A stretch of 64,000 bases of DNA, taken from positions 62,735 through 126,734 of the forward strand of contig JABJCP010000009.1 in NCBI GenBank assembly GCA_018668595.1, in the 5' to 3' direction. Positions 1-64,000 of this stretch are shown in pieces. This DNA comes from Candidatus Woesearchaeota archaeon. Its GTDB lineage: Archaea > Nanobdellota > Nanobdellia > Woesearchaeales > UBA11576. The notes beneath the pieces were generated by a model. It did not search any database. It worked only from the letters and a program-made list of their open reading frames with translations, and was not told where the DNA came from. Each line of letters starts with the position of its first letter. The first letter of the stretch is position 1. Made by a program: the position numbers and the translations under genes.

Positions 1-399
1 TAAAGCATAATTAACAATTTGGTTTAGTTTTTTAAAATCAGATCTTTCAGATCCTATATCTTCACTAAAAACATTTCTACTCATTACAATATTTGTTCCA
101 TTGGGTCTGTAAGGATACGTGCCATATTCAAAAATACCATCATTATTTTCATCAACCATTGAATGTCTTCTAAATGGTTTGCTTGGATCATCTAACAATT
201 CTGCTTCTATATTTACTACAAATTCTGGCGTTTTTTCTGGATTGTAATATGTCTTTAGTTCTACTTCGCCACATCCTTGTATTGTTCCAACATAGGTTTC
301 TTTTTTTGTTGGTGTTTCTGTTAGTGGATTGCATGCTGATAAGTATGCTGCAGCCAGGCCAATTATTATTTTTCTTGTTAAATAGTTCATATATTTCAT
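1..399 (-). CDS. Lipoprotein, 3'-truncated by the window edge. The N-terminus MKYMNYLTRKIIIGLAAAYLSAC carries a signal peptide with lipobox L-S-A-C. This gene is not in the supplied ORF track.
   Basis: Manual translation of the minus strand from ATG (complement of 397-399) finds no stop down to position 1. A GGTGA SD sits 6 nt upstream. The hydrophobic h-region is followed by a lipobox cysteine. Confidence 0.6.
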   Translation of the reverse strand, partial: MKYMNYLTRKIIIGLAAAYLSACNPLTETPTKKETYVGTIQGCGEVELKTYYNPEKTPEFVVNIEAELLDDPSKPFRRHSMVDENNDGIFEYGTYPYRPNGTNIVMSRNVFSEDIGSERSDFKKLNQIVNYAL

Positions 400-518
400 T
401 TAAATTCACCTCGAATAATCTTTGAAAAGAATAAATTAACACCATTATAATAAACTGATCATCTATTTTTAAGAAAAATACATAAAATTTATATACTATT
501 TTCTACATTATTCTTAAA

Positions 519-1544
519 ATGAACAAAAAAGACCTTCAAATAATGGAAATTTTAGCTCAGAACTGCCGTATAGCACAAACTACTCTAGCTCAAGCATTGA
601 ACATATCGAAAGATACAGTTTCATACAAAATAAAGAATTTAGAAAAATCTGAATTTCTAAAACAATATGTTTTGTTTATTGATGCCAGAAGACTGGGATT
701 TACTAGATATCATATTTTAATAAAATTTGAAGCAGGACTTAGAAATAAACTTGATTTATTTAATAAATTATCACAACACAAATTTGTAATGTGGATTAAT
801 ACCTTTATTGGACGATTTGATATTCAAATAATAGTTGATGCAAAAGATGGTTTTCATTTAAATAAAATTCGCGAAGAGTTATTTGATATTTGCAATAATA
901 AAATTAAAGAATATAATATTTTAACTCATTTGTGCGATCTCGAATTTACTCAATTAAATCCTGTATTAGATCTCAACACAAAGTTTCAGAAAAAATTAGA
1001 TCATTCTTTTAGTTCTATTTTAACCACTCGAAATTTTCCAGTATCTTTAGAATTTAACAAATATATTCATTCAAAAGTAGAGTTAGATATTCTAAAAATA
1101 CTTTCAGACAATCCTAAAGAACAATTAATAGAAATAAGTAGAAAATTAAATATAGATAGAGTCACAGTAAAGAAAAAAATAATTTCTTTAATAAAAAATA
1201 AAATCATTCTTAACTTTGGAGCAATTCCTAATCTTTCAAAACAAGGTTTTGTAACATATTATCTTTTAGTTAGAATAAATCAAAAAACACCTATTGAAAT
1301 TTTAAAAAAACCATTTGCTAAACTTCAGAATATTTTTTATGCAGGTAGAATGATTGGAGATTATGATATGATTATTTATTTGAATGCTAGAACTCCTGAC
1401 GAGCTTAATGAAAGTATTGAATTGTTTAAATCAGAAATTGAAGAACACATAATACATTACGATCTGCTTGTCCAGGACAAAGTAATTCATTGGCGACAAT
1501 TCACAAAAGGAATTTATGGCTATTTAGCAGATAATAAAAAATAA
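519..1544 (+). CDS. Tandem (duplicated) Lrp/AsnC-family transcriptional regulator made of two HTH + RAM-like units
   Basis: The N-terminus MNKKDLQIMEILAQNCRIAQTTLAQALNISKDTVSYKIKNLE is typical of the Lrp/AsnC HTH. A second HTH-like unit (LDILKILSDNPKEQLIEISRKLNIDRVTVKKKI) occurs around aa 190. Confidence 0.55.
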   Translation: MNKKDLQIMEILAQNCRIAQTTLAQALNISKDTVSYKIKNLEKSEFLKQYVLFIDARRLGFTRYHILIKFEAGLRNKLDLFNKLSQHKFVMWINTFIGRFDIQIIVDAKDGFHLNKIREELFDICNNKIKEYNILTHLCDLEFTQLNPVLDLNTKFQKKLDHSFSSILTTRNFPVSLEFNKYIHSKVELDILKILSDNPKEQLIEISRKLNIDRVTVKKKIISLIKNKIILNFGAIPNLSKQGFVTYYLLVRINQKTPIEILKKPFAKLQNIFYAGRMIGDYDMIIYLNARTPDELNESIELFKSEIEEHIIHYDLLVQDKVIHWRQFTKGIYGYLADNKK

Positions 1545-1586
1545 TTTTTTCTTTTTAATATTTATTCAATTTAATTTTCAATTTTT
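1545..1586. terminator. T-rich tract between convergent genes; putative bidirectional terminator
   Basis: An oligo-T/A-rich 42-nt spacer lies between the stop codons of a plus-strand and a minus-strand gene. Confidence 0.25.
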
Positions 1587-2762
1587 TCATCTTCTTCTTT
1601 TAATCAATGCACTCCCTCTATCTATGGAGTCATCTTCATCATCTTTTTTCTTTCCAAAACTTAAAAATCCTTTTATTCGTCTACCAAAACCAAGTCCAGA
1701 TTCAGATTTCGCTGCAATTTTTCTATGCAGTGTTGCAATTCTTTCACTTGCTTCTTTACAATTAGGATCTATTTTTCGCACAAGTTCCCATTTTTTTCTC
1801 GCTTCATCTTTTTCACCAATAAATTCATATGCATCTGCAAGTTGCATCATCACGGTTAGTTTTGCAATGTTGCGTCCATTGCGCACACTTTTATCGACAT
1901 AATGTCGTCGATGTATTTGTCCGAGTGATGCTTTGTATATTTTTATTGCAGTGTCCATTGCTTGTTCTCTTTTTTTTCGAAAGCTAGGTATGTCTTCATA
2001 TTTTTTATCTGCAACTTTTGCTTCTAGTGTGATTCCCCATCTGTACATGAAAATTATATTTCCAGGAACTTTATGATTTATACTTTTCAAGAGAATTTCT
2101 GCATCTTCAAAATTGTGATTCATAAAATGATTTGCTGCAATATCATTATTTTTTATCCAAGTAAGATCATCTATTCCTCCAGATTCACGATTAAAAAATC
2201 CATCACTCATTTCTTTCCAGGATTCTCCCGATTCAGGAATATTATAATACATTTCAAGCATATCTGATTCAGAACTTTCAAGAATAGAATTACGAACTCC
2301 GTAAACTTGAGGCTTTTCTTTTATTTTTTGACTAAGGCCACTACTTTCGCTCCCGCCTCCAATGAGTTTGCTAGAATTAGTTATAGCAACTCCGTCTTTG
2401 TAAGGAATATAAATTCTAACACCATATAATGATCCTAAACAGAATACTCTTCGCCCAATTAGTATTGGTTGTTGTAGTGCTTTTGCAAATTCTGCTTCTG
2501 CGTTTTCTCTTCGATCTTTTTTTATTAGAACTTCATAAGCACTTGCATGAAGTGCGGATTTTTGTTGTGCTTCTTTTTCGCTTGGTTTTCCATGATGTTT
2601 ATCTGGATGCCATTCTAGCATAAACCTGCGGTATACTTTTTTTATTTCAGATGGTTGAGCATCGCGTCCAACGCCTAGTACATTTCTAGCACTTGTCAGT
2701 TGTGGTGCTTCTTTATCAACTGCGCCAAACAAATCATATTTTTCTGAAGATATTGTTCTCAC
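1587..2762 (-). CDS. J-domain (DnaJ-like, HPD motif) protein with a C-terminal helical/TPR-like region
   Basis: KKVYRRFMLEWHPDKHHGKPSEKEAQQKSALHASAYEVL is a J-domain helix II-III with the HPD tripeptide. Confidence 0.55.
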   Translation of the reverse strand: MRTISSEKYDLFGAVDKEAPQLTSARNVLGVGRDAQPSEIKKVYRRFMLEWHPDKHHGKPSEKEAQQKSALHASAYEVLIKKDRRENAEAEFAKALQQPILIGRRVFCLGSLYGVRIYIPYKDGVAITNSSKLIGGGSESSGLSQKIKEKPQVYGVRNSILESSESDMLEMYYNIPESGESWKEMSDGFFNRESGGIDDLTWIKNNDIAANHFMNHNFEDAEILLKSINHKVPGNIIFMYRWGITLEAKVADKKYEDIPSFRKKREQAMDTAIKIYKASLGQIHRRHYVDKSVRNGRNIAKLTVMMQLADAYEFIGEKDEARKKWELVRKIDPNCKEASERIATLHRKIAAKSESGLGFGRRIKGFLSFGKKKDDEDDSIDRGSALIKRRR

Positions 2763-2822
2763 CCTGTTGTTTAAATATATGATTGTTAAAAATTACTAAT
2801 TGTATTACTAATTGTAAAAGAA

Positions 2823-3872
2823 TTAAATATTATGTGGATCTTCAATTAATGATAGTCCATTGTAAGGATAGCAACCATTTTTTCCTTTTTGTTTTACTTT
2901 ATAGAGTCCGCGATCTGCACCTTCAATCATGCAGTTAAGAATTGTTTCTATGTGTTCTTCGTTTTTCAAATCAAATTTTGAAAAAAGTTGATCATAGAAT
3001 TTTGCAGATAGTGTTGAAATTCCTGCACTAAATGTTACAACTTCAGAAGTTTCGCATCCATTTTTTTTTGGCTTGAAGGTTATTTCTCCAAAGTCCCATG
3101 CAATTCGGTCATATGCTTTTTTTGCACTGTCATGAGGAGTATCTTGCATTAGTATGCAAAATTCTTCTCCACCATATCTCGCAAAAATATCTGAACCTCT
3201 AAGTTTGCTTGAAAATATATTTGCAACTTTTTTAATTATGTAATCTCCTTCTAAGTGACCATATAAATCATTATATCTTTTGAAATTATCAATGTCAAAC
3301 ATTGCTAAGGATATATTTCGTTCTGTTCTGCTGTATCCTTTCAAATTAATTTTTATTTGTTCAATTAATGTTTTTTTATTTGCAGCTCCAGTCATTGAAT
3401 CAGTTATTGAACCGCATCTTATTTGAAAATCTATTAGTGCTTTTTCTATTCTTAATGTGAGATCTTCAGCAGATACTGGTTTTTCTAAATAATCAATAGC
3501 ACCTCTTCGCATAGCAGATATTAATGTTTTTTTATTATTTTCTGCACTCACGACCACAAAAGGAGTTAGACTTTGTTTTTCAACACTTATTTTTTCCATG
3601 AGTTCTAGTCCACTTATGTCTCCTATTTTTAAATTTAAATCCATGAGAATAATATCAGGAGTTGTTTTTTCTAGAATTTCAAATGTTTCTTGAGATGATT
3701 GTGCAGTGTATATTCTTTCATATCCGTCTGCTTGTAAAATTAGTTTGTGAGTTTTATTTAATAGTTCTTCGTCATCAACTAACAATATCGTATAATTTTC
3801 TTTATTTTCTAGTCCAGATATTACTGGAGCTACTTTTCCATTAACTGCTTTTATTTCTTGTGTTATAGTCAT
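2823..3872 (-). CDS. Response regulator with a receiver domain fused to a GGDEF diguanylate cyclase domain (PleD-like)
   Basis: The receiver reads ILLVDDEELL...IILMDLNLKIGDISGLEL. The GGDEF signature is RYGGEEFCILM. The track ORF starts at 3962; the internal Met (MTITQEIKAV) at 3872 is the more likely start. Confidence 0.7.
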   Translation of the reverse strand: MTITQEIKAVNGKVAPVISGLENKENYTILLVDDEELLNKTHKLILQADGYERIYTAQSSQETFEILEKTTPDIILMDLNLKIGDISGLELMEKISVEKQSLTPFVVVSAENNKKTLISAMRRGAIDYLEKPVSAEDLTLRIEKALIDFQIRCGSITDSMTGAANKKTLIEQIKINLKGYSRTERNISLAMFDIDNFKRYNDLYGHLEGDYIIKKVANIFSSKLRGSDIFARYGGEEFCILMQDTPHDSAKKAYDRIAWDFGEITFKPKKNGCETSEVVTFSAGISTLSAKFYDQLFSKFDLKNEEHIETILNCMIEGADRGLYKVKQKGKNGCYPYNGLSLIEDPHNI

Positions 3873-4010
3873 AACTCTATAGAAATGGTAATCTATTTTA
3901 TAAAACTTTTGAACAACTTTTTTAAAACAACAATATGTCCTGTTTATGTGACTAAAAAACAAGATTTTACCAAAAATAATATATACTAATTATACTTCTA
4001 AATAATAAAA

Positions 4011-4415
4011 ATGGTGAAAAAACACATTGCTCACATTGTTTTAGCGTTTTTACTTATTCTAATTGCTTTTGTGTATGGTACAAATGTTGGTCAACCAGAG
4101 GTTTCAGATGAAGAATTAGCTACATTGAATATTGAAGATGGACTTAAATCAGAGCAGGTAGTTGCAAAGAAAATAGGCCCTACATTTGCAGACAAAGGAA
4201 AGTTTGAAGGTAAACAAGAAATGTGGATTTTGGTTAATTTTGGAAAACCTGTAACAACAAAACTAACTACTGAATGTTACAATAATGAAACTCTTGTAGA
4301 AAACTTTGATACCGAAGATCACACATTTAAACAAGAAGAAATATTTACCTGGTATGCACTTTGCAAAAACGAATCAGTAACTAAGCGTAATGTTGTGATT
4401 GAATATTTGGAGTAA
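4011..4415 (+). CDS. Small secreted or membrane-anchored protein of unknown function
   Basis: The N-terminal hydrophobic segment is MVKKHIAHIVLAFLLILIAFVYG. Confidence 0.4.
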   Translation: MVKKHIAHIVLAFLLILIAFVYGTNVGQPEVSDEELATLNIEDGLKSEQVVAKKIGPTFADKGKFEGKQEMWILVNFGKPVTTKLTTECYNNETLVENFDTEDHTFKQEEIFTWYALCKNESVTKRNVVIEYLE

Positions 4416-4542
4416 GCATAATAAGTATAATTTTTTTTTAATTTTCTATTAATTTTATTGTTTGGTTGTTTTTCTTTTCATCTTATTTTTTTATAAAAAC
4501 TTTTATATATCACCAACTCATAACTAATTAGGGGGTAATTTA

Positions 4543-5112
4543 ATGGTTGATAAAATTTATACTAATGAACTAGAGGGTTCTAACCTTGATAAGTTTATAC
4601 TTATTGAATGCAATAGAACAGATCCTAATCGTAAATCTTTGGATGATCTTGCAAAAGAGCAAGGATTTGAAGAAACTGATTTGATTAATGATATTTTGGC
4701 AGATAAGCCTATTAAAAAATTAGTCACATTTCCTAAAAAAAATGTTTCAGTACCTAAACCTGTTAATACTTCTTTAAGTCATAATTCTATTGTTGAACAA
4801 GATTATTTAAAAAATATTTCCAAACAGTATTCAGTTCCAATAGTAGATCTTAGCCAGGTTGAATTTAAAAAAGACGCATTGAGTTTAGTTCCTTCTGAAA
4901 TGTGTTGTAGACATAAATATGTGCCTATATCTAAAAATTCAAATGGTGGTGCTGAGATTGTTGTTGCATTTAGCGATCCTTCCAATTTGGCTGCTATGGA
5001 CGACATAAAATTCTATTCAGGTTATAATGTTAAAGTGCTTGTTGCATCTGAACAACAAATAGTTGAAGCATTAAAAAAATATTATCCTAACGCATCTGAT
5101 TTTTTATATTAG
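4543..5112 (+). CDS. Stand-alone GspE/PilB N-terminal (T2SSE_N / MshEN-like) domain protein
   Basis: The C-terminal half (LVPSEMCCRHKYVPISKNSNGGAEIVVAFSDPSNLAAMDDIKFYSGYNVKVLVASEQQIVEALKKYY) matches the GspII_E N-terminal domain pattern (..A....vPl......l.va..dP.n....d.l.f.tg..v...va....i...l..yY). A GGGGG SD lies upstream. Confidence 0.5.
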   Translation: MVDKIYTNELEGSNLDKFILIECNRTDPNRKSLDDLAKEQGFEETDLINDILADKPIKKLVTFPKKNVSVPKPVNTSLSHNSIVEQDYLKNISKQYSVPIVDLSQVEFKKDALSLVPSEMCCRHKYVPISKNSNGGAEIVVAFSDPSNLAAMDDIKFYSGYNVKVLVASEQQIVEALKKYYPNASDFLY

Positions 5113-5128
5113 TAAATGAGGAATTGAA

Positions 5129-5803
5129 ATGAACAATAAAAATAAAGAAAATATTGATCAACCACAACCAATTTATTTTCCTGAGTCATTGGGAAAAATT
5201 GCTATGATTAGAGAATATTTTGAGATAAAAGAAGATTATCAACTTATTGAATTAATTGCTGCTATTGAGAAATATTTTAGTGCTCGTGGTGAAGAAGGAG
5301 AGGCAACTATTCGTTTTAATATTGATTCTTTTCCTCCTGAAAAAATGCCAATTGATTCAGATGGTTTTATATTAGAATATACAAACTCATTGAAATTTCG
5401 ATTTGATCCTTTAGATGAAAAAGCTGAAGCTGCAATTAATCCATTTAAGATACATGATAAAACAAATTATTATTTGATTGGAAAAGTTGCTGCAGATGGT
5501 GATCAAATTCTTCCGTTCCTTGCAGACGCAATTGATATTAATTCAGATTTTAAAATTTTGTCTATTGAGTCAATTCCTCAATCATTTGAAGATTGGAAAT
5601 ATCAATTTCCTAGTTTTCTTTTGAATGCAGTGCGTGGAGATACTGCTAGTTTAGAAATAATTTTATCTACGGGAAGCACACCAAAAAAATATAATGTAAA
5701 TCAAGCAAAAGCACTAAAGATTGTGAAAGAGTCATATGATAAATTTAAAGAAGCCTATGCGACAGCAAATAAAAAATATGCTGGATTTGGGGATGTTTAC
5801 TGA
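5129..5803 (+). CDS. Hypothetical protein
   Basis: The ORF has an SD (GAGGAA) and is probably co-operonic with the GspE_N protein. Confidence 0.4.
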   Translation: MNNKNKENIDQPQPIYFPESLGKIAMIREYFEIKEDYQLIELIAAIEKYFSARGEEGEATIRFNIDSFPPEKMPIDSDGFILEYTNSLKFRFDPLDEKAEAAINPFKIHDKTNYYLIGKVAADGDQILPFLADAIDINSDFKILSIESIPQSFEDWKYQFPSFLLNAVRGDTASLEIILSTGSTPKKYNVNQAKALKIVKESYDKFKEAYATANKKYAGFGDVY

Positions 5804-5833
5804 CTATTAATTTACTAACTACTTTTAATTATC

Positions 5834-6586
5834 TCAAAGCTTCTCACCAATCATCCACAGAACATCAAACAGCGCAGTAAACTGTTGAGCATGAACTTTA
5901 TTTTCTATAAAAATGCAGTTTGGTTCTTCAAAATTAAACAGCAAAACTTGATTTCCTGCTACCATAAAATTTGATACATCTTTTCCTTTCAGATATTTAT
6001 AAATTTTGTACTTATTTTTTTTATTTCGTCGCATTTCTCGTCCTTTTTTTGTTATTTGTGACATTATTATTTTATTCTTAAAATTTTTAGCTGCAATAAT
6101 CAAGTCATATTTTGGCCATCTTAAAATTACATCTCGTTTCACATCATCATTGGCTCCATATATTCTTATCGTGGAATTTTTAGAAAGTCGTTCAACAAAT
6201 TTAAACAGAGCAGTTCTTACTCCTTCAACTCCTTCAAAGACATTTACTCCGCAAACATCTTTTTCAAATTTGTATAATTTGTTTAATGCAGGTAAACTAT
6301 TCTTGACAAGTTCTTCTTGCTCATCTAATTCTATTTGTTTGGTTCTCAGATACTCATTAAGTTTTTCAGGATCTTCTGCAAAATAACTTTTTATTTTATT
6401 TTTAAGCACAAACGAAACAAGTCCTTTTCGAACTAATGAATCTAATACTTGGTATATTTTTCCTGACTTAAAATTTGCTTCTCGTATAATTTCACTTACT
6501 TTGCTTTCCCCCAATTTTAATAATGTTAAATACACAACAGCTTCATTTTTTGTTAAATCTAGTTTAATTAGTACTTCTGGTTTCAT
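5834..6586 (-). CDS. TrmB-family winged-HTH transcriptional regulator
   Basis: MKPEVLIKLDLTKNEAVVYLTLLKLGESKVSEIIREANFKSGKIYQVLDSLVRKGLV is a TrmB N-terminal HTH. It is followed by a coiled-coil. Confidence 0.55.
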   Translation of the reverse strand: MKPEVLIKLDLTKNEAVVYLTLLKLGESKVSEIIREANFKSGKIYQVLDSLVRKGLVSFVLKNKIKSYFAEDPEKLNEYLRTKQIELDEQEELVKNSLPALNKLYKFEKDVCGVNVFEGVEGVRTALFKFVERLSKNSTIRIYGANDDVKRDVILRWPKYDLIIAAKNFKNKIIMSQITKKGREMRRNKKNKYKIYKYLKGKDVSNFMVAGNQVLLFNFEEPNCIFIENKVHAQQFTALFDVLWMIGEKL

Positions 6587-6706
6587 AATGCTATCAAAAC
6601 AAGCATCATTTATATTTCTTTCGATTACACTCCCCTGGGGGTGTGGTATTATTGATAATAAATTAGTATTATTAGGGTATTATAACTTAGTTTGGAGGTA
6701 ATAACT

Positions 6707-7480
6707 ATGGGTTTACTAGATCCGCCTTTTAATTATTGGATAGAAGAAGTTCCTTCCGCGGCATTTGCGAGTATTGGAAACAAATTAAATAAATCTAAAT
6801 TTGAGAATTGCAATTCCGACCAGGAATATTCAGCTTCAGATTTTTTCCTGCAAAGAAGACTTGAATTTCAAAATGAACTTATTTATTGTATGGAACAAGT
6901 TCCTGAACTTAGACAAGAAACAACAATGGATGATTTTTTTAAACGTCTTTACATAAATGATTTTCCAAGTCTTTGTTTAGTTGTAAGAGCTGCTTATGCA
7001 GATTATGTTCCTGAACAAAAAAGTTACAAAACAGGACATATTGTTGGATTTATAACTGCGTATTGTCAAGAAAAATTTCATTCAAGAGATAAAACAGATC
7101 GTGATTTATATCTTTGGTTGGGAGGAGTTGATGGTGGTCATAGAACTAAGGGGTTAATGGGTGCTTTGTTTTCAACAGTAGAGTGGTGGGCTAACGAATC
7201 AGGATATTCCTCAGTATCTGCAAAAACATTTCCTAAATTTCAAAATATGATTGGTTTGCTGGATAAAAGAGACTTCAGACAAACACACAGTGTTCAACAA
7301 GAAGACGGTCTAGCATTGTTTTATCAAAAGATTCTTGATAATTCTAATCAGTCAAGTTTTAGAAATAGCGAACCATATGTCAAATACAGTTTTACAAAAA
7401 ATGGAGATTTTCACTTTAATGTACCTTGGAATACTTTAACAAGAGAACGTATGAGGCGCAGCGTTAATAGGTTATATTAA
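6707..7480 (+). CDS. Hypothetical protein, possibly GNAT-like acyltransferase
   Basis: The track start at 6692 lies inside the SD (GGAGGT), so ATG 6707 (MGLLDPPF) is likelier. A weak GNAT motif-A-like stretch is LWLGGVDGGHRTKGLMGALF. Confidence 0.35.
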   Translation: MGLLDPPFNYWIEEVPSAAFASIGNKLNKSKFENCNSDQEYSASDFFLQRRLEFQNELIYCMEQVPELRQETTMDDFFKRLYINDFPSLCLVVRAAYADYVPEQKSYKTGHIVGFITAYCQEKFHSRDKTDRDLYLWLGGVDGGHRTKGLMGALFSTVEWWANESGYSSVSAKTFPKFQNMIGLLDKRDFRQTHSVQQEDGLALFYQKILDNSNQSSFRNSEPYVKYSFTKNGDFHFNVPWNTLTRERMRRSVNRLY

Positions 7481-7534
7481 CTAGAATAATTGAAATAAAT
7501 TGCATAAATAAAATATATTATAGATAAAAGAATG

Positions 7535-7605
7535 TGCCCTGCTTACTCGCTCAGTATCACAGAATCCAATAAATTGGAAACTCAAAAGAGTTTAAGAGCA
7601 GGGCA
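7535..7605. other. Candidate small structured element (~71 nt) between convergent genes
   Basis: An outer 9-bp stem TGCCCTGCT...AGCAGGGCA encloses the inner hairpins CCAATaaATTGG and AAACTCaaaaGAGTTT. It is GC-enriched relative to the flanks. Confidence 0.3.
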
Positions 7606-7673
7606 AGTGATAAGAAATCTATTTTCTTTTTAATTGTTTTGGTAAAAATCATAAGATTTAAGAATTCTTTTTT

Positions 7674-7970
7674 TTATTCAAAAAATGCAGTATATTTTTG
7701 ATCGATTTCTTTGCAGGAATATTTTCCTTGTGGTGATTCTCTTATTTTTTCATATTCTTGTGGGTTTGTTTTGTCTATTTGTTGGCATTGATCATAAATT
7801 TTTTTAAGTTCAGTTTTTTCATTATAGCATCCTTTGATTGGCCAGTATATTATTGCACCAATTAAAACTATTATTGCACTTACCGCTCTTATTTTTTCAA
7901 AGGTTGTTACTTCGCGAGTGTTATTGTATTTAACAATCTCTTCTAATCTTTCTTTTCTTGTTTTTTTCAT
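7674..7970 (-). CDS. Small membrane protein
   Basis: It has one predicted TM helix (AVSAIIVLIGAIIYWPI). Confidence 0.4.
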   Translation of the reverse strand: MKKTRKERLEEIVKYNNTREVTTFEKIRAVSAIIVLIGAIIYWPIKGCYNEKTELKKIYDQCQQIDKTNPQEYEKIRESPQGKYSCKEIDQKYTAFFE

Positions 7971-8032
7971 TCTATTGTTTTATTTTATTTTTATTAATAA
8001 ATATTTCTAATTTAGAAAATATATTTCAATTA

Positions 8033-8938
8033 CTATTTTATCCTCTTCAAATAATACTCTGCGCTTTTACTTCTCTTAACCATATCTTTAAACATTCCTT
8101 CATATAATTGCACAACTTCTTTATTGTGTATTTCGAGTCCCGATCCTATTCCCATGTGTATGTGAAATAACATTATTTGATTGTGTATCACAAAAACTTG
8201 CATTGGTAAGTATTCTTCAATAATATATAATTTAATATCATATTGTTTGCATTTACGTCTAAAATCTGCAATCATTCTATCTAAGAAATCTTGTCCTAGA
8301 TTTTTTTTTATTAGATTTATGTGCCACAGAAAAGTATCTTTGTTGCATATTGCATAGAAATGTTTATTTTTTTTGAGTGCTTCGTGGTATGCATTAAATA
8401 CTCTTATTGATTTTGTTTGTGTTGTGTGAGCAATTGTTGTTCTTTTCGCATCAATTACTTCTCGCATTTGTATGAATTCTTGTTTTGTTGATGGATAAAA
8501 AATAAAGGGTAAACTTCCATATCTCGCAATTGTTTTCAAACCGGATTTGCAGGATGATAATAGTTTCAGTAATGAATATGTGAAATCTTCTGTTGAACGA
8601 AGTAAGTCAATTCGAGGTGGTGTTTTATCATCTAACATATCTATTATTTTATTTTCATCTTTAACAAAATTGTGAAATTTATTTTGTAAGAATTCTAATA
8701 TTCGTTCATTCGAATTTTCAAATACATACTTAGAGGGTTTTTTCCCTATTTTTTCAATTAGTTTATTTGAAATCAATTGATTTAATGGTTCATATATTCG
8801 CCCTAACGGAATTTTTGTTTTTTTAGAAAGTTGTTGTGCAGTGAGATTTTCAATTATCAATAAATCTAATATCAAAAACTGTTTTTCAGTAATGTGTCTT
8901 TTGTTTTTGAGTTCCTCAACTACAGGTTTTATGTTCAT
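8033..8938 (-). CDS. Winged-helix (TrmB-like) transcriptional regulator
   Basis: The N-terminal HTH is ITEKQFLILDLLIIENLTAQQLSKKTKIPLGRIYEPLNQLISNKLIEK. Confidence 0.45.
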   Translation of the reverse strand: MNIKPVVEELKNKRHITEKQFLILDLLIIENLTAQQLSKKTKIPLGRIYEPLNQLISNKLIEKIGKKPSKYVFENSNERILEFLQNKFHNFVKDENKIIDMLDDKTPPRIDLLRSTEDFTYSLLKLLSSCKSGLKTIARYGSLPFIFYPSTKQEFIQMREVIDAKRTTIAHTTQTKSIRVFNAYHEALKKNKHFYAICNKDTFLWHINLIKKNLGQDFLDRMIADFRRKCKQYDIKLYIIEEYLPMQVFVIHNQIMLFHIHMGIGSGLEIHNKEVVQLYEGMFKDMVKRSKSAEYYLKRIK

Positions 8939-9285
8939 AAATATTGGTAAGAATTACTTGTTTAAATATTTTGCCTCTTTTTTAACACAAAAAAACGTTT
9001 TTTTGTAGGTAAAGTTTTTATGTAACTTAGTCTACAGATTACTAGTGCTATCCTAATAATCACATTTGTTTCGTAGTATTTGTCAGTATTGGTCAAGCTA
9101 TTTTGTAAAGGGTAGTTTTAATTTCAAAAATTTGGTGATAATTGTAATTTAGCGTTAGCTCTAATCACGACCAAGATATGTTTGTAAATAGTGTTAGCTT
9201 CAATGTTTGGTTTAGATTTGTTTCAAAGTTGTTAGTTAGCGCAAGCTTTCAATTAACAAGAGCCATCAAGAGGTGTAAAAATAAA

Positions 9286-9744
9286 ATGATATCAAATAAA
9301 GATAAATTAATAATTGGACATTTGCGTTCAAACGCAAGAGTAAAAATTACTGATCTTAGTAAACTAGTTAATATTCCTGTAACTACATTATATAGCAAAT
9401 TAAAAAATTATGATCGAAAATTAATCAAAAAGCATACTTGTCTGCTGGATTATTCAAAACTGGGTTTTCATAAAAATGTTTTTTTTGTTCTTAAATCCAC
9501 TGGAGATCGCGATCAATTACAAGATTTTCTAAACACTGAATTTTGCGTTAATTCATTATTCAGAGTTAATTTTGGTTATGATTTTCTTGTGGATTGTATT
9601 TTTCGTGATGAAAAAGAGGTTAGCGATTTTATGGACGGATTAGTCCAGAATCATTCTGCAGAAATTCAAATGTTGAATATTATCGACGAAATAAAACGTG
9701 AAGAGTTTCTAAAACATACTGAAGAGGACTTAAAAAATGATTGA
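9286..9744 (+). CDS. Lrp/AsnC-family transcriptional regulator
   Basis: MISNKDKLIIGHLRSNARVKITDLSKLVNIPVTTLYSKLKNY is an Lrp HTH. The track ORF (9178) is extended upstream; ATG 9286 carries a GAGGTG SD. Confidence 0.55.
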   Translation: MISNKDKLIIGHLRSNARVKITDLSKLVNIPVTTLYSKLKNYDRKLIKKHTCLLDYSKLGFHKNVFFVLKSTGDRDQLQDFLNTEFCVNSLFRVNFGYDFLVDCIFRDEKEVSDFMDGLVQNHSAEIQMLNIIDEIKREEFLKHTEEDLKND

Positions 9745-10099
9745 TAGATCTATTTCAGATAAGCTTAATGAATATGTTGGAAAAGAAATTAGTGTCAAAT
9801 TAAAAGAATCGTCTGCTTATTTTCATGGTGCAGATTGTGTGTTAGATAAAATAATAGATAAGTATGATACTAAAAATTTATTTTTATCAGGAGTTACTGA
9901 TTCAAAATTATTTGGGATTCTTGAAGGCAAGGTAATTGAATTGCATTTTTTTGATCGCAGAGAAGAAGATCTTGCAGTTGAAGCAAAAGATTTGATTAAA
10001 AGATACAAGTGTGTTGAGAATTATATAATTTCTATTGAGTGTGATGGTGGTGTTATTTACAAAAATAAAAGAAATTATGAAACTGATGAGGTTGATTAA
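9737..10099 (+). CDS. Hypothetical protein with possible N-terminal Sm-like fold
   Basis: GKEISVKLKESSAYFHGADCVLDKIIDKYDTKNLFLSGV loosely fits the Sm1 pattern. Confidence 0.3.
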   Translation: MIDRSISDKLNEYVGKEISVKLKESSAYFHGADCVLDKIIDKYDTKNLFLSGVTDSKLFGILEGKVIELHFFDRREEDLAVEAKDLIKRYKCVENYIISIECDGGVIYKNKRNYETDEVD

Positions 10100-10100
10100 A

Positions 10101-10601
10101 ATGAATTCAAAACTAAGTTTAGAAGAAGTTATTGTTTATTCTAGAACTGTTAAAAAAGTTGAAACAGTAACTGTACAAAAACACATTCCCTCGTCGTGGG
10201 ATATAGCAGATAGAGAATATGGGTGGACTAGAGAAGATTATAGTGTTGCCTCGAGGCCTGAACAAAAAGTTGTGACTAGAACTATTTTTGAGTTGGTTGT
10301 TTTTAATCCTGAATCTAATAGATCTGTTCATATTTCCCAAGTAGATGGCAAAACTTATCACGAGCTGTCTGCGATTTTGAAATTAGAACTAAAAAGTCCT
10401 AGGTTGAGTATAACTCAAGCAAAATTATCTGCAAATAATAATCAATACGTAGTTAGAAATATTTTAGATCGTGCTGAAATTTTTGATGTAAAAAATAACA
10501 AACAAGTTTCAGTTATCAACGGCAAGATTTTGTACGCGGCAACTTATTCTAAACAAGAGTTGTCAAAGCATCTTCCTGCACATATTAATAATAAAATTTA
10601 A
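10101..10601 (+). CDS. Hypothetical protein
   Basis: The likely start MNSKLSLEE at 10101 follows the upstream stop, with a GAGGT SD. Confidence 0.35.
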   Translation: MNSKLSLEEVIVYSRTVKKVETVTVQKHIPSSWDIADREYGWTREDYSVASRPEQKVVTRTIFELVVFNPESNRSVHISQVDGKTYHELSAILKLELKSPRLSITQAKLSANNNQYVVRNILDRAEIFDVKNNKQVSVINGKILYAATYSKQELSKHLPAHINNKI

Positions 10602-10624
10602 AAATTTTAATGGAGGAAATTAAA

Positions 10625-12064
10625 ATGAATGGAAATAAACGAATTGTTCAAGTGGGAATTAATGGTTTTGGTGTTATGGGTAGACTTATTTATAGATTAT
10701 TAGATAAACATCCTTTAATCGATGTTGTAAAAATAAATGATTTAGCACCTAAATCAACATTAGATTATTTGTTAAAATATGATTCTGTGCACGGAAGATT
10801 TGACAAAGGTTTGGAAAATATAGAATATTCTTCGGAAAGTAATCCGAAAAATATTTTTTGGCAAGGTGTAGATATAGTTGTAGACTCAACTCCTGATTTG
10901 AAAACATATGAGCATCTTAGTAAACATTTAGAACAGGGTGCAGAATATGTCATTCGAACTTCTCCACTTGGAGGAAATCTAGAAAAAACTCAAACAATTA
11001 TTCAAGGAGTTAATGATAATTCTCTCGACCTTGATAATTATAGAATACTTAGTTTGGCTTCTTGCACAACTAATTGTTTGGCGCCTCTAGTAAAGCTTGT
11101 AAAAGAGTTTTGTCAAAAAACAAGAAATTCTGTTGAAGATTTAGATTTTGTAACTGTTCACGCATATACTAATGATCAAGCAATTAAGGATTCTGCCCAT
11201 AGTTCTGATCTTCGTCGAGGTAGAGATGTTAATAATATTATTGAAACAGGTACTGGTGCTAGTTCTCAGATTGAATTATTTTTCCCAGAACTCAAAGGAA
11301 AAATATTTGGGACTGCTTATCGTGTTCCTGTTTCTGATGGTTCTGTTCTTGAACTAAGAGTTAAAACCAGAAATGGTTTTTCATTAGAGCAATTTAATAA
11401 TTTTGTAAAGCTTGCATCTGAAAATGATCTGAAAAATATTTTGCGTTATGAAACTCTTCCGCTTGTTTCTAGTGATTGCATTGATGATGCGCATACTTGC
11501 ATTTATCTTGAGTCTGCTGCGCAACAATTAAGCAATAATAAAGTCAAACTTGGTGCTTTGTATGATAACGAATTTGGTTACAGTAGTAAGATTGTTGATT
11601 TGATAAAATTAATTGAACAGAAAAAATTTGATCCAATCAGAACAACTTTTGAAGGGTACCGAACAGAAATGACTGTTGAGGCTGAAGGTCCTTATGGTCC
11701 TGATTGTGATGATTGGGATGAATTAAATTATCAAGATGTTGTAAAGTGTTTAAAAAATTTAGAAACAAAAAATAATTGGAAGTTCGAAGAAAATAAAACT
11801 GGAAAGGCACAAGGTGATGGAACTCTTTATACAAATCGAGGAATGTATAAAATTAAGATTGGTTGGTCTGGTAAGTATGTTACTTTGCTTGATCAAAAAG
11901 GAGATACTATGGATTTGAGCGGGGACAGAAAAAACCATGATTTTGTTAGAGGCGAAATTGGAAATGAATTCCATAAAGAGCTTCAAAAACGTGAGATCGA
12001 GTATACTGATGAAGATCGTGAATGGGATGAAGCAATGGAGATGAGTCCTGATGATCATGAGTGA
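10625..12064 (+). CDS. gap: Type-I glyceraldehyde-3-phosphate dehydrogenase with an unusual ~150-aa acidic C-terminal extension
   Basis: The NAD-binding N-terminus is RIVQVGINGFGVMGRL. The catalytic motif ASCTTNCLAP is present. The start at 10625 follows a GGAGG SD, and the track ATG at 10610 lies inside that SD. Confidence 0.7.
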   Translation: MNGNKRIVQVGINGFGVMGRLIYRLLDKHPLIDVVKINDLAPKSTLDYLLKYDSVHGRFDKGLENIEYSSESNPKNIFWQGVDIVVDSTPDLKTYEHLSKHLEQGAEYVIRTSPLGGNLEKTQTIIQGVNDNSLDLDNYRILSLASCTTNCLAPLVKLVKEFCQKTRNSVEDLDFVTVHAYTNDQAIKDSAHSSDLRRGRDVNNIIETGTGASSQIELFFPELKGKIFGTAYRVPVSDGSVLELRVKTRNGFSLEQFNNFVKLASENDLKNILRYETLPLVSSDCIDDAHTCIYLESAAQQLSNNKVKLGALYDNEFGYSSKIVDLIKLIEQKKFDPIRTTFEGYRTEMTVEAEGPYGPDCDDWDELNYQDVVKCLKNLETKNNWKFEENKTGKAQGDGTLYTNRGMYKIKIGWSGKYVTLLDQKGDTMDLSGDRKNHDFVRGEIGNEFHKELQKREIEYTDEDREWDEAMEMSPDDHE

Positions 12065-12110
12065 CTTTTTCTTTTTTTCTTTTCTTTTCATTTCTTTTCG
12101 CATTTCTTCC
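12065..12110 (+). terminator. Pyrimidine/oligo-T-rich tract downstream of gap
   Basis: The tract reads ctttttctttttttcttttcttttcatttcttttcg. Confidence 0.2.
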
Positions 12111-12277
12111 GACGAGAAAAACAATTAAGATAATTACGTAATATTATTCATTTTTATTCATTTATATCTTATATGTTCATCCAATAAAAGATTTTAAAGC
12201 AAAAATTCAATTTGATACTATTTTAAAGTAGTAATAAAACAAAAAGTTTATATATCATTAATAAGAAATAATAACTT

Positions 12278-12493
12278 ATGAAACACATCATGAGTGTAAG
12301 CCTTGATGAAGATACAATCATCAAACTTCGCGAACTGTTGAGATCAAAAAACTTCAGAAATAAAAGTCATGCAGTAGAGCAAGCTATACTGGGCATGCAT
12401 GAAAATTCTATTAATAATAAATCCGAAGATGTCACTTCTGACAATCTTAATTCAGATAATATTGATCCTAATTCTAGAGGTGATGATGAATGA
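12278..12493 (+). CDS. Small ribbon-helix-helix (CopG/Arc-like) protein; its stop overlaps the start of the first kinase gene (ATGA)
   Basis: MSVSLDEDTIIKLRELLRSKNFRNKSHAVEQAI has a beta-strand/helix/helix pattern. Confidence 0.4.
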   Translation: MKHIMSVSLDEDTIIKLRELLRSKNFRNKSHAVEQAILGMHENSINNKSEDVTSDNLNSDNIDPNSRGDDE

Positions 12494-15183
12494 AAGATGT
12501 TGAGAGAAATTTGGAAATAATAGTGGGAGATAACTTATTTGGGCGTCCGCATCAGTCAGAACATTTCACTTTTGAGTTTGAGGGAAAAACTTATCTTATT
12601 GCTGAAAAAAATTTATCAGATCCGGACGCAGTTTATTCTAAAGATGGACTCGCAAATTTATTTGGAACAGAGCATTATCAGATAGATGGAGTTATCAAAA
12701 CAAAAGATAAAACTTTGCTTAAAGTTAAACTGAGCTCTAAAGGTCCTGAATCCTTAGTTTCTAGCGATGGAAAAATGGATTGGTTTGGTTGTCCTCATCA
12801 AAAGTTATTTGAGATTATTACTGTGAGTGGTAAGGAATTTCTTTTAGCTATTCCCTCGGGAGAAGATCTAGAACGATTTTATGATATTACTGGCGAACCT
12901 GTTGATTTATTTGGAGGGCCACATGAAAGTGTGTTAGATATGTTCAAAATGGGTGATGAACCTTTTATTGTTGCAACAAAAGATGATCGAGATGCAGTAT
13001 ATTCCTCTGATGGAAAAAATAATTGGTTTGGCGGACCTCATTATCATATTTTTACACAGTTAAAAGAGATTGATGGAAAAAAATTTATCAAGGCACAGAA
13101 GGAAAAAGACGGTCCTGTTGCGATATACTCTTCTGATGGACAACTTCATTGGTTTAATGGTCCTTTTGGTAGAATATCTGGAGGAATAGTTTTTGTAGAT
13201 GGTCAACCTCTTTTAAAAGCGAGTCAGAGTACTTCTGGAAATTGTTTACTTTATACTTTAGAAGGAAGACCTAGTGGTCTTTTTGGTGGTCTTGAAAAAT
13301 ATTTTAATTGGCAATTTTTAGATTTTAATAATCTTGATTTTATTGTTGCTAAATTTGAAAAAAATGGAAAAGAGTATTTGGTTTCAAAAGAGTGCAAAAT
13401 AAATTTGTTTGGCGGACCGCACGAAAAAATACTTGGTTTACGAGATGTAGATAATCAAAATTATTTAGAAGTAATTAGAACTGAAAACAAAGCAATAAAC
13501 TATTTGATAAGTTCCGATGGTTTAGGTTTTACAAGTAAAGAAGATATTCTATGTTCTAATTTGGCTTCTGAGAAAAATTATAGTGATACTTATAAGCGTA
13601 TTTTAAGTTGGTTTAGAGAATTTAGTTCAGATATAGGTTTTATATCTAAAGAAATTGCTGATCTAATCGAACAAACTAATTTGTTGGATCATTCAAGAAG
13701 ATTATTTAATTTAACAGGAGAAGAACTTTTGAATGAGTTGGCAAAATCACCTGAAGATTTTATACTTGACGAGTCTGACAATAAAGAGGGTTTCAAAAAA
13801 GTTGAAGGTTATGAAGATTTAATAATGTTTAATAGAGTCGACTTATTTAAAGATTGGTTAAATTTAGTTATTGAATATTCTGATAATAAAACTGAGTCTT
13901 TAAGTTTAAAAGAGTCTATTTTAGCAATTCAAAGAATTCATTCCCAAGAAAGTCATGAACGGTTTGATGATTGTTTAAGTTATAATTTGAAATTACTTAG
14001 GCGTAATAGAAATAGTCTTGCTGAGATAACTGAATGTTCCAAATTAAGTTTTAATAATTATAATATATTAAAAAAACTTGGTCAAGGTGCTTTTAAGAAA
14101 GTTTATCTTGCAGAAGCAAAAGTAAGTCCTGGTCATTTTGTTGCTTTAAAGCAAATTGATCCTACTGCTTATTGGACTGATAGGATTCTTGAGCATTATG
14201 ATTCTGTTGATGATTGGGTTGGTGCAGAGCTTTCCATTAATCATCTTGCTAAGTTAAATTCTGATTTTGTGGCAAAGCCAGAAACTCCCTTCAAAGGAGA
14301 AGATGGTATTTTTTATTATGTTGAGCAGGCTTTCAAGGAAACGTTGAAAGATAAAGTTTCTCGAGAAGGAAAATGTGATTTATCTGAAGGATTAAAGATC
14401 GCTTTACAAATCGTAACTGGTTTAAGCGATTGTCATAATTATAAAAAACCTATTATTCATAAAGATTTAAAGCCTGATAATATTGGTCTTGATGAAAATG
14501 GAACTGTTAAGTTAACAGACTTTGGTAGTTTAGATTCTTTAAGTCATGATTTGTCTGATAGAGATTTATCAAATATTAACTACTCACCTGAAAAGGTTTT
14601 GAGAGGAGAAAAGAATGATGAAAAGACTAATATTTACTCAGTAGGTTTAGTTATGTTTTATGTTTTTACTGGAGACAACTTCTTTGATCCAGATAAAAAA
14701 GAAGATCGAAGAGAATATGTAAAAGGATTGTTACAATTAATAACTGAATATTCTAATTTATCTTGTGATGAAAAAGAAGATTTAATTAAAAAAAGTTTAG
14801 AGCATTTAGGAAGTAATGAAAAAGAAAAAGTATTTTATGCTTCGATTGGTAAAGTTATTCTGGCTTGTTTAGAAAGCGAATCTAAAGACTCTTATTTTAA
14901 TATGGAAGATGTGAGCACAGATCTTTCCAAATTAACTAATTATTTAGAAGGAAAATCAGAGGATAGTTCTGTTTTATGGGATAAATTCAGAGAACTTGAA
15001 CCATTTGGTTCTGAAGATAGTAAAGATAAAGACATTTTTGATGCATTTCTTGACGGAGAAGTAGAGCGTCAAAGACCTCTTGATGCATTAAGAAAATATA
15101 AAGGAGTTTTAGATGATTCTGATTACAGAACTATTGAAATAGCATTAAGCTTGTGCGAACATAATCAGCAGACTAAAAAGTAA
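12490..15183 (+). CDS. Ser/Thr protein kinase (eukaryotic-type) with an N-terminal ~45-aa 'FGGPH ... AVYSSDG' repeat domain (7-8 copies; beta-propeller-like)
   Basis: The Gly loop is LGQGAFKKVYLAE, the beta3 lysine is in FVALKQI, the catalytic loop is HKDLKPDNIG, DFG is present (KLTDFGS) and the APE-like motif is YSPE. Repeats include WFGCPHQKLF, LFGGPHESVL, WFGGPHYHIF and LFGGPHEKIL. Confidence 0.75.
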   Translation: MKDVERNLEIIVGDNLFGRPHQSEHFTFEFEGKTYLIAEKNLSDPDAVYSKDGLANLFGTEHYQIDGVIKTKDKTLLKVKLSSKGPESLVSSDGKMDWFGCPHQKLFEIITVSGKEFLLAIPSGEDLERFYDITGEPVDLFGGPHESVLDMFKMGDEPFIVATKDDRDAVYSSDGKNNWFGGPHYHIFTQLKEIDGKKFIKAQKEKDGPVAIYSSDGQLHWFNGPFGRISGGIVFVDGQPLLKASQSTSGNCLLYTLEGRPSGLFGGLEKYFNWQFLDFNNLDFIVAKFEKNGKEYLVSKECKINLFGGPHEKILGLRDVDNQNYLEVIRTENKAINYLISSDGLGFTSKEDILCSNLASEKNYSDTYKRILSWFREFSSDIGFISKEIADLIEQTNLLDHSRRLFNLTGEELLNELAKSPEDFILDESDNKEGFKKVEGYEDLIMFNRVDLFKDWLNLVIEYSDNKTESLSLKESILAIQRIHSQESHERFDDCLSYNLKLLRRNRNSLAEITECSKLSFNNYNILKKLGQGAFKKVYLAEAKVSPGHFVALKQIDPTAYWTDRILEHYDSVDDWVGAELSINHLAKLNSDFVAKPETPFKGEDGIFYYVEQAFKETLKDKVSREGKCDLSEGLKIALQIVTGLSDCHNYKKPIIHKDLKPDNIGLDENGTVKLTDFGSLDSLSHDLSDRDLSNINYSPEKVLRGEKNDEKTNIYSVGLVMFYVFTGDNFFDPDKKEDRREYVKGLLQLITEYSNLSCDEKEDLIKKSLEHLGSNEKEKVFYASIGKVILACLESESKDSYFNMEDVSTDLSKLTNYLEGKSEDSSVLWDKFRELEPFGSEDSKDKDIFDAFLDGEVERQRPLDALRKYKGVLDDSDYRTIEIALSLCEHNQQTKK

Positions 15184-15211
15184 AATTTGAAAAATATTTG
15201 AAACTAATAAA

Positions 15212-18118
15212 ATGAACACTAAACAAAAACTTTCAAAAGAGCAAAAAGAAAAAATCTTGGCTAAAGTAGAGAAAGCTAGGCGGGCAAAATTAGTTGATCG
15301 TCTATATGTTGATGGTATTTTTCATTTAAGTTCAGATGTAAGATCTAAAACTGCGGAGAGTTTAGGTGTTTTAGCAAGCATTAATGTGCGCGATTATGTG
15401 GATTTTTTTGAATTTAGTATAAAAAGTTCTAATTCGAGTGTGCAGGACAACGCTTCAAAAACTCTTGCTGATTTAGTTCATGTTGATAAAAATAAATTTC
15501 TTAAATTTTATGAGCGATTTATGTTTAAAAGAGGCTCACAGAGTATGGCCAAAACATTGAGTGAATTAGCAAAAGTTGATCCTTACAAATATTTCGAGTT
15601 ATGTGAAGAGGGAATGAATCATTCAAGCGATATGGGAAGAAGTTTTGTTGCAGTTGCATTAGGTGATATGGCTAAATTATTTCCTGATAAGTATATTGAA
15701 ATCTTTGAAAAGAATTTTGGTCGTGATCATGTATCAGGACCTTTAGTTAGTACTCTTGGCAATTTAGCGATTAATGATGAAAAGAAATATATTGAGTTTT
15801 ATAAACTAGCGATGAAAAATAAAAGTAAGTTTGTGAGGTGTAGTGCAGCTGAGACATTAGGTTCTTTAGCAAGTGTTAATCCTGAAAAATATGTTATGTT
15901 ATATTCTCTAGCAATAAATGATAAATCTGACTTTGTATTTACTGACGCAGCAAAAACATTGGGCAGTTTAGCAAAAGCAGATCTTAATTTGTATATTAAA
16001 TTGTTCAAAGAATGCATTAATAATAAAAAAGATCGCGTTAGAAAAGGTGTTGCTTTATCTCTTCGTTCATTATGTCCTGTTAATTATAGCGCGTATGTTG
16101 AATTGTTTGAATTAGGTATTGATAAAGGATTTAGTGTGGCAAGTTCTGTTGCAAGTACAATTGATTGTTTAGCAAATGCACAGTCTGAAGATATTTATGT
16201 TGAATTTTTAGACAAATGTTTGGATCATTCTGAAGAGGAAGTTAAAAGTAGTGCTTTAAGAACAGTAGGTAAATTAATTAATTCAAATCCTCAAACATAT
16301 TTCAAGTTACTCGAATCTGGTAATTATGCTGACTTTTTTAATTCTGATGCATTAGGTGTTTTTTTAATTAAATTAAGAGAAAAAGATCCTGAAATTTATT
16401 CTAAGCTACGTTCTAATTTAAGACAGGGTGTTGATTGGGGAGATGTTTTAGCAAGTATTTCGCCCAAACTATTTTTAGAAATGTATGATTCTAAGTACAA
16501 AATACATTCTCTTAATTCAAAAGTTAAGTTGAGTTCTTTAGCATTAACATTAACTGAAGAAAATTTGACCCCTATTAGAGATGAAGCTTACAAATTGTTT
16601 GAATCATATCTTGAGTCTAATTTTATTTTGACAGAAGATAGAACTCTTAAATCAGAAGAAGCAATTACTAAAGAATTGAAAGGTTTACTTTCTATTGAAA
16701 AATTGAATTATTTGAGGTTGACTGAAGTATTTAGGTCGAGTGATGTGAATTCAATGAATTTATTTGAAATAGATGATTTTAGTTTTCCAAATGCTAGAGA
16801 TCTTGATGAAATGGTCGAATGCGCACAGCGGTTTATTCCTAACTATTCAATTTTGTCAAGAGAATCCCGAGGAAGTTCAAAAATAGTTTACAAAGCAATT
16901 TATCAAAAACCAGGTTTTGATCCTGTCGAAGTTGCTCTGAAAATAGTAGATAGAACTGGTCTTCCTGATTCGTCTAATGTTGATGCATTAGTTGATCGTT
17001 TTGGTTTAGAAGATTTAACTAGGAAAGAAGTTAGCAAGTTGTTTAAATTAAATAAAAAAGGAATTGCCAGATTGATTGACTTTGGTAAACTTGCAGATGG
17101 AAAACTGTTTATTACAGAAGAGTTTATTCGAGGTAAAACTTTTAGAGAATATTTGGAAAAACGGGAAGAATTTAAATCTCTTTGCGATTTGTTAGATCAA
17201 AAGCGTTCTTCATTTTTTAATAAGTTTGTTAATGCAGAAATTGAATCTTTTGTTAATAATAATTTGACAGATTTTATTATGGGTATGAAACAGCAATTGT
17301 GTTTATCAAAATCGGATCATCAATATTTAAACCAATCTATTTTCAAAGGAAATCTTGTATTTTCTGATTCTAAGGTAGATAATTTTAAACCTAAAGATAG
17401 AGTTTGTTTATTATATTTACAGCTTTTCAGAGATTTAATAAATAATATTGAATATATTCAAGATTTAGGATTTATACATTTAGATATTAAACCAGAAAAC
17501 GTAATTATTAATCAAGATGTTTATTTAACAGATCTTCAAACAGTTATTGAAAAATTAAGGGCGAATGATTCGGTTAAAGGAGTTCATGGTTCAAGAAATT
17601 ATGCTATGCCTCAACTTATAGAAGGAGGCATTCCTGATTTTTCTGCAGATATTTATTCTCTTACAGTTATGTTGTTTGAAGCAATTACTGGAGAACTTCC
17701 TTATGATAAATATTCTTCAGATAAACAAGATAGTTTTCATAAAGAACGAATTGAACAATGGTCTGAGAAATCAAAATTAATTCATGAAAGATTTTCTTCA
17801 TTTAAAAATATTTTTAATAGAATGTTTGGAGAAGGGTCTTTTGGAACTTATTATGAATCAATAAATGAGTTTAAACAGGATTTTCAGCAAGCATTCAGTT
17901 CTATTTTTTTAAGTAATAATTACTTAATTGGAAATACTACTATGTTAGAGCAAGACATGAGATCAATTAACTTGTTAAGAAAAAAGTATGGTGCTAGAGA
18001 ATTAAGAGAAGTGCTTTTCGAAACTCAAGACATTCCTCTTACTGATGATGGATATTTTGATGAAATGGCAGGTTGTGAAACTGTAGATAATACTTTTGAT
18101 GATGAAGAATTTGAATGA
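15212..18118 (+). CDS. HEAT/PBS-lyase-like repeat protein fused to a degenerate protein-kinase domain (HLDIKPEN present, but DFG replaced by DLQ and the Gly loop degenerate)
   Basis: Repeats include ETLGSLASVNPEKYV and AKTLGSLAKADLNLYI. The kinase core reads HLDIKPENVIINQDVYLTDLQ. It is a paralog of 24239..26455 (shared YKAIYQKPGFDPxxVALKIVxRTxLPDSSNVD). Confidence 0.65.
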   Translation: MNTKQKLSKEQKEKILAKVEKARRAKLVDRLYVDGIFHLSSDVRSKTAESLGVLASINVRDYVDFFEFSIKSSNSSVQDNASKTLADLVHVDKNKFLKFYERFMFKRGSQSMAKTLSELAKVDPYKYFELCEEGMNHSSDMGRSFVAVALGDMAKLFPDKYIEIFEKNFGRDHVSGPLVSTLGNLAINDEKKYIEFYKLAMKNKSKFVRCSAAETLGSLASVNPEKYVMLYSLAINDKSDFVFTDAAKTLGSLAKADLNLYIKLFKECINNKKDRVRKGVALSLRSLCPVNYSAYVELFELGIDKGFSVASSVASTIDCLANAQSEDIYVEFLDKCLDHSEEEVKSSALRTVGKLINSNPQTYFKLLESGNYADFFNSDALGVFLIKLREKDPEIYSKLRSNLRQGVDWGDVLASISPKLFLEMYDSKYKIHSLNSKVKLSSLALTLTEENLTPIRDEAYKLFESYLESNFILTEDRTLKSEEAITKELKGLLSIEKLNYLRLTEVFRSSDVNSMNLFEIDDFSFPNARDLDEMVECAQRFIPNYSILSRESRGSSKIVYKAIYQKPGFDPVEVALKIVDRTGLPDSSNVDALVDRFGLEDLTRKEVSKLFKLNKKGIARLIDFGKLADGKLFITEEFIRGKTFREYLEKREEFKSLCDLLDQKRSSFFNKFVNAEIESFVNNNLTDFIMGMKQQLCLSKSDHQYLNQSIFKGNLVFSDSKVDNFKPKDRVCLLYLQLFRDLINNIEYIQDLGFIHLDIKPENVIINQDVYLTDLQTVIEKLRANDSVKGVHGSRNYAMPQLIEGGIPDFSADIYSLTVMLFEAITGELPYDKYSSDKQDSFHKERIEQWSEKSKLIHERFSSFKNIFNRMFGEGSFGTYYESINEFKQDFQQAFSSIFLSNNYLIGNTTMLEQDMRSINLLRKKYGARELREVLFETQDIPLTDDGYFDEMAGCETVDNTFDDEEFE

Positions 18119-18132
18119 ACTAAAAACAAAAA

Positions 18133-21100
18133 ATGAACATTGAAAAGATTTTAAACCAAGTTGAAAGAGAACGTCGAAAAATCTTAATCGGAGATATGTT
18201 TAGTTCTGGTCTTAGGGTTAAAGATCGTCATGCTAAAGAATCATTTGCAAACAAACTTCATAAACTTGCAGATATTGACTTGCCAAAATTTGTTGAACTT
18301 TACCAAAGAGAAATTAAAAAATTACATAGGGGTGGTTTGAATGATGTTTGTTGGGAGTTTAGTGTCAGTTCTAAAATCGCAAAGCAGCTTGGAGCATTAG
18401 TTAAAAGTGATATTGATCTTTATGAACAACTTTTCGAAGAAACTGTGAATAGAACGTATAAATTTCCAGACTCTAATCGAAAGGTTGCGACGGGGTGTAT
18501 TAGTACCTTGGAAACTGTTGCAGAAATAAATCAAGATCGATTTTTAGATATTTATCATGCTTGTCTTCATCAAGGTAATAAAAAAGTTAAGCAGAGCGCT
18601 TCATACTCAATAAAGCCTTTAGCAAAATTAAATCCTGAATTGTTTGAAGAGTTATTGACAGATCAAATATTAAATTACGGTTCGCAAGTTTTAGATTGGT
18701 CAATAGGTTTTTTACCGCGTCTAGCAGATATTAATATTGATAAAACTAAATATCTTTTAGAGCATTGTTTGAATTCAGAAAGTAAAAAATTAAAAAAATT
18801 TGCAGTTCTCGAACTTAATTCTTTAGCAGTTAAATTTCCAGAGTCATTTTCTCAACATTTGCTTGATGTTTTCAAAAATAAGTATGGTAAAGAAGTTCAT
18901 GAATCTGCATCAGTGAGTTCATTAGTAGAAGTAGCAGTACATTCAAATATTGATCCTGTTGCTTTTGCAATTAGTTGTTCTGATTTTGATACTGGAGAAG
19001 ATCCTTTAGGTTATCAGGTTAGAATGGAATTTATTAGTTATTTGTTCAAGGAAGATCCTAGAAAAACCTATGATTTGATAAAATATAAGTATGATCTTGA
19101 TAAAAACCTGGCAGATTTAATAAGTCGGTCAGCAAAAGACGATGATTTTGGTGCTGTTTTTAAAGATGAATTAAGCAGAAGAGATATTGATATTCTGGAT
19201 CCTGGCACTTCAAAAATCATTTTTGAAAATTTAGAGGGCATAATAGAACAAGATTCTCAGTTAGGTGTTGAACTTTTTAATTTCCTTGAAGAGAATGGTT
19301 CTGAAGATGTTAAAAAGAACTTATTTAATTATGTGCATCTTTTAATCGCATTTGATTTGGATAAATTCGAATCAGTTTTTAATCATACCCTTAATCAATC
19401 TACAAAAGAAACAAGTAATAGCATTTACTCTCATTTGGGTAAAGTTGCTGTTGTTAATACAGAAAAATATGTTGAACTTTATAAAAAAGCAACTTGCAAA
19501 ACTGTTGATCATTCTATTAGAATAGATATTATAGAAACTCTTGGTTCTCTTGCAAAAGTAGATCCTGATAAATATATTGAACTCTTTGAAGAGAACTTAA
19601 CGCGAGACCAATTTATTAGGTCCTCAACTTTCGAAACTCTTCACAATCTTGCAGATTCTCGACCAGAAAAGTATGTTGAACTTTGTGATATTGGTATGAG
19701 TGATAACTCTAGTTATGTTTATCGAGATACAATAAGATCTTTAAAACCATTAGCAAAAATTGATCCTGATAAATTCAAAAAATATGTTGTTGAAGGTTTT
19801 AATAGTAGAAAAACTGAAGTTGCGCCTTTTGCAGCAGAACTCATTCCTTTACTTGCACCTATTGATCCAAAACTATGCACAGAACTTGCAAAAAAAGCTT
19901 TAAGAAAAAAAGATTGGCAGATCAAGATAAAATCAGCAGATGCACTTGAAGCACTTGCAGATAATTATTTAGAAAATAAGATCCAGCATTTTAAAGATGA
20001 TTGTAATAAATTCATAAAAAAATATCTCCAATCAAAATATGTTCAAACAAAAGAGGGAGAAGATAGATCAGAACAAGACGTAACAGATGAACTAATTGAA
20101 TTGATACAAAAAAAAGATCTTGATTACAAATCAATGCTTGAATCTTTAGGGTATGAAAAAGCAGAAAATCTAGATGAACTAGTCGAACTTTCTAAAATTA
20201 AATTTGGTTCATATAAATTAATAAAAAAACTAGGCCAAGGTGCTTTCAAATCTGTTTATTTGGCAGAATCTACTTTGAGTTCAGGATTGTTTTTCGCTCT
20301 TAAAAAAATTAATCCGTCGCAATTTGGAGATGAACTAATAAGTCAGCATTATGATTCTTTTGAGGATTGGCTTGATGCTGAACTTCATATTACTAGACTT
20401 GCAATGGTTGATTCAAAATATGTTTCAAGACCTCAGCTTCCAAGAAAAGATGATGCTGGATTCTTTTACTTAACTGAGCAACCATTCAAAGAAAATTTAA
20501 AAGAAAAATTGCAAAATCAAAAAATCAATTTAATTGAGTCATTCAATTTAATTATTCAAATAGTTGAAGGGCTAGAAGATTGTCATAATTTTTACCAAGG
20601 TCCAATTATTCATAAGGATCTTAAACCAAGTAACATTGGAATAGATGAACTTGGACATATTAAACTTACTGATTTCGGTAGTTTAGAAACAATGAGTCGC
20701 GATCTTAGCGACGGAGATCTTTCAAATATTCTTTATTCTGCTCCTGAGGTTTTACAAGGAGAAAAAACAACCATTAAAAGCAATATTTGGACTGTTTGTA
20801 ATTTAATGTATAATATTCTAACGGGCGATGATTTGTTTGCTCCTGAAAATAATTCAAAACCTAAATCTACAGATGAAAACAGAGAAACATATGCGAAAAT
20901 TTCTTTAGAAAAAATGATGAAAACTTCAGAACTTGGTGTTAAAGACAAAGTCGTTTTTTTAAGAGATAAACTTTGCGAAAACTATAATCAAGAGTCTGTT
21001 GAATATAGAACATTAACTATTCTTGCAGGAGTTATTGCAGGAGGACTTTTTGAAAATCCTGAAGAAAGAGTTTACAATTCTATGACTGAATTAAAAACTG

Positions 21101-21423
21101 ATTTACTTCACACTTTAACTTTTTATGAAACTAATCCTGAACAAGAACATTATCCTAAATTGCAAGTTGATCGTCATGAAGAATGGTTTGGTCTTTCAGA
21201 TGAAGAACTTTCGCGACTTAATGAAAATAAAAATCCTGCAACAGGAATAAATTATCATGATTCTGTAAAAGAACTAGTGAATCTAAGAGAGAAAAATCCG
21301 TTGTTTGTGATTGGTAAATACAAGCAGTCAATGTCTGATGAAGATTATAACTTGTTAGAAACAAGATTAAAGCGATTATTAAATTATGAAGCACCTTTTG
21401 GTGTTGTAGGTGAGGATGATTAA
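18133..21423 (+). CDS. HEAT-like repeat protein fused to a Ser/Thr protein kinase (appears active)
   Basis: LGQGAFKSVYLAE, FFALKKI, HKDLKPSNIGIDELGHIKLTDFGS and YSAPE are all present. It is a paralog of 12490..15183. Confidence 0.75.
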   Translation: MNIEKILNQVERERRKILIGDMFSSGLRVKDRHAKESFANKLHKLADIDLPKFVELYQREIKKLHRGGLNDVCWEFSVSSKIAKQLGALVKSDIDLYEQLFEETVNRTYKFPDSNRKVATGCISTLETVAEINQDRFLDIYHACLHQGNKKVKQSASYSIKPLAKLNPELFEELLTDQILNYGSQVLDWSIGFLPRLADINIDKTKYLLEHCLNSESKKLKKFAVLELNSLAVKFPESFSQHLLDVFKNKYGKEVHESASVSSLVEVAVHSNIDPVAFAISCSDFDTGEDPLGYQVRMEFISYLFKEDPRKTYDLIKYKYDLDKNLADLISRSAKDDDFGAVFKDELSRRDIDILDPGTSKIIFENLEGIIEQDSQLGVELFNFLEENGSEDVKKNLFNYVHLLIAFDLDKFESVFNHTLNQSTKETSNSIYSHLGKVAVVNTEKYVELYKKATCKTVDHSIRIDIIETLGSLAKVDPDKYIELFEENLTRDQFIRSSTFETLHNLADSRPEKYVELCDIGMSDNSSYVYRDTIRSLKPLAKIDPDKFKKYVVEGFNSRKTEVAPFAAELIPLLAPIDPKLCTELAKKALRKKDWQIKIKSADALEALADNYLENKIQHFKDDCNKFIKKYLQSKYVQTKEGEDRSEQDVTDELIELIQKKDLDYKSMLESLGYEKAENLDELVELSKIKFGSYKLIKKLGQGAFKSVYLAESTLSSGLFFALKKINPSQFGDELISQHYDSFEDWLDAELHITRLAMVDSKYVSRPQLPRKDDAGFFYLTEQPFKENLKEKLQNQKINLIESFNLIIQIVEGLEDCHNFYQGPIIHKDLKPSNIGIDELGHIKLTDFGSLETMSRDLSDGDLSNILYSAPEVLQGEKTTIKSNIWTVCNLMYNILTGDDLFAPENNSKPKSTDENRETYAKISLEKMMKTSELGVKDKVVFLRDKLCENYNQESVEYRTLTILAGVIAGGLFENPEERVYNSMTELKTDLLHTLTFYETNPEQEHYPKLQVDRHEEWFGLSDEELSRLNENKNPATGINYHDSVKELVNLREKNPLFVIGKYKQSMSDEDYNLLETRLKRLLNYEAPFGVVGEDD

Positions 21424-24189
21424 ATGACCAAAAAAACAAATTCAACAACCAATCAAGATTTAATGAATCTCCTCCTGCCTATTTTTGAAGAGTTTGATCT
21501 AATTAGAGAATCATCTGATTTTTATTTGACCACTAAAAAAAATTTAAATAAATATATTTCTGAACAGAAAGCAAGAGTAGCATTTACTTTTAATTTTCCT
21601 GAAATCGCAATTAATTGTTTGGATGATTATTTATCTACTTTAAATATTGATTCTATCGATTCATTTGATTTGCATAGTGTTGTGGATTATGCAGGTTATT
21701 GTATTGAACTAAATAAACTAAAAAAAGCAGAGCCTTATGTTGTTTTACTTGCAGATAAATTAAATTTGTTAACAAATAATGGGAACTTCAAAGTAGCATT
21801 ATCTTTTTTAAATAATTTAAATGAAGAAAAATTAAATATTTTATCTAATTTTAACTTTTCTGAGTTAATTTCAAATCAAATAGATTTAATGCCTTTGGGC
21901 ATCACAAAATCAGAATATTATTCATCCGAATCATTTTTTAATTTGCTTTATAATATGGATAAATTTGATAAATTATTATGTGAAACCAAATCGCTTGATG
22001 ATAAAATTTCTGATTTAGAGAAATCAGAAAATTTAAATTATTATTTTAGTTTAAGAATACTTCAAGCAAAACAGTATATGCGATTAAATTTAAATGATGA
22101 GTTCAAAGAAATTATCTCGGATTTAGAACTTAAATCAGCTGGTTTTTCAAATAAATTTTCAGATAGAAGTCATTTTGATTTTTTAAGTGTTATAAAATTA
22201 AAAAAAACTTTTGATGTTGATTATGATTGTAGAACTGATATTTTATCAGTTGTAGATTTAGTTAAAGATAATTATGAAGATGTTGATGATTATTGGCATA
22301 TTTCATCATTTTTTGAAGAAATTGTGAATTTAACCAGGAGTGAGTTTCCTGAGTTTGCAAAAAATGTTTTTAATAATTTTTTAAATTCTGGGCCTGAGAA
22401 ATATTTTGGACATATAAAAAAAGAACTAGATAAAGCTAAAGGATTAACTAATTTTTTATGGAAATGTCGTGATTATTTAGGCAAGGAGTATAGCTTAGAA
22501 AAAATTAATTTTATTAATTCTATTTTATTAAATAAAGATATTTTATTTAATCAATCTTATTTAAAATTTGCATGTAAAATTAGTCATGAATTGGGGTTAG
22601 AACATGATTTCAATAATCATTTAACCGAATTAAATAAATTGATGCGTTATCCTAAAGAAGAGTTTGATATGAGCAAAAAACTTGTTGCAGAAAATTTAAG
22701 ATATGAAACATTAAATGATCTGGCAGATATTTTTAAAGCAAGATCTGATTTTAATCAGGCATCTAATGCTTATCGAGAGTTAATTAATTTGTATAAATTA
22801 AAAATTGATTTTACAAAGAAAGACTTTAGTCGTAATTGGCACAAAGATGACAATCAAAGAAAATTTGATGAATTATCTATTAAATTGAAAAAATTAAAAA
22901 TGAATTATTCTAATAAATTTTCTAAACATCAACTTAGTAATTGGAACAAGGAAGTGAATAGAACACAAGACCAAATTAATAATTTGAAACAAATTAATGC
23001 ACATATTTCTATTAATTTAAAAGCATTTAATTCAATGGATTTAATTAGGTCTTTACATTTTACTTATTTGCGTAATGCAGAATGTTTGTTAGCTTCTAAT
23101 AATATTAATGCTGCTGTTGAATCATATTTGGAAATGAAAAATTTGTTTTACTCTTGGAGTGTTAAAGAAGAAACTGCTGCATTTTGGATTGGAACAAGAG
23201 CAGTATTACTTTCAAAAATATTTAAAACGACAGAAGATCTTCCATCATTAAACTTCATGCTGGACAACAACATAGTTCTCGAGGGTTACACAATTACAAA
23301 AAAACTCGGCAAAGGTGCTTTCTCTGATGTTTATTTAGGAAAAAATGTAGTCGATGAAATGGACGAAGCTGTCAAAATAATTCAAATTTCTGATTTTGGT
23401 AAACAACTTATTGAAGAATCAGGCATGACACAGGAACAATTTATAAGTAAAGAACTTCAAGTCAGAAAACTTAATTCTTTAAGAAGTCATAATATTGTTT
23501 TATATCATAATGTTGCAAAAGTAAAAGATAAGGTTGTTATTTTTATGGAACCTTTTGAGATGACATTAGAAACTGCACTGATTGAAAATAATCTTACTTA
23601 TTTTGAAAAGGTTAACTGTTTTGCAGACATTGCAGCTACATTAACTGAGTGTTATGATAAATTGGGAATTATTCATAAGGATTTGAAGCCGGTTAACGCA
23701 GGTTTGGATTCTAATAAAGAAATAAAGCTTACTGATTTTGGTAGTATTGATTCTTTTTCTGCAAAAAATTATTCTGATTTAAGTAATATTGAATATCGTG
23801 CTCCTGAAATTTGGGAGGGTGAAAAAGCAACTTTTTCGTCGAGTATTTGGGCGATGGGCGGTATTTTTTTCAGAATGCTTACAGACAAAAAACTGTTTGA
23901 GCCAGATAATTTAGATAAAAACAAAGATCGTAAAGAGTACGAAACTTATTTTAAGAATAGAGATTGGCAAAGCTTAGAAGAGCAAGATTCTAAATATATA
24001 GCAGATTCAATGATTCATCCTAATGTTAGATTTATTCCGGGCAGTGTTTATGCTGATATTACTTTTATGATTCAAACTTGTTTAACCTATGATCCTAAAA
24101 AAAGAGAAGATAGATTTAGAGCGTTTTTAGATTATTTCAATGAAACCTATGATATAAATGAGTTATTGAACTTAGAAAATACTAATTAA
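21424..24189 (+). CDS. Helical-repeat (TPR-like) protein fused to a Ser/Thr protein kinase
   Basis: LGKGAFSDVYLGK, HKDLKPVNAGLDSNKEIKLTDFGS and YRAPE are present. The start abuts the preceding stop (TAAATG). Confidence 0.7.
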   Translation: MTKKTNSTTNQDLMNLLLPIFEEFDLIRESSDFYLTTKKNLNKYISEQKARVAFTFNFPEIAINCLDDYLSTLNIDSIDSFDLHSVVDYAGYCIELNKLKKAEPYVVLLADKLNLLTNNGNFKVALSFLNNLNEEKLNILSNFNFSELISNQIDLMPLGITKSEYYSSESFFNLLYNMDKFDKLLCETKSLDDKISDLEKSENLNYYFSLRILQAKQYMRLNLNDEFKEIISDLELKSAGFSNKFSDRSHFDFLSVIKLKKTFDVDYDCRTDILSVVDLVKDNYEDVDDYWHISSFFEEIVNLTRSEFPEFAKNVFNNFLNSGPEKYFGHIKKELDKAKGLTNFLWKCRDYLGKEYSLEKINFINSILLNKDILFNQSYLKFACKISHELGLEHDFNNHLTELNKLMRYPKEEFDMSKKLVAENLRYETLNDLADIFKARSDFNQASNAYRELINLYKLKIDFTKKDFSRNWHKDDNQRKFDELSIKLKKLKMNYSNKFSKHQLSNWNKEVNRTQDQINNLKQINAHISINLKAFNSMDLIRSLHFTYLRNAECLLASNNINAAVESYLEMKNLFYSWSVKEETAAFWIGTRAVLLSKIFKTTEDLPSLNFMLDNNIVLEGYTITKKLGKGAFSDVYLGKNVVDEMDEAVKIIQISDFGKQLIEESGMTQEQFISKELQVRKLNSLRSHNIVLYHNVAKVKDKVVIFMEPFEMTLETALIENNLTYFEKVNCFADIAATLTECYDKLGIIHKDLKPVNAGLDSNKEIKLTDFGSIDSFSAKNYSDLSNIEYRAPEIWEGEKATFSSSIWAMGGIFFRMLTDKKLFEPDNLDKNKDRKEYETYFKNRDWQSLEEQDSKYIADSMIHPNVRFIPGSVYADITFMIQTCLTYDPKKREDRFRAFLDYFNETYDINELLNLENTN

Positions 24190-24238
24190 TGATTATTTAA
24201 TATTAAAAAATGATTAAAAAAAATTAAATAACTAAAAA

Positions 24239-26455
24239 ATGACAGAAGAAAATAAAAAAAATAACTCCAAAAAAGATTCAAGTAGAGATTTTAAACTTTC
24301 AAATCCTATTAAAAACATTCAAGATTTAAAAAATGAATCTAAAGAACTTAAATATTTAATAAAACATTTTGAAGAATTTAATCTTGATAAACCCGAATTA
24401 GAAGATTATGTTGTCAAAGTTTTAGATTCTAATGCGAGTATTTTAACTAAGAATATTTTAATAGAAGGAGATATTGATAAAAATTTAGTTGATGTAGTGA
24501 ATGATTCTAAGTTATTGTCTAATTTCTTAAAAAAGTTTGAACAATACTCTTTATTTTTTAGAGATAAGTTAGATCTACAATATGGGTTTAGAATTTCAAC
24601 AACTAAAGAATGGGGGGAATCATTAGAGCAGTTAGGTGTGGTTTTAACTGCAGATAATGAGATTAATTTTAAGAAGGAAGGATATGTGTCTAATGTTGCA
24701 CATAAACAATTTTTAGTTAATCTTAGAGATGATATTATTTCCAACCCAGAAACACTAGATTCTGATTATTATGGTTTGTTTAATGAGTTAATAAGAAAAT
24801 CTCATAATAAAGAGAGAATAGAGGACAGAGCATTACATTCTCTTTATTATTTAGGGGTAGACTTTGATTCAAAATACTCTTTGGAAAAAATTACTGATTT
24901 GTTACTTGGTTATAAAGATCATGAGATTTTAAAAAAATTTGGACAATCAGATGTCGCGTATAGTCCACCCGTGCTCGATCAAGTATTTAGGAAAATTATT
25001 AAATATATAAAACAAGGAGACTGTAATTCAATTAATGATTGTATTGAATGTGCTTCAATTAACATTTCCAACTACCAATTAATCTCAAAAATAGCAGAAG
25101 GTACTTCGAAGCGAGTCTACAAAGCTATTTACCAAAAACCAGGTTTCGATCCTATCACAGTTGCATTAAAGATCGTCAATAGAACTGATTTGCCTGATTC
25201 ATCTAATGTTGATAATCTTATTCAACGTTTTGGTTTGGAGGATATTACAAAAGGGGAAATTAATGCCATGTTGAAAACAAAAAATCCTTCTGTAGCTTCT
25301 ATTTATGATTTTGGAAAAACTAACAAAGGTAAACTGTACATTGCAGAAGAGTTTGTTGAAGGTGTTAGTTTAAGAGATGTAATAAATCAAAGACCTGTTC
25401 TTGAATCTGTTTTTAATAATTTATTTTCAATGAGTATTTCTGATGAAGAATTAGATTCAGGAAGGATAGATCTATCTGATCTTTTGCCAGATTCTTTTAA
25501 TTCGATTGAAGAAGAAAAATTAGTTGTGTCTGCGAAAGAAAAAAATTGCAGCAGATCTGAATTAAAAGATAAACTGCTTACTAAAAAACAAAATTTATAT
25601 TCTCAACGAGCATTATCCAATACTCGTTTTTCATCAAAATTTACATTTTCTAAAGAGAAATCAATTATGCGATATGTTGTCAAAGATGGAATTGTTTCTG
25701 AAGAAGACTATTTGACAAAAATTCCTGAGGATTTGGCAAGACTCAGTTTTTATTTTTCATTATTTGAAAAAATTTTAAAATCAGTCTATAAATTACATGA
25801 AGATAATTTAGTTCATTTAGATATTAAACCTGAAAATATAATTATAGGGGATGTTGTTAAATTGACTGATTTTCAAACTGCAGGTATTTTAGAAGATTTT
25901 TATGTTTCTGGTGCAAAAGGCGTGCATGGTTCAAAGCAGTATGCAGGTCCTGAATTGTTTTGGGATTCGAGTCCAGGAATACATTCAGATATTTATTCGT
26001 TAGGTATTATTTTTTATGAACTTCTTACGGGAGAACTTCCTTTTGGACCATATGATTCGAGAGAAAAAGCAAAAAAAGATCATGAATTAAATCATGAAGA
26101 TAATTTAGAAAAAGCTCTTGATAAATTAAACTTTTACAAGTCTGATGAAGTTAAATTTCTTTTTGAAAAAGTTTTGACTGATGATTCGACGAGTAGATAT
26201 GATTTAATGTCTACTTTTATTAGTCATTTTAATATGGTTCAGAATAGTTTATTTCAGGATTTTAGAGTGGATGTTGAAGGAATTCCTGTATTTGATGAAG
26301 ATTTGATAACATTATTTGAATTAAGACGTAAGTATGGTTTTGATGACCTTAATAAAATATTAAAATACACCAAGCATTTAGATATGACTGATCATGTACC
26401 TCTGCATGAGCCATCAGGAGGGGTTGATTATGGTGATTGGGATGATGAAGAATAA
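24239..26455 (+). CDS. Protein-kinase-like protein (HLDIKPEN present; DFG replaced by DFQ)
   Basis: The core reads HLDIKPENIIIGDVVKLTDFQTAG. It has an acidic C-terminus (DYGDWDDEE) and is a paralog of 15212..18118. Confidence 0.65.
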   Translation: MTEENKKNNSKKDSSRDFKLSNPIKNIQDLKNESKELKYLIKHFEEFNLDKPELEDYVVKVLDSNASILTKNILIEGDIDKNLVDVVNDSKLLSNFLKKFEQYSLFFRDKLDLQYGFRISTTKEWGESLEQLGVVLTADNEINFKKEGYVSNVAHKQFLVNLRDDIISNPETLDSDYYGLFNELIRKSHNKERIEDRALHSLYYLGVDFDSKYSLEKITDLLLGYKDHEILKKFGQSDVAYSPPVLDQVFRKIIKYIKQGDCNSINDCIECASINISNYQLISKIAEGTSKRVYKAIYQKPGFDPITVALKIVNRTDLPDSSNVDNLIQRFGLEDITKGEINAMLKTKNPSVASIYDFGKTNKGKLYIAEEFVEGVSLRDVINQRPVLESVFNNLFSMSISDEELDSGRIDLSDLLPDSFNSIEEEKLVVSAKEKNCSRSELKDKLLTKKQNLYSQRALSNTRFSSKFTFSKEKSIMRYVVKDGIVSEEDYLTKIPEDLARLSFYFSLFEKILKSVYKLHEDNLVHLDIKPENIIIGDVVKLTDFQTAGILEDFYVSGAKGVHGSKQYAGPELFWDSSPGIHSDIYSLGIIFYELLTGELPFGPYDSREKAKKDHELNHEDNLEKALDKLNFYKSDEVKFLFEKVLTDDSTSRYDLMSTFISHFNMVQNSLFQDFRVDVEGIPVFDEDLITLFELRRKYGFDDLNKILKYTKHLDMTDHVPLHEPSGGVDYGDWDDEE

Positions 26456-26584
26456 TTATTATTTTTAAAAATTCAGTGAGTTGTTTATCAAAAGAATTAA
26501 GCAGTATAATTAAGTTTTATCTATAACCTCTATACCTCAAACTTAAATAACAAAAATGAATACTTAAAATCAGAGTAAATAAAA

Positions 26585-27355
26585 ATGAATTACAAAAAAG
26601 AATTGGAAATTGCAAAAAAAGCAGTAAAGTCTGCAGGAGAATTAGTTCTTAGGTATTTTAATTCAGATTACGAAACAAAAATTAAGCAAGACGACACTTC
26701 TGTCACAACTGCAGATATTGAGTCTAATAAACTTCTAGAATCTATTTTATTAAAAGATTTTACTGATTATGGCATTATTAGTGAAGAAAAATCACCTATA
26801 AAACCAAATGCAAAATATAAATGGGTTATTGATCCTATCGACGGAACCAGAGGTTTCAAAGCAGGTATTGATGAGTTTTGTATAACTGTTACTTTAACCA
26901 AAAACAACAAACCTGTTGTTGCGGTAGTGTACAGACCAGTTACTGATGAGCTTTATCATGCTGTTGATAATCAAGGTGCTTTCAAAAACAGCGAGCCTAT
27001 TGAAGTTAGTCAGGTTGAGTGCATAAACCAATCTAGAATGCTTGTTAGTGATTCTGAATTTAAATTAGATTATATGAAAGAATTAATAAACGAAATTAAT
27101 CCTGAAGAAGTTTCTGATATGGGTAGCACTGCTTTAAAATTTTGCAAGGTTGCAGAGGGTGATGCTGATTTTTACATAACATTCGGAGGCAATGATCGAA
27201 ATATTGGAGCATGGGATTATCTTGGTCCGAGTTTAATTTTAAAAGAAGCAGGTGGCTTATTTTTTAAGCTAAATAATTCTAAACACTTGCCAGAAAATAG
27301 GGATTACATGTTTCTTGTTTCAACAGAATATTTAAATATTGATTTATTCATGTAA
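26585..27355 (+). CDS. Inositol monophosphatase family protein (IMPase/FBPase-like)
   Basis: The WVIDPIDGTRGF signature is present. The upstream metal-binding motif ISEE lies in GIISEEKSP. Confidence 0.65.
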   Translation: MNYKKELEIAKKAVKSAGELVLRYFNSDYETKIKQDDTSVTTADIESNKLLESILLKDFTDYGIISEEKSPIKPNAKYKWVIDPIDGTRGFKAGIDEFCITVTLTKNNKPVVAVVYRPVTDELYHAVDNQGAFKNSEPIEVSQVECINQSRMLVSDSEFKLDYMKELINEINPEEVSDMGSTALKFCKVAEGDADFYITFGGNDRNIGAWDYLGPSLILKEAGGLFFKLNNSKHLPENRDYMFLVSTEYLNIDLFM

Positions 27356-27369
27356 TTTAATATTTTGTT

Positions 27370-28284
27370 CTATAAATTTATTCCAAATATTGGACTTGCT
27401 GCTTCAAAGATTTTCACAGATAAATTATTCAGCACGTGTACAACTCTTATTTCTTTTTTTGGTACTTTCTCGAGCAGTGATAGGCCTTTTTTAATAAATG
27501 CTTTTTTCCCTTCAATTATATCTTTTGCAGTTTCTATATCGAAGTCATAATAAAGATTATACATTTTTTCAAATAATGTATTGATATTCTTATACAGTTT
27601 GAGTGTTTCTGGACTTAATTTAAATTTTGGATCTTTCAACTCGAGTAAATATCTGCATACATATTTGTAATCATCTGCAATATCTTCTAGTCTTTGAATT
27701 AATAAATACAGGAGTGTTGGTTTTTCAAACATTGATGTTCCTTTTACATTCACAACTCTGCAACAATACATATAGAATTTATTTTGTACATTTTCTAGTT
27801 CTGAAATTCCATCTAGTTCGTCATATTTTTGTGTAGCAATTGCATCATATGATTCTTCTGCAAGTGATTTAGTAATTAAAAACAACCTACGCATGCTTTG
27901 TTCAAATTGCGAGTCATCTATTCTCATTATGCTTTGTAGAATAACATAGTTTTTGCCTTGGTCTGATATTTCAAAACCCATCATTAAGGGCAGTCGTCTT
28001 TGAATATCTTTAATAACAGAACTATCATCATAATTTACTTTTATTTCTGTAACTCCTTTTCTATATAGATTAAATAATGTTCTTGATATTAATCTGTGTG
28101 GTTTTTTTACTGTTACTTCTGCTTTCATTTCAAGTGCTTTTGTATCAGAACTTATTGTAAGATATCCTTTTTCTTCTAAGATTTCAACTTCATCTCCTGC
28201 ATTTAGATTTTTTTGTTGTATCCATTTTGCAGGTAGACTTACAGTCATTACACTTCCGCCTTGTTTTACTAGTTTTCTTTTCAT
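27370..28284 (-). CDS. AbrB/SpoVT-type swapped-hairpin domain fused to a PhoU-like helical domain (putative regulator)
   Basis: The N-terminus is MKRKLVKQGGSVMTVSLPAKWIQQKNLNAGDEVEI. The remainder is helical. Confidence 0.4.
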   Translation of the reverse strand: MKRKLVKQGGSVMTVSLPAKWIQQKNLNAGDEVEILEEKGYLTISSDTKALEMKAEVTVKKPHRLISRTLFNLYRKGVTEIKVNYDDSSVIKDIQRRLPLMMGFEISDQGKNYVILQSIMRIDDSQFEQSMRRLFLITKSLAEESYDAIATQKYDELDGISELENVQNKFYMYCCRVVNVKGTSMFEKPTLLYLLIQRLEDIADDYKYVCRYLLELKDPKFKLSPETLKLYKNINTLFEKMYNLYYDFDIETAKDIIEGKKAFIKKGLSLLEKVPKKEIRVVHVLNNLSVKIFEAASPIFGINL

Positions 28285-28493
28285 TTTTTTTCTTCCCTTG
28301 TTTGGTTAATTGAATTAAATTATGTTGATTTTGTATTATATCCGTATTTAATCGTAAATCTTACATTATTATGCAGCACTACTATATAAATTTTTCTAAA
28401 TTATATAGGATTAACAAAACTATAGAGTTATAGAGTCATCTATAGAGTCTACACCAAAGATATATATCGATATTCCGTCATATGTAGAAGATA

Positions 28494-28551
28494 TTCCGAA
28501 AACATCTGAAAATAATTCAGAAAAGAGGGAGATAATCGTTGGTTTTCGGAA
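28494..28551. promoter_or_regulatory. 10-bp perfect inverted repeat (TTCCGAAAAC ... GTTTTCGGAA, 38-bp spacer) ending at the SD of the Lrp gene; three TATAGAGT direct repeats lie just upstream (about 28421-28455)
   Basis: Read directly from the sequence. Confidence 0.35.
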
Positions 28552-28566
28552 ATGGAGGGGCATAAA

Positions 28567-29049
28567 ATGAATATGGACAATAATCAAAAATTAAATCAAA
28601 AAGACTTGAAAATTATTGCACACCTAAGAAATGATGCGAGAATGCCATTAACAAAGATGAGCAAGAAAGTTCAAATTCCAGTATCCACTATATTTGACAG
28701 ATTAAAAGCAAATGAAAATAAGCTAATAATAAAACACACAAGTCTATTGGATTTTTCAAGGTTGGGATATCATACTAGAGCAAATATTGCAGTAAAAGTA
28801 AATAAAGAACATAAAGAAGAATTGAAAAATTATTTAGTAACACACCAGAATACAAATTCAGTATATAAGATCAATAACGGTTTTGACTTTATGATTGAAG
28901 GAATATTCACGCACATTAAAGATATGGAAGAATTCATAGACGAGCTCGAAAATAAGTTTAATATTGAAGATAAAAAATTTTTCTTTATAATCGAGGACTT
29001 AAAAAAAGAAGCATTCATGAGCAATCCTGATATGTTGTGGGGAAATTAA
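28567..29049 (+). CDS. Lrp/AsnC-family transcriptional regulator
   Basis: QKDLKIIAHLRNDARMPLTKMSKKVQIPVSTIFDRLK is an Lrp HTH. The track ATG (28552) is inside the SD (GGAGGGG), so the start at 28567 is preferred. Confidence 0.55.
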   Translation: MNMDNNQKLNQKDLKIIAHLRNDARMPLTKMSKKVQIPVSTIFDRLKANENKLIIKHTSLLDFSRLGYHTRANIAVKVNKEHKEELKNYLVTHQNTNSVYKINNGFDFMIEGIFTHIKDMEEFIDELENKFNIEDKKFFFIIEDLKKEAFMSNPDMLWGN

Positions 29050-29137
29050 AATAAAATATTGGCTGTATAAAAAAATATAAGAACTTGATATCTGTAACTG
29101 CCAATTACAAGAACAACAGCACTACCTTGGCATACAT

Positions 29138-29264
29138 TTGAACACGTAGTGTTCAATTTTGTCGAGCGTAGCTCGATGTTGTCAGTAACTTGTTACTGAT
29201 GTAATGCAGAAAAATGCCTGATTCATACAAGGTATTTTTCGATAAATCAAATTCATAGAATTTG
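29138..29264. promoter_or_regulatory. Cluster of four perfect palindromes/hairpins in a 350-bp intergenic region (candidate structured ncRNA or regulator-binding array)
   Basis: The four palindromes are TTGAACACgtaGTGTTCAA (29138-29156), TCGAGCgtaGCTCGA (29162-29176), CAGTAACttGTTACTG (29183-29198) and ATCAAATTCataGAATTTGAT (29246-29266). Local GC is higher than in the flanks. Confidence 0.35.
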
Positions 29265-29397
29265 ATAAATTGCCGTAGTGCTGAAAAAAGAAAAAATAAA
29301 CTGAGTTTCTATAATTATTATTCGATTTTTATATCTCCGAAAAAATAACAATCCAACCACACAAATCTTTATAAAATAAACTACGAATTCTAAAAAC

Positions 29398-30117
29398 ATG
29401 GTAATTCAAAAAAGACTAATAGGTCATGCAACTGGTAATTTTCATTTATTCGATCTAACTCTGGACGAAAAAATACAACAAATAAAAGAGCTAGGCTGTA
29501 ACTGTACTGAGTTTACTTTTGCAACAAAAGAAGATCTTGATCAAGCATTACTTAGTTTGGATAGTTCTGAGTTCATTAAAACACTAGATTATGTTTCTGT
29601 TCATGCACCATTTAGATTTGAATATGGAAAAAATGATGAGACTTATACTTTACTAAATAAGTTGTTTTATTTTTCAGAATTAGTTCAAGCATCACATATA
29701 ACAATTCATCATAACTTAATCCAGGATGATTGGGTTGTAGATAAATTATTAAATTCAGGGATCAAAACCAGTTTTGAAAATTTAAAAAAAGGAAATCCTT
29801 ATACTATGAGTGATTACTTTCAAATTCTAAAACAAAATCCAGGAGTAGGTTTGGTTTTTGACGCAGGTCATGCACTTACTTATTCAGAAAATTATCTTAA
29901 AGAGTTTTTAACCAAACTAAAACCAACAAATAAATTAGATCAATTCCATATTAGTGATTGCTATGGTGGAAAACCTCATCGGCCAATAAAGAATCCTAAT
30001 TTTTTAAATCATCTAAAAGAATTTGATGTTCCTTTTATTATTGAATCAAAATATTCTCCAGATGAAAAAGATGTATTAAAAAAAGATTTAGATATAGTGA
30101 GAATGTATTTGTCTTAA
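29398..30117 (+). CDS. Xylose-isomerase-like TIM-barrel (sugar phosphate isomerase/epimerase or AP endonuclease 2 family) protein
   Basis: Candidate metal-ligand stretches are VSVHAPF, ITIHHN and FDAGHA. Confidence 0.35.
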   Translation: MVIQKRLIGHATGNFHLFDLTLDEKIQQIKELGCNCTEFTFATKEDLDQALLSLDSSEFIKTLDYVSVHAPFRFEYGKNDETYTLLNKLFYFSELVQASHITIHHNLIQDDWVVDKLLNSGIKTSFENLKKGNPYTMSDYFQILKQNPGVGLVFDAGHALTYSENYLKEFLTKLKPTNKLDQFHISDCYGGKPHRPIKNPNFLNHLKEFDVPFIIESKYSPDEKDVLKKDLDIVRMYLS

Positions 30118-30151
30118 GAAAAAGATTTAAAAAAATTAAATGTTAAAATAT

Positions 30152-31399
30152 TCAAAGATCATATTCTTGTTTATTTTCTCCAATAACTTTGTCTGCTAGG
30201 TTTTTACTCATCCATTTCCAAGCAGGAATAACATTTATATCATTCAATTTGTCTTCTTGAGCGAATGTAATTATTAACCCATTTTCTATTTTGAATTTTC
30301 TCATAGTTTCATATAATCCATTTAGTTCTCTTTCTTTGTTTTCTTCGGTAAGTTCATAACAGACTTGTATTGCTTGAATGAGTTTTCCGTTTTCTTTAAT
30401 TATAAAATCACATTCATGTCGATTTCTATAGTAAAATATTTCTTTGTATTTTCGTCTTAATTCTATAAAAATTAAATTTTCTAATAATCTTCCTTTATCT
30501 GAGGAAAATGAAGCAGTATTGGCTCTTGCAAATCCTAAATCTATGCAAAATATTTTTTTAGGATTAATCATTTGTTTTTTTAGCGAATAATCAAATCGCG
30601 GTATTGTAAAAAATAAATAACTATCTTCAAAAAATGAAATATATGAACTAACTGTGTTTGTCGAACCTAGATTTAATATTTTGGCAAGATTATTGTACGA
30701 ATATTCCTTTCCTATATTTGTTATTAAATACGTAGCAAGTTCTTTGAGTTTTTTCGTATCTTTTATTTTATGTCTTACAATTATATCTCTTGTTAGAACA
30801 TCTTTGAACAGTTCTTGTAATAATTCTGTTTTTGGTTTTTCAAGAAACTCTGGAAACCCACCTAGTTCAAAATATTTTTCAAATGTTTTTAGTGATGGTT
30901 TTAGTTTCAAAAATTGTAGCATTTCTTTATACGAAAATGGGAATAGTTCGTGAGAGATTTGTCTTCCGGTTAATTTAGTTCCAAGTTCTCTGCTTAGCAA
31001 TGATGCATTAGATCCTGTTAAAAATATTTTCCCCCCCTGATCTAATTTTTGCCTTACAAATCGTTCCCAACCTTCAACATTTTGTATTTCATCAAAAAAG
31101 TAGAATTCGAGATCTTTATTTAGTTCATTAAGCACTTCATCTAATTTTTCAAAATCAGTCAGTTCAAATTTAAAAATTCTTGGATCTTCAAAATTAAAAT
31201 AAGCCTTGTTTTTTACTGTTTTCATTAACTGTCTTAATACAGTACTTTTTCCACACCTTCGTATTCCTGTAATTATATTGGCATGTTTTATGTCAAAATC
31301 TATTTTTTGATTTAAATCCCGTTTAATACCTGTTTCTAGCTGTTTTAACTCTTCCTTTTGTTTAACTACTGTTTTTTTTATTGTTTCTTTTAATATCAT
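30152..31399 (-). CDS. AAA-superfamily ATPase of the AAA_14/DUF4143 type
   Basis: Walker A is GIRRCGKST and Walker B is FYFFDEIQ. The family is common in archaea. Confidence 0.5.
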   Translation of the reverse strand: MILKETIKKTVVKQKEELKQLETGIKRDLNQKIDFDIKHANIITGIRRCGKSTVLRQLMKTVKNKAYFNFEDPRIFKFELTDFEKLDEVLNELNKDLEFYFFDEIQNVEGWERFVRQKLDQGGKIFLTGSNASLLSRELGTKLTGRQISHELFPFSYKEMLQFLKLKPSLKTFEKYFELGGFPEFLEKPKTELLQELFKDVLTRDIIVRHKIKDTKKLKELATYLITNIGKEYSYNNLAKILNLGSTNTVSSYISFFEDSYLFFTIPRFDYSLKKQMINPKKIFCIDLGFARANTASFSSDKGRLLENLIFIELRRKYKEIFYYRNRHECDFIIKENGKLIQAIQVCYELTEENKERELNGLYETMRKFKIENGLIITFAQEDKLNDINVIPAWKWMSKNLADKVIGENKQEYDL

Positions 31400-31436
31400 A
31401 TTAATAAATGATAGAATGATTAATATATAAAGGTTT

Positions 31437-31476
31437 GCATTATTGATGCACAGAAGTATGCATTATTGATGCACAG
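31437..31476. repeat. Tandem direct repeat of 17 bp (GCATTATTGATGCACAG, two copies, 6-bp spacer) in a divergent promoter region
   Basis: The copies are exactly identical, at 31437-31453 and 31460-31476. Confidence 0.5.
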
Positions 31477-31671
31477 TTCAGTATTTTAGTTGTATTGATT
31501 GGCTTGTTGTTTTGGTGTTATATATTAGTTTAGAAAAAATTCATTGATTATTATGAACCTTCCCCTTATAACTACTCTTCAGTGCTAATCAAACGAAACT
31601 TTTATAAATAACTATATCATAACTCTATATATATTATATTAAAGGGGATAATTTTTCAGAGGGCGAAATAT

Positions 31672-32178
31672 ATGAGACCAAAAGAATTACTAAAAGCAAT
31701 AGATCATGAAATTGATGTTAACATAAAGCGAGAAAAAAAATTTTCTGTAGATGAATTAGTTGAATCTTATGATATGCATGCTAAATACAGACCTGTAGTT
31801 AAACAGTATGTTTCTGATGTTAAAAAATTATTTGCTGAAACTGGTGAAAAACTTGCAAGCGAAGCAGATGGATTGGGTGAAAGTCTTGGATGTTTAGGTT
31901 ATATTGTTGCTGTGGCAATTGGTGCTGGTGCAGGATTTGGAATCGGACTTTTAACAGGCGACATGGGGACTGCAAAAGAGTTTGCAGGTTCAGGTGCAGG
32001 AATTGGTTTATTTGCTGAATTAATATTTAGTCCTGCTGCCACAGTTATGGCTCATAAATATATTAATAGTGAATTAAAAAGTTGCGAAGAACCAAGAGCA
32101 ATTTATAGAAATAAAACTTTAGCAAAACTTGATAATTTAGTTCCTGAACAAAGAGATAAAGATTTATTGAAGTCATAA
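31672..32178 (+). CDS. Gly-rich hypothetical membrane protein
   Basis: It contains LGCLGYIVAVAIGAGAGFGIGLLTG. Confidence 0.35.
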   Translation: MRPKELLKAIDHEIDVNIKREKKFSVDELVESYDMHAKYRPVVKQYVSDVKKLFAETGEKLASEADGLGESLGCLGYIVAVAIGAGAGFGIGLLTGDMGTAKEFAGSGAGIGLFAELIFSPAATVMAHKYINSELKSCEEPRAIYRNKTLAKLDNLVPEQRDKDLLKS

Positions 32179-32251
32179 TTTTTATTAATTAATTTGTTTA
32201 ATATGTATTAACAAAATAGGATGATTTAATTATATTTGGGGGGGATTTAAT

Positions 32252-32554
32252 ATGGGTAAAAAAATATTCAAAAAAACATTAATCAACACTTTGGCTTATG
32301 GAGTGGTATTTCATCCTATTTATTCTGCGCTTAGTTCTTTATCAGGAGATGATTCTTTTGTAGAAAAATTAACTAATCCATATACTTTTTGTTTTACAGC
32401 AGGTTCTATGGTTGGTTGGTTTGGATGTTCATATTTATTTGGCAAATTAGAAGATAAACGAAAAACTAAATTCGAAGAGCAAATAAAACGAGAGAAAAAA
32501 GAATATTCTACTAAAAAATATAATTCTAATTTAGAAGATAAGTTACATACTTAA
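32252..32554 (+). CDS. Small membrane protein
   Basis: It has two hydrophobic segments. A GGGGG SD lies upstream. Confidence 0.35.
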   Translation: MGKKIFKKTLINTLAYGVVFHPIYSALSSLSGDDSFVEKLTNPYTFCFTAGSMVGWFGCSYLFGKLEDKRKTKFEEQIKREKKEYSTKKYNSNLEDKLHT

Positions 32555-32659
32555 TTTTCATTTTTTCTATGTTGATGTTTTTTAATTTTTAATTTTTTTC
32601 TAATTATTTATATTTTATAATGGGAAGTTTTAAATATGGGTTATGCATTATAATGCATA

Positions 32660-33151
32660 ATGGTACGACCAAGAAAAATCAAACATGTAAATTTTGAGCC
32701 TGGAGTGACTTATTTTAAACCTCGAGCTATTCCCTTAAATCAGATTGAAGAGGTTGAGTTAACAGTTGACGAATTAGAAACTTTAAGATTAGTTAATATT
32801 GAAAAATTAAGTCAGGCAGACGCTGCTAAAAAAATGAAAATTCATCAATCTACTTTTCAAAGAACTTTAACTCGTGCAAGGGAAAAAATTACAGATGCAT
32901 TGGTCAATGGAAAAGCAATAAAAATTCAAGGAGGCGAATATAAAATGCCAGGAAGAGATGGAACTGGACCTGTTGGAAACAGAAGAGGCGAGGGTAGAGG
33001 TTTTAGAGGTAGAATGGGTGGACCAAGTGCAGCAGGTCCTAATGGAATTTGTAAATGTTCAAAATGTGGATTTGAACAAAAACATGAACAAGGAAAACCT
33101 TGCGTAAATATTAAATGTCCAAAGTGTGGGCAAGTTATGACGAGAAAATGA
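32660..33151 (+). CDS. DUF134/UPF0251-family putative DNA-binding protein with a C-terminal Gly/Arg-rich region and a Cys4 zinc ribbon
   Basis: MVRPRKIKHVNFEPGVTYFKP...ELTVDELETLRL...AKKMKIHQSTFQRTLTRAREK matches the UPF0251 signature. The zinc ribbon is CKCSKCG...CPKCG. Confidence 0.55.
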   Translation: MVRPRKIKHVNFEPGVTYFKPRAIPLNQIEEVELTVDELETLRLVNIEKLSQADAAKKMKIHQSTFQRTLTRAREKITDALVNGKAIKIQGGEYKMPGRDGTGPVGNRRGEGRGFRGRMGGPSAAGPNGICKCSKCGFEQKHEQGKPCVNIKCPKCGQVMTRK

Positions 33152-33175
33152 TATTTTGTTAGGGGGGAAATTAAA

Positions 33176-33508
33176 ATGAATTATAGAATAATACCTGTCT
33201 ATAAGGAAGGATTTATTGTTAGAAAAAACTATAATCCTTGTTTAATTGGTGGATTTAATAAAGACTCTTATAACTATTTTCAAGAAAAATTAAGTTTATC
33301 AATAACACATTCAAGCGGACTAGATAAGATTTTATTGATGCCTAATAAAGATGGTCGCGGTCCAAAGGGTGATGGTAAACGTGATGGTAGTGGTGGCGGT
33401 CGTGGTGGAAATCAAGGCGGTAGAAGAGGAGGTAATAAAGGCAGATCTGGTGATGGAAAAAAACCAAGTGGTGGAAAAAAACAAGGCGGTGGAAAAGGTA
33501 ATTGTTAA
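33176..33508 (+). CDS. Small protein with an RGG/Gly-Lys-rich C-terminal tail
   Basis: The tail reads DGRGPKGDGKRDGSGGGRGGNQGGRRGGNKGRSG. A GGGGGG SD lies upstream. Confidence 0.4.
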   Translation: MNYRIIPVYKEGFIVRKNYNPCLIGGFNKDSYNYFQEKLSLSITHSSGLDKILLMPNKDGRGPKGDGKRDGSGGGRGGNQGGRRGGNKGRSGDGKKPSGGKKQGGGKGNC

Positions 33509-33530
33509 TTAAATTTCAGAGGTAATACAA

Positions 33531-34265
33531 ATGAAAATTGCTATTAGTACAGTGGGTGATAAATTAAGTTCTTTAATTGATCAGCGTTTTGGTAGGTGTG
33601 AATATTTTTTAATAGTTGATATAAAAAATAATGAAATTAATAAAGTGACTTCAGTAAAAAATGAGGGGGCGATTCAGGGTCATGGTGCAGGTATTCGCGC
33701 TGCGCAACAAGTAGGCGAATTAGGAGTTAATGTTGTAATTACTGGAAGCTTAGGTCCTAACGCAACAAATGTTTTAAGTCAAGTGGAAATTAAAGCGTAT
33801 CATGGTTCTGGTAATGCAGAAGATGTGATTGGTGAATTTATTGCTGGAAAATTAAACTTAATTTCTGAAGTTGCACAAGCTCATTCAGGCAGTGTTGCGG
33901 GGGATGTTAACTCCGAAGAAAGAATTTTTTTCCCACTTCTAGAAAATAACGGTTTTGATTCAGAAATATCTGATCATTTTGGCCACGCACCATTTTTTGG
34001 ATTGTACGACACTAAGACCGATAAATTAAAAATAACTAAAAATGAATTAAGTCACACAGATCCGGATAAATCTCCTGTTGATCAGATAATTGATGCAGTC
34101 AATCCAACAATTGTTTTTGCATTAGGAATTGGAGGGCGAGCAGTTCAATTATTTAATGAAAAAGGAGTCGTGCTTAAAACAGGAGATTATGGTACTGTAC
34201 AAGAAGTTATTGACAATTTAGATAAATTAGAAATTCAAAACAAAGATTGCGGACATAAACATTAA
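33531..34265 (+). CDS. Dinitrogenase iron-molybdenum cofactor-binding (NifX/NafY/NifB-C-like) domain protein
   Basis: MKIAISTVGDKLSSLIDQRFGRCEYFLIVD is the canonical start of this family. Confidence 0.6.
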   Translation: MKIAISTVGDKLSSLIDQRFGRCEYFLIVDIKNNEINKVTSVKNEGAIQGHGAGIRAAQQVGELGVNVVITGSLGPNATNVLSQVEIKAYHGSGNAEDVIGEFIAGKLNLISEVAQAHSGSVAGDVNSEERIFFPLLENNGFDSEISDHFGHAPFFGLYDTKTDKLKITKNELSHTDPDKSPVDQIIDAVNPTIVFALGIGGRAVQLFNEKGVVLKTGDYGTVQEVIDNLDKLEIQNKDCGHKH

Positions 34266-34293
34266 GTTAAACATTAAGTTAAGGTTTTTTTAA

Positions 34294-35133
34294 ATGGCTA
34301 AAATTATTGGTATCACTGGAGGAAAAGGAGGAACTGGGAAGTCAACAATTGCTACTGCATTAGCATACAGTTTGGCAAAGAATCACAAAGTGCTTTTGGT
34401 TGATGCTGATGTTGATTGTCCTAATGATCATTTATTGTTAAATTTAGAACGAGAATTTTTAAAAGTTGTTGAGCAAAGAATTCCTGCTTGGAACTTAAAT
34501 AAATGTACTAAGTGCGGGTTATGTGGTGTTGTTTGTAAGACAAATGCAATAGTTTCAATAAAAAATAAATTTCCTATTTTTATGCAATCTCAATGTAATG
34601 GTTGCGGTGCTTGTGTTATTAAATGTCCTGCTAAAGCAATTATTTGGAACAAAAAAGAGATTGGAAAAATATTTACAGGAAACAAATATGATATTGATTT
34701 TTTGTCGGGTGAACTTAAAGCAAATGAACCTGTTTCTGAATTTGTAGTTAATTCTTTGAATAAAATCATTGAAACAAAAAAAACAAAATATGAGTTTATA
34801 ATTATTGATACTGCTGCAGGAACTCATTGTCCAGTTATTGCTGCATTGGAAATGTGTGATAAAGTATTTTCTGTTTCTGAACCAACACCTTTAGGAAAAC
34901 ATGATTTAGAAATAATATTGCAATTATTAAAAAAACTAAAAATAAACTCCAAAATTATTTTAAATAGGTCAGATATAGGAAATAAAAGATTTATATCTGT
35001 TGTTGCAGAACAATATGGTTTAGACATTCTTTGCGAAATTCCTTTTTCTAAAAAAATTGTTAATAATTATGCTAAAGGAATCCCTATTGAAAGCAAACAC
35101 ATTTCAAAGATTGTAGATGATATACTTAACTAA
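34294..35133 (+). CDS. MinD/Mrp-superfamily P-loop ATPase with two 4Fe-4S ferredoxin motifs
   Basis: The P-loop is GGKGGTGKST. The cluster motifs are CTKCGLCGVVC and CNGCGACVIKCP. Confidence 0.65.
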   Translation: MAKIIGITGGKGGTGKSTIATALAYSLAKNHKVLLVDADVDCPNDHLLLNLEREFLKVVEQRIPAWNLNKCTKCGLCGVVCKTNAIVSIKNKFPIFMQSQCNGCGACVIKCPAKAIIWNKKEIGKIFTGNKYDIDFLSGELKANEPVSEFVVNSLNKIIETKKTKYEFIIIDTAAGTHCPVIAALEMCDKVFSVSEPTPLGKHDLEIILQLLKKLKINSKIILNRSDIGNKRFISVVAEQYGLDILCEIPFSKKIVNNYAKGIPIESKHISKIVDDILN

Positions 35134-35239
35134 ACATAAATAAAATTTACTAAATGAATTTATGGTGCTGTGTGCAAAAATATAATTAAATAAAATAAAT
35201 TATAACAAAATATCATAAAAAAAACAAAAATAAAGCAAA

Positions 35240-36118
35240 ATGAAAACAATAACTATTTTATCTGGAAAAGGAGGAGTGGGGAAAAGCAGCATTAGTGCGT
35301 CTTTGGCATTATCTTTTTCTAAAAACAAAAAAATTATTTGTGCTGATTGTGATGTTGATGCTTCAAATTTAGCTTTAGTTTTTGGAGCAAAAAAACAAGA
35401 AGAATGGATTGATTTATCCACTAATGAAGCCGCAGTTTTTAATTTAAACAAATGTGGTTCGTGCAAAAAATGTTTTAATGTTTGTTATTTTGGTGCTATT
35501 GATTGGAAAGATAACAAACCACATTTAAAAAAATTTAGTTGTGAGGGTTGTGGTGTTTGTAAACTTGTTTGTCCTCAAAATGCAATATTAATGAAAAAGG
35601 TTAGTAATGCAAAGATTGGTTTTGCAAACACAAAATATGGTTTTAAAGTTGTTTCTGCGCAATTAAATCCTGGCGAATCAGGTTCTGGAAAAGTTGTTTC
35701 TGAAGTTAAAAATAAAGCAAAAAATATGGGGTCTGGTGCTGATTTAATGATTGTTGATTCTGCTGCGGGAGTTGGTTGTCCAGTTATTGCTTCAATTACT
35801 GGATCAGATTATGCAATTATTGTTACCGAACCTACTCCTTCAGGTTTTTCTGACATGAAAAAGGCAATTGAAATTATAAATTTTTTTAATATTCCAAAAA
35901 GCATAATAATTAATAAATTTGATCTTAACAAATCAGGTACAAAACAAATTGAAGAGTATGCAGAAAAGAATAATTTAGTTGTTTTGTCAAAAATTCCATT
36001 TGACAAAAAATTTGCACTAGCTTTAACTAACTTAGTTCCGATAATTAAGTATGCGCCAAGTTATGAATTATTGTTTAATGATATGAAAAATAAACTACTT
36101 AATTTGATGAATTTGTGA
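35240..36118 (+). CDS. Second MinD/Mrp-type P-loop ATPase with two 4Fe-4S ferredoxin motifs
   Basis: The P-loop is SGKGGVGKSS. The cluster motifs are CGSCKKCFNVC and CEGCGVCKLVCP. Confidence 0.65.
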   Translation: MKTITILSGKGGVGKSSISASLALSFSKNKKIICADCDVDASNLALVFGAKKQEEWIDLSTNEAAVFNLNKCGSCKKCFNVCYFGAIDWKDNKPHLKKFSCEGCGVCKLVCPQNAILMKKVSNAKIGFANTKYGFKVVSAQLNPGESGSGKVVSEVKNKAKNMGSGADLMIVDSAAGVGCPVIASITGSDYAIIVTEPTPSGFSDMKKAIEIINFFNIPKSIIINKFDLNKSGTKQIEEYAEKNNLVVLSKIPFDKKFALALTNLVPIIKYAPSYELLFNDMKNKLLNLMNL

Positions 36119-36130
36119 GGTAAGTAAATA

Positions 36131-36622
36131 ATGGAATTAATGAGAAAAAGCAAATTTTTCCAATTATGGCTTATTATTGGAATGGTTGCGGGTTTTGCAG
36201 CAGTTATATTTTTTTCAATAACTTATCTTAATGAAACTGTACTTTGTAGTGTTGATTGTAGATTAAGAAATGAAGTATCAATTATTCTTGTGTTGTTATC
36301 TCTTGTCGGAATGTTCATAGGTAGTTTGACTTATTATTTTATTTCTGAAAAATATGAAAAAAAGATTACAAAAATACATAAGGATGTTAGTCTTACTCTT
36401 CGTTTTTTAGATGGCGAAGAAAGAGTAATTGTCAGCGCGATAATTAAAAGCAGTGGTGAACTAACTCAGTCAGATATAGCAAGGAATACGGGATTATCTA
36501 GAGTAAAGATTTCTAGATCTTTACACAAGTTAGAGCAAAAAAATATAATAACTAAAACTTCTTGCGGTATGACTAATATGATAAAAATCAAAAAAGAAAT
36601 AGGGGAAGTTTTAATAGAATAA
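36131..36622 (+). CDS. Membrane-anchored winged-helix (MarR-like) transcriptional regulator
   Basis: It has two N-terminal TM helices. A C-terminal HTH reads LTQSDIARNTGLSRVKISRSLHKLEQKNII. Confidence 0.4.
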   Translation: MELMRKSKFFQLWLIIGMVAGFAAVIFFSITYLNETVLCSVDCRLRNEVSIILVLLSLVGMFIGSLTYYFISEKYEKKITKIHKDVSLTLRFLDGEERVIVSAIIKSSGELTQSDIARNTGLSRVKISRSLHKLEQKNIITKTSCGMTNMIKIKKEIGEVLIE

Positions 36623-36741
36623 TAGAATAAAAATCATTTCACTTTTTGATACAAATCTTTATGGGTTATTTCATTTTTTGTAATATAATAAGATTACTCC
36701 AAGATGAGCTAATTATTAAGATTAAACAAAGAGGATAACTG

Positions 36742-37188
36742 ATGTTCAAAAAATTAATAGTGCTATTTAATATTTGGTTGATAATTATATTGATGACAGG
36801 ATGCACTAATCAAATCAAAGACCAACAAGAATCCCTTGAAGAAATTAGAGGAGATAATGATTTGTTTATGATTTCATCAAATGGAAATTTTAGTATTTCT
36901 GACTGTGCGGATAAAGGTCTGAATAATGAATTTATTATGTTAGAATCCAAATATTGTGGTCACTGTAAATCTACATTGCCTGATTTTAAAGAAGCATGTG
37001 TTGAAAAAGGAATTAATCCTATAATTTTAGACATAAGCAATGAATCTCAAAGATCTCAGATGGAATCCTATGGGATAAATATTCAATTCACTCCAACATT
37101 TATTTTCGATTGTAATTATTATGTTGGTGCTAAATCCTCAGAAGAATATTTGCAATTATTAGATAAATTAAATGTAAAGGGAGATTAA
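36742..37188 (+). CDS. Thioredoxin-fold lipoprotein with a CGHC active site
   Basis: The signal peptide plus lipobox is LMTGC. The thioredoxin motif YCGHCK is present. Confidence 0.5.
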   Translation: MFKKLIVLFNIWLIIILMTGCTNQIKDQQESLEEIRGDNDLFMISSNGNFSISDCADKGLNNEFIMLESKYCGHCKSTLPDFKEACVEKGINPIILDISNESQRSQMESYGINIQFTPTFIFDCNYYVGAKSSEEYLQLLDKLNVKGD

Positions 37189-38018
37189 TGATGAAAAAGA
37201 AAATTAAAAAGTGCTTGATTGTTTTATCTATTGTATTATTGTTAGTTTTACTGTATGGGATTACAAAATTAATACCTCCTGATTTTTTATCTCTTCTTAG
37301 TATGCAACTGCCTTTGCCAATTTTTACTTTTTTAATTGCACTGGTTGATGGATTTAATCCTTGCAATCTTTTTGTTTTAACTTTGTTAATATCTTTGATG
37401 TTGTCTGAATCTCATTCTAGGGAAAAAATATTTGCAGTGGGATACAGTTTTATATTTGTAGTTTATATTTTTTATTTTCTTTTTATGGCTGCATGGCTGA
37501 ATATTTTTAAATATATTGGATTTATTGATCCTCTAAGAATCGCGATTGCTTCAATAGCAATAATTGCAGGTTTAATAAATTGTAAAGAATATTTTTTTTA
37601 TAGACGAGGAATTACTTTAATGGTTCAAGATAAACACGTCAAACCATTAATTAAAAGAATTCAATCTGTTGCAAAACTTCTTAAAAAAGGTTCGATGCCA
37701 ACCTTGATTGGCGCTTCGGTAGTATTAGCAATTTTTGCATCACTTGTTGAACTTCCTTGTACAGCAGGATTCCCAATAATTTACACAGGTGTATTAATAG
37801 GTATGTCGTTAAGAGGTATATCTTATTATCTTTATTTGGCATTATATAATTTAGTTTATGTGTTGCCTCTCGTTACAATAATTACTTTGTTAGGATATAC
37901 ATTTAATGGCAAGCAAATAGAAAAAACAACAATGGCATTAATTAAATTCATTGGTGGTGCGATAATGTTAATATTGGGTGCTATTTTAATTTTGAGTCCT
38001 GGATTAATAGGACTTTAA
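37188..38018 (+). CDS. DsbD/CcdA-family transmembrane thiol-disulfide electron transporter
   Basis: The protein is polytopic. Conserved Cys residues sit in TM1 (DGFNPCNLFVL) and in a later TM (LVELPCTAGFP). Confidence 0.5.
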   Translation: MMKKKIKKCLIVLSIVLLLVLLYGITKLIPPDFLSLLSMQLPLPIFTFLIALVDGFNPCNLFVLTLLISLMLSESHSREKIFAVGYSFIFVVYIFYFLFMAAWLNIFKYIGFIDPLRIAIASIAIIAGLINCKEYFFYRRGITLMVQDKHVKPLIKRIQSVAKLLKKGSMPTLIGASVVLAIFASLVELPCTAGFPIIYTGVLIGMSLRGISYYLYLALYNLVYVLPLVTIITLLGYTFNGKQIEKTTMALIKFIGGAIMLILGAILILSPGLIGL

Positions 38019-38110
38019 AACAAATTATTGATGTATGGGTTGTTTTGTTTAGATAAATCTGTTTATGATATGGGAATTCTAATTTAGACGGTAAGTTGCA
38101 TATTTGATTT

Positions 38111-38584
38111 TCATTCATCCATTTTATAAGTTGGTTCTTCTCCAACTTTGACATATTCTATTCCTAGAATTTCTATTCTATTTTTTGGAACTCTCCATTG
38201 TGGTCGTCCCATTATCATATCTGGTTGTGGAGTTGTAAGTCTTGCTTTTATGATTGCATATTCCAAACTTTCTTCATCTTTTGCTTTTTCTCGTCCAGCA
38301 AGTTCAGAATTTTGTTTAACTTGTTCATCCCAAAACCAAACACCTACAGTTCCATCGATAGATACATAATTTTCAAATCCTTCTGCTTCAATTTTTCTTG
38401 CACGCGCACCAGATGTTCCGTGATAACCTATTGCAATTCCTCCTTGATCTCTTAAACGTTGGAGATTATCTTGAGTTTTTCGCAAAGCTTCTTCACTTTC
38501 AGGACCTCGATGAGGAGTAATGTTTTTACTTTTAGAACTGGGAGTACATTCATTATGCTGGTTATAATTAACGTTGTAGTTCAT
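38111..38584 (-). CDS. Hypothetical protein; possible C-terminal fragment of an interrupted gene
   Basis: It begins MNYNVNYN, repeating the last residues (DMNYN) of the upstream ORF. Confidence 0.35.
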   Translation of the reverse strand: MNYNVNYNQHNECTPSSKSKNITPHRGPESEEALRKTQDNLQRLRDQGGIAIGYHGTSGARARKIEAEGFENYVSIDGTVGVWFWDEQVKQNSELAGREKAKDEESLEYAIIKARLTTPQPDMIMGRPQWRVPKNRIEILGIEYVKVGEEPTYKMDE

Positions 38585-38648
38585 TTTTCTTTTTTTTGTT
38601 TTAATTATAAAATAAAAAATTTAATTTAATTTAAAATTTAAATAAAAA

Positions 38649-40004
38649 TTAGTTATAGTTCATATCATTTTTTGCAGTTAGATGATCTACACTTTTTGGG
38701 AAATATTTTGGTCCCATCTTCTCTGCAAATCTTGCTCGAAATCCTTTTTTTCTTGCGAGAATTATTTGTTGTAATCTTAGATCTTTTGTTTTTGTTGCAA
38801 AATCATATGTTGCATTAGGGAATCTTTCAACCATTGCAGTTTCTGCTTTCATTTTTAATATTCCTGCACCAACAATTCCTGCATATCTATCTGCTTTTTC
38901 GTCGCAGTATGCTTCGAATGGATTTTGAGCAATGTATTCTTTGATTGCTGAATTGATTAATTCTCTTGAATTATTTTTATGTCCTAGAAATATTGCGTTT
39001 CGAGGATCTTCTTTTAAAACTTTTTGACCAATTAGGTCTGTTAGTTCAAGTTGTCCTGCTTTACGTGTAGCACTATATGTTTTTTCAGCATCCATTTCTA
39101 AAATATATTTTTTTGCTTTTTGCATGATTTCTTCCACGCCTTGTTTTTTTGCTTGGGTATATACTTCTATTTGATCAAGTCTTTTTGTTAATTTTGCATA
39201 TAATTCATCGCAATTTATTTGTTTTGCAAATGAAATTACTGTTTTTACTGAACTAGAAACTGCAATTTCAATTTCTTTGACTGTATTTGCGTCTTCTAAC
39301 TTTTTAGAGTTTTTATACATTAGTTCTATCGATTCAATATCTATTTCTGCTAGTTGTGTTAATGCATTTCTTGCCAAGTACTGATCGTCTTCTTCTTTGA
39401 AAAAAGTATATGCAGCTAATGGGTGAGATTCAATAAATTCTATTGAAGCAAACCTTGCTAATAATTTTTTATGTTCTGTATCTTGTTTTTCTTGTTGAAT
39501 TTGCTCATGAACTTTTTTGTACTCTTCAGGATCGTTTTGGATTTTTTTTAGTGTATTTATCAATTCAATTGTTGGTTGATCATTAGATTCTAATGCGAGT
39601 TGTTCTATTGTAGAATATCTGGCTTTATTTAAAAGAGTTCCTAGTGCGGTGTTTCTAAGTCGTGTATCTCCAAATTTGTATGCAGTTTTTAATGCGTCTT
39701 TAGGTTTTCTTACGGCATAGCTTACTGCTATAAGTTCAAACATTTCAGGGGTTAAGTCAGATATCATTAATTTTGCTTGTTCATATGCGTATTCTGGTTG
39801 GTATTCTATTTCTTCTAGGAGTTCTTCACCTTTTCTTTGTGCAACTCTTTTTTTATATGCTGCAACGGGTAATAATAGTCTTTTTCTATTTTCAGAATCA
39901 ACTTGTAAACTTGGCTTTATTTCAGTTAACAATGATTTTTCTTGCACTATTGTTGTTAATCGTTCTTTATTTGTTGGTTTTTCATTTTGTAATCCCTTAC
40001 TCAC
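38649..40004 (-). CDS. Hypothetical helical protein
   Basis: A long ORF of 451 aa. Confidence 0.4.
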   Translation of the reverse strand: MSKGLQNEKPTNKERLTTIVQEKSLLTEIKPSLQVDSENRKRLLLPVAAYKKRVAQRKGEELLEEIEYQPEYAYEQAKLMISDLTPEMFELIAVSYAVRKPKDALKTAYKFGDTRLRNTALGTLLNKARYSTIEQLALESNDQPTIELINTLKKIQNDPEEYKKVHEQIQQEKQDTEHKKLLARFASIEFIESHPLAAYTFFKEEDDQYLARNALTQLAEIDIESIELMYKNSKKLEDANTVKEIEIAVSSSVKTVISFAKQINCDELYAKLTKRLDQIEVYTQAKKQGVEEIMQKAKKYILEMDAEKTYSATRKAGQLELTDLIGQKVLKEDPRNAIFLGHKNNSRELINSAIKEYIAQNPFEAYCDEKADRYAGIVGAGILKMKAETAMVERFPNATYDFATKTKDLRLQQIILARKKGFRARFAEKMGPKYFPKSVDHLTAKNDMNYN

Positions 40005-40359
40005 TTTTTATCACCTTTTTCATTTTTTAAATATGTTAAAATAATAAACTGATGTCGGTAATGATTTCGAACTAATATATAAATTTTTCGCTTTTTTAAC
40101 CACTTATAAGTGACAAAAACAAACAAAAATTAAGGTTTCTACTAACTGACATATGAGGCAATTTCCCTAATACTGCACTAAATAAGCCAAAAGATCAACA
40201 TCTACTAACTAAAAAGTATATACAAAACGTTTTCACCATAAAATACAGTGTTAAACAATATATATTTGGTACAACTAATATATACTGAGAGATAGAATAC
40301 AATCTACTCTCAATTCAACTGCAAATTTTTTCAAAGTAAATATTGAGGGGTAATAAATT

Positions 40360-41472
40360 ATGGTAGATCCATCTTTGTTAGATGAAATTTTATTAATTCA
40401 TAACGCACTTGTTAAAGCTAGATTTCCTGAAAATGTGTTTGGAGAATTGAAAGCTTCAGAAAAAACAGATCAAGAAAGAGAACTAAAAACTACGTATAGA
40501 ACAATTCTAAAAAAAATTCATCCTGATAAATATGCACAAATTGAGCAGGCAAGTTATTTAGCACAAGAAGCAACATCGCTTGTCAACAATTTATACGAAA
40601 AAGCAAAAGCAAAAATAAATTCAAATTCTTATGGAGAAATTTTAAATGACAAATCAAGTTTTGGTGATGCAACTTCAATCGAAACAACTTTTGACTTAAA
40701 TGATTATTGTTATGAATTACTAAAAGATCCTGTGCAGGGAGATTTTTGTGATGTTTTTTTTGGAGTGCGAGAAAATGATTCAGGTCTTGAACATATTTGT
40801 TTCAAAGTTGTAGAAGATAAAAGCAATAATAGTTTACTTGAACGAGAAAAAGAAATTCTAACGTCAATTACCCATAAATCAATTCCAATTTTTCTTGATT
40901 CAGCCATACTTGAAGATGATAGACAAGCAAATATTCTCAGACGTGTAGAAGGAAGTTATGATTTGTATGAAGTTAAAGACCAATTTCCTGACGGAGTACC
41001 TCAAGAGCATGCAGTTTGGATTTTAGACAGATTACTTAGTGTTCTTGGTTACTTACACACAAATAAAATTATTCATGGAAGTATTGAACCGGGAAATATC
41101 TTAATTACTCCTCATAACCATAATGGATTTCTTATAGATTACACTTTAGGAATTAAAGAAGCAACAAAAACCAATTCAAAATATTTCGGAACAAATGATT
41201 ATAGTGCACCTGAAATTGAAAAAGGAGAATCACCTCATCCCTCATCTGACTTGTATTCTTTAGGAAAATCAATCATTTTTCTAATGGGTGGAAATAACAC
41301 AACGCCACTCGCGAACATTGATCCAAAATTAAATTCATACTTAGCAAATTTTGTAACAGAAGATCCATCGAGGAGAACTAATGATGCTTGGAAAGCATGG
41401 CATGAGCTAAAACAATTAAGAAAAGAGGTATTTGGAGCAGAGAATCAATTTTTAGAGCTTTGCTTAGATTAA
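40360..41472 (+). CDS. J-domain fused to a degenerate protein-kinase-like domain (pseudokinase)
   Basis: The J domain is YRTILKKIHPDKYA. The kinase-like core reads HGSIEPGNILI...LIDYTLG with an APE-like SAPE. Confidence 0.55.
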   Translation: MVDPSLLDEILLIHNALVKARFPENVFGELKASEKTDQERELKTTYRTILKKIHPDKYAQIEQASYLAQEATSLVNNLYEKAKAKINSNSYGEILNDKSSFGDATSIETTFDLNDYCYELLKDPVQGDFCDVFFGVRENDSGLEHICFKVVEDKSNNSLLEREKEILTSITHKSIPIFLDSAILEDDRQANILRRVEGSYDLYEVKDQFPDGVPQEHAVWILDRLLSVLGYLHTNKIIHGSIEPGNILITPHNHNGFLIDYTLGIKEATKTNSKYFGTNDYSAPEIEKGESPHPSSDLYSLGKSIIFLMGGNNTTPLANIDPKLNSYLANFVTEDPSRRTNDAWKAWHELKQLRKEVFGAENQFLELCLD

Positions 41473-41558
41473 AAAAATACAAAATAACCAAACAATAAAA
41501 CAATAAAACAACAAAATAAAAAAATAAAAAAACAAATCAAAACATGGAGGGATAAAAT

Positions 41559-42545
41559 ATGGGAGGAGGAAGTTATTCAAGAGATGTTGGGCGCTCGTCG
41601 TCTTCAGGAAGTTTTAGTTCAGGAGGAACATCAAGTTCTAGGGCTAAAAGCGATTTGTCTCAGTATGGGCTGCACAACGATTTAAAACCAAACAGGGTAA
41701 TAACATCACTCAAAGAAAGTCCGATTGTTATTGCACTTGACGTAACAGGATCGAACAGAGAGTTCTCAAGAATTGTGTACGACAAAGCACCTATGCTTCA
41801 TGGACAAATAGAACAACAAGGATATCTAAAAGATTTTGATATTTGTTTTACAGCAGTTGGTGATGCATATTGTGATCGTGCACCTTTACAAGTCTGCGAC
41901 TTTGATTACGGAATAAATCTTGACAAACACCTCAAAAAACTTTTCTTAGAAGGTGGTGGTGGTGGTCAAACCATGGAAACTTATGAACTTGCAGCGCATT
42001 ACTTTAACACAAAGTGTGAAATGCCAAATGCAAAGATGCCTTTCTTTTTTTACATTGGAGATGAAGCACCGTATCCTGTTGTTGAGAGTAGAATCATTGA
42101 AAACGTAATGGGCGAAACTGGAGCAAACACATTAGAATCAAAGCTTGTTTTTTCAAAACTTTACAAAAAGTTTGAGGGAAATGTGTTCTATCTTCAAAAT
42201 CCTTATTGTGGGCGTGATAGAGATACTGCTGAGCGTATAAGAAGTGCATGGATTCAACAAATTGGTGTTGAGAACACAGAAAAAATAATTCCAGTTCATG
42301 AGGAGAAATCAGTAATTGATTTGATTCTTGGAGTTATTGCAATGACGTCGCATGCTAGAACTTTGGATTCTTATAGAACAGACATGGTACAGAGAGGTCA
42401 AACATCAACAAGAGTTGCAAATGTTGACAAATCTCTTGGGCAGTTTGAAACTAGAGTTGCAAAAAAACCAAAACAAAACGCAGTTAGTGTTCCAAGAAAA
42501 AGATCATCCAGATCTAGAAAACGAAGTGGAGCTAAAATAATTTAA
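41559..42545 (+). CDS. von Willebrand factor A (VWA)-like domain protein with a Gly/Ser-rich N-terminus
   Basis: A MIDAS-like motif is IALDVTGSN. A GGGGG loop is also present. Confidence 0.45.
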   Translation: MGGGSYSRDVGRSSSSGSFSSGGTSSSRAKSDLSQYGLHNDLKPNRVITSLKESPIVIALDVTGSNREFSRIVYDKAPMLHGQIEQQGYLKDFDICFTAVGDAYCDRAPLQVCDFDYGINLDKHLKKLFLEGGGGGQTMETYELAAHYFNTKCEMPNAKMPFFFYIGDEAPYPVVESRIIENVMGETGANTLESKLVFSKLYKKFEGNVFYLQNPYCGRDRDTAERIRSAWIQQIGVENTEKIIPVHEEKSVIDLILGVIAMTSHARTLDSYRTDMVQRGQTSTRVANVDKSLGQFETRVAKKPKQNAVSVPRKRSSRSRKRSGAKII

Positions 42546-42611
42546 TAAAACAAAGTAAAGAATCAAACCAAAATTAACCCAATATAAACAAAACAAAACC
42601 TGGAGGTTAAA

Positions 42612-43526
42612 ATGCTAATATCAACATTACCATCTGCAAATAAATTAAAACAAATCGAAGAAATGTTTTCCAACCCCTCAATAGTTGGTGCTAGATATAA
42701 TGTTGGTATTAGATCCTCCTATGGTCCGCACATGACTTTGATGATGGTAAGTAAAGTAGCAAAAGCAACTAATAAAGATTTATGGGTTGATCTTAAAGGA
42801 AGACAATTAAGAATTCAAACGTGGGCAGATCCAACTTATGGAGATATAGAACTTAATCATGCAATTGAAGTTGATTTGCCTGCAAAAGTTTATTTCAGAG
42901 GAGATCAGTCTTCAACATTAGTGCAATATAGTGGTAATAAAATTGTTGTTGATCCAGATCCTCCGAATGCTCTTGGTGCAGGCCAAGCAATTAACATAAT
43001 TGGAAATAATTTAAAAATTAAAGGAGATTATTTAACAAACACAGATAAAGAATATTTAGAAGCTGCACAAAAACTAGGGGTTAAAAATTTTATGCTTTCT
43101 TTTGTTGAACAGGAAAGTGATTTGCAAGAAGTGAGAAATTATATTCCTGATGCAAATTTAATTTTAAAGATTGAAAGCATTGGTGGTTTAAGGTATGTGG
43201 CAAATGATTATCATAAAACCAGTAAGTGCAATCTTATGGCTGCGCGTGATGACTTAATGATTAACATAGGGGATAATAAAGCAAATATGATTCCTGCACT
43301 CGAACTTATTGTTGCAAAAGATCCTGATGCAGTTTTAGCTTCTCATTTATTTAGATCTTTAGAACACTCAGGAGGTTTAGCAATGGGAGACATTTCTGAC
43401 ATTGTTTTAATGAAAGATATGGGTTATAAAAATTTTATGCTTAGCGACGGTGTTGCACATCATCATTTTGAAGAAGCTGTTAAATATTGGAATGATATTA
43501 ATAAGTGGTACAAAGATCACAACTAA
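42612..43526 (+). CDS. Pyruvate-kinase-like / HpcH-HpaI-like TIM-barrel protein
   Basis: LILKIESIGGL...MAARDDLMINIG resembles the pyruvate kinase barrel K.E..eG...MvARGDLg motif. Confidence 0.3.
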   Translation: MLISTLPSANKLKQIEEMFSNPSIVGARYNVGIRSSYGPHMTLMMVSKVAKATNKDLWVDLKGRQLRIQTWADPTYGDIELNHAIEVDLPAKVYFRGDQSSTLVQYSGNKIVVDPDPPNALGAGQAINIIGNNLKIKGDYLTNTDKEYLEAAQKLGVKNFMLSFVEQESDLQEVRNYIPDANLILKIESIGGLRYVANDYHKTSKCNLMAARDDLMINIGDNKANMIPALELIVAKDPDAVLASHLFRSLEHSGGLAMGDISDIVLMKDMGYKNFMLSDGVAHHHFEEAVKYWNDINKWYKDHN

Positions 43527-43560
43527 AATCAAAAATAAGTATTAATGCAGTTGATAAAAA

Positions 43561-44958
43561 ATGAAATCAATATACCTCATTGCAGGACTTGGCTTTGGAG
43601 ACGAAGGTAAGGGGACGATTGTAGATTTCTTAACAGAATACAAAAACGCAAATTCAATAGTAAGATATAATGGTGGACCTCAAGCAGCACATAATGTTGT
43701 AAAAAATAATATAGAACATTGTTTTGCTCAGTTTGGTTCAGGTTCTCTTTGTCAAACAAAACCAAAAACTTATCTTTCAAAAAATATGTTTGTAGATCCA
43801 CTATCGCTTCTAGTTGAAAAAGAAAGTTTAGAAAAAAAATTAAATCACAATCCTTTAGAACATTTAATAATAGATAACGAATCTTATATCATAACACCCC
43901 TGCATAAACTTGTTGGTCAAATGAGAGAAATTTCCAAAAGAACTGGTAGTTGTGGTATGGGTGTTGGTGAAGCAGTTAGAGATTCTAATGTTTGGAAAAA
44001 TAGATCGATCAAAGCAGAAGATCTAAAAGACAAAGACAATCTAAAAAACAAATTAAATTTTATGTGGAGGATTAAATTAGATCAAGCAGAGCAATTATTA
44101 GATTCTGACCCTGCCAATAAAGAATTGCAAAATAGATACAATAAAATCAGTCAACCTGATTTTGTAGATTCAATTGTTTCTGAATATACAAACTTCACAA
44201 ACCAAGTAAACATCATGCCTGATTGTCATAAAGAAGCATTAAAAAACCAAACCATTATTTTTGAAGGTGCTCAAGGAATTTTACTCGACGTAAATTATGG
44301 GTTTTGGCCTCATGTCACAAAAACAGATATCACTTACAAGAATGCAGAGGACTTGATAGCCAAAACTAATCCAAACACAACAAAAAACAAAATAGGAATT
44401 CTTAGAGCATATTTAACAAGGCATGGTGCAGGACCTTTTGTAACTGAAAACACAGATCTAACAAATACAATTCCTGATGTTCACAATCAAACTAATACTT
44501 GGCAAGATAATTTAAGGGTTGGTTATTTTGATCTTGTAGCAGCAAAGTATTCTTTAGAAGTGATTGGAAACCTAAACAGCATTGCACTTACAAATATAGA
44601 TAGATTAACAAATAAAAATAATGTTAAAGTTTGCACAAATTATGAATATGCAGGAAATGAAAACATAGATGATTATTTCAATTATCAAATAATAGATGAT
44701 AAAAAAATAATCAATAAAATTAAAGTAACTAAGCAATCAGACCGATATCATCAATCAAAACTAGCAGATCTACTAAATCAGTGCACTCCTGTTTACAAAT
44801 CATTCGAGCCTTGGACCAACAACACACCAGAAGATCAAAACTTAAAAACCTACTTAGATTATTTAGAATCAGAAAAAGCTCTCAACACAAAAATAAGTAT
44901 TCTTTCATTCGGGCCTGAAAGTAAGGATAAGGTTGTTTATCGTCAAGAATTAGTTTAA
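43561..44958 (+). CDS. purA: Adenylosuccinate synthetase (divergent, long form)
   Basis: The P-loop is GLGFGDEGKGTIVDFL. The motif RAYLTRHGAGPF corresponds to the conserved TRVG-GPF. Confidence 0.6.
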   Translation: MKSIYLIAGLGFGDEGKGTIVDFLTEYKNANSIVRYNGGPQAAHNVVKNNIEHCFAQFGSGSLCQTKPKTYLSKNMFVDPLSLLVEKESLEKKLNHNPLEHLIIDNESYIITPLHKLVGQMREISKRTGSCGMGVGEAVRDSNVWKNRSIKAEDLKDKDNLKNKLNFMWRIKLDQAEQLLDSDPANKELQNRYNKISQPDFVDSIVSEYTNFTNQVNIMPDCHKEALKNQTIIFEGAQGILLDVNYGFWPHVTKTDITYKNAEDLIAKTNPNTTKNKIGILRAYLTRHGAGPFVTENTDLTNTIPDVHNQTNTWQDNLRVGYFDLVAAKYSLEVIGNLNSIALTNIDRLTNKNNVKVCTNYEYAGNENIDDYFNYQIIDDKKIINKIKVTKQSDRYHQSKLADLLNQCTPVYKSFEPWTNNTPEDQNLKTYLDYLESEKALNTKISILSFGPESKDKVVYRQELV

Positions 44959-45077
44959 ATCTAATTAAAATATTATCTAAATTAGTTATAATCCTGGCTA
45001 TGATTGTCTCTCTCACCGGAATATCTACAAATTTCTTTCAATAAACTATTTAAATCTTCTAAGTTCTTTAATGTTGT

Positions 45078-45506
45078 ATGTTAAGGGATAAAGAGGCAGT
45101 GTTGCTTAGACATTTGAGACAGGATTCAAGGAAAAGTTTGGCTAAGATTAGCAAAGAAACTAATATTCCTCTTTCTACTTTGTGTGATAATCTGAAAAAA
45201 TTAGAATCAGGAGTTATTCAAAAGCATGCTTCATTGCTTGACTTTTCAAAGTTGGGTTTTAATTTTAAAGCAACATTTGTAATAAGTACTAATAAAAAAA
45301 AAGAGTTAAGAGATTTTTTGACTCTTCACCCTCAAGTTAATTCTTTATCAACTTTAATTAATAATTATGATTTTTATGCAGAGTGTGTTTTTCGCGATCT
45401 AAAAGATATGGAATCTTTCAAAGATAAATTGGATTGTTTTGAAATTAAAGAACTGGAAGAAAATTTAATAATTGAAGAATTCAAAAAAGAAGGATTTTTC
45501 ATTTAA
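45078..45506 (+). CDS. Lrp/AsnC-family transcriptional regulator
   Basis: The HTH reads LRHLRQDSRKSLAKISKETNIPLSTLCDNLKKLE. Confidence 0.5.
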   Translation: MLRDKEAVLLRHLRQDSRKSLAKISKETNIPLSTLCDNLKKLESGVIQKHASLLDFSKLGFNFKATFVISTNKKKELRDFLTLHPQVNSLSTLINNYDFYAECVFRDLKDMESFKDKLDCFEIKELEENLIIEEFKKEGFFI

Positions 45507-45540
45507 TTTTTATTTGTATTCTTATTTTATTTTTTCTATT

Positions 45541-46398
45541 TTATTTTTTCCCTTTTTTTGAACTATTTTCACTTTTATTGCTTTTACTTTTTTTACTTTT
45601 TTCACTTTTAGATTTAGTTTTACTATGTTTACTTGTTTTCTTTTTTTTGTTCTTTTTATTTTTCTTATTAACATAGTCTCTTCTTCTTTGTAGTGCTTCT
45701 TTACCTTCTTTATATTTTGAGCGAACTTTTTCAGTTGCAGATCCTGCGCATTCCAAGTCATTATATGTTTTATCCATAATTTCTTCTGCGCGATCTAGAG
45801 CACTTACTGCTTTTTCTAAATTATTTTCATCATATCCTCCAGATTCACAAAGTCTATTTAATCCAGAGTATCCGAGTCTAGTCATTTTATCTGCAACATA
45901 TAATATTTTTTCTTCATTACTGGCTAGACTTCCAACATCTTGATTATGTGCTATAATTATTTTTTTTATTTTTTTTATTCTAGCATTATCCAAGCCTAAT
46001 TTTTTTAGAAATTGTTCACAGGCTTTTGCACTGTAGAAATTATGGTTATTTGCAATTTCATCATCTGATTTTTTTTCTACTGAAGATTTATTCAATCTCT
46101 TAATCAAATACCCTAAATCATGACACATTGCAGCAGCTATAACTTCATCATCAACAGAATTTCCTTGTTGTTTATATAATTCCTTGATATTTTTAAGAAC
46201 ATCTATTGTGTGCCCGGTTCCATTTGTTTCTAAAACACTTGATTCATATTGGCCATTAGGCGTCAAATTATTGTAAAATCCACTAACATCGCGCCATAAA
46301 TCAACAGTATAACTATGTTTAGGTTTATTAGAATTCACACTATTTGCTAAATTTGTTTCATTTAAAACCATTTTAACCCCTATATTACAGATCATCAT
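45541..46398 (-). CDS. HD-domain phosphohydrolase with a long Lys-rich C-terminal tail
   Basis: The HD motif is AAMCHDLGYL with a downstream D in LYVADKM. The tail is ...KKNKKNKKKKTSKHSKTKSKSEKSKKSK. Confidence 0.5.
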   Translation of the reverse strand: MMICNIGVKMVLNETNLANSVNSNKPKHSYTVDLWRDVSGFYNNLTPNGQYESSVLETNGTGHTIDVLKNIKELYKQQGNSVDDEVIAAAMCHDLGYLIKRLNKSSVEKKSDDEIANNHNFYSAKACEQFLKKLGLDNARIKKIKKIIIAHNQDVGSLASNEEKILYVADKMTRLGYSGLNRLCESGGYDENNLEKAVSALDRAEEIMDKTYNDLECAGSATEKVRSKYKEGKEALQRRRDYVNKKNKKNKKKKTSKHSKTKSKSEKSKKSKSNKSENSSKKGKK

Positions 46399-46525
46399 CA
46401 GTTTATATATGTTATTATAAGTTTTTTATAAAATTGATATAATTCTCTTTTTTCTTTTTAAACAAATTGTTTTTTTCGGAAACTTTCCAGTATTTCATCA
46501 ATAAGCTTTTTTAAAAAAAACATAC

Positions 46526-47221
46526 TTGTATTCTATGATGTCTAACAAAATACTTAACAAACTAAAAACTGAACCAATCATTCAAAGAGCGGCAGATCCT
46601 ATTTTATCTAATTCAGTTCAAGTTATTAGAAAGTCTAACTCTCCTATTTTATTTGAAAACAAGAAACAAGATATTGTAGATATAGTGGATGAATTTTACA
46701 ATTCATTAAGTGTTTGTATGAGTCAAGATTCTGCTATCGAAACAAAAGTAATTCTTGAGAAAAAACATAATATTGCATTAAGATTAGACTTTGATTCTAA
46801 GGGGATATATACTGGTAAAGTATCTGTTGTTGAATCTGCAAGTCTTCATCAAGGTCATATAAAATACTTAATGAGTGATAAACAGTATGATCATTTTCTT
46901 ATCACAACTGATTGTTCAAGATACGGACCTCATTTAGAGGCTAGTGTAAATATGGTTTGTGAATTATTTAATCTTAATGTTAAAAAAGATCAATTTCCAT
47001 TAGTATTAAAAGATAATAGAAACAACAATGCTGCAGCAGTTCTTGGATCATATTTGGTTTTTCCTACTGATACTGGTTCTTTTAATATTTCAAATCCTAA
47101 ACGAGAAGTTTTTGGAACAGTTAAGTTAAATAAAAATTATGTCAATAAAGGAGTTTCTTTGAAAAAACCTTTGTTGTATTCTATTGTTAAAGAAATTTAT
47201 CAAGCTAATACGGGGGTATAA
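46526..47221 (+). CDS. Hypothetical protein; first member of the N-terminal-motif family (MMSNKILNKLKTEP)
   Basis: It shares the N-terminal motif with the six downstream genes. Confidence 0.4.
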   Translation: MYSMMSNKILNKLKTEPIIQRAADPILSNSVQVIRKSNSPILFENKKQDIVDIVDEFYNSLSVCMSQDSAIETKVILEKKHNIALRLDFDSKGIYTGKVSVVESASLHQGHIKYLMSDKQYDHFLITTDCSRYGPHLEASVNMVCELFNLNVKKDQFPLVLKDNRNNNAAAVLGSYLVFPTDTGSFNISNPKREVFGTVKLNKNYVNKGVSLKKPLLYSIVKEIYQANTGV

Positions 47222-47224
47222 ATA

Positions 47225-47854
47225 ATGGATCCAATTTTAAAAAGTTTAAAAAAAGGCGAAAGTTTTACAGGAGGTTATACTTCAACTACTCAACAATATA
47301 ATCCTATAGGTTCTGATTCTGAGAGTGGTTGGAAAAATTATTTGAAAAAAGGAGCTATCGCATTAGGTATTGTTGGTGTTCTAAGTATGGGTGGTTTTGG
47401 TATTTACAAAGGAGTTTCTTGGTTAACTGAAAAAAAAGATGCAGTTGAAACTATTGAAGAAATTATTGTAGCAAACCCTGATCAATTACAAAATTTAGAC
47501 GAGAAACAAGTGTTAACTGTTGTTCGTTCAGGACTAGAATTAAAACCTGAATATTCTGATATGTTTATTCAAGAAAGTATCAAAGCAGCAGAAATTTCAG
47601 GGCATAATTATAATTCAGATACTTATCTGGTAATGTTTGATGTTATAAAGCGTGAAGCAGAATTAAAACCCGAGATAATGGATCATTTTGGACCTAAAGC
47701 AAAAGATCGTCTTAATCATGGTAAAGCAAAAAAGTTTGTGAGAACTTTAGAGGATGAAGCAGATTCTGCTGCAAAAGTTGCTAAAAAGAAAATGGAAGAT
47801 ACGTGGGGATTTTTTAAGGACGGTTATGTTTTACTGCAAGAAAGATTTGAATAA
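47225..47854 (+). CDS. Hypothetical protein with N-terminal motif MDPILKSLKK and a TM segment
   Basis: It carries the N-terminal motif. A hydrophobic helix is AIALGIVGVLSMGGFGIY. Confidence 0.4.
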   Translation: MDPILKSLKKGESFTGGYTSTTQQYNPIGSDSESGWKNYLKKGAIALGIVGVLSMGGFGIYKGVSWLTEKKDAVETIEEIIVANPDQLQNLDEKQVLTVVRSGLELKPEYSDMFIQESIKAAEISGHNYNSDTYLVMFDVIKREAELKPEIMDHFGPKAKDRLNHGKAKKFVRTLEDEADSAAKVAKKKMEDTWGFFKDGYVLLQERFE

Positions 47855-47909
47855 AAAAGTTAAACAAATTAAATTAAACAAATTAAATAATTGTGGATGG
47901 TGGTTTATT

Positions 47910-48170
47910 ATGGGAATTATTAGAAAAACTTTATTTTATGTTTCAATTATTAGCATGGCATCAGGTTTTGGTTATTGTGTTGGTAAAGGTGTTGGAGATA
48001 AACAGTGTCGAGAAGAAATTCATGAAGGGTATTTCACACATCCAGACTCAGGTCAGAAATATGAACTAAATGTTGAAGAAGGAACTTTAGAAAAATTAAG
48101 TGGAGAATATGAAAAACCTAAAGATTATATTGGTGAAAAAGGCCTAAAAGAAATTTTTGAAAGTAGGTAA
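47910..48170 (+). CDS. Small membrane protein
   Basis: The internal start MGIIRKTLFYVSIISMASGF follows a GGTGG SD. The track start (47754) overlaps the upstream gene. Confidence 0.35.
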   Translation: MGIIRKTLFYVSIISMASGFGYCVGKGVGDKQCREEIHEGYFTHPDSGQKYELNVEEGTLEKLSGEYEKPKDYIGEKGLKEIFESR

Positions 48171-48242
48171 TTGAGTTGTTAAGCACAGGGATAATTAAGT
48201 AATTAATTATTGGATTTTTTATTAAAATTATTAGGTGGTATT

Positions 48243-49520
48243 ATGGCAGATGTTATTAAAAATAAATTAAAGGAAAGAACAACTTTAGATGAAGAGCTTT
48301 CAGATAATCCTTCAGGTTCTGACACTCCATCACAAAGAAAATTAAAAGACAAAGATATTTTAAATAATTTAAAAGATACGGGAGTTAATCAAGATCCTGC
48401 CATCACTCAACAATTTGTTAGAGAGAAAAGGGATTTGATAAGAAATGGTCGTAATAAAAGTGCTGCAATAAAGTCTCAGTTAAAACAACCAAGAGGAGAA
48501 AATCAACAAACAGGACAAATAGGGAATACTGCAATTCAACCTTATCAACCAACTCAATCAGTTCAACCTATTCAATCAGTTAATCCTGTTCAAGTTCAAC
48601 CTTATCAACCAACTACTGTAACCTCTCAAGATGCTCTTTTAGCAATGGGTATTGGAGAAAGTACGTCGGGAGATTTAACAAGATTAAATCAAACATTGGT
48701 TTTATTTAATAAAGGTCAAAAAGAATTAAAAGTTATTAAAAAAATTGATGATTCTCAAGTATATAGAGTCTGGCATTATGTTAAAACATTAGGTGGTACA
48801 AAAAAAGCAAAAGCAAGAATTACTCAAGTATTTAGATCTCAAAATGATAATGTTCGTCAGATGAATATGATTCTTGCAAGTATGATTGCTAGATTTGGAA
48901 AAGATGCTGCAGATATTAGCGGAACATTAGATGGTCTTATTTACAATGGTGCACAAACAATTAAAGCAAGAGATGCATATAGATCTAAATTAGCACCTAC
49001 GCTTGAATCGTATAATCAGGCAACGTCACTTCTTTCAAATTTAGATCGAGATAAAGAACCGGATAAATATTATTCTCATCTAAAAACAGTTATTGATCTT
49101 AAGAGAAACTTAAGAAAATTAGGCTATGTTGTGAGAGATTCTGAAGCTACTGACAAACACAATCAAAGAGATCTTCAAAATTTATATTTACAGGAAGATT
49201 TGTTTAGTACTTTACTTTATGGTGCTATGGAAATGGCTAAAACTACTGAGCGTTATCAACAAACTCTCGACAATAATCTTAAAGTTTGGGAAGCCACAAT
49301 TCCTTTAGCCGATGCAGTCAGAGCAGTTAGTCAAGGTCTTACGGGTTTAGTCGGATTAAATAATGATTTGAATGGTCATTATGTTAGAGCAATTACAGGC
49401 ATGCAAAATATCTTTGCATCAAACCCTGGGGCTAACGCATTAGACAGTACTAATGTTCAGCTTCAGCAACTTGTCGAGGGAATTAACACTCAAAGATATC
49501 TTGCTAGTGGTCAGGATTAA
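48243..49520 (+). CDS. Hypothetical protein with N-terminal motif MADVIKNKLK and a Q/P-rich linker (QPYQPTQSVQPIQSVNPVQVQPYQP)
   Basis: It carries the N-terminal motif. A GGTGG SD precedes ATG 48243. Confidence 0.4.
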   Translation: MADVIKNKLKERTTLDEELSDNPSGSDTPSQRKLKDKDILNNLKDTGVNQDPAITQQFVREKRDLIRNGRNKSAAIKSQLKQPRGENQQTGQIGNTAIQPYQPTQSVQPIQSVNPVQVQPYQPTTVTSQDALLAMGIGESTSGDLTRLNQTLVLFNKGQKELKVIKKIDDSQVYRVWHYVKTLGGTKKAKARITQVFRSQNDNVRQMNMILASMIARFGKDAADISGTLDGLIYNGAQTIKARDAYRSKLAPTLESYNQATSLLSNLDRDKEPDKYYSHLKTVIDLKRNLRKLGYVVRDSEATDKHNQRDLQNLYLQEDLFSTLLYGAMEMAKTTERYQQTLDNNLKVWEATIPLADAVRAVSQGLTGLVGLNNDLNGHYVRAITGMQNIFASNPGANALDSTNVQLQQLVEGINTQRYLASGQD

Positions 49521-49563
49521 CTCACTAAGAATTTGATTTTTTTCATTTTGAGGATTGACTAGA

Positions 49564-50253
49564 ATGGATAAGATAAAAAACAAATTGAAACAGGATCTTG
49601 ATAAAAAAAATAGGAGACATAATAGAAAAGCAAAACGTATGTCGACCAATATTTTATCAAAATTAAAAACAACAATACCTCCTCATAGAGAAATAACTAA
49701 TAAAAGTTCAAGAAGAATTATTGATGCGCTTAAAGAACAGTATAAACAGTATAATCAAGCAATTCTTGATGTTGGAGAAATTAGGGACGAGTATCAATTG
49801 CTTGTTAATGATGAGAGTGTTAGAAATCCATTTATTGTAAGTTCTGGTCTTGTAGATATAATAAGAAATGAAACTAAAAATTTAAATTCAAATGAAAAAA
49901 AAGCAAGACGCATTTATGATTGGATTGAAAAAAACATAGAGTATGGTAAAGGATTAAAAAAATATAGTAATTCTGAAGAAGTAATTAATCAGCGTCGGGG
50001 TGTTTGTGGTGAAATGGCTTTTGTATACGTCACAATGGCAAGATGCATTGGTTTAAAGTCTAGTTATGTTAGTGTAAGAAGAGATTATAGTGGAAAAAAA
50101 GTTCATCATGCTTGTGCTGTTGTGAGAACAGAAAGAGGTAATATTTTTGTTGATCCTGCATATCACACATATGATGTGAAACACAAGGATTACGAAGTAC
50201 TTAATGATGTTGAAGTTTTAGAAAGATTTAATCAATGGAGGGGAAGAGAATAA
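49564..50253 (+). CDS. Transglutaminase-like cysteine protease domain protein with N-terminal motif MDKIKNKLKQ
   Basis: The catalytic Cys motif is RRGVCGEMAFVYVTMARCIGL. The His/Asp part is HHACAVVRTERGNIFVDPAYH. Confidence 0.55.
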   Translation: MDKIKNKLKQDLDKKNRRHNRKAKRMSTNILSKLKTTIPPHREITNKSSRRIIDALKEQYKQYNQAILDVGEIRDEYQLLVNDESVRNPFIVSSGLVDIIRNETKNLNSNEKKARRIYDWIEKNIEYGKGLKKYSNSEEVINQRRGVCGEMAFVYVTMARCIGLKSSYVSVRRDYSGKKVHHACAVVRTERGNIFVDPAYHTYDVKHKDYEVLNDVEVLERFNQWRGRE

Positions 50254-50254
50254 A

Positions 50255-50737
50255 ATGAATGATAAAATTAAAGAGCATCTAAAATATGTCAATTTCCAAA
50301 AAAATAAAGAAACATTGTCATCCTCTCTAGATAATAAAGTCGAAGTTGAAGATATTGTTGTTAAAAAAAGATCGTTAAAACCAGGATTATTATATATTCA
50401 AATTGGTCAGTATGGAACTTTTCATAGTAAAGGCAAATACGAAGCGGATAATAATTCTCATAACGGTCTCGAAGTACATGTTTCAGATGGGGTGCATGAT
50501 TATTATTTAGTTACGGGCGTTTGTGAAGAAAGTGCAAAAGAAAAAAACCAGGGTTGTCCAGGAGTTTGTAAAATTAACCTGCCTGGCGGACATTATGCGG
50601 TAGAGACATCTTATAACGGACCTTATAAAAAAAAGATAACTGTGGATGGAGATACAAAATTATATATTCACATTAAGAGCAAGCTTAGAAAAAAATCTGT
50701 AAAGAGAGTTGAGACAGGAGATAAGAAAAATGACTGA
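50255..50737 (+). CDS. Hypothetical protein with N-terminal motif MNDKIKEHLK
   Basis: A member of the N-motif family. Confidence 0.4.
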   Translation: MNDKIKEHLKYVNFQKNKETLSSSLDNKVEVEDIVVKKRSLKPGLLYIQIGQYGTFHSKGKYEADNNSHNGLEVHVSDGVHDYYLVTGVCEESAKEKNQGCPGVCKINLPGGHYAVETSYNGPYKKKITVDGDTKLYIHIKSKLRKKSVKRVETGDKKND

Positions 50738-51194
50738 TAAAATAAAAGAAAAATTAAAAAGTGAAAAACCACCAGAACCAATACCTACTTATCAAAAAAA
50801 AGATATTCAATATATCTCGACACCAATAGATAAAAAAACAGATTTAGGAAAACTTGAAGTTATGGTTTGCAAAGATTTTATGGATTGGACAGGAGATATA
50901 AAATCAAGTAAAACTGTTAGAGATTTTATGAAAAACTTTGCAAGTGTAAAACCTGGAATTGTCGTCGAGGCAAAAAGTACTCACAACGAAAAAGATGTTT
51001 ATTATTTAAACACTAGGTGGGATGGTCGTTCTAAAGTAAAAATCCCTACAGGCAATTATACAATTACTGCAATACTTGATGATAAATCTTATAGTAATCC
51101 TTCTAAGCACGCCACTGTTTACAAAGGAAAAAAAACAGAAGTAACTTTCACCATAAAAAAAGAAGACTTTCAAATCGAAAAAAAATATACCTAG
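50730..51194 (+). CDS. Hypothetical protein with N-terminal motif MTDKIKEKLK
   Basis: ATG 50730 follows a CAGGAGA SD. The track used an upstream TTG. Confidence 0.4.
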   Translation: MTDKIKEKLKSEKPPEPIPTYQKKDIQYISTPIDKKTDLGKLEVMVCKDFMDWTGDIKSSKTVRDFMKNFASVKPGIVVEAKSTHNEKDVYYLNTRWDGRSKVKIPTGNYTITAILDDKSYSNPSKHATVYKGKKTEVTFTIKKEDFQIEKKYT

Positions 51195-51197
51195 AAA

Positions 51198-51608
51198 ATG
51201 ACAGATCCAATTTTAGAAAAACTAAAAGGAAATATTATTCCTAGTGAAGAACCAGTATTAAAAGATCCTTACAAACCAAATCCTGCTAATGTAGCTGTTG
51301 AAGTAAATACTATTGAAACTAAAGTTGGAGAATTATTTAGTTTTGAAAATACAACGCCTGTACATTGCAAACAAACTTTAATTTATGAAAAAGGACTTTT
51401 CGAACTTGTTAATATTGATAAATCTCCTGTTTTAATTAATGGAGAACTTGTTTGTGGTCCTGGTCCCATCCACAAATACAATTTCAAAGCTAAACAACTT
51501 GGGAACTATTGTATAACTTGTGCTGATATCGACGGGACAAATGGTATGATATATAATTTAAATGTTTATGAAATTAATATTGCTAAAATAGATAAAAAGA
51601 GGGGTTAA
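51198..51608 (+). CDS. Hypothetical protein with N-terminal motif MTDPILEKLK
   Basis: A member of the N-motif family. Confidence 0.4.
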   Translation: MTDPILEKLKGNIIPSEEPVLKDPYKPNPANVAVEVNTIETKVGELFSFENTTPVHCKQTLIYEKGLFELVNIDKSPVLINGELVCGPGPIHKYNFKAKQLGNYCITCADIDGTNGMIYNLNVYEINIAKIDKKRG

Positions 51609-51720
51609 AATATTTTCTTTTCTCCGTCGTAAATTTAAAAAATCTGAGTTAAAGATTTCTAAAAAAGTTCTAAAAGATTTAGATTCAGAACTCAAAGAAT
51701 TAGATTCTGAATATGGCGAT

Positions 51721-52770
51721 ATGGATGCATATTGTAAATATAATGGAGTTTTAAAAAAAACAATAGGCATTATTGATAATTATTATGAAAATAATAAACA
51801 ACTAGAGTCTCGAGTTAAAGAGTTAGAAAAAAAATTAGACAGAAATAATGTTGCGTTAACATCGGATCAAGATCATGCAAATCCTACTAAGGTTCATTTA
51901 TCTACTAAATTATTTTTGATTTCTGCAGTAGTAGTAGTTTTATCCGCTGGAGGGTATGTAGCACATTCTGCATATAATGAGTTTTTAGAGTCGCAAGCAT
52001 CTGAGAAAACTTTAACAGAAGAATCAATTAATTTTAATTCAACAGAATATTCAACTTGGTTTTCGCAAATAAAAAATATTTTAGAACCAACTAATCTCCA
52101 AGACGAATCTTCTTCTAAAAATAAAACTAAGATTACTCCAACCTATACTTCTGATCGACCACTGCCGGTTCTTGTTAAACCCCCTGCAAAACCACTTGCT
52201 GTTCTTGAACAAGAAAACAATACAAAACCACTTAATGTTTCTGAAAAAGAAAACCATTCTCATAAAAATAAATCAACTAATAATTATCCAAAAAAGTTTG
52301 ATAAATCAGTTATCAAACAAAAACAATCCAAGACTAAAAAAATAGTGACTTATTCTTCTAACGAAAAACACATAGAATCTCTTATTGGTAGATTCTTTAA
52401 AGATGTTGAAAACAGGAATTTCAAAGCAACTAGTGATTATTTTTCTTGTGTGAGAAAGAGAGGTGCGGATTATAATTTTCCTGAACGGTTAGTTAAACGA
52501 TTTGATAATGAAGATGAACTTTATTTTTACAAAAGAGCAATTGTGCGCAATGTCGATGAAGAACATAATAGAAATCCTTATGTTAGTGGCAAAATTTACA
52601 ATGCTAAATTAAAAGTACAATTAACATCGTCAAATGATTCTTATTATCATGAATCTCTTGGTTGGATTTTTGCAAATTGTAAAAATCAACAAGAAAAACC
52701 AAAAGAAGGAGATTGTAAATTATTGGTTTACAAAAGTTACTTGACTAATTGTCCTGAGTTTACTTTTTAA
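51721..52770 (+). CDS. Hypothetical membrane-anchored protein
   Basis: It has one TM segment (LFLISAVVVVLSAGGYVAH). Confidence 0.35.
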   Translation: MDAYCKYNGVLKKTIGIIDNYYENNKQLESRVKELEKKLDRNNVALTSDQDHANPTKVHLSTKLFLISAVVVVLSAGGYVAHSAYNEFLESQASEKTLTEESINFNSTEYSTWFSQIKNILEPTNLQDESSSKNKTKITPTYTSDRPLPVLVKPPAKPLAVLEQENNTKPLNVSEKENHSHKNKSTNNYPKKFDKSVIKQKQSKTKKIVTYSSNEKHIESLIGRFFKDVENRNFKATSDYFSCVRKRGADYNFPERLVKRFDNEDELYFYKRAIVRNVDEEHNRNPYVSGKIYNAKLKVQLTSSNDSYYHESLGWIFANCKNQQEKPKEGDCKLLVYKSYLTNCPEFTF

Positions 52771-52790
52771 AAATTTAAGGAGATAAAAAA

Positions 52791-54095
52791 ATGAATATTC
52801 CAAAAACAATTTTAGAGGATTTTAAACTTTGTGGAGAACCTTTTATTATTCGCTCTAATAGAATTTATACTTTAGAGTCTGCTCAAGGAGTATTTGACAA
52901 CAATGATTTTATTCAGTTTCTCGACAAAAAATATCCTTTGGAGAAATCTTTGTTAATTTCCAATTTAGAAAATCGTTATTTTTCTTTAAATGAAAAATAC
53001 ATTAATAGTTATTTGCAACACATCATTAAAAGAGATTATGTGAGTAAAGTAGAATCATCTCACGCAGCGTTGATTTCGCAGCACAATATTTATGAGCAAA
53101 ATAAATTATCTTCTGTTGAACATTTTATCAGATCGCAGGTTGTTCCACAATACGCAGAACTTGCTAAAGATTTTTTCCAGGTTAATTCAGATGTTCCTTC
53201 AAAGCCTAAAAAAATAAAAACTGTTAGTTCTGAAACATTTGATCCTGATATGTTTCGTTTTCCAGATATTTCTGATCTCTATTCAGAAAAAAGCATTCTT
53301 GAATCTGTGATGGGTTCATTTGTTAATTCAGATTTTATTTTTACTCTTGGTGGAAGATGCTATGTTTCGTCTACTTATGATAATTCTCCTTCAGAATTAG
53401 TAAAAATAAACAATAAAGTTCATTCATTAAAATATTTAAGTTCACTTAGTAATCTTGATAAGAATTATAAAACTGCAATAATCAGAAAGTTAAATTCTGT
53501 TGCAAAAAATCATGGAGAACAACTTATTCCTAAGATTCAAAAAAATTTAGATCAAATAAAAAATCTTGAATCTGCATTTGAGGTTCAAGATAAAACTGAT
53601 TTTGGTTCAATTGGTTACCAAAAAGTTAATAATGATAAATATAGAATTTACATTAATATAGTCCCTTTTATTGCTAAAATGAGGGGTAAATTTTTTCATT
53701 TTATAAAAACTAAAGTTGGAACTGATTTTTTAATTAAAAATAATTCTTTAGAAATTTTATCTGCACCTGTAGTTATTGAAAAAGAGCGCTATTATCATCC
53801 TTTTGTTAGTTCTAGTAATAGTATGTGTTATGGAGGTAATAAACGTTGGAAATTTACAGGTGTTGAGTTTTGTAAAAAGTATCATTTAGACTCAAAAGAA
53901 AATAGGCAAATTGCAGGTTATAAAGTCGCAGCAGTTTTGGCTGAAGGGTGGAAAGTTATTCATAGAGGGTATTTGAAATCAAATTCTCCAGATACTTATC
54001 ATCCCATATCTCATTTTCAAAATCGTGAAGTTTCAAAGCAAGCGGCAGATAATTTAGTAAACAGTGGTTTGAAACTTTATGTTCAGGATGAGTGA
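52791..54095 (+). CDS. E2/UBC-like protein, paralog 1, with a long N-terminal domain
   Basis: The C-terminal motif YYHPFVSSSNSMCYGG has the same H-P-x-[VI]-x5-[IM]-C spacing as the UBC active site HPNI-x5-IC. It is paralogous to 58413..59702. Confidence 0.45.
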   Translation: MNIPKTILEDFKLCGEPFIIRSNRIYTLESAQGVFDNNDFIQFLDKKYPLEKSLLISNLENRYFSLNEKYINSYLQHIIKRDYVSKVESSHAALISQHNIYEQNKLSSVEHFIRSQVVPQYAELAKDFFQVNSDVPSKPKKIKTVSSETFDPDMFRFPDISDLYSEKSILESVMGSFVNSDFIFTLGGRCYVSSTYDNSPSELVKINNKVHSLKYLSSLSNLDKNYKTAIIRKLNSVAKNHGEQLIPKIQKNLDQIKNLESAFEVQDKTDFGSIGYQKVNNDKYRIYINIVPFIAKMRGKFFHFIKTKVGTDFLIKNNSLEILSAPVVIEKERYYHPFVSSSNSMCYGGNKRWKFTGVEFCKKYHLDSKENRQIAGYKVAAVLAEGWKVIHRGYLKSNSPDTYHPISHFQNREVSKQAADNLVNSGLKLYVQDE

Positions 54096-54206
54096 GACAG
54101 TCTTATTAATCTTAATCACATCGTCGGAACTCTTTCGGTTTTTTCTACAAAACTCTTATTAAATAAATCTTCATAAAATCATTTAATAAAACAGGGGGCT
54201 AACAAA

Positions 54207-54626
54207 ATGAGCTTACTATATTTAAGATTAGACGCATCTTTTGCAGAGACTACAACTCTTGTGAAAAGAATTCCAGAATCAAAGCTTGACGAAACAATAG
54301 AGTCTCTTATTTTGTACATGTGTGATACTTCTCCAGATGTTCTTAATCCAGAACTAATAGATCATGCGAATAGTTGTTATTCTTTTAAAGAAGTTAGGTT
54401 GGCACAAAATATAGAAGATAGTATTGAAACAATTCAAGAAGACAACCCCGCATTTGTTTCGCCTTTAAAATTATATTCTCTTGTTGGGGATATTCCTGTT
54501 ATTATGGCATCTCACAAAACATTAGCAAATAAGTCTCTTGCAGAATATAAAAATAAAATCATAACAACAAAAAAATTAGATAATGAATCTTACAAAATAA
54601 TTGATTTGATATTAAAAACTGTTTAA
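54207..54626 (+). CDS. Ubl-like small protein, divergent copy with no C-terminal GG
   Basis: MSLLYLRLDASF...YMCDTSPDVLNPEL...SCYSFKEV aligns with the other small paralogs. Confidence 0.4.
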   Translation: MSLLYLRLDASFAETTTLVKRIPESKLDETIESLILYMCDTSPDVLNPELIDHANSCYSFKEVRLAQNIEDSIETIQEDNPAFVSPLKLYSLVGDIPVIMASHKTLANKSLAEYKNKIITTKKLDNESYKIIDLILKTV

Positions 54627-54638
54627 GGTGGTTGGAAA

Positions 54639-55709
54639 ATGAATGAAATTAAAAAACTTGAAACTGTAATTGGCACAGAAGATGTTAAACTTAATGAAGA
54701 ATCTGTAATTGAAGATTTATTCGAACAGACAGGTAATTTTTTTAATGATGTGTTTATTAAAAGTAGGGTTGGGCCAAATACTAAATTAAATCATAAAAAA
54801 ATATCATCAAATAAATATTCTATTTCGATAGATTTAGAAGATTATATTCTTAAGAAGAATGATAGATATTTTAAGTTTGATAAAGTGACAATTGGCTTAG
54901 ATATTTTATTTGATAAAGAGTCAATTCAATTTTTAAGAGCTACTAAAATTAAATTAGGAAAAAAATATGATCATCCTTTTGTATTTAATGATAATTCTAT
55001 TTGTTATGGGGGTGGCTTAAGGTGGAGACTTGTTGGTGTTGATTTTGGAAAAAAATATTCTATTAAAACAGATGAAGAAAAAAATAATGCTGCTTGGAAA
55101 ACCTGTCTTGTTTTAACAGAAGGTGCTAAGGTGCTACACGAAGTACATGGTGATCAAGTCATACCTGTTAATAATTTAATGAATAGATTTTCTGATAGAG
55201 AAATATGTAAAAACAAAGCAGAATTATCTGGTTTAATTATTTATGGTGCTGAATCATCAACTAAAAAAACTCAGGAGTTACCTAACTCTAGTAATTTATA
55301 TATTAGATTGGACGGAGCTTTTGCAAACAAAGTTATTCTTGCAAAACGAGTTCCTGAAACAATTTTATCAGAGCCGTTGGATGAGGTTATTAGGTATATG
55401 TGTAATCCGACTTCGGATGAATTGAATGAAGAGCTCGAGGATAATCCTAGTAGTTGTTATACTGAACAAGAAGTTAGCACTGCGAAATTATTTCAAGAAG
55501 CATTTGATGAAGGAATTAATTCTCCGAATAAATCATTCGAGGTTCAGGCAATTAGTGTCGACGGAAATTCGCTGATTTATCTTGGCAGAGATGCTGATTT
55601 GAAAACTGTAACTCTCGATTCTAAACGTAGTGAAATTCTTATGGAAGAACATATCGATGAAGGAAATTATAATTTGATTGATCTTAAAGGAACTTATGTT
55701 AGTTGTTAA
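54639..55709 (+). CDS. Fusion protein with an E2/UBC-like core followed by a C-terminal Ubl-like domain
   Basis: The N-terminal part carries KYDHPFVFNDNSICYGGGLRWRLVGVDFGKKY. The C-terminal part (NLYIRLDGAFANKVILAKRVPET...) is about 80% identical to the free Ubl paralogs and ends ...DLKGTYVSC. Confidence 0.45.
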   Translation: MNEIKKLETVIGTEDVKLNEESVIEDLFEQTGNFFNDVFIKSRVGPNTKLNHKKISSNKYSISIDLEDYILKKNDRYFKFDKVTIGLDILFDKESIQFLRATKIKLGKKYDHPFVFNDNSICYGGGLRWRLVGVDFGKKYSIKTDEEKNNAAWKTCLVLTEGAKVLHEVHGDQVIPVNNLMNRFSDREICKNKAELSGLIIYGAESSTKKTQELPNSSNLYIRLDGAFANKVILAKRVPETILSEPLDEVIRYMCNPTSDELNEELEDNPSSCYTEQEVSTAKLFQEAFDEGINSPNKSFEVQAISVDGNSLIYLGRDADLKTVTLDSKRSEILMEEHIDEGNYNLIDLKGTYVSC

Positions 55710-55713
55710 TAAA

Positions 55714-56643
55714 ATGACTCGCGCTGCTATTTTAATCGGATCGTTGGAAAGTTTTCAAAAAGAGGAGTTTGCAGATCCTATGAAAGAATCTTTTGCAAAG
55801 ATTGGACTCGATTCAATTATTGTACCCTTAAATAAAATAGAAGAGTTAAATAAAGTAGATATTGTTTATACTCTGCCTCATAGTATTCAGGTTGATCTTT
55901 CGTTCTTAGATGAAAAAAATATTCCTATTATTAATTCGCATAGGTCTCATTCGCTTTCTAAAAATAAAATGGAAAGTAGTGATGTATTTATCAAAAATAA
56001 TATTCCAACTCCGGATACTATAACAACAGATTCTCAAGATGAATTAATTAATTTCATAAATAAACACAATAAAATTATTTTGAAGCAACCTGATATTTGT
56101 GCAGGCTATGGGCACATGATTGTTGAAAAAATCAATAACAATTATTTTGCATGGAATAATGATTCAAAAGGCGAGTTTGATTTTTCAAATCCTAATTTTG
56201 TTAAAGCAAATAAACGAGTTTTTGCACAGCCGTATTATGCACAAGATTTTATTTCTGATTTTAATCCTGATAATATTGTGTCTGTTTATAGAGCATATGT
56301 TATCGGAAATAATGTTCCTATGGCAACTGCAAGAGTTGGTAAAGATCAGCCCATTGTTAATGTTGCAAGGGGTGCACATTATGAATTTGTTACTCCTGAT
56401 AAAAAAATGAAAGAAATTGCATTAAAGACTGCAGATAGTATTGGTTTTGAAGTTGGAGTTGTTGATTTATTAAAAGATAAAAATCAAAATTATTTTGTTA
56501 TTGAATGCGATTGCGATGGTCTTACATTAGTTGTTTGTAGAAAGTTTAGAAAATTGAAAGAGTTTGAAGATAAATATGATTTTGATCAGCACATTGGCAG
56601 AAGATTAATTGAAATTGTAAATGGAGAATCTTATAGAACTTGA
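55714..56643 (+). CDS. ATP-grasp ligase (RimK-like)
   Basis: ILKQPDICAGYGHMIV fits vvKP..GS.G.GV. YRAYVIGNNVPMATARVGKDQPIVNVARGA fits the RimK D.Rv.vvG...a..R......tN...Gg pattern. EVGVVDLL...YFVIECD is also present. Confidence 0.55.
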   Translation: MTRAAILIGSLESFQKEEFADPMKESFAKIGLDSIIVPLNKIEELNKVDIVYTLPHSIQVDLSFLDEKNIPIINSHRSHSLSKNKMESSDVFIKNNIPTPDTITTDSQDELINFINKHNKIILKQPDICAGYGHMIVEKINNNYFAWNNDSKGEFDFSNPNFVKANKRVFAQPYYAQDFISDFNPDNIVSVYRAYVIGNNVPMATARVGKDQPIVNVARGAHYEFVTPDKKMKEIALKTADSIGFEVGVVDLLKDKNQNYFVIECDCDGLTLVVCRKFRKLKEFEDKYDFDQHIGRRLIEIVNGESYRT

Positions 56644-56650
56644 TTATTTC

Positions 56651-56779
56651 CTCGTCGGAACTCTTCCGCTTTTTAACATACAACCCTTATTAAATTCAAT
56701 ATTGCGTTTATATTTGTTTAGTGGGAGAACTTAAATTAAAAAGTAAAAATACATCTAAACTAGATTGAGATATACAAAA
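56651..56779 (+). promoter_or_regulatory. Conserved ~130-bp promoter/5'-leader module (copy 1) upstream of a Ubl gene, with three palindromes
   Basis: It contains CGGAActcTTCCG and TTTAGtgggagaaCtTAAA (imperfect in this copy), then CATCTAaacTAGATt immediately 5' of the start codon. Confidence 0.45.
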
Positions 56780-57205
56780 ATGAAAAATTTATACATTAGA
56801 TTAGACGGAGCTTTTGCAGATAAAGGCGTTCTTGCAAAAAAAGTTAGTGAGAATTTACTTTTAGAAACATTAGATACTGTTATTATGTGTATGTGTGACT
56901 CTACTCCTGATGAGTTTAATCATGAATTAGCTGAGAATCCTGGTAGTTGTTATACTGCGCAGGAAGTTAGAAAAGCCGAACTTATTGAAGAAGCACTAGA
57001 CGATGGACTTAATTATTGTATTACTGTTAAGGTTGATGCGCTTAGTGTAGGCGGAAATTCTTTAGTAGAACTTGGAAGAAATGGTGAACTAAGAACTGCT
57101 ACAATTGCCGATAAGAAAAATGAAATTCTTAGAAAACTTGATCTTGATGGTAAACAATATTATATTGTAGATCTTAAGATGTCTTATTTATGCCCTGGGG
57201 GTTAG
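56780..57205 (+). CDS. Ubl-like small protein ending in a free Gly-Gly (…YLCPGG*)
   Basis: It begins MKNLYIRLDGAFADKGVLAKKV and ends at stop TAG directly after GG. The start at 56780 was chosen by alignment with the paralogs; the track used an upstream TTG. Confidence 0.5.
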   Translation: MKNLYIRLDGAFADKGVLAKKVSENLLLETLDTVIMCMCDSTPDEFNHELAENPGSCYTAQEVRKAELIEEALDDGLNYCITVKVDALSVGGNSLVELGRNGELRTATIADKKNEILRKLDLDGKQYYIVDLKMSYLCPGG

Positions 57206-57216
57206 ATTCAAGTATC

Positions 57217-57350
57217 TCCTCGGAATCCTTCCGAATTTTAACACGTAATCATTATTAAATTCAATATTGATTTTATACTTATTTAGGGGGAAAACCTAAA
57301 TTATATGTAAAAAATAAAAATACATCTAAACTAGATGGATGCATATGAAA
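57217..57350 (+). promoter_or_regulatory. Promoter/5'-leader module, copy 2
   Basis: It contains CGGAAtccTTCCG, TTTAGGgggaaaaCCTAAA and CATCTAaacTAGATG (57323..57337). Confidence 0.45.
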
Positions 57351-57803
57351 ATGGAAAATTTATACATTAGATTAGACGGAACATTTGCAGATAAAGTTGT
57401 TTTTGCAAAACGAGTTTCTGAAACAATTTTATCAGAGCCGTTGGATGAGGTTATTAGGTATATGTGTGATTCTTCTCCTGATGATTTAAATAAAGAAATT
57501 GAAATAGATTATTGTTTTGATATGAATCAAGATTACATCAAAGACAGTGGTTATACAGCGCAGGAAGTTAATAATGCAAATATTATTGAACATTTTTTGA
57601 ATCAAGATATTAGATCGGACAATATTTGTGCAGAAATTCATGCTATTAGTAAGGATAAAAATTCGCTTGTTTATTTAGGTAAAACAAACAAGCTTAAAAA
57701 TGTTAATCTTGCTTCAAAAAAAAAATATTTGTTACAAAAAGAAAAAATAGGTGGCGAAAATTATTTCATTATTGACCTTAAGTTTAATTTGCTTTGCATG
57801 TAG
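57351..57803 (+). CDS. Ubl-like small protein with a divergent C-terminus (…LLCM*)
   Basis: It begins MENLYIRLDGTFADKVVFAKRVSETILSEPLDEVIRYMCD. The start was aligned to the paralog starts. Confidence 0.45.
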   Translation: MENLYIRLDGTFADKVVFAKRVSETILSEPLDEVIRYMCDSSPDDLNKEIEIDYCFDMNQDYIKDSGYTAQEVNNANIIEHFLNQDIRSDNICAEIHAISKDKNSLVYLGKTNKLKNVNLASKKKYLLQKEKIGGENYFIIDLKFNLLCM

Positions 57804-57842
57804 ATTGCAAGGTTTAGTATACTGCAGTTTTATTACTCTCTC

Positions 57843-57976
57843 CTCGGAACTCTTCCGCTTTTTAACACACAATCCTTATTAAATTCAATATAACATTTAT
57901 ACTTATTTAGGGGGAGAACCTAAATTATATGTAAAATAAGTAAAAATACATCTAGATTAGATGGAGGTATATAAAA
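57843..57976 (+). promoter_or_regulatory. Promoter/5'-leader module, copy 3
   Basis: It contains CGGAActcTTCCG, TTTAGGgggagaaCCTAAA and CATCTAgatTAGATG (57949..57963), followed by a GGAGG SD. Confidence 0.45.
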
Positions 57977-58411
57977 ATGGGAAATCTATACGTTAGATTG
58001 GATGGAGCTTTTGCAAACAAAGTTGTTCTTGCAAAAAAAGTTCCTGATACAAAGTTATCAGAACCGCTCGAAGATGTTATTAGGTATATGTGTGATCCAA
58101 CTCCGGACGCATTAAATGAAGCGCTTGCAGATAATCCTGGTAGTTGTTATACTGCGCAAGAAGTTAGCAATGCATCTTTGATTGAAGAAGCTTTAGAAGA
58201 TGGGCTTAATAGTGAGAATTCTTCGTTTGAAGTTCAAGCAGTTAGTCTTGACGGTAATTCAATGGTTTATCTTGGCAAGGATAATGAATTAAGAAGTGCA
58301 AATATAGCATCTAAGCAAAACGATATTCTTAGAGACGAAAATTTTGATGGAGAGGTTTACAAGCTTGTAGATCTTAAAGGAGTTTATGTTGGAGTTGGTG
58401 GTAAACTTTAA
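57977..58411 (+). CDS. Ubl-like small protein ending GG-KL (…VGVGGKL*), a precursor-like C-terminus
   Basis: It begins MGNLYVRLDGAFANKVVLAKKVPDTKLSEPLEDVIRYMCDPTPD. A GGAGG SD lies upstream. Confidence 0.5.
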   Translation: MGNLYVRLDGAFANKVVLAKKVPDTKLSEPLEDVIRYMCDPTPDALNEALADNPGSCYTAQEVSNASLIEEALEDGLNSENSSFEVQAVSLDGNSMVYLGKDNELRSANIASKQNDILRDENFDGEVYKLVDLKGVYVGVGGKL

Positions 58412-58412
58412 A

Positions 58413-59702
58413 ATGCAAAATTTAAATACTTTTTTAAATAGTTTTAAGCTCGCTGGAGAACCTTTTTTTATTAGAGGTGACAGGCTCTATACTTTAGAGC
58501 TTTCAAATGGTTTTTGTAACAGCGAGCAGTTTTTATCTTTAATGGAGCGAAAATATCCTCTAGAAAGATCAGTTGATATTAGCAATCTGGAGTATACCTC
58601 TTTTCTCAAACAAAAAAATTCAATTTTAAATTTTATGGAAAAACACATTAGAAATAATTTTATCAGTAAACTTGAAAGTTCAGAAAAAAAGGTAATTCGT
58701 GCAAGTGGTTTGTATGAACAAAATAGACTTTCTTCTATTGAACGATTTATTCGTGAAAAAATAATTCCTGAATATGCTGAAGTTGCAAAGCGTTTTTTAG
58801 ATGATAAATCAATAAAAACACCTAACCTTATAAAAAAAGTTTCAAAGGTTAAAGCAGAATCTTTTGATGTTAATAGTTTTGTTTGGCCAGGTATTGAAGA
58901 CTTAAAATCAGATATTAGTAGGTTGGATAAAATAATTGAAAAAGAAGGCGTTTTAATTGTTGGTGGTCGCTGTTATTCTGCATCTCGTTCAAAATCAAAA
59001 TCTTTATCTGATTATGTTAAAGCTGGAAGTTCTTTTTATAGTTTAGATTATATGTGTTGTGTTGATGAATTGGATAAAATTTACAAACAAGAATTAGTTA
59101 AGTTTTTTCAAGATACTTCAAATAAGCAGGGTAATATTTTAGTTCCTTTAATTAAGCAAAATAACCAAAAATTATCTAACTTAACAGATGCTGTTAATAA
59201 ATCTGTTGATCAAAAATTTGGAAATATTGGTTATAAGTGTGTTAGTGAACATAAGTATCAAATTTTTCTTAAGTTTAATCCGTTTATTATAAAAAAAGAT
59301 GATCAATACTATAAATTTCCTGAATTAAAATTAGGAACTGATTTAATTATCAAGAACAATATGCTTGAAATTGTAGCAGCACCTCAAGTTTTGGGTTCTA
59401 AACCATATCTTCATCCTTTTGTTTGGTCTGATAAACGCATTTGTTATTCTGGTGATACTAAACGTTGGCATTTTATAGGTATCGATTTTGGAAAAAAATA
59501 TCCTATAAATTCTGAACAAAATCAAAATGATGTTGCTTGGAAAGTCGCATTAGCTCTTTCAGAGGGTTTTAAGGTTATTCATAAAGGATATATTGGAAAT
59601 AAAATTATTCCTGTTAATAACTTACATTCTAGTTGTAAGTCTCGCAAAATTTCTTATTCAGAAATATCGCCCTCAAAATTAAAGGTGTATAACAATGATT
59701 AA
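58413..59702 (+). CDS. E2/UBC-like protein, paralog 2
   Basis: It carries YLHPFVWSDKRICYSGDTKRWHFIGIDFGKKY. The N-terminus MQNLNTFLNSFKLAGEPFFIRGDRLYTLE aligns with 52791 (MNIPKTILEDFKLCGEPFIIRSNRIYTLE). Confidence 0.45.
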   Translation: MQNLNTFLNSFKLAGEPFFIRGDRLYTLELSNGFCNSEQFLSLMERKYPLERSVDISNLEYTSFLKQKNSILNFMEKHIRNNFISKLESSEKKVIRASGLYEQNRLSSIERFIREKIIPEYAEVAKRFLDDKSIKTPNLIKKVSKVKAESFDVNSFVWPGIEDLKSDISRLDKIIEKEGVLIVGGRCYSASRSKSKSLSDYVKAGSSFYSLDYMCCVDELDKIYKQELVKFFQDTSNKQGNILVPLIKQNNQKLSNLTDAVNKSVDQKFGNIGYKCVSEHKYQIFLKFNPFIIKKDDQYYKFPELKLGTDLIIKNNMLEIVAAPQVLGSKPYLHPFVWSDKRICYSGDTKRWHFIGIDFGKKYPINSEQNQNDVAWKVALALSEGFKVIHKGYIGNKIIPVNNLHSSCKSRKISYSEISPSKLKVYNND

Positions 59703-60969
59703 TAAAAACAATAACAAATATGGTTCATCAAACAATAGTATAGATGAAGAAATTCAAAAACTTATAGGACCTATTAGAATTACTCGTGAAGCATTAGAAA
59801 AAGGTAAATTAATTGCAAAGCGTACTTGTGATATTGCAAAAAAATTTAATCTTGGAACTTTAGAAATTTATTTGTATAATCTTAATCCTATTGATAAACA
59901 AGAAAAAGGCGATTATGCTATTAGAGATTTGTACATTGCACATGAGCAAACTGTTTCTGCTATTAATTGCGAGGTTGGTGCTCAAGGTCAAATAATGTCC
60001 CGAGATATAGCTTATCAAGAGCATAATATGTATACTATTGGTTGGTCTCATTCTCATGGAGATCTAGGGGTTTTTGTTTCAGGAACTGATGATAATAATA
60101 CTAAAAATGTTGTCAAATTTTTAGGAATAGCGTCAGGGATTGATTTATTGGAAGAGTGTGGTTCAATTAATTATGAGAATATGGAAAACAAAATTACTTT
60201 TTTAGATGGATCGCAGTATTTTATTAGTGCAGAAACATCAAAAGATAAAGAGCTTGTTGAAGGTTTATTTGAAACTATTTTAAAATCAAATCCGTTAACA
60301 ATTCATACAAAGAAAAAAAAGTTTTTTAATTGGACTCCTAGTTTTGTTTTTAATTCTAAAGGAGATTTTCATCCTTTTATGGCATATTATTTAGATAGAA
60401 ATATGATGTTGGTTGATGGTTGTTCTTATGAAATTTTGGAGGAGAATAATGGCATATGTCTTGATCCGCAAGTTATTGATGAGGAAATAATTACTCGAGT
60501 TAGAGAACTCAACTTCATTAAAAATAAAAAAACGCCAGAAACTAAAAAAACTCAATCAAAATTGTACAATTTATTTTTTAAAAAAGCTGAAGAATTTGAC
60601 AAGAATCATGATAAACTCAAAGAGTATATTAAAAATAAACAGAATTCTAACCGTACTTCTAAACGAGAGTGGAAAAAAGAATCTGGTTTATCTAAAAACA
60701 TTCAAGAATCTGTTGTTGAAATGGGTGATCTTTTAGATCATTGTGAAAATGAGTTAGGGACAAATATTAGTGATGATGAACTTGCTAAAATAAAACAAGT
60801 TTATCTTGCAAGGCAGCAGCAGATTAAAGAAGCTCAACCATTAATAGAACAAAGAATTGATTCACTTTGTAATGAAGCTAACTCTCGTAATTATGTTAAG
60901 AACCACGGGTTGATTGATATGTATGAATCTATTTTAAAAAATTCTTTAGGAGGAGATATTGATGCCTAA
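59695..60969 (+). CDS. JAMM/JAB (MPN+) metallopeptidase
   Basis: The full JAMM motif E…HSHGDLGVFVSGTD (HxHx7Sx2D) is present. Confidence 0.6.
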   Translation: MINKNNNKYGSSNNSIDEEIQKLIGPIRITREALEKGKLIAKRTCDIAKKFNLGTLEIYLYNLNPIDKQEKGDYAIRDLYIAHEQTVSAINCEVGAQGQIMSRDIAYQEHNMYTIGWSHSHGDLGVFVSGTDDNNTKNVVKFLGIASGIDLLEECGSINYENMENKITFLDGSQYFISAETSKDKELVEGLFETILKSNPLTIHTKKKKFFNWTPSFVFNSKGDFHPFMAYYLDRNMMLVDGCSYEILEENNGICLDPQVIDEEIITRVRELNFIKNKKTPETKKTQSKLYNLFFKKAEEFDKNHDKLKEYIKNKQNSNRTSKREWKKESGLSKNIQESVVEMGDLLDHCENELGTNISDDELAKIKQVYLARQQQIKEAQPLIEQRIDSLCNEANSRNYVKNHGLIDMYESILKNSLGGDIDA

Positions 60970-62509
60970 TGAAGTTATTGCAGATATTAATAATCGTAAT
61001 CATTTAGCATGGAGTATTGATAAATCTATTAATATGGATTATTCAAAAAAATTAGCTGATTTAGAAAAAAATAAAACTGGTTTAAGTCAAGGGGTTTACG
61101 ATCAAAAGAAATTAGGTTTATTAGAAGAAAAAAAAGCAGAGTTAAGCAAGCTAGGAGAAGAAAGAATAAATTTATTAAATAATTTAAAAATAATGGTTCT
61201 TGGTTCAGGACCTCTTGCGCAATTTGTTAGCGGAGGGTTAATGGGTTTAGGTATTGGAACTATTTATGTCGTCGGTAATGAGATTGTTTCACGAAATGAT
61301 AGTTATGATTTTTTAGTAACTAAAGAATCAAATCTTGGAAAATCAAAAGTAGACGAAATTGTGGCTAGGATGAACGAAATTAATGATTATAATAATTTTG
61401 TTCCTGTTTTTTCAAGATTTAGTTCTGCTTTAACTAATTCATTTTATCCTTCGGATATGATTATTGATGCGACAAACTCGTCTGTTTCAAAAAATAAAGT
61501 TTTGAGATATTGTATTGATAACAAGATTCCTTTAATTTCTGCATCATCTAGTTTTAGAAATTCAAGAGTTTCTTCTTACAAACCAAACTCTGCACCTATT
61601 AGACTTAAAGATTCAGTTAATTTGGAAGCAGTTATTCACCAAGAACTTGATGGTCTTTCTCAAGACATTGTGAGTTCTGGAATTATTGCAGGAATTATTT
61701 TAGAGGAAGTTAGAAAGCAAAAGTTTTCTATGTCAAAAACAGATTTTCCTCTTAAAAATTTTCAAGTTGTAAATTATAATCCTTATTCTAAAACAAGAAA
61801 TAATAAGTTGAGAGATCTACCCAAATGTGCTAAAACTTATGCAAATAAACGTGTTTTAGTCGCAGGAGCAGGAGCGCTAGGTAATTTTGTTGCAATGGAA
61901 CTTGCTTTGTTAGGGGTTGGACAATTGGATATTTTAGATATGGATTCTGTTGAGGTTTCAAATCTTAATCGTCAAATTAATTTTGATAAGTCAAATATTG
62001 GTAAGGAATACAAAAAAGCAACAGTTCTTTTTGATCGTTTAAAAAAATTAAATCCATCTATTAATGGAACTGGAATAGTTGCAAAACTTGAAATGACTTC
62101 GGATAATTTGATTAAAGAAGGCAACTATGATGTTTTACTTGGTTGTTTTGATAATAAGATTGCAAGACAAACTTTAGATCATTTTGCGGAAAAATATAAT
62201 ATTCCTTATGTTGACGGAGGTTGTTCGACAAACGCAGGCCAGGTTGTTTCATTTATTCCTGGTTATAACCAGAAGGTCACTGAACAGGTTAATTTTCCAG
62301 ATCCTTCTAATAGTGGTAATCAGGTAGGTTGTGCTATTGTAGCTCAAGCTAATCCTAGTATTATTACTTCAAATGCAATTATTGGCAGTGCAACTGTTGC
62401 AGAGGCTTTAAAGATTTTATCAGGGCAAAATTATGGGGATGTTGGAGGTTCTTTTAACTATCGTAGTAATTCTCCTGACCGTATTTGGTTGGATCCTTAT
62501 GTTCCTTAA
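60959..62509 (+). CDS. E1-like (ThiF/MoeB/UBA) activating enzyme with tandem Rossmann domains (N-terminal degenerate, C-terminal active)
   Basis: The N-terminal domain reads IMVLGSGPLAQFV with no SNLNRQ. The C-terminal domain reads RVLVAGAGALGNFVAMELALLGVGQLDILDMDSVEVSNLNRQ. GGCSTNAGQV lies downstream. Confidence 0.65.
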   Translation: MMPNEVIADINNRNHLAWSIDKSINMDYSKKLADLEKNKTGLSQGVYDQKKLGLLEEKKAELSKLGEERINLLNNLKIMVLGSGPLAQFVSGGLMGLGIGTIYVVGNEIVSRNDSYDFLVTKESNLGKSKVDEIVARMNEINDYNNFVPVFSRFSSALTNSFYPSDMIIDATNSSVSKNKVLRYCIDNKIPLISASSSFRNSRVSSYKPNSAPIRLKDSVNLEAVIHQELDGLSQDIVSSGIIAGIILEEVRKQKFSMSKTDFPLKNFQVVNYNPYSKTRNNKLRDLPKCAKTYANKRVLVAGAGALGNFVAMELALLGVGQLDILDMDSVEVSNLNRQINFDKSNIGKEYKKATVLFDRLKKLNPSINGTGIVAKLEMTSDNLIKEGNYDVLLGCFDNKIARQTLDHFAEKYNIPYVDGGCSTNAGQVVSFIPGYNQKVTEQVNFPDPSNSGNQVGCAIVAQANPSIITSNAIIGSATVAEALKILSGQNYGDVGGSFNYRSNSPDRIWLDPYVP

Positions 62510-62522
62510 GTAGGTGTGTTTT

Positions 62523-64000
62523 ATGGCGAAGAAAAAAAAAAATAATCTAAAACAGGGAAAAAAAGTAGGAAAAAATAGAACGGAATTGTCTAAAAAAAAA
62601 AGAAAGCCATTTGAAAATAAATTAGATAAACTCAATAAACCTTTTTCAGAAGACAGTTCTTCGCAAGAACTTTCGTTACACAAAGATTATTCTAAACTAG
62701 ATTGGTTTTCTTTAAATGAGAAATTTGAATATGAACTTAATAAACTAGATATAAACCCTATTAATATGGAATTATTTAATTATGTTAGATCTGATTTATA
62801 TTGTGTTAAATCTGAATTAATAAATAGGAATTTAAGCAGTAGAGTAATTCTTGATAGAAATTATGATTTGGAATTGTTAATTAAAAAAGAGATTAAGCCA
62901 AAAGTTACTATTGATATTACTGATGATTCAATTGAAAAAAGCAAATTAATTGCAAAAAAACTCGTCGATCTTGGTAAAGCAGCAGGTTTAGGAAAGAATG
63001 AGATATATTTGGCAGGAGTTTGTGATAAATCCAACTATGATAAAGATGATTTTATTGTTGAGGATATTTATATTGTTCCTGATCAGGTTTGCTCTAATGA
63101 GCGATGCGAATTTCCAAGTACGGGCAAGTTTAAAATGCTTGATGAGTTGGATAAATTAAAAAAAGTTCCGATTATGTGGATTCATTCTCATTGTGATGAT
63201 ACTTATTTTTCTCCTGACGATAAAGATAATTTATTTAATCTGGTCAGATTTGATGGTTTTCTAAAAGAGTTGTCTTATGAATTATTGGATGAAAAATCGA
63301 GTTTAATTTTCAAATGTTATCCTGCAATTGTTGTTTCAGGAATAAATGATGCTGAAACTTTTGGAGTGCAGTTATTAAGAAAACCAAAAATTTATGACAA
63401 AGATTCTAAAAAAATATCTGAGATTAAAGAAAAATCCACAGTATTATTGACTGGGGCAGATATTTCAGTAAACATTCATAAGTTGGATGTTAAAATTAGT
63501 TTAGATGAAATTTTAATTCAAAAAGAATTGGTAAATAAAGTTACAATTAAAAGATATAATTCTATTCATAAATTATCTGATTATTATGATTGCAATCTAA
63601 AATTAATAAATTCTGCTGAACCAAAATATGTCGAAGAGCCGTCTACAAAAATTAAGGATAGTTTGGCTAATAGAGATGGGCAAAGAGCTCAACAAAAAGC
63701 ACAAGAAGAAAAAGTAAAAACATCAGGCATTCTTGGTAGATTAAAATCTGAACCTGTTGATGAAATTTCTGATTCAAGTTCATATGAACATACTGTTGCA
63801 ATTATTAAAAAAGACTTGCCAATATGTAGTGCTAATTCAGATTTAGTTAATGAAATTAAAAAACCTCGGGATGAATATTATGTTGGAGATTCATTTAAAA
63901 TTACGCATATTGATGTGAATAGGGGTTCTTTTGTTTTTAATAATAAAGAGTATTTCCTAAAATTCGATAATGAAAATATTAAACCATTTTTAGATTTATT
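62523..64000 (+). CDS. Second JAB/JAMM-like protein, 3'-truncated by the window edge and absent from the ORF track; paralogous to 59695 in its N-terminal region
   Basis: Manual translation gives MAKKKKNNLKQG... with EIYLAGVCDKSNYDKDDFIVEDIYIVPDQ and WIHSHCDDTYFSPDD (HxH-x6-S-x2-D). It shares IT.e..EK.KLIAK...LG..EIYL with the first JAB. An AGGTG SD lies upstream. Confidence 0.5.
   Translation, partial: MAKKKKNNLKQGKKVGKNRTELSKKKRKPFENKLDKLNKPFSEDSSSQELSLHKDYSKLDWFSLNEKFEYELNKLDINPINMELFNYVRSDLYCVKSELINRNLSSRVILDRNYDLELLIKKEIKPKVTIDITDDSIEKSKLIAKKLVDLGKAAGLGKNEIYLAGVCDKSNYDKDDFIVEDIYIVPDQVCSNERCEFPSTGKFKMLDELDKLKKVPIMWIHSHCDDTYFSPDDKDNLFNLVRFDGFLKELSYELLDEKSSLIFKCYPAIVVSGINDAETFGVQLLRKPKIYDKDSKKISEIKEKSTVLLTGADISVNIHKLDVKISLDEILIQKELVNKVTIKRYNSIHKLSDYYDCNLKLINSAEPKYVEEPSTKIKDSLANRDGQRAQQKAQEEKVKTSGILGRLKSEPVDEISDSSSYEHTVAIIKKDLPICSANSDLVNEIKKPRDEYYVGDSFKITHIDVNRGSFVFNNKEYFLKFDNENIKPFLDL

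What the first reader, a model, noticed from the sequence alone, without database searches (positions are those of the whole stretch)
55714..56643. ATP-grasp (RimK-like) ligase embedded between the E2-Ubl fusion and the Ubl paralogs
RimK-type ATP-grasp enzymes ligate amino acids onto the C-termini of protein substrates. Its placement inside a Ubl/E1/E2/JAB operon suggests a second, E1-independent ligation chemistry. One option is C-terminal tailing of the Ubl proteins, which could explain the variable C-termini. Another is an alternative conjugation route.
Basis: inference. Interest (0 to 1): 0.6.

Follow-up and report, generated by a model that had tools for sequence, protein, structure and literature searches.

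The report
ATP-grasp ligase in archaeal ubiquitin-like operon
A RimK/LysX-type ATP-grasp ligase gene is a conserved, previously undescribed part of a ubiquitin-like (Ubl–E2–JAB–E1) gene cluster in tiny DPANN archaea, which suggests a second ligation step whose substrate is still unknown.

Summary

The window comes from a marine Woesearchaeota MAG. The ATP-grasp belongs to a distinct RimK-like subfamily. In eight divergent DPANN-type lineages (34-51% identity) it sits in the same cluster: transglutaminase-like protein ... ATP-grasp - Ubl(s) - E2 - JAB - E1. In 7 of 8 it lies directly 5' of a Ubl gene, so the link to the Ubl system is well supported.

The chemistry is not established. Sister clades (Poribacteria) sit in small-molecule-type clusters (RraA-PhyH-M20-SDR), and a minimal Ubl-E2-E1-JAB variant lacks the enzyme, so it is an accessory component. 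The most likely role is ATP-dependent ligation of an amino acid or amine to a protein carboxylate, possibly the Ubl tail, paired with the transglutaminase-like peptidase. I rate it a new variant of a known kind, of moderate to high interest.

The parts
55714..56643 (+). ATP-grasp amidoligase of the RimK/LysX-like subfamily, 309 aa (alternative start at 55696)
   Evidence: Pfam and NCBIfam hits. PDB profile search. Model with pLDDT 89 and Foldseek hits to ArgX/LysX/RimK. ATP-grasp residues K124, Q177, R193, N216, D251, E264 and D266 are invariant in the clade.
54639..55709 (+). Short E2-like domain fused to a GG-less Ubl domain (ends ...YVSC). Its stop lies 4 nt before the ATP-grasp start.
54207..54626 (+). 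Ubl paralogue of 139 aa, GG-less (ends ...LKTV). First gene of the inferred unit Ubl139 / E2-Ubl / ATP-grasp.
   Evidence: Alignments A2 and A5. Local HMM E=1e-53.
52791..54095 (+). Long E2-like protein of 434 aa, a paralogue of 58386-59702
   Evidence: Alignments A3 and A4, with invariant Y..HPFV..C..W.
56652..56695 (+). Intergenic element: hairpin CGGAACTCTTCCG plus a T-run (terminator-like), followed by a TTTATA box. One of four copies (54121, 56652, 57217, 57841).
   Evidence: the repeat finder family D5. Terminator-like scan hits at 56656 and 57845. Sequences.
56765..57205 (+). Ubl paralogue (141-146 aa) ending ...CPGG, a ready-made GG terminus
57339..57803 (+). Ubl paralogue (152-154 aa), GG-less (ends ...LLCM)
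57977..58411 (+). Ubl paralogue of 144 aa ending ...GVGG-KL, a precursor-type tail
58386..59702 (+). Long E2-like protein (429-438 aa): N-terminal extension of about 250 aa plus a UBC-like catalytic domain
   Evidence: The fold is inferred from the fusion model.
59695..60969 (+). JAMM/JAB peptidase of 424 aa with the motif WSHSHGD...SGTD
   Evidence: Pfam Prok-JAB 2.4e-4, below the cut-off. Best PDB hit is the Caldiarchaeum Rpn11-like protein at 0.002.
60959..62509 (+). E1 with two tandem ThiF-like halves (the C-terminal half is the active one) and a conserved Cys in the presumed crossover loop
   Evidence: PF00899 2.6e-59. Best PDB hit is the SUMO E1 UBA2 at 5.6e-17. Alignment of four E1s.
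62514..64000 (+). Second JAMM-like paralogue, cut off by the window end (507 aa in L003)
   Evidence: 35% identity to the JAB core, motif HSHCD...SPDD. Conserved in L016 and L028.
49555..50253 (+). Transglutaminase-core (papain-like Cys-His-Asp) protein that co-occurs with the ATP-grasp
   Evidence: PF01841 3.1e-14. Present upstream of the ATP-grasp in 6 of 6 loci with enough upstream sequence.
46526..51608 (+). Six consecutive genes sharing an N-terminal D-x-I-K-x-K-L-K motif. They include conserved cluster families F5 (47225-47854) and F6 (48210-49520) and the transglutaminase-like gene.
   Evidence: Regex scan: 6 of 63 ORFs match, and all six are contiguous. Family clustering.

Best explanation
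The gene encodes a catalytically competent ATP-grasp carboxylate-amine ligase of the RimK/LysX/MptN lineage. It is a conserved accessory component of a DPANN-archaeal ubiquitin-like conjugation cluster with this order: F5, F6, transglutaminase-like protein, ATP-grasp, Ubl(s), E2, JAB, E1, JAB2, F7, F8.

Shown: the enzyme class and fold, conservation of the active-site residues, and conserved synteny with the Ubl, E2, JAB and E1 genes in eight lineages.

Inferred from the chemistry of every characterised relative (RimK on ribosomal protein S6, LysX/ArgX on LysW, MptN and CofF on cofactors): it phosphorylates a carboxylate to an acyl-phosphate and joins it to the alpha-amino group of an amino acid or another amine.

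Inferred from the gene arrangement: the carboxylate belongs to a protein of this pathway. The Ubl C-terminal tail is the leading candidate. Possible effects are capping or extending a processed or GG-less Ubl, or loading an amine onto it in the way LysX loads LysW. The co-occurring transglutaminase-like Cys peptidase, or the second JAMM peptidase, would act as the reversing hydrolase. Under this reading the module works alongside E1/E2 rather than replacing them.
For: Enzyme class.

Active site: K124, G131, H134, Q177, R193, N216, G220, D251, E264 and D266 are invariant across nine clade members.

Distinct subfamily: an exhaustive search gives 18 hits below 1e-30. These cover a C-terminal extension (query positions ~270-313) that ordinary RimK/LysX hits lack. 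The subfamily sits on a separate branch in the NJ tree.

Synteny: the window, L001, L013, L016 (Nanoarchaeia), L028 (Woesearchaeota), L037-39, L042 and L050/51 all carry the ATP-grasp next to Ubl and E2-like genes. JAB and E1 genes are also present wherever the contig is long enough. ATP-grasp identity among these lineages is only 34-51%. The gene lies directly 5' of a Ubl gene in 7 of 8 lineages.

Transglutaminase-like gene: present upstream in 6 of 6 informative loci, and overlapping the ATP-grasp start in L016 and L050.

Neighbour identities: E2 and Ubl folds; E1; JAMM peptidases.

Closest structures: the best structural matches are exactly the ATP-grasps that act on the C-terminus of a small partner protein, namely ArgX-LysW, LysX and RimK-S6.

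Transcription unit: in the window the ATP-grasp appears to share a transcription unit with two GG-less Ubl forms.
Against: There is no direct evidence for any substrate.

Sister clades of the same subfamily lack Ubl genes. Twenty-one Poribacteria or uncultured-bacterium loci show RraA / ATP-grasp / PhyH / M20 / SDR / GNAT, a small-molecule-type cluster. One marine member overlaps a deoxyhypusine synthase gene. Other members stand alone or lie next to proteases. The ancestral substrate may therefore be a metabolite.

A related Ubl-E2-E1-JAB operon (L012) works without the ATP-grasp.

Ubl tails are Gly-rich or hydrophobic. They are not acidic like the known RimK and LysX protein substrates.

Monophyly of the Ubl-linked ATP-grasps has only 20% NJ bootstrap support.

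The Mg-binding E-x-N motif reads E-x-D in this clade.
Confidence: 0.55

Rival explanations
1. E1-independent conjugation. The ATP-grasp activates the Ubl C-terminal glycine as an acyl-phosphate and ligates it directly to a lysine or N-terminus of target proteins. This would be a PafA/Pup-like route running alongside E1/E2.
For: The gene sits directly upstream of Ubl genes in 7 of 8 lineages. One paralogue is encoded with a ready-made ...PGG terminus. The best structural relatives bind a small protein's C-terminus. The clade has a specific C-terminal extension that could serve as a docking surface.
Against: No characterised RimK-family enzyme uses a protein amine as the nucleophile (background knowledge). 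A complete E1/E2 pair with catalytic Cys residues is always present beside it, which makes a duplicate route unnecessary. Sister clades look metabolic.
Confidence: 0.12
2. It modifies a different protein. The ATP-grasp would add amino acids (for example glutamate) to the C-terminus or a side chain of an E2, of the conserved F5-F8 proteins, or of the proteins carrying the N-terminal DKIKxKLK motif. This would mark or regulate substrates of the Ubl pathway, and the transglutaminase-like peptidase would erase the mark.
For: The ATP-grasp is translationally coupled to the variable upstream accessory genes, by overlaps or gaps of 4-6 nt. It is separated from the Ubl genes by 65-160 nt, and in the window by a terminator-like element. 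It strictly co-occurs with the transglutaminase-like gene. A shared N-terminal motif marks the accessory proteins.
Against: The upstream partner differs between lineages: the E2-Ubl fusion, a membrane protein, the transglutaminase-like protein, F10, or a 225-aa protein. No single alternative substrate is therefore conserved next to it. None of these proteins has an obvious acidic C-terminal tail.
Confidence: 0.2
3. Small-molecule ligase. The enzyme makes or modifies a metabolite (a dipeptide, or an amino-acid or polyamine amide). The system would use it only indirectly, as a cofactor, signal or acceptor amine, or the enzyme is merely co-located with the system.
For: The Poribacteria clade lies in an RraA / PhyH / M20 / SDR / GNAT cluster. 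The family includes the cofactor ligases MptN and CofF, and MptN is the top NCBIfam hit at 6.5e-23. One relative overlaps a deoxyhypusine synthase gene.
Against: Position within the Ubl cluster is conserved across eight lineages at 34-51% identity, in genomes that are small and otherwise poor in biosynthetic genes. No other small-molecule enzyme is conserved in the cluster. All scores are far below the MptN, CofF and LysX equivalog cut-offs.
Confidence: 0.13

Closest known systems
LysX/ArgX with LysW (amino-group carrier protein system of lysine/arginine biosynthesis)
   Same: It is a RimK-family ATP-grasp encoded next to a small partner protein whose C-terminal carboxylate it ligates to an amino acid. 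These are the best structural matches (3vpb 2.5e-15, 3vpd 5e-15) and the best PDB sequence matches (1uc8).
   Different: The partner here is a ~140-aa beta-grasp Ubl with a GG-type tail. It is not a zinc-ribbon LysW with an acidic tail. There are no LysZ/Y/J/K-type biosynthetic genes nearby. The LysX HMM scores 67 bits against a cut-off of 276. A subfamily-specific C-terminal extension is present.
RimK (ribosomal protein S6 poly-alpha-glutamate ligase)
   Same: It matches the same Pfam family (PF08443) and has the same fold (7qys, 5zct, 4iwx at about 1e-13). RimK is the precedent for C-terminal amino-acid tailing of a protein.
   Different: The RimK equivalog NF007764 scores only 21.7 bits against a cut-off of 331. 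No S6 gene is adjacent. The candidate substrates lack a Glu-Glu tail.
Prokaryotic E1/E2/JAB/Ubl operons (Bil, type II CBASS Cap2/Cap3, Bub, and the Caldiarchaeum E1/E2/RING system)
   Same: The core set is shared: a Ubl with a GG tail plus extension, a Cys-containing UBC-like E2, a JAMM peptidase and a ThiF-type E1.
   Different: My full-text searches found no description of any of these systems with an ATP-grasp gene. The E2 here carries an N-terminal extension of about 250 aa. The Ubl and E2 are invisible to Pfam and PADLOC. There are extra conserved genes: the transglutaminase-like gene, a second JAMM, and F5-F8. The hosts are DPANN archaea.
Pupylation (PafA ligase and Dop depupylase)
   Same: The logic is similar. 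An ATP-dependent carboxylate-amine ligase works through an acyl-phosphate on a small protein modifier and is paired with a hydrolase.
   Different: PafA has a glutamine-synthetase-like fold, not an ATP-grasp fold. Pup is disordered and has no E1/E2. This comparison rests on background knowledge and was not tested here.
Predicted ATP-grasp / Alpha-E / transglutaminase-like peptide-tagging operons (Iyer, Aravind and co-workers; recalled from memory)
   Same: An ATP-grasp amidoligase is paired with a transglutaminase-fold peptidase.
   Different: No Alpha-E domain was detected in any neighbour scanned. The ATP-grasp here is a canonical RimK-like one, not circularly permuted (model topology). It is embedded in an E1/E2 system.

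Membership tests
ATP-grasp superfamily, RimK-like family (Pfam PF08443) | Significant match to the family HMM above the gathering threshold | tested here: met
   PF08443 scores 47.8 bits against a cut-off of 21, E=1.7e-12.
ATP-grasp superfamily, RimK-like family (Pfam PF08443) | Three-domain ATP-grasp fold | tested here: met
   Model with pLDDT 89.2 and pTM 0.89. 467 PDB matches at E<=1e-3, led by ArgX, LysX, RimK and Ddl.
ATP-grasp superfamily, RimK-like family (Pfam PF08443) | Conserved ATP- and Mg-binding residues (Lys in the central domain, the Q/E-x-x hinge, and the Asp and Glu-x-Asn Mg ligands) | tested here: met
   K124, Q177, D251 and E264 are invariant. The E-x-N position is Asp266 in this clade and Asn in relatives P0029 and P0030. 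Assignment of residues to roles is by alignment and general knowledge, not by experiment.
RimK proper (S6:glutamate ligase; NF007764 / TIGR00768) | Score above the NCBIfam cut-off | tested here: not met
   TIGR00768 scores 77.6 bits against 143.4. NF007764 scores 21.7 against 331.
LysX/ArgX (LysW ligase) | Equivalog score, plus an adjacent LysW gene and lysine/arginine pathway genes | tested here: not met
   TIGR02144 scores 67.3 bits against 275.6. The neighbours are Ubl, E2, JAB and E1 genes, not lysW/Z/Y/J/K.
MptN / CofF cofactor glutamate ligases | Equivalog score and a methanopterin or F420 pathway context | tested here: not met
   MptN scores 81.2 bits against 350. CofF scores 40.3 against 300. 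No such genes are present in the window.
Ubl-E2-JAB-E1 conjugation operon (the system the gene is filed under) | A beta-grasp Ubl with a C-terminal Gly-Gly, with or without an extension | tested here: met
Ubl-E2-JAB-E1 conjugation operon (the system the gene is filed under) | A UBC-fold E2 with the HPx...Cys active-site motif | tested here: met
Ubl-E2-JAB-E1 conjugation operon (the system the gene is filed under) | A ThiF-type E1 adenylation domain and a JAMM peptidase | tested here: met
   PF00899 at 2.6e-59 in two stretches. UBA2 and Uba1 hits. JAMM motif H-S-H...S-x-x-D, with Prok-JAB 2.4e-4 (below the cut-off) and an Rpn11-like PDB hit at 0.002.
Ubl-E2-JAB-E1 conjugation operon (the system the gene is filed under) | Actual Ubl conjugation activity | not testable with these tools
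   This requires biochemistry.
Known anti-phage Ubl systems (CBASS type II and other PADLOC models) | Matches to the system-specific HMMs for all components | tested here: not met
   Only the E1 matches the Cap2 'E1-E2' models, through its ThiF domain (1e-21). The Ubl, E2, JAB and ATP-grasp have no PADLOC hit. PADLOC v2.0.0 dates from 2023 and may lack Bil and Bub models.
ATP-grasp / Alpha-E / transglutaminase peptide-tagging operon | An Alpha-E domain protein and a circularly permuted ATP-grasp | tested here: not met
   No Alpha-E hit in the neighbours. The domain order in the model is canonical.

The most novel reading that the evidence does not exclude
The ATP-grasp is a dedicated Ubl C-terminus ligase that works through an acyl-phosphate rather than an E1 adenylate or thioester. 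Two modes are possible. In one, it adds residues non-ribosomally to Ubl tails, making GG-less paralogues competent or capping processed ones. In the other, it joins the Ubl directly to an amine acceptor. Either way a ubiquitin-like system would have two chemically distinct activation routes, with the transglutaminase-like peptidase as the matching eraser.
Probability: 0.3. Interest if true: 0.85.

Novelty: new variant of a known kind. Interest (0 to 1): 0.62.

Why it matters
Ubiquitin-like conjugation is thought to depend everywhere on E1 adenylation and thioester chemistry. Here a second ATP-dependent carboxylate-amine ligase is fixed inside an archaeal E1/E2/JAB/Ubl cluster and paired with a papain-fold enzyme. 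This would add a new regulatory or ligation layer, either tailing or capping of the modifier or a parallel tag. It gives a concrete and cheap biochemical test: mix the enzyme with the Ubl paralogues, ATP and amino acids. The work also defines a compact 11-12-gene Ubl system that Pfam cannot see and that is specific to DPANN archaea, organisms whose host-dependent biology is poorly understood. Its E1 and JAB most resemble eukaryotic or Caldiarchaeum-type enzymes, which bears on how Ubl signalling diversified before eukaryotes.

Tried and rejected
- Exact look-up of the 309-aa product found nothing, because databases use the 315-aa start. The 315-aa form, P0001, worked.
- The search for related loci with the two-sequence ATP-grasp alignment found nothing in the metagenome or viral collections. 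A clade alignment later gave only two short metagenome contigs.
- The E2-like alignment A4 was too divergent for pattern-based locus searches.
- The word-indexed protein search found only 2-7 relatives of the ATP-grasp, E2 and Ubl. The exhaustive profile search was needed to reveal the ATP-grasp subfamily.
- A combined MAFFT alignment of the fusion with full-length E2s misaligned (A9). It was replaced by trimmed domains (A10).
- Pfam and PHROGs gave nothing for the other conserved cluster families.
- There are no tRNA or Rfam features in the window.
- Rejected: a purine or biotin-type metabolic ATP-grasp. PurD and PurK hits are only 0.003-0.03.
- Rejected: LysX, MptN or CofF orthology. Scores fall far below the cut-offs and the genomic context is wrong.
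- Rejected: a phage or defence-island origin. There are no PHROG or PADLOC hits, and housekeeping genes are nearby, including GAPDH and adenylosuccinate synthetase.
- Rejected: an inactive pseudo-enzyme. The catalytic residues are invariant.
Full report
**What is at the coordinates**

Window 55714-56643 (+) is an intact ORF of 309 codons. GenBank starts it at an upstream ATG at 55696, giving 315 aa: P0001, 'hypothetical protein HOK51_02105, Candidatus Woesearchaeota archaeon'. Homologues align from the 55714 start.

- It matches Pfam RimK (PF08443) at 1.7e-12, above the gathering score.
- In NCBIfam it matches MptN (6.5e-23), the rimK family TIGR00768 (1e-21), LysX (1e-18) and CofF (1.9e-10). 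All are far below the curated cut-offs. It therefore belongs to the alpha-L-glutamate-ligase branch of ATP-grasp enzymes but is not an orthologue of any named member.
- PurD and PurK hits are marginal (0.003-0.03), so it is not a purine or biotin-type enzyme.
- A profile search of PDB sequences finds LysX, ArgX and RimK.
- An AlphaFold model built on 12 subfamily sequences has pLDDT 89.2 and pTM 0.89. It matches ArgX in complex with LysW (3vpb, 2.5e-15), LysX (3vpd, 5e-15), RimK, Ddl and RiPP ATP-grasps.
- The residues expected for ATP and Mg binding (K124, Q177, D251, E264, D266) are invariant in the clade. The usual E-x-N motif reads E-x-D here. Relatives P0029 and P0030 keep Asn at this position.

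**Are the neighbours really a Ubl system?**

Pfam, NCBIfam and PADLOC see only the E1 and, weakly, the JAB. The E1 shows two ThiF stretches at 2.6e-59. The JAB shows Prok-JAB at 2.4e-4.

- The E2-like proteins share an invariant Y-x-H-P-F-V-x6-C-x7-W block. From background knowledge, the H-to-C (+10) and C-to-W (+8) spacings equal those of the HPN...C...W motif of UbcH5-type E2s.
- I modelled the 356-aa fusion protein (54639-55709) with trimmed E2 and Ubl homologues. The model has pLDDT 80.6, with both domains mostly above 85.
- Foldseek against the PDB gave only weak hits, but they were of the right kind: SAP18 (beta-grasp), Ube2W and Ubc13.
- The Ubl family has GG-type tails...CPGG...GVGG-KL, and in other loci ...PGG plus 10-13 residues or ...GPGGN.
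- The best PDB hit of the JAB is the Caldiarchaeum Rpn11-like protein, and it has the JAMM motif. A second JAMM paralogue follows the E1.
- The best PDB hits of the E1 are the SUMO E1 subunit UBA2, ThiF/MoeB and Uba1. It has a conserved Cys in the presumed crossover region.

**Origin and rarity**

The window is from a marine Woesearchaeota (DPANN) MAG, GCA_018659545.1. The identical protein occurs on at least 20 contigs from several marine metagenomes. Housekeeping genes (GAPDH, adenylosuccinate synthetase) and five tandem Ser/Thr kinase paralogues lie upstream. Nothing suggests a virus.

**Co-occurrence test**

Word-indexed searches found almost no relatives. An exhaustive profile search of 1.84 billion representatives found 515 hits, 18 of them below 1e-30. 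The strong hits all extend through a C-terminal segment (query positions ~270-313, motif ...IECDCDG...(C/D)RKF...) that ordinary RimK/LysX hits lack. This defines a separate subfamily, which also sits on its own long branch in an NJ tree.

I recovered genomic context for the members. I then scanned all loci with HMMs built from the window's E2, Ubl, ATP-grasp, E1, JAB and transglutaminase-like proteins.

Eight lineages carry the ATP-grasp inside a Ubl/E2 cluster, with ATP-grasp identity of only 34-51%:

| Lineage | Gene order |
|---|---|
| Window | see above |
| L001 | tg - VWA - membrane protein - AG - Ubl - Ubl - E2 - JAB |
| L013 | E2 - AG - Ubl - E2 |
| L016 (Nanoarchaeia) | tg - AG - Ubl - E2 - JAB - E1 - JAB2 |
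| L028 (another Woesearchaeota) | tg - F10 - AG - Ubl - E2 - JAB - E1 - JAB2 |
| L037-39 | tg - short E2 - ... - AG - E2 - Ubl |
| L042 | AG - Ubl |
| L050/51 | tg - AG - Ubl-like - Ubl - E2 - JAB - E1 |

(tg = transglutaminase-like gene; AG = ATP-grasp gene.)

- The ATP-grasp lies directly 5' of a Ubl gene in 7 of 8 lineages.
- A transglutaminase-core gene (PF01841), whose Cys/His/Asp motif is conserved by eye, lies upstream in all 6 loci with enough sequence. It overlaps the ATP-grasp start in L016 and L050.
- All-against-all BLAST shows a conserved order of 11-12 families: F5, F6, tg, AG, Ubl, E2, JAB, E1, JAB2, F7, F8.

**Limits of the association**

- Twenty-one loci from Poribacteria and uncultured bacteria carry a sister clade (32-39% identity; 100% bootstrap for that clade). 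There the order is RraA-like - ATP-grasp - PhyH dioxygenase - M20 peptidase - SDR - GNAT, with no Ubl, E2, E1 or JAB.
- One marine member overlaps the end of a deoxyhypusine synthase gene.
- More distant clades lie next to an HtrA-like protease and an S9 peptidase, or stand alone.
- A related Ubl-E2-E1-JAB operon (L012, and probably L011) has neither the ATP-grasp nor the transglutaminase-like gene.
- The Ubl-linked ATP-grasps cluster together in the NJ tree, but with only 20% bootstrap support.

The enzyme is therefore an accessory module recruited to one subtype of the system. Its subfamily is not intrinsically tied to Ubls.

**Local anatomy**

A 44-nt element occurs four times, at 54121, 56652, 57217 and 57841. 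Each copy has the hairpin CGGAACTCTTCCG followed by a T-run. Two copies are flagged as terminator-like. Each is followed by a TTTATA box.

If these elements mark unit boundaries, the ATP-grasp is co-transcribed with Ubl139 and the E2-Ubl fusion. Gaps within that unit are 12 nt and 4 nt. Each downstream Ubl paralogue would have its own promoter.

Both Ubl forms in the ATP-grasp unit lack the GG. In alignment the GG-less tails (...LKTV...YVSC...LLCM) stop where the GG of the other paralogues begins. GG-less partners of a GG-bearing Ubl recur in L001 (...GVEG) and L050 (...IADDC). However, L016 and L028 have only one Ubl, with PGG plus an extension, and still keep the ATP-grasp.

**Mechanism**

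Shown: enzyme class, intact active site, and conserved membership of the cluster.

Inferred from family chemistry: a carboxylate is activated as an acyl-phosphate and ligated to an amino-acid alpha-amine or another amine.

Inferred from context: the carboxylate belongs to a protein of the pathway. The Ubl tail is the leading candidate, for three reasons. The genes are adjacent. The closest characterised enzymes (LysX/ArgX with LysW, RimK with S6) act on the C-terminus of a small partner protein. GG-less paralogues exist. The transglutaminase-fold protein or the second JAMM is the natural candidate eraser.

My confidence estimates are:

- About 0.85 that the enzyme functions within the Ubl system.
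- About 0.3 that it acts on the Ubl C-terminus. This includes about 0.12 for true E1-independent conjugation.
- About 0.2 that it modifies another cluster protein.
- About 0.13 that it is a small-molecule ligase.

**Comparison with known systems and novelty**

The core resembles the bacterial Bil, CBASS-II and Bub operons and the Caldiarchaeum E1/E2/RING operon. My full-text searches retrieved no report of an ATP-grasp inside such an operon or of this DPANN system. This is absence in the searchable library only, not proof.

The ATP-grasp itself is a new subfamily member of a known enzyme kind. The combination of an E1/E2/JAB/Ubl system with an ATP-grasp and a transglutaminase-like module is a new variant of a known kind of system. 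Interest is moderate to high. The association is robust and gives a directly testable hypothesis about a second ligation chemistry in Ubl signalling, but the function remains unproven.

Noticed in passing
window 46526-51608 (ORFs starting at 46526, 48210, 49555, 50255, 50709 and 51198); also L001 858-1667, L028 3925 and 12535, L037 1850: Six consecutive proteins just upstream of the Ubl genes share an N-terminal motif, D-x-I-K-x-K-L-K, within the first ~20 residues. They are 6 of the window's 63 ORFs and all six are contiguous. Accessory proteins of the homologous clusters (VWA, F10, F7) carry similar motifs. The motif could be a shared docking or acceptor helix for the pathway.
   Followed up: partly
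window 54121-54164, 56652-56695, 57217-57260, 57841-57884 (and the 136-nt repeats at 56651, 57216, 57840): A repeated intergenic element consists of the hairpin CGGAACTCTTCCG, a T-run and then a TTTATA box. The Ubl paralogues were duplicated together with their terminator-like and promoter-like regions. This implies separate and probably strong expression of each Ubl.
   Followed up: partly
window 54207-54626, 55245-55709, 57339-57803; L001 3351-3725; L050 10944-11339: GG-less Ubl paralogues recur in three lineages next to a GG-bearing paralogue. Their tails end exactly where the GG would start.
   Followed up: partly
window 62514-64000 (full length in L003 8757-10280); L016 15557-16867; L028 10739-12472: A second, divergent JAMM peptidase paralogue (HSHCD...SPDD) is conserved after the E1. 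It is followed by two conserved proteins of unknown function, F7 (~212-324 aa) and F8 (~418-879 aa).
   Followed up: partly
window 12490-26455: Five tandem large paralogues (738-1096 aa) each carry a C-terminal Ser/Thr protein kinase domain, and one has HEAT repeats. This is an unusual expansion for a small DPANN genome.
   Followed up: no
L014-L036 (Poribacteria; for example L014 9084-15572): The sister clade of the ATP-grasp lies in a conserved cluster of RraA-like aldolase, ATP-grasp, PhyH dioxygenase, M20 peptidase, SDR, GNAT and a second PhyH. This looks like an uncharacterised small-molecule pathway of the amide-protect, modify and deprotect type, found in sponge symbionts.
   Followed up: partly
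L040 3-1686 and L041 (marine metagenome contigs): A subfamily member with a canonical E-x-N motif overlaps by 8 nt the end of a deoxyhypusine synthase gene (PF01916, 5e-88). This hints at a link to polyamine or hypusine chemistry.
   Followed up: no
L012 1092-5309 and L011 1781-3515: A minimal variant of the same Ubl/E2 family has the order Ubl(...GPGGN) - E2 - E1 - JAB, the reverse of the window's JAB-E1 order. Its E2 has a 2-residue insertion between HPF and Cys. It has no ATP-grasp or transglutaminase-like gene.
   Followed up: partly
window 60959-62509: The E1 has two ThiF-like halves in one chain, of which only the C-terminal half keeps the GxGxxG...NLNRQ adenylation motifs. Its best solved relative is the eukaryotic SUMO E1 subunit UBA2, not a bacterial ThiF or MoeB.
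   Followed up: partly
window 55696 versus 55714: There are two in-frame ATG starts for the ATP-grasp. The database annotation uses 55696, which overlaps the upstream gene by 14 nt, whereas homologue alignments favour 55714.
   Followed up: yes

Follow-up and report, generated by a model that had tools for sequence, protein, structure and literature searches.

A candidate Lrp/AsnC-type operator at a fixed distance before the predicted TATA box of Ubl genes in a Woesearchaeota archaeon

Three paralogous Ubl genes of a Woesearchaeota (DPANN) archaeon are each preceded by a copy of a non-coding block of about 130 nt that carries short palindromes. Are these blocks control regions and, if so, which of their parts would exert the control? 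The window, by which we mean the whole stretch of DNA that was analysed, comprises 64,000 nt, and archaeal promoter rules were used for it because of its host. It contains an archaeal Ubl-E2-E1-JAB gene cluster with several Ubl paralogues:

54207 to 54626, plus strand: Ubl0, a divergent paralogue
56780 to 57205, plus strand: Ubl1, with the C-terminus ...CPGG before the stop
57351 to 57803, plus strand: Ubl2, with its conserved ATG at 57351 and extra in-frame ATGs at 57339 and 57345
57977 to 58411, plus strand: Ubl3, with the C-terminus ...VGVGGKL before the stop; its predicted fold is a beta-grasp with an insert

Repeat-family searches and gapped alignment confirmed that the blocks, hereafter modules, are homologous, with three long-form copies before Ubl1, Ubl2 and Ubl3, and a short form before Ubl0:

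about 56651 to 56779 (56786), plus strand: module copy 1, long form, before Ubl1 (ATG 56780)
about 57216 to 57350 (57351), plus strand: module copy 2, long form, before Ubl2
about 57840 to 57976, plus strand: module copy 3, long form, before Ubl3 (ATG 57977)
54121 to 54206, plus strand: short-form copy (copy 0), before Ubl0 (ATG 54207), in which a dyad, a T-run, an A/T-rich box, a G-run Shine-Dalgarno sequence and the start codon follow in this order

An earlier note on this DNA had called the three long copies tandem and near-identical. The modules in fact alternate with genes, one Ubl gene lying between successive copies (module starts are spaced 565 and 624 nt), and they are 82–88% identical, with pairwise differences of 12–18% over 125 aligned nt and an additional 8-nt deletion in copy 1. 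The degenerate fourth copy that the note placed at 54121–54206 is a real homologue (nhmmer E = 2.7e-4), but only over its first 44 nt (54121–54164), a common part that holds palindrome 1 with one mismatch, the T-run and CTTATTAAAT; neither palindrome 2 nor palindrome 3 occurs in this copy. Two other origins were considered for the repeat and rejected. The palindromes are local hairpins, not the long imperfect repeats that flank a gene cassette (integron attC), the genes are paralogues in one functional operon, and no integrase was found in the annotated parts of the window. A mobile element or MITE was dismissed, as the copies sit only before Ubl genes and are without terminal repeats.

The modules diverge by 0.12–0.18 per site and the silent sites of adjacent Ubl genes by 0.36–0.50 in codons 1–45 and 0.52–0.62 in the remainder; the modules are 2–4 times better conserved than silent codon positions. 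Fisher tests gave p = 0.07, 3e-5 and 0.007 for the three comparisons with codons 1–45, and 1e-8 or less beyond codon 45. Within the module the palindrome arms are variable at 3 of 34 positions, compared with 25 of 91 elsewhere (p = 0.03). Conservation of this kind can have more than one source. The blocks may have been duplicated in tandem together with the genes and kept alike by gene conversion, in which case they would be basal promoters and the palindromes, at least numbers 2 and 3, would be due to chance. Identity of 80–93% runs unbroken from the module through the first 60–130 coding nt and then falls to 50–65%, as common descent would have it, and the lower silent divergence of codons 1–45 points the same way. 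A tract of 140 nt (55293–55432 vs. 57357–57496), 87% identical, joins Ubl2 to a Ubl domain fused to an E2 core; that fusion is without a module, a pattern of patchy homogenisation. Gene conversion acts in the Ubl array, and the conservation of the modules may therefore partly reflect homogenisation, not selection. Against this account, two of the three comparisons show the module to be less divergent than silent sites even when these are taken from the homogenised codons 1–45.

The earlier note had found CGGAA-N3-TTCCG, palindrome 1, in each block. It is perfect in copies 1–3 and has one mismatch in copy 0; allowing up to one mismatch, there are 5 matches in the window compared with 0.36 expected. 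GC-rich, it is the single palindrome of the three that is improbable by itself. The whole dyad spans 13–15 bp, TCGGAA-N3-TTCCGN, and its centre lies exactly 24 nt before an A/T-rich box, CTTATTAA:

54124 to 54138: palindrome 1 dyad of copy 0, TCGGAA-CTC-TTTCGG, with one G/T mismatch
56655 to 56669: dyad of copy 1, TCGGAA-CTC-TTCCGC, a proposed Lrp/AsnC-type operator
57220 to 57234: dyad of copy 2, TCGGAA-TCC-TTCCGA, perfect over 6+6
57844 to 57858: dyad of copy 3, TCGGAA-CTC-TTCCGC
57875 to 57884, plus strand: box of copy 3, CTTATTAAAT, a predicted TATA box; equivalents at 54155–54164, 56686–56695 and 57251–57260 (ATTATTAAAT)
46476 to 46516, plus strand: cluster-head promoter, with the dyad TCGGAA-ACT-TTCCAG at 46476–46490 and the box TTTTTTAAAA at 46507–46516

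The cluster head, too, has 24 nt from dyad centre to box, and its start codon, 46535 or 46538, gives a leaderless geometry.

Lineages for comparison were few. Scans of genome contigs with a Ubl alignment and with an E2-like alignment yielded no orthologous locus, and a scan of metagenome contigs returned only the contig already known. Further lineages were obtained only through an exhaustive representative search, in which the Ubl family had nine representatives among 1.84 billion protein clusters, followed by gene-context look-ups. Only five independent lineages were on hand; two of the loci, L005 and L006, match the window at 100% identity and contribute no information. The motif was present in three further metagenomic lineages, with Ubl proteins of only 22–47% identity: L008/L001 (which do not differ from one another upstream of the Ubl gene), L009 and L010. 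L008 is a second genome with a syntenic cluster. The dyad-box motif is absent from L011, and in L012 CGGAA is present, but at a distance that differs from that in the other lineages.

The 24-nt register holds in the four window copies, at the cluster head and at the Ubl homologues in L008, L009 and L010, so that for palindrome 1 the expected conservation in orthologous loci was borne out. The composite TCGGAA-N26-TTATTAA is exact in the four window copies and has one mismatch at the cluster-head promoter, with 6 matches in the window compared with 0.35 expected. It is exact again beside the Ubl homologues in L008/L001 and L009, and L010 keeps the exact spacing with CGGAA alone as the left arm. 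In an ungapped stack the 25-nt spacer varies in sequence between lineages while the register is unchanged.

An unbiased k-mer ranking over seven Ubl upstream regions gave CGGAA/TTCCG as the best 5-mer (6/7 regions, p = 4e-5), tied with GGAGG, the Shine-Dalgarno word, taken as a positive control; the best 6-mer was TCGGAA (5/7, p = 6e-6) and the best 7-mer CTTATTA. In the window, where 8.7% of the sequence is intergenic, 13 of 39 occurrences of CGGAA/TTCCG are intergenic (p = 1.6e-5, or 0.008 with the paralogous copies collapsed), and in L008 6 of 17 (p = 0.001). Dyad symmetry over ten aligned sites amounted to 80% of cells in register, vs. 13–63% when the partner arm was slid, and seven of the ten have 4–6 of 6 pairs. 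The right arm is poor in L009 (3/6 pairs) and absent at the L008 Ubl site (2/6), where a partner half-site lies upstream instead. The covariation check proposed earlier turned up a single double change among the dyad sites; the symmetry could thus be simply inherited. The L008 head promoter scored E = 0.99 with a three-module profile, and the site is convincing because of its 24-nt register and a profile built from nine dyad-plus-box sites.

Of the three palindromes, only palindrome 1 is supported outside the paralogues. Common descent leaves unexplained the exact dyad-box spacing in three lineages with such dissimilar Ubl proteins, and equally the occurrence of the pair at promoters that are not paralogous, those of the cluster head and of a regulator gene described below. 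That palindromes 2 and 3 occur at chance frequency and are absent in other lineages does speak for it; duplication and conversion as the whole explanation is unlikely, though it keeps some weight.

What is the A/T-rich box? Its distance to the ATG is 28–32 nt at the head genes of the window and of L008, at the L010 divergent gene, and also at the Lrp-like genes of L008 and the window. Because this is its place before leaderless genes, it is predicted to be a TATA box. At Ubl0 and in L009 the distance is 52–53 nt, and a G-rich Shine-Dalgarno sequence lies in the gap. Across the window perfect TTTATATA, TTTAAATA or TTTATAAA octamers start 30–34 nt before the ATG of six genes, and the general promoter pattern, as read from these letters, is archaeal. 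A sigma-70 promoter scan, with 53 sites vs. 58 expected, was uninformative and is irrelevant to an archaeon. The predicted transcription start is about 30 nt downstream of the box, so that the short form (Ubl0) would have a leader of about 20 nt and the long form (Ubl1–3) one of 65–70 nt. The long form alone has a second TATA-like octamer:

57896 to 57903, plus strand: second octamer, TTTATACT; equivalents at 56707–56714 (TTTATATT) and 57272–57279

This octamer (TTTATAYT), 21 nt further downstream than the box, is the better TATA match. It is a possible alternative promoter of Ubl1–3, and the promoter in use for these genes is accordingly uncertain.

Directly after the dyad comes a T-run, the sole one of at least 5 T between the upstream stop codon and the box:

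57859 to 57863, plus strand: T5 run directly after the dyad of copy 3; equivalents at 54139–54144 (T6) and 56670–56674 (T5)

Copy 2 has T4 only (57236–57239). The run is probably an archaeal termination signal for the upstream gene. Could palindrome 1 and the T-run then form a hairpin terminator or insulator, the rest of the block being a basal promoter with no dedicated regulator? Copies 1 and 3 pass a scan for the terminator consensus of a G+C-rich stem and a T-run: 56656–56668 and 57845–57857 are called terminator-like, with a 5-bp stem of which 3 pairs are G-C, then CTTTTT, while copy 0 has its T6 and copy 2 its T4. In this respect CGGAACTCTTCCG followed by CTTTTT, after a stop codon, fits the simple consensus of a bacterial intrinsic terminator. 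In the window the dyad always lies 12–41 nt after a stop codon, and the arm change in copy 0 is a G-U wobble, which an RNA hairpin tolerates. U-tracts are the archaeal termination signal (PMC8716108). A U-tract suffices in archaea, however (PMC8716108), and T-runs directly after stop codons, without a hairpin, are the norm for other genes of the window. The stem is of just 5 bp, and no T-run follows the dyad in L009 or before the L008 Ubl gene. Unlike an intrinsic terminator, the dyad tracks the downstream TATA box and not the upstream gene end: its distance is constant to the box but varies from 12 to about 90 nt with respect to the upstream stop codon. It also occurs without a co-directional upstream gene, and a tie to the 3′ end of such a gene did not hold across the window head, L008, L009 and L010. 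The dyad element is part of the promoter and not of a terminator, since the neighbour is divergent at the window head (46476) and in L010, and since in L009 the T-run stands directly after the stop codon with none after the dyad. A terminator function alone for palindrome 1 is improbable for these reasons.

The other two palindromes lie downstream of the box:

57906 to 57924: palindrome 2, TTTAGG-GGGAGAA-CCTAAA; equivalents at 57282–57300 and, degraded, 56717–56735
57949 to 57963: palindrome 3, CATCTA-GAT-TAGATG; equivalents at 57323–57337 and 56752–56766 (5 bp)
57930 to 57935, plus strand: ATG-TAA start-stop, also at 57305–57310; deleted in copy 1

The earlier note had assigned TTTAGG-N7-CCTAAA and CATCTA-N3-TAGATG to each block. 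Both are perfect in copies 2 and 3; in copy 1 palindrome 2 is degraded by two non-compensating changes (TTTAGT...CTTAAA) and palindrome 3 has lost its outer pair. The position claimed for palindrome 3, directly 5′ of the Shine-Dalgarno sequence, is correct for copy 3, where its final G is the first G of GGAGG (57963–57967), but copies 1 and 2 have GAGAT and GGATG instead. Palindrome 2 lies at the predicted transcription start, and the G-run in its loop resembles the short-form Shine-Dalgarno sequence. The ATG-TAA is 54–55 nt after the box, the real starts of Ubl0 and the L009 homologue being at 52 and 53 nt, and may be read as a remnant that marks the position of an ancestral start. Across the window, perfect inverted repeats with arms of at least 5 and loops of 3–8 number 1.8 per 130 nt (0.57 with arms of at least 6), and three short palindromes in 130 nt are thus unremarkable here. 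A window-wide search with palindromes 2 and 3 gave no meaningful extra site: a match at 62690 falls in coding sequence, and one at 44975 has a mismatch and is at background frequency. In orthologous loci palindrome 2 is absent outside copies 1–3, and palindrome 3 has a loose counterpart in L008 only. The three palindromes are unrelated in sequence, with numbers 2 and 3 at about chance frequency; what survives of the proposed shared operator set is palindrome 1 in its fixed register, not the set of three.

A structured RNA leader had been offered as the other possibility. Hairpins of palindromes 2 and 3 would then control the translation or stability of the Ubl mRNA, perhaps with an enclosing helix UAUACUU/AGGUAUA that covers the Shine-Dalgarno sequence. 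A consensus fold does show three hairpins and a long-range helix in which one pair has changed in a compensatory way, from C-G to U-A; the hairpin arms vary at 3/34 positions vs. 5/13 in the loops; palindrome 3 abuts GGAGG in copy 3; and L008 has a long leader with the hairpin AUCUGG-N12-CCAGAU followed by GGA (z = –2.37). Yet Rfam returned no match for the module at the gathering threshold or at E ≤ 1, and folding of the leaders, a check that had been suggested, gave z = –0.68, –2.67 and +0.15 with a different minimum-energy structure for each copy, while an unrelated intergenic region of the same window reached –4.8. The changes in copy 1 break palindrome 2 and shorten palindrome 3, both are missing from the short-form promoters of Ubl0 and L009, and repeats of this size arise at the chance rate given above. 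The long-range helix consists of low-complexity, TATA-like sequence, and its compensatory pair is in a helix of A/U only; with a start about 30 nt after the box, its 5′ strand and part of palindrome 2 would be untranscribed. Palindrome 1 is upstream of the predicted TATA box and hence outside the leader. The structured leader is unsupported by these results, and we consider it very improbable.

If palindrome 1 is an operator, which protein would bind it? The earlier note pointed to locus-adjacent regulators (Lrp/TrmB/wHTH). The Lrp gene at 519 and the TrmB gene at 8033 are some 45–55 kb off, and a syntenic gene is preferred:

45078 to 45506, plus strand: Lrp/AsnC (FFRP) family gene, candidate binder of palindrome 1

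Its product aligns over the full length with solved Lrp/AsnC proteins (PDB E = 6.5e-12 to 5e-9), including PH1519 (FL11) at E = 5e-9, and in L008 the syntenic cluster is directly preceded by three homologues. The nine-site profile found one further site outside its training set (E = 0.003), in the promoter of the L008 Lrp-like gene 3973–4407, which is syntenic with the cluster. There the centre of the dyad CCGAAA-ACT-TTCCGA is 24 nt from the box downstream, which in turn precedes the ATG by 32 nt; autoregulation would be expected to give such a pattern. The promoter of the window regulator has only a half-site, CGGAA at 45017–45021, one nucleotide out of register: it lies 29 nt, not 30, before the box CTATTTAAAT (45046–45055), itself 32 nt before the ATG.

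In FL11, Leu24, Ser36 and Thr37 make contact with base b, a G, and with the T opposite each of d and e (PMC2715240). The window protein keeps these residues, from which G at b and A at d and e are predicted; the half-site C-G-G-A-A agrees, which is a consistency check and not proof. At the position of His39, which reads base c, the window protein has Cys, and in L008 the residue is Tyr, Phe or Ala. The window dyads have G as base c, as does the dyad before the L008 Ubl gene, whereas the other two of the three L008 dyads, at the head and Lrp-gene promoters, have A. FFRP sites have the form abcde-WWW-e′d′c′b′a′, with CCGAAA[AAT/ATT]TTTCGG as the FL11 optimum and three central A/T bp that are needed for bending; binding of FL11 is severely weakened when all three central A:T pairs are replaced by G:C (PMC2715240). 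The dyad resembles the FL11 operator in its 13–15 bp, its 5–6-bp arms and its 3-bp centre, and the L008 sites are FL11-like (CCGAAA-ATA-ATTCGC and CCGAAA-ACT-TTCCGA, vs. TCGGAA-CTC-TTCCGC in the window). The window differs from FL11 in having G, not A, as base c and Cys at the His39 position. The centres are ATT in L009, ATA at the L008 head and ATC in L010, and both the window head and the L008 Lrp gene have ACT; at Ubl0–3 they are CTC or TCC, and so not A/T-only as in FL11 sites.

Activating Lrp proteins have one dimer site just upstream of BRE/TATA in a "highly constrained" position, most archaeal Lrp proteins autoregulate, and the regulator gene in Lrp systems is linked to its targets and usually autoregulated (PMC2995911). 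The sites described here are like those of Ptr2, LysM and Ss-LrpB in being single dimer sites at a fixed position upstream of TATA, here 24 nt, and, as in Lrp systems, an FFRP gene flanks the cluster in two genomes, with a site at its L008 promoter. The likeness to activating sites is one of sequence and geometry, and binding to the operator is predicted. There are differences. The gap between the dyad edge and BRE is about 9–10 bp, unlike the "few base pairs" of Ptr2, LysM and Ss-LrpB (PMC2995911). Each window promoter has one dyad, whereas many Lrp targets have several regularly spaced sites, and the targets are Ubl-conjugation genes, not genes of amino-acid or central metabolism. NrpR operators are repressor sites at or after the TATA box. 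In methanogens the NrpR operator is a GGAA-N6-TTCC inverted repeat in the promoter region of an archaeal gene (PMC4335013); its GGAA/TTCC half-sites recur in the dyad, with a spacing of N3 instead of N6.

Taken at the level of sequence and position, we think it somewhat better than an even call that the blocks are private control regions of the Ubl genes with a conserved core that acts as DNA, in which an Lrp/AsnC dimer would sit on the dyad 24 bp before TATA. The dimer would be that of the 45078–45506 FFRP product, and from its fixed position it would govern the recruitment of TBP/TFB, activation being the likelier outcome. Because the cluster head, an Lrp-type gene and related genomes have the dyad-box pair as well, the whole Ubl system is probably under one regulator: the cluster head, the regulator's own gene and the promoter of each Ubl paralogue would be co-regulated by one protein. 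Separate Ubl promoters would let the amount of modifier differ from that of the enzymes, and the T-run between dyad and box probably stops upstream transcripts, insulating each Ubl unit. Palindrome 2 would be a by-product of a relic Shine-Dalgarno sequence and ATG, and palindrome 3 would be no more than a weak local hairpin, or else an unrelated second site.

A more elaborate arrangement may be imagined, in which the extra 45–50 nt of the long form are a translation-coupled device for each paralogue, acting on top of the shared Lrp-type operator, which would double as a terminator. The G-run, the AUG-UAA mini-ORF (57305, 57930) and the hairpin by the true Shine-Dalgarno sequence would tune the output of the individual paralogue, and the operator hairpin with its T-run may link the ending of one Ubl transcript with initiation at the promoter that follows it. 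In L008 a 5-codon ORF overlaps the equivalent hairpin. This combination is quite doubtful.

An FFRP dimer site at a fixed distance before TATA is known already from Ptr2, LysM and Ss-LrpB, and the advance is a new instance, not a new principle. The proposal amounts to a testable regulon, with one Lrp-type regulator and one 15-bp site at the genes for the regulator, the cluster head and the modifiers. To our knowledge, almost no promoters have been characterised in DPANN archaea; the window offers a promoter model for them, in which TATA precedes the ATG by about 30 nt, many genes are leaderless and the terminators are T-runs. The Ubl-conjugation system of this archaeon is very rare, and the arrangement of dyad and box suggests that its modifier genes are transcribed apart from the enzymes.

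All genes of the 52.8-62.5 kb region lie on the + strand, and they include four free-standing ubiquitin-like (Ubl) paralogues of ~140 aa, Ubl0 to Ubl3, each preceded by a non-coding block, the module. The features are:

52791-54095, + strand: E2-like protein, ~430 aa, HPF...CYGG motif
54121-54164: module copy 0, before Ubl0, having only the first 44 nt in common with the long copies
54207 (start), + strand: Ubl0
54639-55709, + strand: E2-core-Ubl fusion
55714-56643, + strand: RimK-type ATP-grasp enzyme
56651-56779: module copy 1, long, non-coding, before Ubl1
56780 (start), + strand: Ubl1
57216-57350: module copy 2, long, non-coding, before Ubl2
57351 (start), + strand: Ubl2
57840-57976: module copy 3, long, non-coding, before Ubl3
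57977 (start), + strand: Ubl3
58413-59702, + strand: E2-like protein, ~430 aa, HPF...CYGG motif
59695-60969, + strand: JAB peptidase
60959-62509, + strand: ThiF-type E1

The system at 52791-62509, like those of the related loci L008-L012, is unusual: it is a Ubl-E2-E1-JAB cluster that also encodes an ATP-grasp enzyme and, counting the E2-core fusion, five copies of Ubl. The E2-like proteins with the HPF...CYGG motif had no match in Pfam or PADLOC. The C-termini of the Ubl paralogues vary, ending in CPGG, VGVGGKL, VSC or LCM. Ubl2 has three in-frame ATGs (57339, 57345 and 57351, within 57339-57353); public gene calls take the first, giving 154 aa (P0002), and homology to the other paralogues favours the third, 57351, as the true start. 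The window has a G+C content of 29%, and its proteins bear the NCBI name Candidatus Woesearchaeota archaeon. It also holds five successive genes of 740-1100 aa at 12490-26455. In the three that were scanned (12490-21423), a long N-terminal region accompanies a Ser/Thr protein-kinase domain, and in one of them this region has HEAT repeats; to find this in a small DPANN genome is unusual.

Members of the Ubl family are very rare. When 5.8 billion proteins were searched with a word index, the window's own paralogues and a single further protein, 40% identical, were all that came back; an exhaustive search with a profile, over 1.84 billion representatives of protein clusters, found nine members. 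Genomic-context look-ups revealed five further lineages with the family. The gene order is ...transglutaminase-like, E2-like, Ubl, E2-like in L008/L001; E2-like, ATP-grasp, gap, Ubl, E2-like in L009; Ubl, E2-like, E1, JAB in L010; Ubl, E2-like, E1 in L011; and Ubl, JAB in L012. Upstream of the Ubl genes, gene order is kept between the window (45541-52770) and L008 (5653-8963). The syntenic set comprises Lrp-like regulator(s), proteins of unknown function of 230 aa, ~400 aa and ~120-160 aa, and a transglutaminase-like protein (57% identity).

An earlier note described the modules as near-identical tandem blocks with three palindromes each, which was largely right, yet overstated. Three long copies and one partial copy are real. 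A gene stands between one long copy and the next, so they are not tandem, and these copies differ from one another at 12-18% of 125 aligned positions, with an 8-nt deletion in copy 1. Palindrome 1 (CGGAA-N3-TTCCG) is present in all three; palindromes 2 (TTTAGG-N7-CCTAAA) and 3 (CATCTA-N3-TAGATG) are perfect in copies 2 and 3 but degraded in copy 1, where palindrome 2 has two uncompensated changes and palindrome 3 has lost one pair. Perfect inverted repeats with arms of at least 5 nt occur 1.8 times per 130 nt in the window's A+T-rich DNA. The G+C-rich palindrome 1, with five matches in the window vs. 0.36 expected, is the only one of the three that is improbable by itself.

Differences per site are 0.12-0.18 in the modules; at silent positions of Ubl1-3 they are 0.36-0.50 over codons 1-45 and 0.52-0.62 over the remaining codons. 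Variable sites make up 3 of 34 positions in palindrome arms vs. 25 of 91 elsewhere (p=0.03). Gene conversion probably contributes, because high identity does not stop at the module's end but covers the first 60-130 nt of coding sequence as well, and because the 5′ part of Ubl2 (57357-57496) is 87% identical over 140 nt to the Ubl domain of the fusion (55293-55432). Silent-site difference in this tract is 0.22, vs. 0.5-0.66 elsewhere, a sign of conversion between paralogues. Conservation among paralogues is therefore by itself no proof of function.

One fixed distance separates the left arm of palindrome 1 from an A/T-rich box downstream. All four window copies fit TCGGAA-N26-TTATTAA exactly, and the site at 46476, before the first gene of the + strand cluster, fits with one mismatch; the window holds six matches vs. 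0.35 expected. Exact matches also lie next to the Ubl homologues in L008/L001 and in L009, and in L010 the spacing is exact with CGGAA alone, while the 25 nt between arm and box vary freely across lineages. A k-mer ranking of seven upstream regions, made without assuming a motif, gave CGGAA as the top 5-mer (six of the seven regions, level with the Shine-Dalgarno word GGAGG), TCGGAA as the top 6-mer and CTTATTA as the top 7-mer. The distance from dyad centre to box is 24 nt at all sites, including the cluster-head promoter of L008, where the dyad is CCGAAA-ATA-ATTCGC.

Related words occur elsewhere. At L010 3387-3425, where the Ubl operon and an unannotated 295-aa gene diverge from a common promoter region, three TTCCG words 11 and 17 nt apart accompany a GATTTC-N8-GAAATC palindrome; the array resembles an operator with several sites. 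On the - strand of the window at 12106-12116, CTCGTCGGAAG matches the left arm of palindrome 1 and its flank at 10 of 11 positions, inverted, within a T-rich region 3′ of a GAPDH-like gene. Three CGGAA/TTCCG words lie within 80 nt (28473-28551) upstream of gene 28552, including the direct repeat GATATTCCG twice, and may be another site at which the palindrome 1 regulator, or one related to it, acts.

As judged from sequence, the box is a TATA box. Perfect TATA consensus octamers begin 30-34 nt before the ATG in six window genes, and therefore leaderless mRNAs would be common in the window. For the box itself the distance to the ATG is 28-32 nt at five genes: the cluster heads of the window and L008, the divergent gene of L010, and the Lrp-like genes in the window and in L008. 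At Ubl0 and L009, the short form, box and ATG are 52-53 nt apart, which predicts a leader of ~20 nt, and a G-rich Shine-Dalgarno sequence precedes the start by 8-10 nt. In the long form (Ubl1-3 and the L008 Ubl gene) the distance is 94-102 nt. Copies 2 and 3 carry a G-run and an ATG followed immediately by TAA, 54-55 nt after the box, an offset equal to that of the real start codon in the short form; palindrome 2 is the sequence flanking this G-run. The G-run and ATG-TAA would thus be a relic of an older start codon, and the last 45-50 nt of the long form, palindrome 3 included, a later addition. These start-stop mini-ORFs (57305-57310 and 57930-57935), each with a G-run before it, also lie 33 nt after a second TATA-like octamer, the leaderless geometry. 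The box of L008 is followed after 33 nt by a five-codon ORF (ATGGTAGCTATCTGGTGA, L008 10471-10488) that overlaps a local hairpin at its 5′ arm.

Palindrome 1 appears to work at the DNA level, because it is tied to the downstream box and not to the upstream stop codon. It is present at promoters with a divergent neighbour (46476 and L010), and it has no T-run after it in L009 or at the Ubl gene of L008. Three of the four window copies do have one, T5-T6, and a simple terminator scan scored two copies as terminator-like. Other window genes end in bare T-runs, and U-tracts are the archaeal termination signal (PMC8716108). On these grounds a hairpin terminator was not adopted, and the T-run was kept as the probable end of the upstream transcript.

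The earlier note's alternative, a structured RNA leader, is not borne out. An Rfam search of the modules gave no match even at E≤1, and the three copies fold into different structures, with z-scores of -0.68, -2.67 and +0.15. The consensus fold adds a long-range helix of A/U pairs only with one compensatory pair, and its 5′ strand would precede the predicted transcription start. A loose counterpart of palindrome 3 (ATCTGG-N12-CCAGAT, then GGA) occurs in the long L008 leader, so a weak leader hairpin may form. Elsewhere in the window, the 348-nt intergenic region 29050-29397 has three successive perfect hairpins within 29095-29240 (+ strand):

29138-29156, + strand: hairpin TTGAACAC-GTA-GTGTTCAA
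29162-29176, + strand: hairpin TCGAGC-GTA-GCTCGA
near 29183-29198, + strand: hairpin CAGTAAC-TTG-TTACTG

The + strand of 29095-29240 folds at -46.3 kcal/mol (z=-4.82; none of 200 shuffles was equally stable). Rfam assigned it to no family, the sole match being a tmRNA fragment (E=0.27), and it is a candidate for an undescribed structured RNA.

Palindrome 1, set at a constant distance from the TATA box, is most likely the operator of a cluster-linked Lrp-type regulator. The candidate, gene 45078-45506, has an Lrp/AsnC (FFRP) product with full-length matches to solved members including PH1519 (FL11), and in L008 the syntenic cluster has three homologues immediately upstream of it. A profile trained on nine dyad-plus-box sites found one extra, untrained site (E=0.003). 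It belongs to the promoter of Lrp-like gene 3973-4407 in L008, with dyad CCGAAA-ACT-TTCCGA, 24 nt from centre to box and 32 nt from box to ATG. The promoter of the window's candidate regulator gene has a CGGAA half-site only, one nucleotide out of register. Most archaeal Lrp proteins autoregulate, and an activating one uses a single dimer site just upstream of the BRE/TATA, in a highly constrained position (PMC2995911). FFRP sites have the form abcdeWWWe'd'c'b'a', with CCGAAA[AAT/ATT]TTTCGG as the FL11 optimum (PMC2715240). In the FL11 complex Leu24, Ser36 and Thr37 touch base b (G) and the T bases opposite d and e; the window protein retains all three, which fits the half-site CGGAA. The dyad centre at Ubl1-3, CTC or TCC, fits poorly with FL11, whose binding was weakened when all three central A:T pairs became G:C. 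L009 and the Ubl gene of L008 have a weak right arm, and covariation in the dyad amounts to one double change.

The earlier note's interpretation was half right: palindrome 1 is a conserved cis-element, its register kept across lineages, but palindromes 2 and 3 lack support beyond the paralogues. Given the conserved synteny of the transglutaminase-like gene, the regulon may include a transglutaminase-type peptidase or ligase. The mechanism is already known in kind; what is new is this example of it and the target, a rare Ubl system in an archaeon.

What the first reader, a model, noticed from the sequence alone, without database searches (positions are those of the whole stretch)
60959..62509. 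Pseudo-dimeric single-chain E1 (degenerate then active adenylation domain), as in eukaryotic Uba1
Most prokaryotic ThiF/MoeB-type E1s are single-domain homodimers. Here two Rossmann-fold repeats are fused in one chain. The first lacks the SNLNRQ/ATP-binding residues. The second is intact. This is the inactive-then-active arrangement of eukaryotic canonical E1s.
Basis: partly seen in the sequence, partly recalled or inferred. Interest (0 to 1): 0.5.

Follow-up and report, generated by a model that had tools for sequence, protein, structure and literature searches.

The report
Two-domain archaeal ubiquitin-activating-type enzyme
This gene from a tiny (DPANN) archaeon encodes an E1-type activating enzyme built from a dead copy followed by a live copy of the same domain, as in eukaryotic ubiquitin E1s and bacterial BilD. 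It belongs to a large family of ubiquitin-like tagging gene clusters for which I found no published description.

Summary
ORF 60959-62509 (516 aa; database start ATG 60962) contains two ThiF/E1 adenylation domains. Residues 60-258 match ThiF on their own (Pfam E 9.5e-16) but have lost the ATP/Mg residues. Residues 295-516 keep all of them.

It differs from both BilD and UBA1:
- There is no inserted catalytic-cysteine domain. The candidate cysteine, C458, sits on a short flexible crossover loop, as in UBA5 and ThiF.
- There is no ubiquitin-fold domain.
- This copy has lost the zinc site.
- A conserved N-terminal arginine (R13) aligns with the trans-acting Arg14 of MoeB.

The window comes from a Woesearchaeota genome. 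At least 150 sequence clusters share the architecture, mostly in DPANN archaea. They usually sit next to an E2-like protein (YxHPF-x7-C), JAB peptidases and small proteins with GG tails.

The pseudo-dimer arrangement itself has been known in prokaryotes since BilD (2023-24). I therefore rate this a new variant of a known kind, with moderate interest.

The parts
60959..62509 (+). E1 gene (516 aa from TTG 60959; probable start ATG 60962, 515 aa). It overlaps the stop of the upstream JAB gene.
60995..60997 (+). R13, the candidate trans-acting arginine finger on the N-terminal helix of the inactive domain (motif R-[QN]-x3-W)
   Evidence: R in 139/155 family members. The family 'RydRq' motif aligns with MoeB R11-Y-N-R14-Q15.
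61016..61156 (+). Helical-hairpin insertion of about 47 residues (aa 20-66) between the Arg-finger helix and the first strand. Found only in this subclade (about 10 of 155).
   Evidence: AF2 helices 22-37 and 44-74, pLDDT >90. Length distribution.
61136..61732 (+). Inactive adenylation domain (IAD), aa 60-258. It has a ThiF fold but lacks the ATP/Mg residues: GSGPLA 61202-61219, G106, D117, F118, N173.
61733..61840 (+). Interdomain linker, aa 259-294
61841..62506 (+). Active adenylation domain (AAD), aa 295-516. Motifs: GAGALG 61865-61882, D327-x-D329 61937-61945, SNLNRQ 61958-61975, K353 62015-62017, D398 62150-62152.
62255..62356 (+). Short crossover loop (aa 433-466) carrying C458 (62330-62332), the candidate catalytic cysteine. 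No CYS-domain insertion and no CxxC zinc motif in this copy.
   Evidence: pLDDT <50 for aa 452-462. C in 153/155 members, and in 24/25 members that lack both zinc motifs.
59695..60969 (+). JAB/JAMM peptidase 1 (HSH-x7-S-x2-D), a likely Ubl-processing or deconjugating enzyme
   Evidence: Pfam Prok-JAB E 2.4e-4. Conserved next to the E1 in most loci.
62523..64000 (+). Second JAB-like gene (HSHCDDTYFSPDD), cut off by the window end
58386..59702 (+). E2-like protein B (438 aa), with a C-terminal UBC-like core and motif Y-x-H-P-F-x7-C
52791..54095 (+). E2-like protein A (434 aa); conserved Cys346 at 53826-53828
54639..55709 (+). Fusion of an E2-like core with a Ubl-like domain (356 aa)
57977..58411 (+). 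Ubl-like protein ending ...GVGGKL. Candidate E1 substrate after removal of KL.
56765..57205 (+). Ubl-like protein ending ...CPGG at the stop codon. Candidate E1 substrate.
57339..57803 (+). Ubl-like paralogue without a GG tail
54207..54626 (+). Ubl-like paralogue without a GG tail
55678..56643 (+). RimK-like ATP-grasp ligase inside the cluster. Its role is unknown and it is unique to this locus.

Best explanation
The gene encodes a single-chain, pseudo-dimeric E1 (Ubl-activating enzyme) of a DPANN archaeon.

Shown here:
- An N-terminal ThiF-fold domain that has lost the nucleotide/Mg residues packs against a C-terminal, fully equipped adenylation domain. The geometry is that of the IAD-AAD core of BilD and UBA1.
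- The gene sits in a co-directional cluster with three E2-like proteins, two JAB peptidases and five small Ubl-like proteins. The E2-like/JAB/E1 cassette recurs in about 70 of 90 related loci.

Inferred mechanism:
1. A JAB peptidase trims a Ubl precursor (for example ...GVGG|KL) to expose Gly-Gly.
2. The AAD binds Mg-ATP and adenylates the Ubl C-terminus. R13 from the IAD N-terminal helix completes the active site in trans, as MoeB Arg14 or the IAD arginine of canonical E1s does.
3. C458 on the flexible 34-residue crossover loop attacks the adenylate to give an E1~Ubl thioester. No separate mobile CYS domain is involved.
4. The Ubl passes to the conserved Cys of an E2-like protein (YxHPF-x7-C) and then to targets.
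5. The JABs reverse the modification.

The IAD acts as a structural partner and arginine donor, which replaces the second subunit of homodimeric E1s.
For: Two ThiF domains.

Motif loss and retention, and their conservation over 155 relatives.

Model quality: pLDDT 91.7, pTM 0.93.

Fold matches:
- Foldseek: top 50 hits are all UBA7, Uba1 or UBA6.

Arginine finger: R13 is conserved in 139/155 members and aligns with MoeB R14.

Candidate catalytic cysteine: C458 is conserved in 153/155 members, is independent of the zinc motifs, and lies in the only low-confidence loop.

Cassette conservation.

E2-like motif: Cys in 76/81 instances, with the same H-to-C spacing as UBC, and hhalign to UBE2D2 lands on HPN..C.

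Other partners:
- JAMM motifs.
- GG tails on Ubl-like proteins here, in L002 and in L086.
Against: - Nothing biochemical has been tested.
- Three of the five Ubl-like paralogues lack Gly-Gly.
- A cysteine at this loop position also exists in MoeB and ThiF, where it is not a classical E1 thioester site.
- 99 of 155 relatives keep the end-of-strand-2 Asp in the IAD. Residual nucleotide binding by that domain in some members is therefore not excluded.
Confidence: 0.8

Rival explanations
1. Adenylation-only E1. The enzyme makes the Ubl-adenylate, but no E1~Ubl thioester forms. The E2-like cysteine, or another nucleophile, attacks the adenylate directly, as proposed for the cysteine-less BubCD. C458 would then be structural.
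For: There is no CYS domain and no UFD. BubCD shows that prokaryotic E1s can lack a catalytic cysteine (PMC11601596). MoeB has a cysteine at the same loop position without using it for a thioester (established knowledge).
Against: C458 is kept in 153/155 relatives, including 24/25 that have lost the zinc cysteines. It also lies on a flexible loop, as in UBA5 and ATG7.
Confidence: 0.12
2. A MoeB/ThiF-like sulfur-carrier or cofactor-biosynthesis adenylyltransferase that happens to be duplicated, with no protein conjugation.
For: The best sequence matches of both halves are ThiF, MoeB and Uba4.
Against: All NCBIfam ThiF/MoeB/UbaA scores lie far below their cut-offs (166 bits against 275). There is no rhodanese domain and there are no thiamine or molybdopterin genes nearby. 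The gene is tightly linked to E2-like and JAB genes in about 70 of 90 loci.
Confidence: 0.04
3. A peptide- or RiPP-modifying enzyme of the MccB/PaaA type. It would act on the paralogous small proteins as precursors, together with the ATP-grasp ligase and peptidases.
For: The cluster has multiple paralogous small proteins and an ATP-grasp gene. MccB and PaaA are ThiF-fold enzymes and appear among the hits.
Confidence: 0.03
4. Both domains are catalytically active, giving two activation sites in one chain.
For: The first domain keeps two of the three loop glycines and a lysine equivalent to K353.
Against: R338, Q339, N335, D327 and the Mg-binding D398 are all replaced (D, F, D, G and N respectively). 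The replacements are family-wide, for example N in 144/155 at the D398 position.
Confidence: 0.01

Closest known systems
BilD, the E1 of bacterial Bil (type I/II BilABCD) anti-phage operons (PDB 8TYZ)
   Different: BilD has an alpha-helical CYS domain of about 80 residues in the crossover loop, and a four-cysteine zinc site. Here the loop has 34 residues, the cysteine sits on the loop itself, and this copy has no zinc motifs (most relatives do). Structure-based identity is only 15%. BilD is not among the best 60 PDB sequence hits of either half. The host is an archaeon. The E2 partner is a protein of about 430 aa with a YxHPF..C motif.
Canonical eukaryotic E1s (UBA1, UBA6, UBA7; heterodimeric SAE1-UBA2 and NAE1-UBA3)
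   Same: It shares the IAD-then-AAD core. UBA1 aligns over 420 residues at rmsd 2.5 Å and 19% identity, and all of the top 50 Foldseek hits are of this class. The IAD profile also detects SAE1 and NAE1.
   Different: It has no FCCH, SCCH/CYS domain, four-helix bundle or C-terminal ubiquitin-fold domain. It is half the size. The cysteine is on the crossover loop.
Homodimeric non-canonical E1s and E1-like enzymes (MoeB, ThiF, Uba4, UBA5, ATG7, archaeal UbaA)
   Same: These are the best sequence matches of each half. They share the short crossover loop with its cysteine. Most relatives share the MoeB-type CxxC plus C-terminal cysteine zinc site. They also share the N-terminal RxxRQ arginine motif.
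   Different: Those enzymes are single-domain homodimers with two active sites. Here the partner is fused and inactivated.
Archaeal E1-like enzymes of Caldiarchaeum and Asgard ubiquitin operons
   Same: They are archaeal, are linked to E2-like and JAMM genes, and are presumed to act in protein conjugation (PMC5654768).
   Different: Those are described with one adenylation domain and a cysteine-bearing insert of about 60 residues (PMC11354881), and they come with a RING E3 and a ubiquitin close to the eukaryotic one. The Helarchaeota hit found here (L068) matches only the AAD half.
BubCD and Cap2 (bacterial JAB-E1 and E2-E1 fusions)
   Same: They have a ThiF-type adenylation domain in Ubl-like conjugation operons, and they give sequence and fold matches here.
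   Different: Both dimerise through a single adenylation domain. BubCD lacks a catalytic cysteine. Their fused domains are a JAB or an E2, not a second adenylation domain.

Membership tests
ThiF/MoeB/E1 adenylation superfamily (Pfam PF00899) | Rossmann-like adenylation fold scoring above the Pfam threshold | tested here: met
   Both halves pass. The C-terminal half contributes to 200.7 bits for the whole protein, and the N-terminal half scores 58.1 bits alone (cut-off 28.1).
ThiF/MoeB/E1 adenylation superfamily (Pfam PF00899) | GxGxxG, Asp at the end of strand 2, the NxxRQ arginine, a Lys, and the Mg-binding Asp | tested here: met
   All are present in the C-terminal domain (G303/305/308, D327, R338, K353, D398) and invariant in the family. 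The N-terminal domain lacks most of them.
Canonical (eukaryote-type) E1 | Inactive and active adenylation domains forming a pseudo-dimer | tested here: met
Canonical (eukaryote-type) E1 | Arginine from the inactive domain completing the ATP site | tested here: inconclusive
   R13 is conserved (139/155) and aligns with MoeB R14. Its distance to the active site could not be measured.
Canonical (eukaryote-type) E1 | Catalytic cysteine on a separate mobile domain (SCCH/CYS) inserted in the crossover loop | tested here: not met
   The crossover segment has 41 residues here and 33-51 in 151/155 relatives.
Canonical (eukaryote-type) E1 | C-terminal ubiquitin-fold domain that recruits the E2 | tested here: not met
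   The protein ends about 25 residues after the last core helix, with only a short beta hairpin.
BilD (Bil operon E1) | IAD-AAD single chain | tested here: met
BilD (Bil operon E1) | Alpha-helical CYS domain of about 80 residues carrying the catalytic cysteine | tested here: not met
BilD (Bil operon E1) | Structural zinc bound by two crossover-loop cysteines and two C-terminal cysteines | tested here: not met
   Absent in this protein. Both motifs are present in 85/155 relatives.
BilD (Bil operon E1) | Sequence-level membership in the Bil families | tested here: inconclusive
   PADLOC returned only Cap2 E1-E2 models in the rows shown. BilD is not in the best 60 PDB sequence hits. No BilD sequence was available for a direct profile comparison.
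BilD (Bil operon E1) | Operon with a Ubl, an E2 and a JAB peptidase | tested here: met
   E2-like and JAB genes are adjacent in about 70 of 90 loci. Ubl-like proteins with GG tails are present. The fold evidence for the Ubl and E2 is weak.
Homodimeric E1-like enzymes (MoeB/ThiF/UbaA equivalogs) | Score above the curated NCBIfam cut-off, with a single-domain architecture | tested here: not met
   The best match is ThiF at 166 bits against a cut-off of 275. The protein has two domains.
Any E1 | ATP-dependent adenylation and thioester formation with a Ubl | not testable with these tools
   This needs biochemistry.

The most novel reading that the evidence does not exclude
This may be the minimal form of a canonical E1: a fused dead-plus-live adenylation pair with a trans arginine and a loop cysteine, but no CYS domain and no UFD. 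It would belong to a widespread Ubl/E2-like/JAB/E1 conjugation system that I could not find described, found in DPANN archaea and also in Desulfobacterota, Methylomirabilota and Binatia. About 30 of the 90 loci also carry a ClpX-like AAA+ ATPase. The system would either be an evolutionary intermediate between MoeB-type homodimers and BilD or eukaryotic E1s, or an independent third invention of the pseudo-dimer.
Probability: 0.35. Interest if true: 0.7.

Novelty: new variant of a known kind. Interest (0 to 1): 0.52.

Why it matters
The inactive/active adenylation pseudo-dimer was long treated as a hallmark of eukaryotic E1s. BilD showed in 2023-24 that bacteria have it too.

This family places the arrangement in archaea, in a stripped-down form that combines a canonical-type core with a non-canonical loop cysteine. 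That gives a natural test of which canonical E1 features are needed once the partner subunit is fused and inactivated. It also adds a data point on whether the arrangement arose once or several times.

It also marks out a large set of apparent protein-tagging operons in organisms with very small genomes. Their targets and purpose are unknown.

Tried and rejected
- Word-indexed homologue searches with the E2-Ubl fusion and with E2-like protein B found only the query itself. Their alignments therefore had to be built from window paralogues and locus ORFs.
- A tblastn search of plasmids, meant to recover BilD homologues for a direct comparison or phylogeny, returned only MoeB/ThiF-type genes. No phylogeny relative to BilD or eukaryotic E1s was made.
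- PADLOC and NCBIfam gave no named system for any partner protein.
- hhalign of the Ubl-like alignment against ubiquitin was not significant.
- hhalign of the E2-like alignment against UBE2D2 matched only the 23-residue HPN..C stretch (E 0.043).
- Literature searches for DPANN, Woesearchaeota or Pacearchaeota together with ubiquitin or E1 terms found no description of this family in the held library. That library is incomplete.
- A phage origin, considered at first because of the 29% G+C, was dropped. The protein is identical to one annotated in a Candidatus Woesearchaeota assembly and seen on contigs of up to 677 kb.
- I considered that the first MAFFT alignment showed loss of the N-terminal arginine motif. 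A larger alignment showed that R13 is that motif, displaced by a helical insertion.
Full report
**What is at the coordinates.** A single intact + strand ORF runs from 60959 (TTG) to 62509 and encodes 516 aa. An ATG follows immediately at 60962, and the identical public protein (P0001, 515 aa) starts there. That protein is annotated only as a hypothetical protein of a Candidatus Woesearchaeota archaeon and has been seen on contigs of up to 677 kb. The window (28-32% G+C, no tRNA genes) is therefore from a DPANN archaeal chromosome, not a phage.

**Checking the observation.**
- Pfam ThiF matches the protein twice. Scanned alone, the N-terminal 287 residues still match ThiF over residues 60-212 at E 9.5e-16 and 58 bits, twice the curated cut-off.
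- Against solved structures, the N-terminal half alone finds Uba4 (4.5e-10), MoeB (7.7e-6) and Uba1. A 25-sequence profile of this half finds MoeB at 1.6e-23, ThiF at 2.2e-20, and the eukaryotic inactive subunits SAE1 (1.7e-10) and NAE1 (1.5e-9).
- The two halves align to each other at E 3e-6, 20% identity over 139 residues.
- That alignment maps each catalytic residue of the second domain onto the first: G303/G305/G308 to G82/G84/A87, D327 to G106, D329 to E108, N335 to D114, R338 to D117, Q339 to F118, K353 to K130, and the Mg-binding D398 to N173.

**Fold.** With a 61-sequence alignment, AlphaFold2 gave mean pLDDT 91.7 and pTM 0.93. The only stretch below 50 is residues 452-462.
- The top 50 Foldseek hits are all single-chain eukaryotic E1s (UBA7, Uba1, UBA6), at E about 1e-22 over about 580 columns.

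The two domains are therefore predicted to pack as the IAD-AAD pseudo-dimer of canonical E1s.

**What it has and what it lacks.**
- There is no inserted cysteine domain. The segment corresponding to the crossover region is 41 residues here and 33-51 residues in 151 of 155 relatives. BilD has an insertion of about 80 residues at this point, and eukaryotic E1s have the SCCH domain (bioRxiv 10.1101/2023.09.26.559546).
- There is no ubiquitin-fold domain. The chain ends with a short hairpin.
- Most relatives carry a MoeB-like CxxC in the crossover region (118/155) and a C-terminal CxC or CxxC (97/155). This protein and 24 others have lost both.
- One cysteine, C458, lies in the flexible loop. It is conserved in 153/155 relatives and in 24 of the 25 zinc-less ones. 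It is therefore not a zinc ligand, and it is the obvious candidate for the thioester cysteine, as in UBA5, ATG7 and ThiF.
- At the N-terminus, R13 (R in 139/155, followed by Q or N, with W five residues later) belongs to the RxxRQ motif. In the profile alignment this motif falls on MoeB L10-R11-Y12-N13-R14-Q15. From established knowledge of MoeB and of canonical E1s, this arginine reaches into the partner's ATP site. Here the partner is the fused active domain.
- In this subclade (about 10 of 155), a confidently predicted helical hairpin of about 47 residues (aa 20-66) is inserted after that motif. This insertion is why a first, smaller alignment seemed to show the motif missing.

**Family and distribution.**
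- A profile of 18 close relatives, searched with HMMER against 1.84 billion representative proteins, gave 916 hits at E ≤ 1e-30. The best 150 (E ≤ 1e-83) are mostly 400-600 aa, and 141 of them match the two-domain profile in one stretch, most over nearly its whole length.
- In these relatives the AAD motif residues are invariant or nearly so, and the IAD equivalents are replaced. Examples are N in 144/155 at the D398 position and F in 109/155 at the Q339 position.
- A scan of one genome per GTDB species returned 80 loci. The stronger matches are almost all DPANN: Nanoarchaeota, Woesearchaeota, Pacearchaeota, Nanobdellota, Aenigmatarchaeota and the complete AR15 chromosome. Several bins are labelled Methanosarcinales and one Patescibacteria. 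Weaker two-domain matches lie in Desulfobacterota, Methylomirabilota and Binatia.
- No NCBIfam model reaches its cut-off (ThiF 166 bits against 275).

**Context.** The E1 is the second-to-last gene of a co-directional, partly overlapping cluster:

| Coordinates | Product |
|---|---|
| 52791-54095 | E2-like A |
| 54207-54626 | Ubl-like |
| 54639-55709 | E2-like core fused to Ubl-like |
| 55678-56643 | RimK-like ATP-grasp |
| 56765-57205 | Ubl-like |
| 57339-57803 | Ubl-like |
| 57977-58411 | Ubl-like |
| 58386-59702 | E2-like B |
| 59695-60969 | JAB peptidase with a perfect HxH-x7-S-x2-D motif |
| 60959-62509 | E1 |
| 62523 to window end | second JAB-like gene |

- Iterated HMMs on all ORFs of the 90 fetched loci find an E2-like and a JAB gene beside the E1 in about 70 of them.
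- The E2-like proteins share Y-x-H-P-F-x7-I-C (Cys in 76 of 81 instances). The His-to-Cys spacing is the same as in the HPN...C motif of UBC enzymes, and hhalign against UBE2D2 aligns exactly that stretch (E 0.043).
- Two of the five Ubl-like paralogues end in GG (...CPGG at the stop, and ...GVGGKL). Relatives in L002 (...PGGG plus extension) and in bacterial L086 (...QEGG plus extension) do likewise.
- I treat the Ubl and E2 assignments as probable, not proven.

**Mechanism.** Steps marked as shown or inferred.
- Shown: the architecture, the motif pattern, the conservation and the gene linkage.
- Inferred:
  1. A JAB peptidase exposes Gly-Gly.
  2. The AAD adenylates the Ubl, with R13 acting in trans.
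  3. The loop cysteine C458 takes the Ubl as a thioester.
  4. The Ubl passes to the E2-like cysteine and then to targets.
  5. The JABs reverse the modification.
- The main rival is an adenylation-only E1 as in Bub (PMC11601596). The near-invariance of C458 argues against it but does not exclude it.
- A sulfur-carrier role and a RiPP-type role are unlikely on context.

**Comparison and novelty.** The closest known thing is BilD, which has the same fused IAD-AAD and the same operon logic (Ubl, E2, JAB, E1). This protein fails two BilD-defining features, the CYS domain and (in this copy) the zinc site. It shares no detectable specific sequence similarity with BilD, and it occurs in archaea. Relative to eukaryotic E1s it has only the adenylation core. 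Relative to MoeB, ThiF and UBA5 it has the loop cysteine, but a fused dead partner instead of a homodimer.

What may be new is this minimal variant and its large, mostly DPANN family. I found no description of it in the held literature. The 2006 catalogue of prokaryotic E1/E2/JAB operon types lists nothing matching it (PMC1779556).

I could not make the phylogeny relative to BilD and eukaryotic E1s, because no BilD sequences could be retrieved. Whether the pseudo-dimer arose once or independently stays open. One hint points toward a separate or more recent duplication: the IAD profile resembles active MoeB and ThiF much more than it resembles eukaryotic IADs.

**Verdict.** I rate it a new variant of a known kind, of moderate interest.

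Noticed in passing
window 12490-26455 (+) and 40360-41472 (+): Five tandem genes (897, 968, 1096, 921 and 738 aa) each carry a Hanks-type Ser/Thr protein-kinase domain (Pfam Pkinase E 1e-18 to 1e-33; one also has HEAT repeats). A sixth gene is a DnaJ-kinase protein. This is an unusual kinase array for a small DPANN genome.
   Followed up: no
window 55678-56643 (+): A RimK-family ATP-grasp ligase (Pfam RimK 1.9e-12; NCBIfam below cut-offs) sits in the middle of the Ubl/E2-like cluster. It was found in none of the other 90 related loci. Its substrate is unknown.
   Followed up: partly
window 54207-58411 (+): The locus shows local expansion, with five Ubl-like paralogues and three E2-like genes where most loci have one or two. 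Three of the Ubl-like copies lack a Gly-Gly tail, and one is fused behind an E2-like core (54639-55709).
   Followed up: partly
window 49555-50253 (+); also L002, L003, L011, L022, L039: A transglutaminase-like (papain-fold) protein recurs a few genes upstream of the cassette in several DPANN loci. It could be an extra peptidase or ligase of the system.
   Followed up: partly
window 62523-64000 (+): A second JAB-like gene (HSHCDDTYFSPDD) lies directly after the E1 and runs off the window end. Homologues follow the E1 in L001 and L002.
   Followed up: partly
L086 2352-7759 (Desulfarculales MAG), with similar arrangements in about 25 bacterial loci; the AAA gene also in DPANN loci L005, L009, L029, L036, L040, L055: Bacterial relatives of the two-domain E1 sit in a six-gene cassette: a 146-aa protein ending ...QEGGANLPGRKDLGC, an E2-like protein, a 220-aa protein, a ClpX-like AAA_2 ATPase, a JAB-like protein and the E1. 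This hints at a link between this tagging system and an unfoldase.
   Followed up: partly
family members such as P0003, P0004, P0006 (alignment A1 columns about 425-490): About 25 of 155 relatives carry an insertion of 30-60 residues, predicted helical by sequence, between K353 and D398 of the active domain. This is a different site from the CYS-domain insertion of BilD and eukaryotic E1s, and it has no conserved cysteine.
   Followed up: no
L007/L008 (Desulfobacca-type contigs): One bacterial two-domain relative (P0035, 445 aa) sits next to an HTH-cupin regulator with no E2-like or JAB genes nearby. Not all family members are in conjugation cassettes.
   Followed up: no
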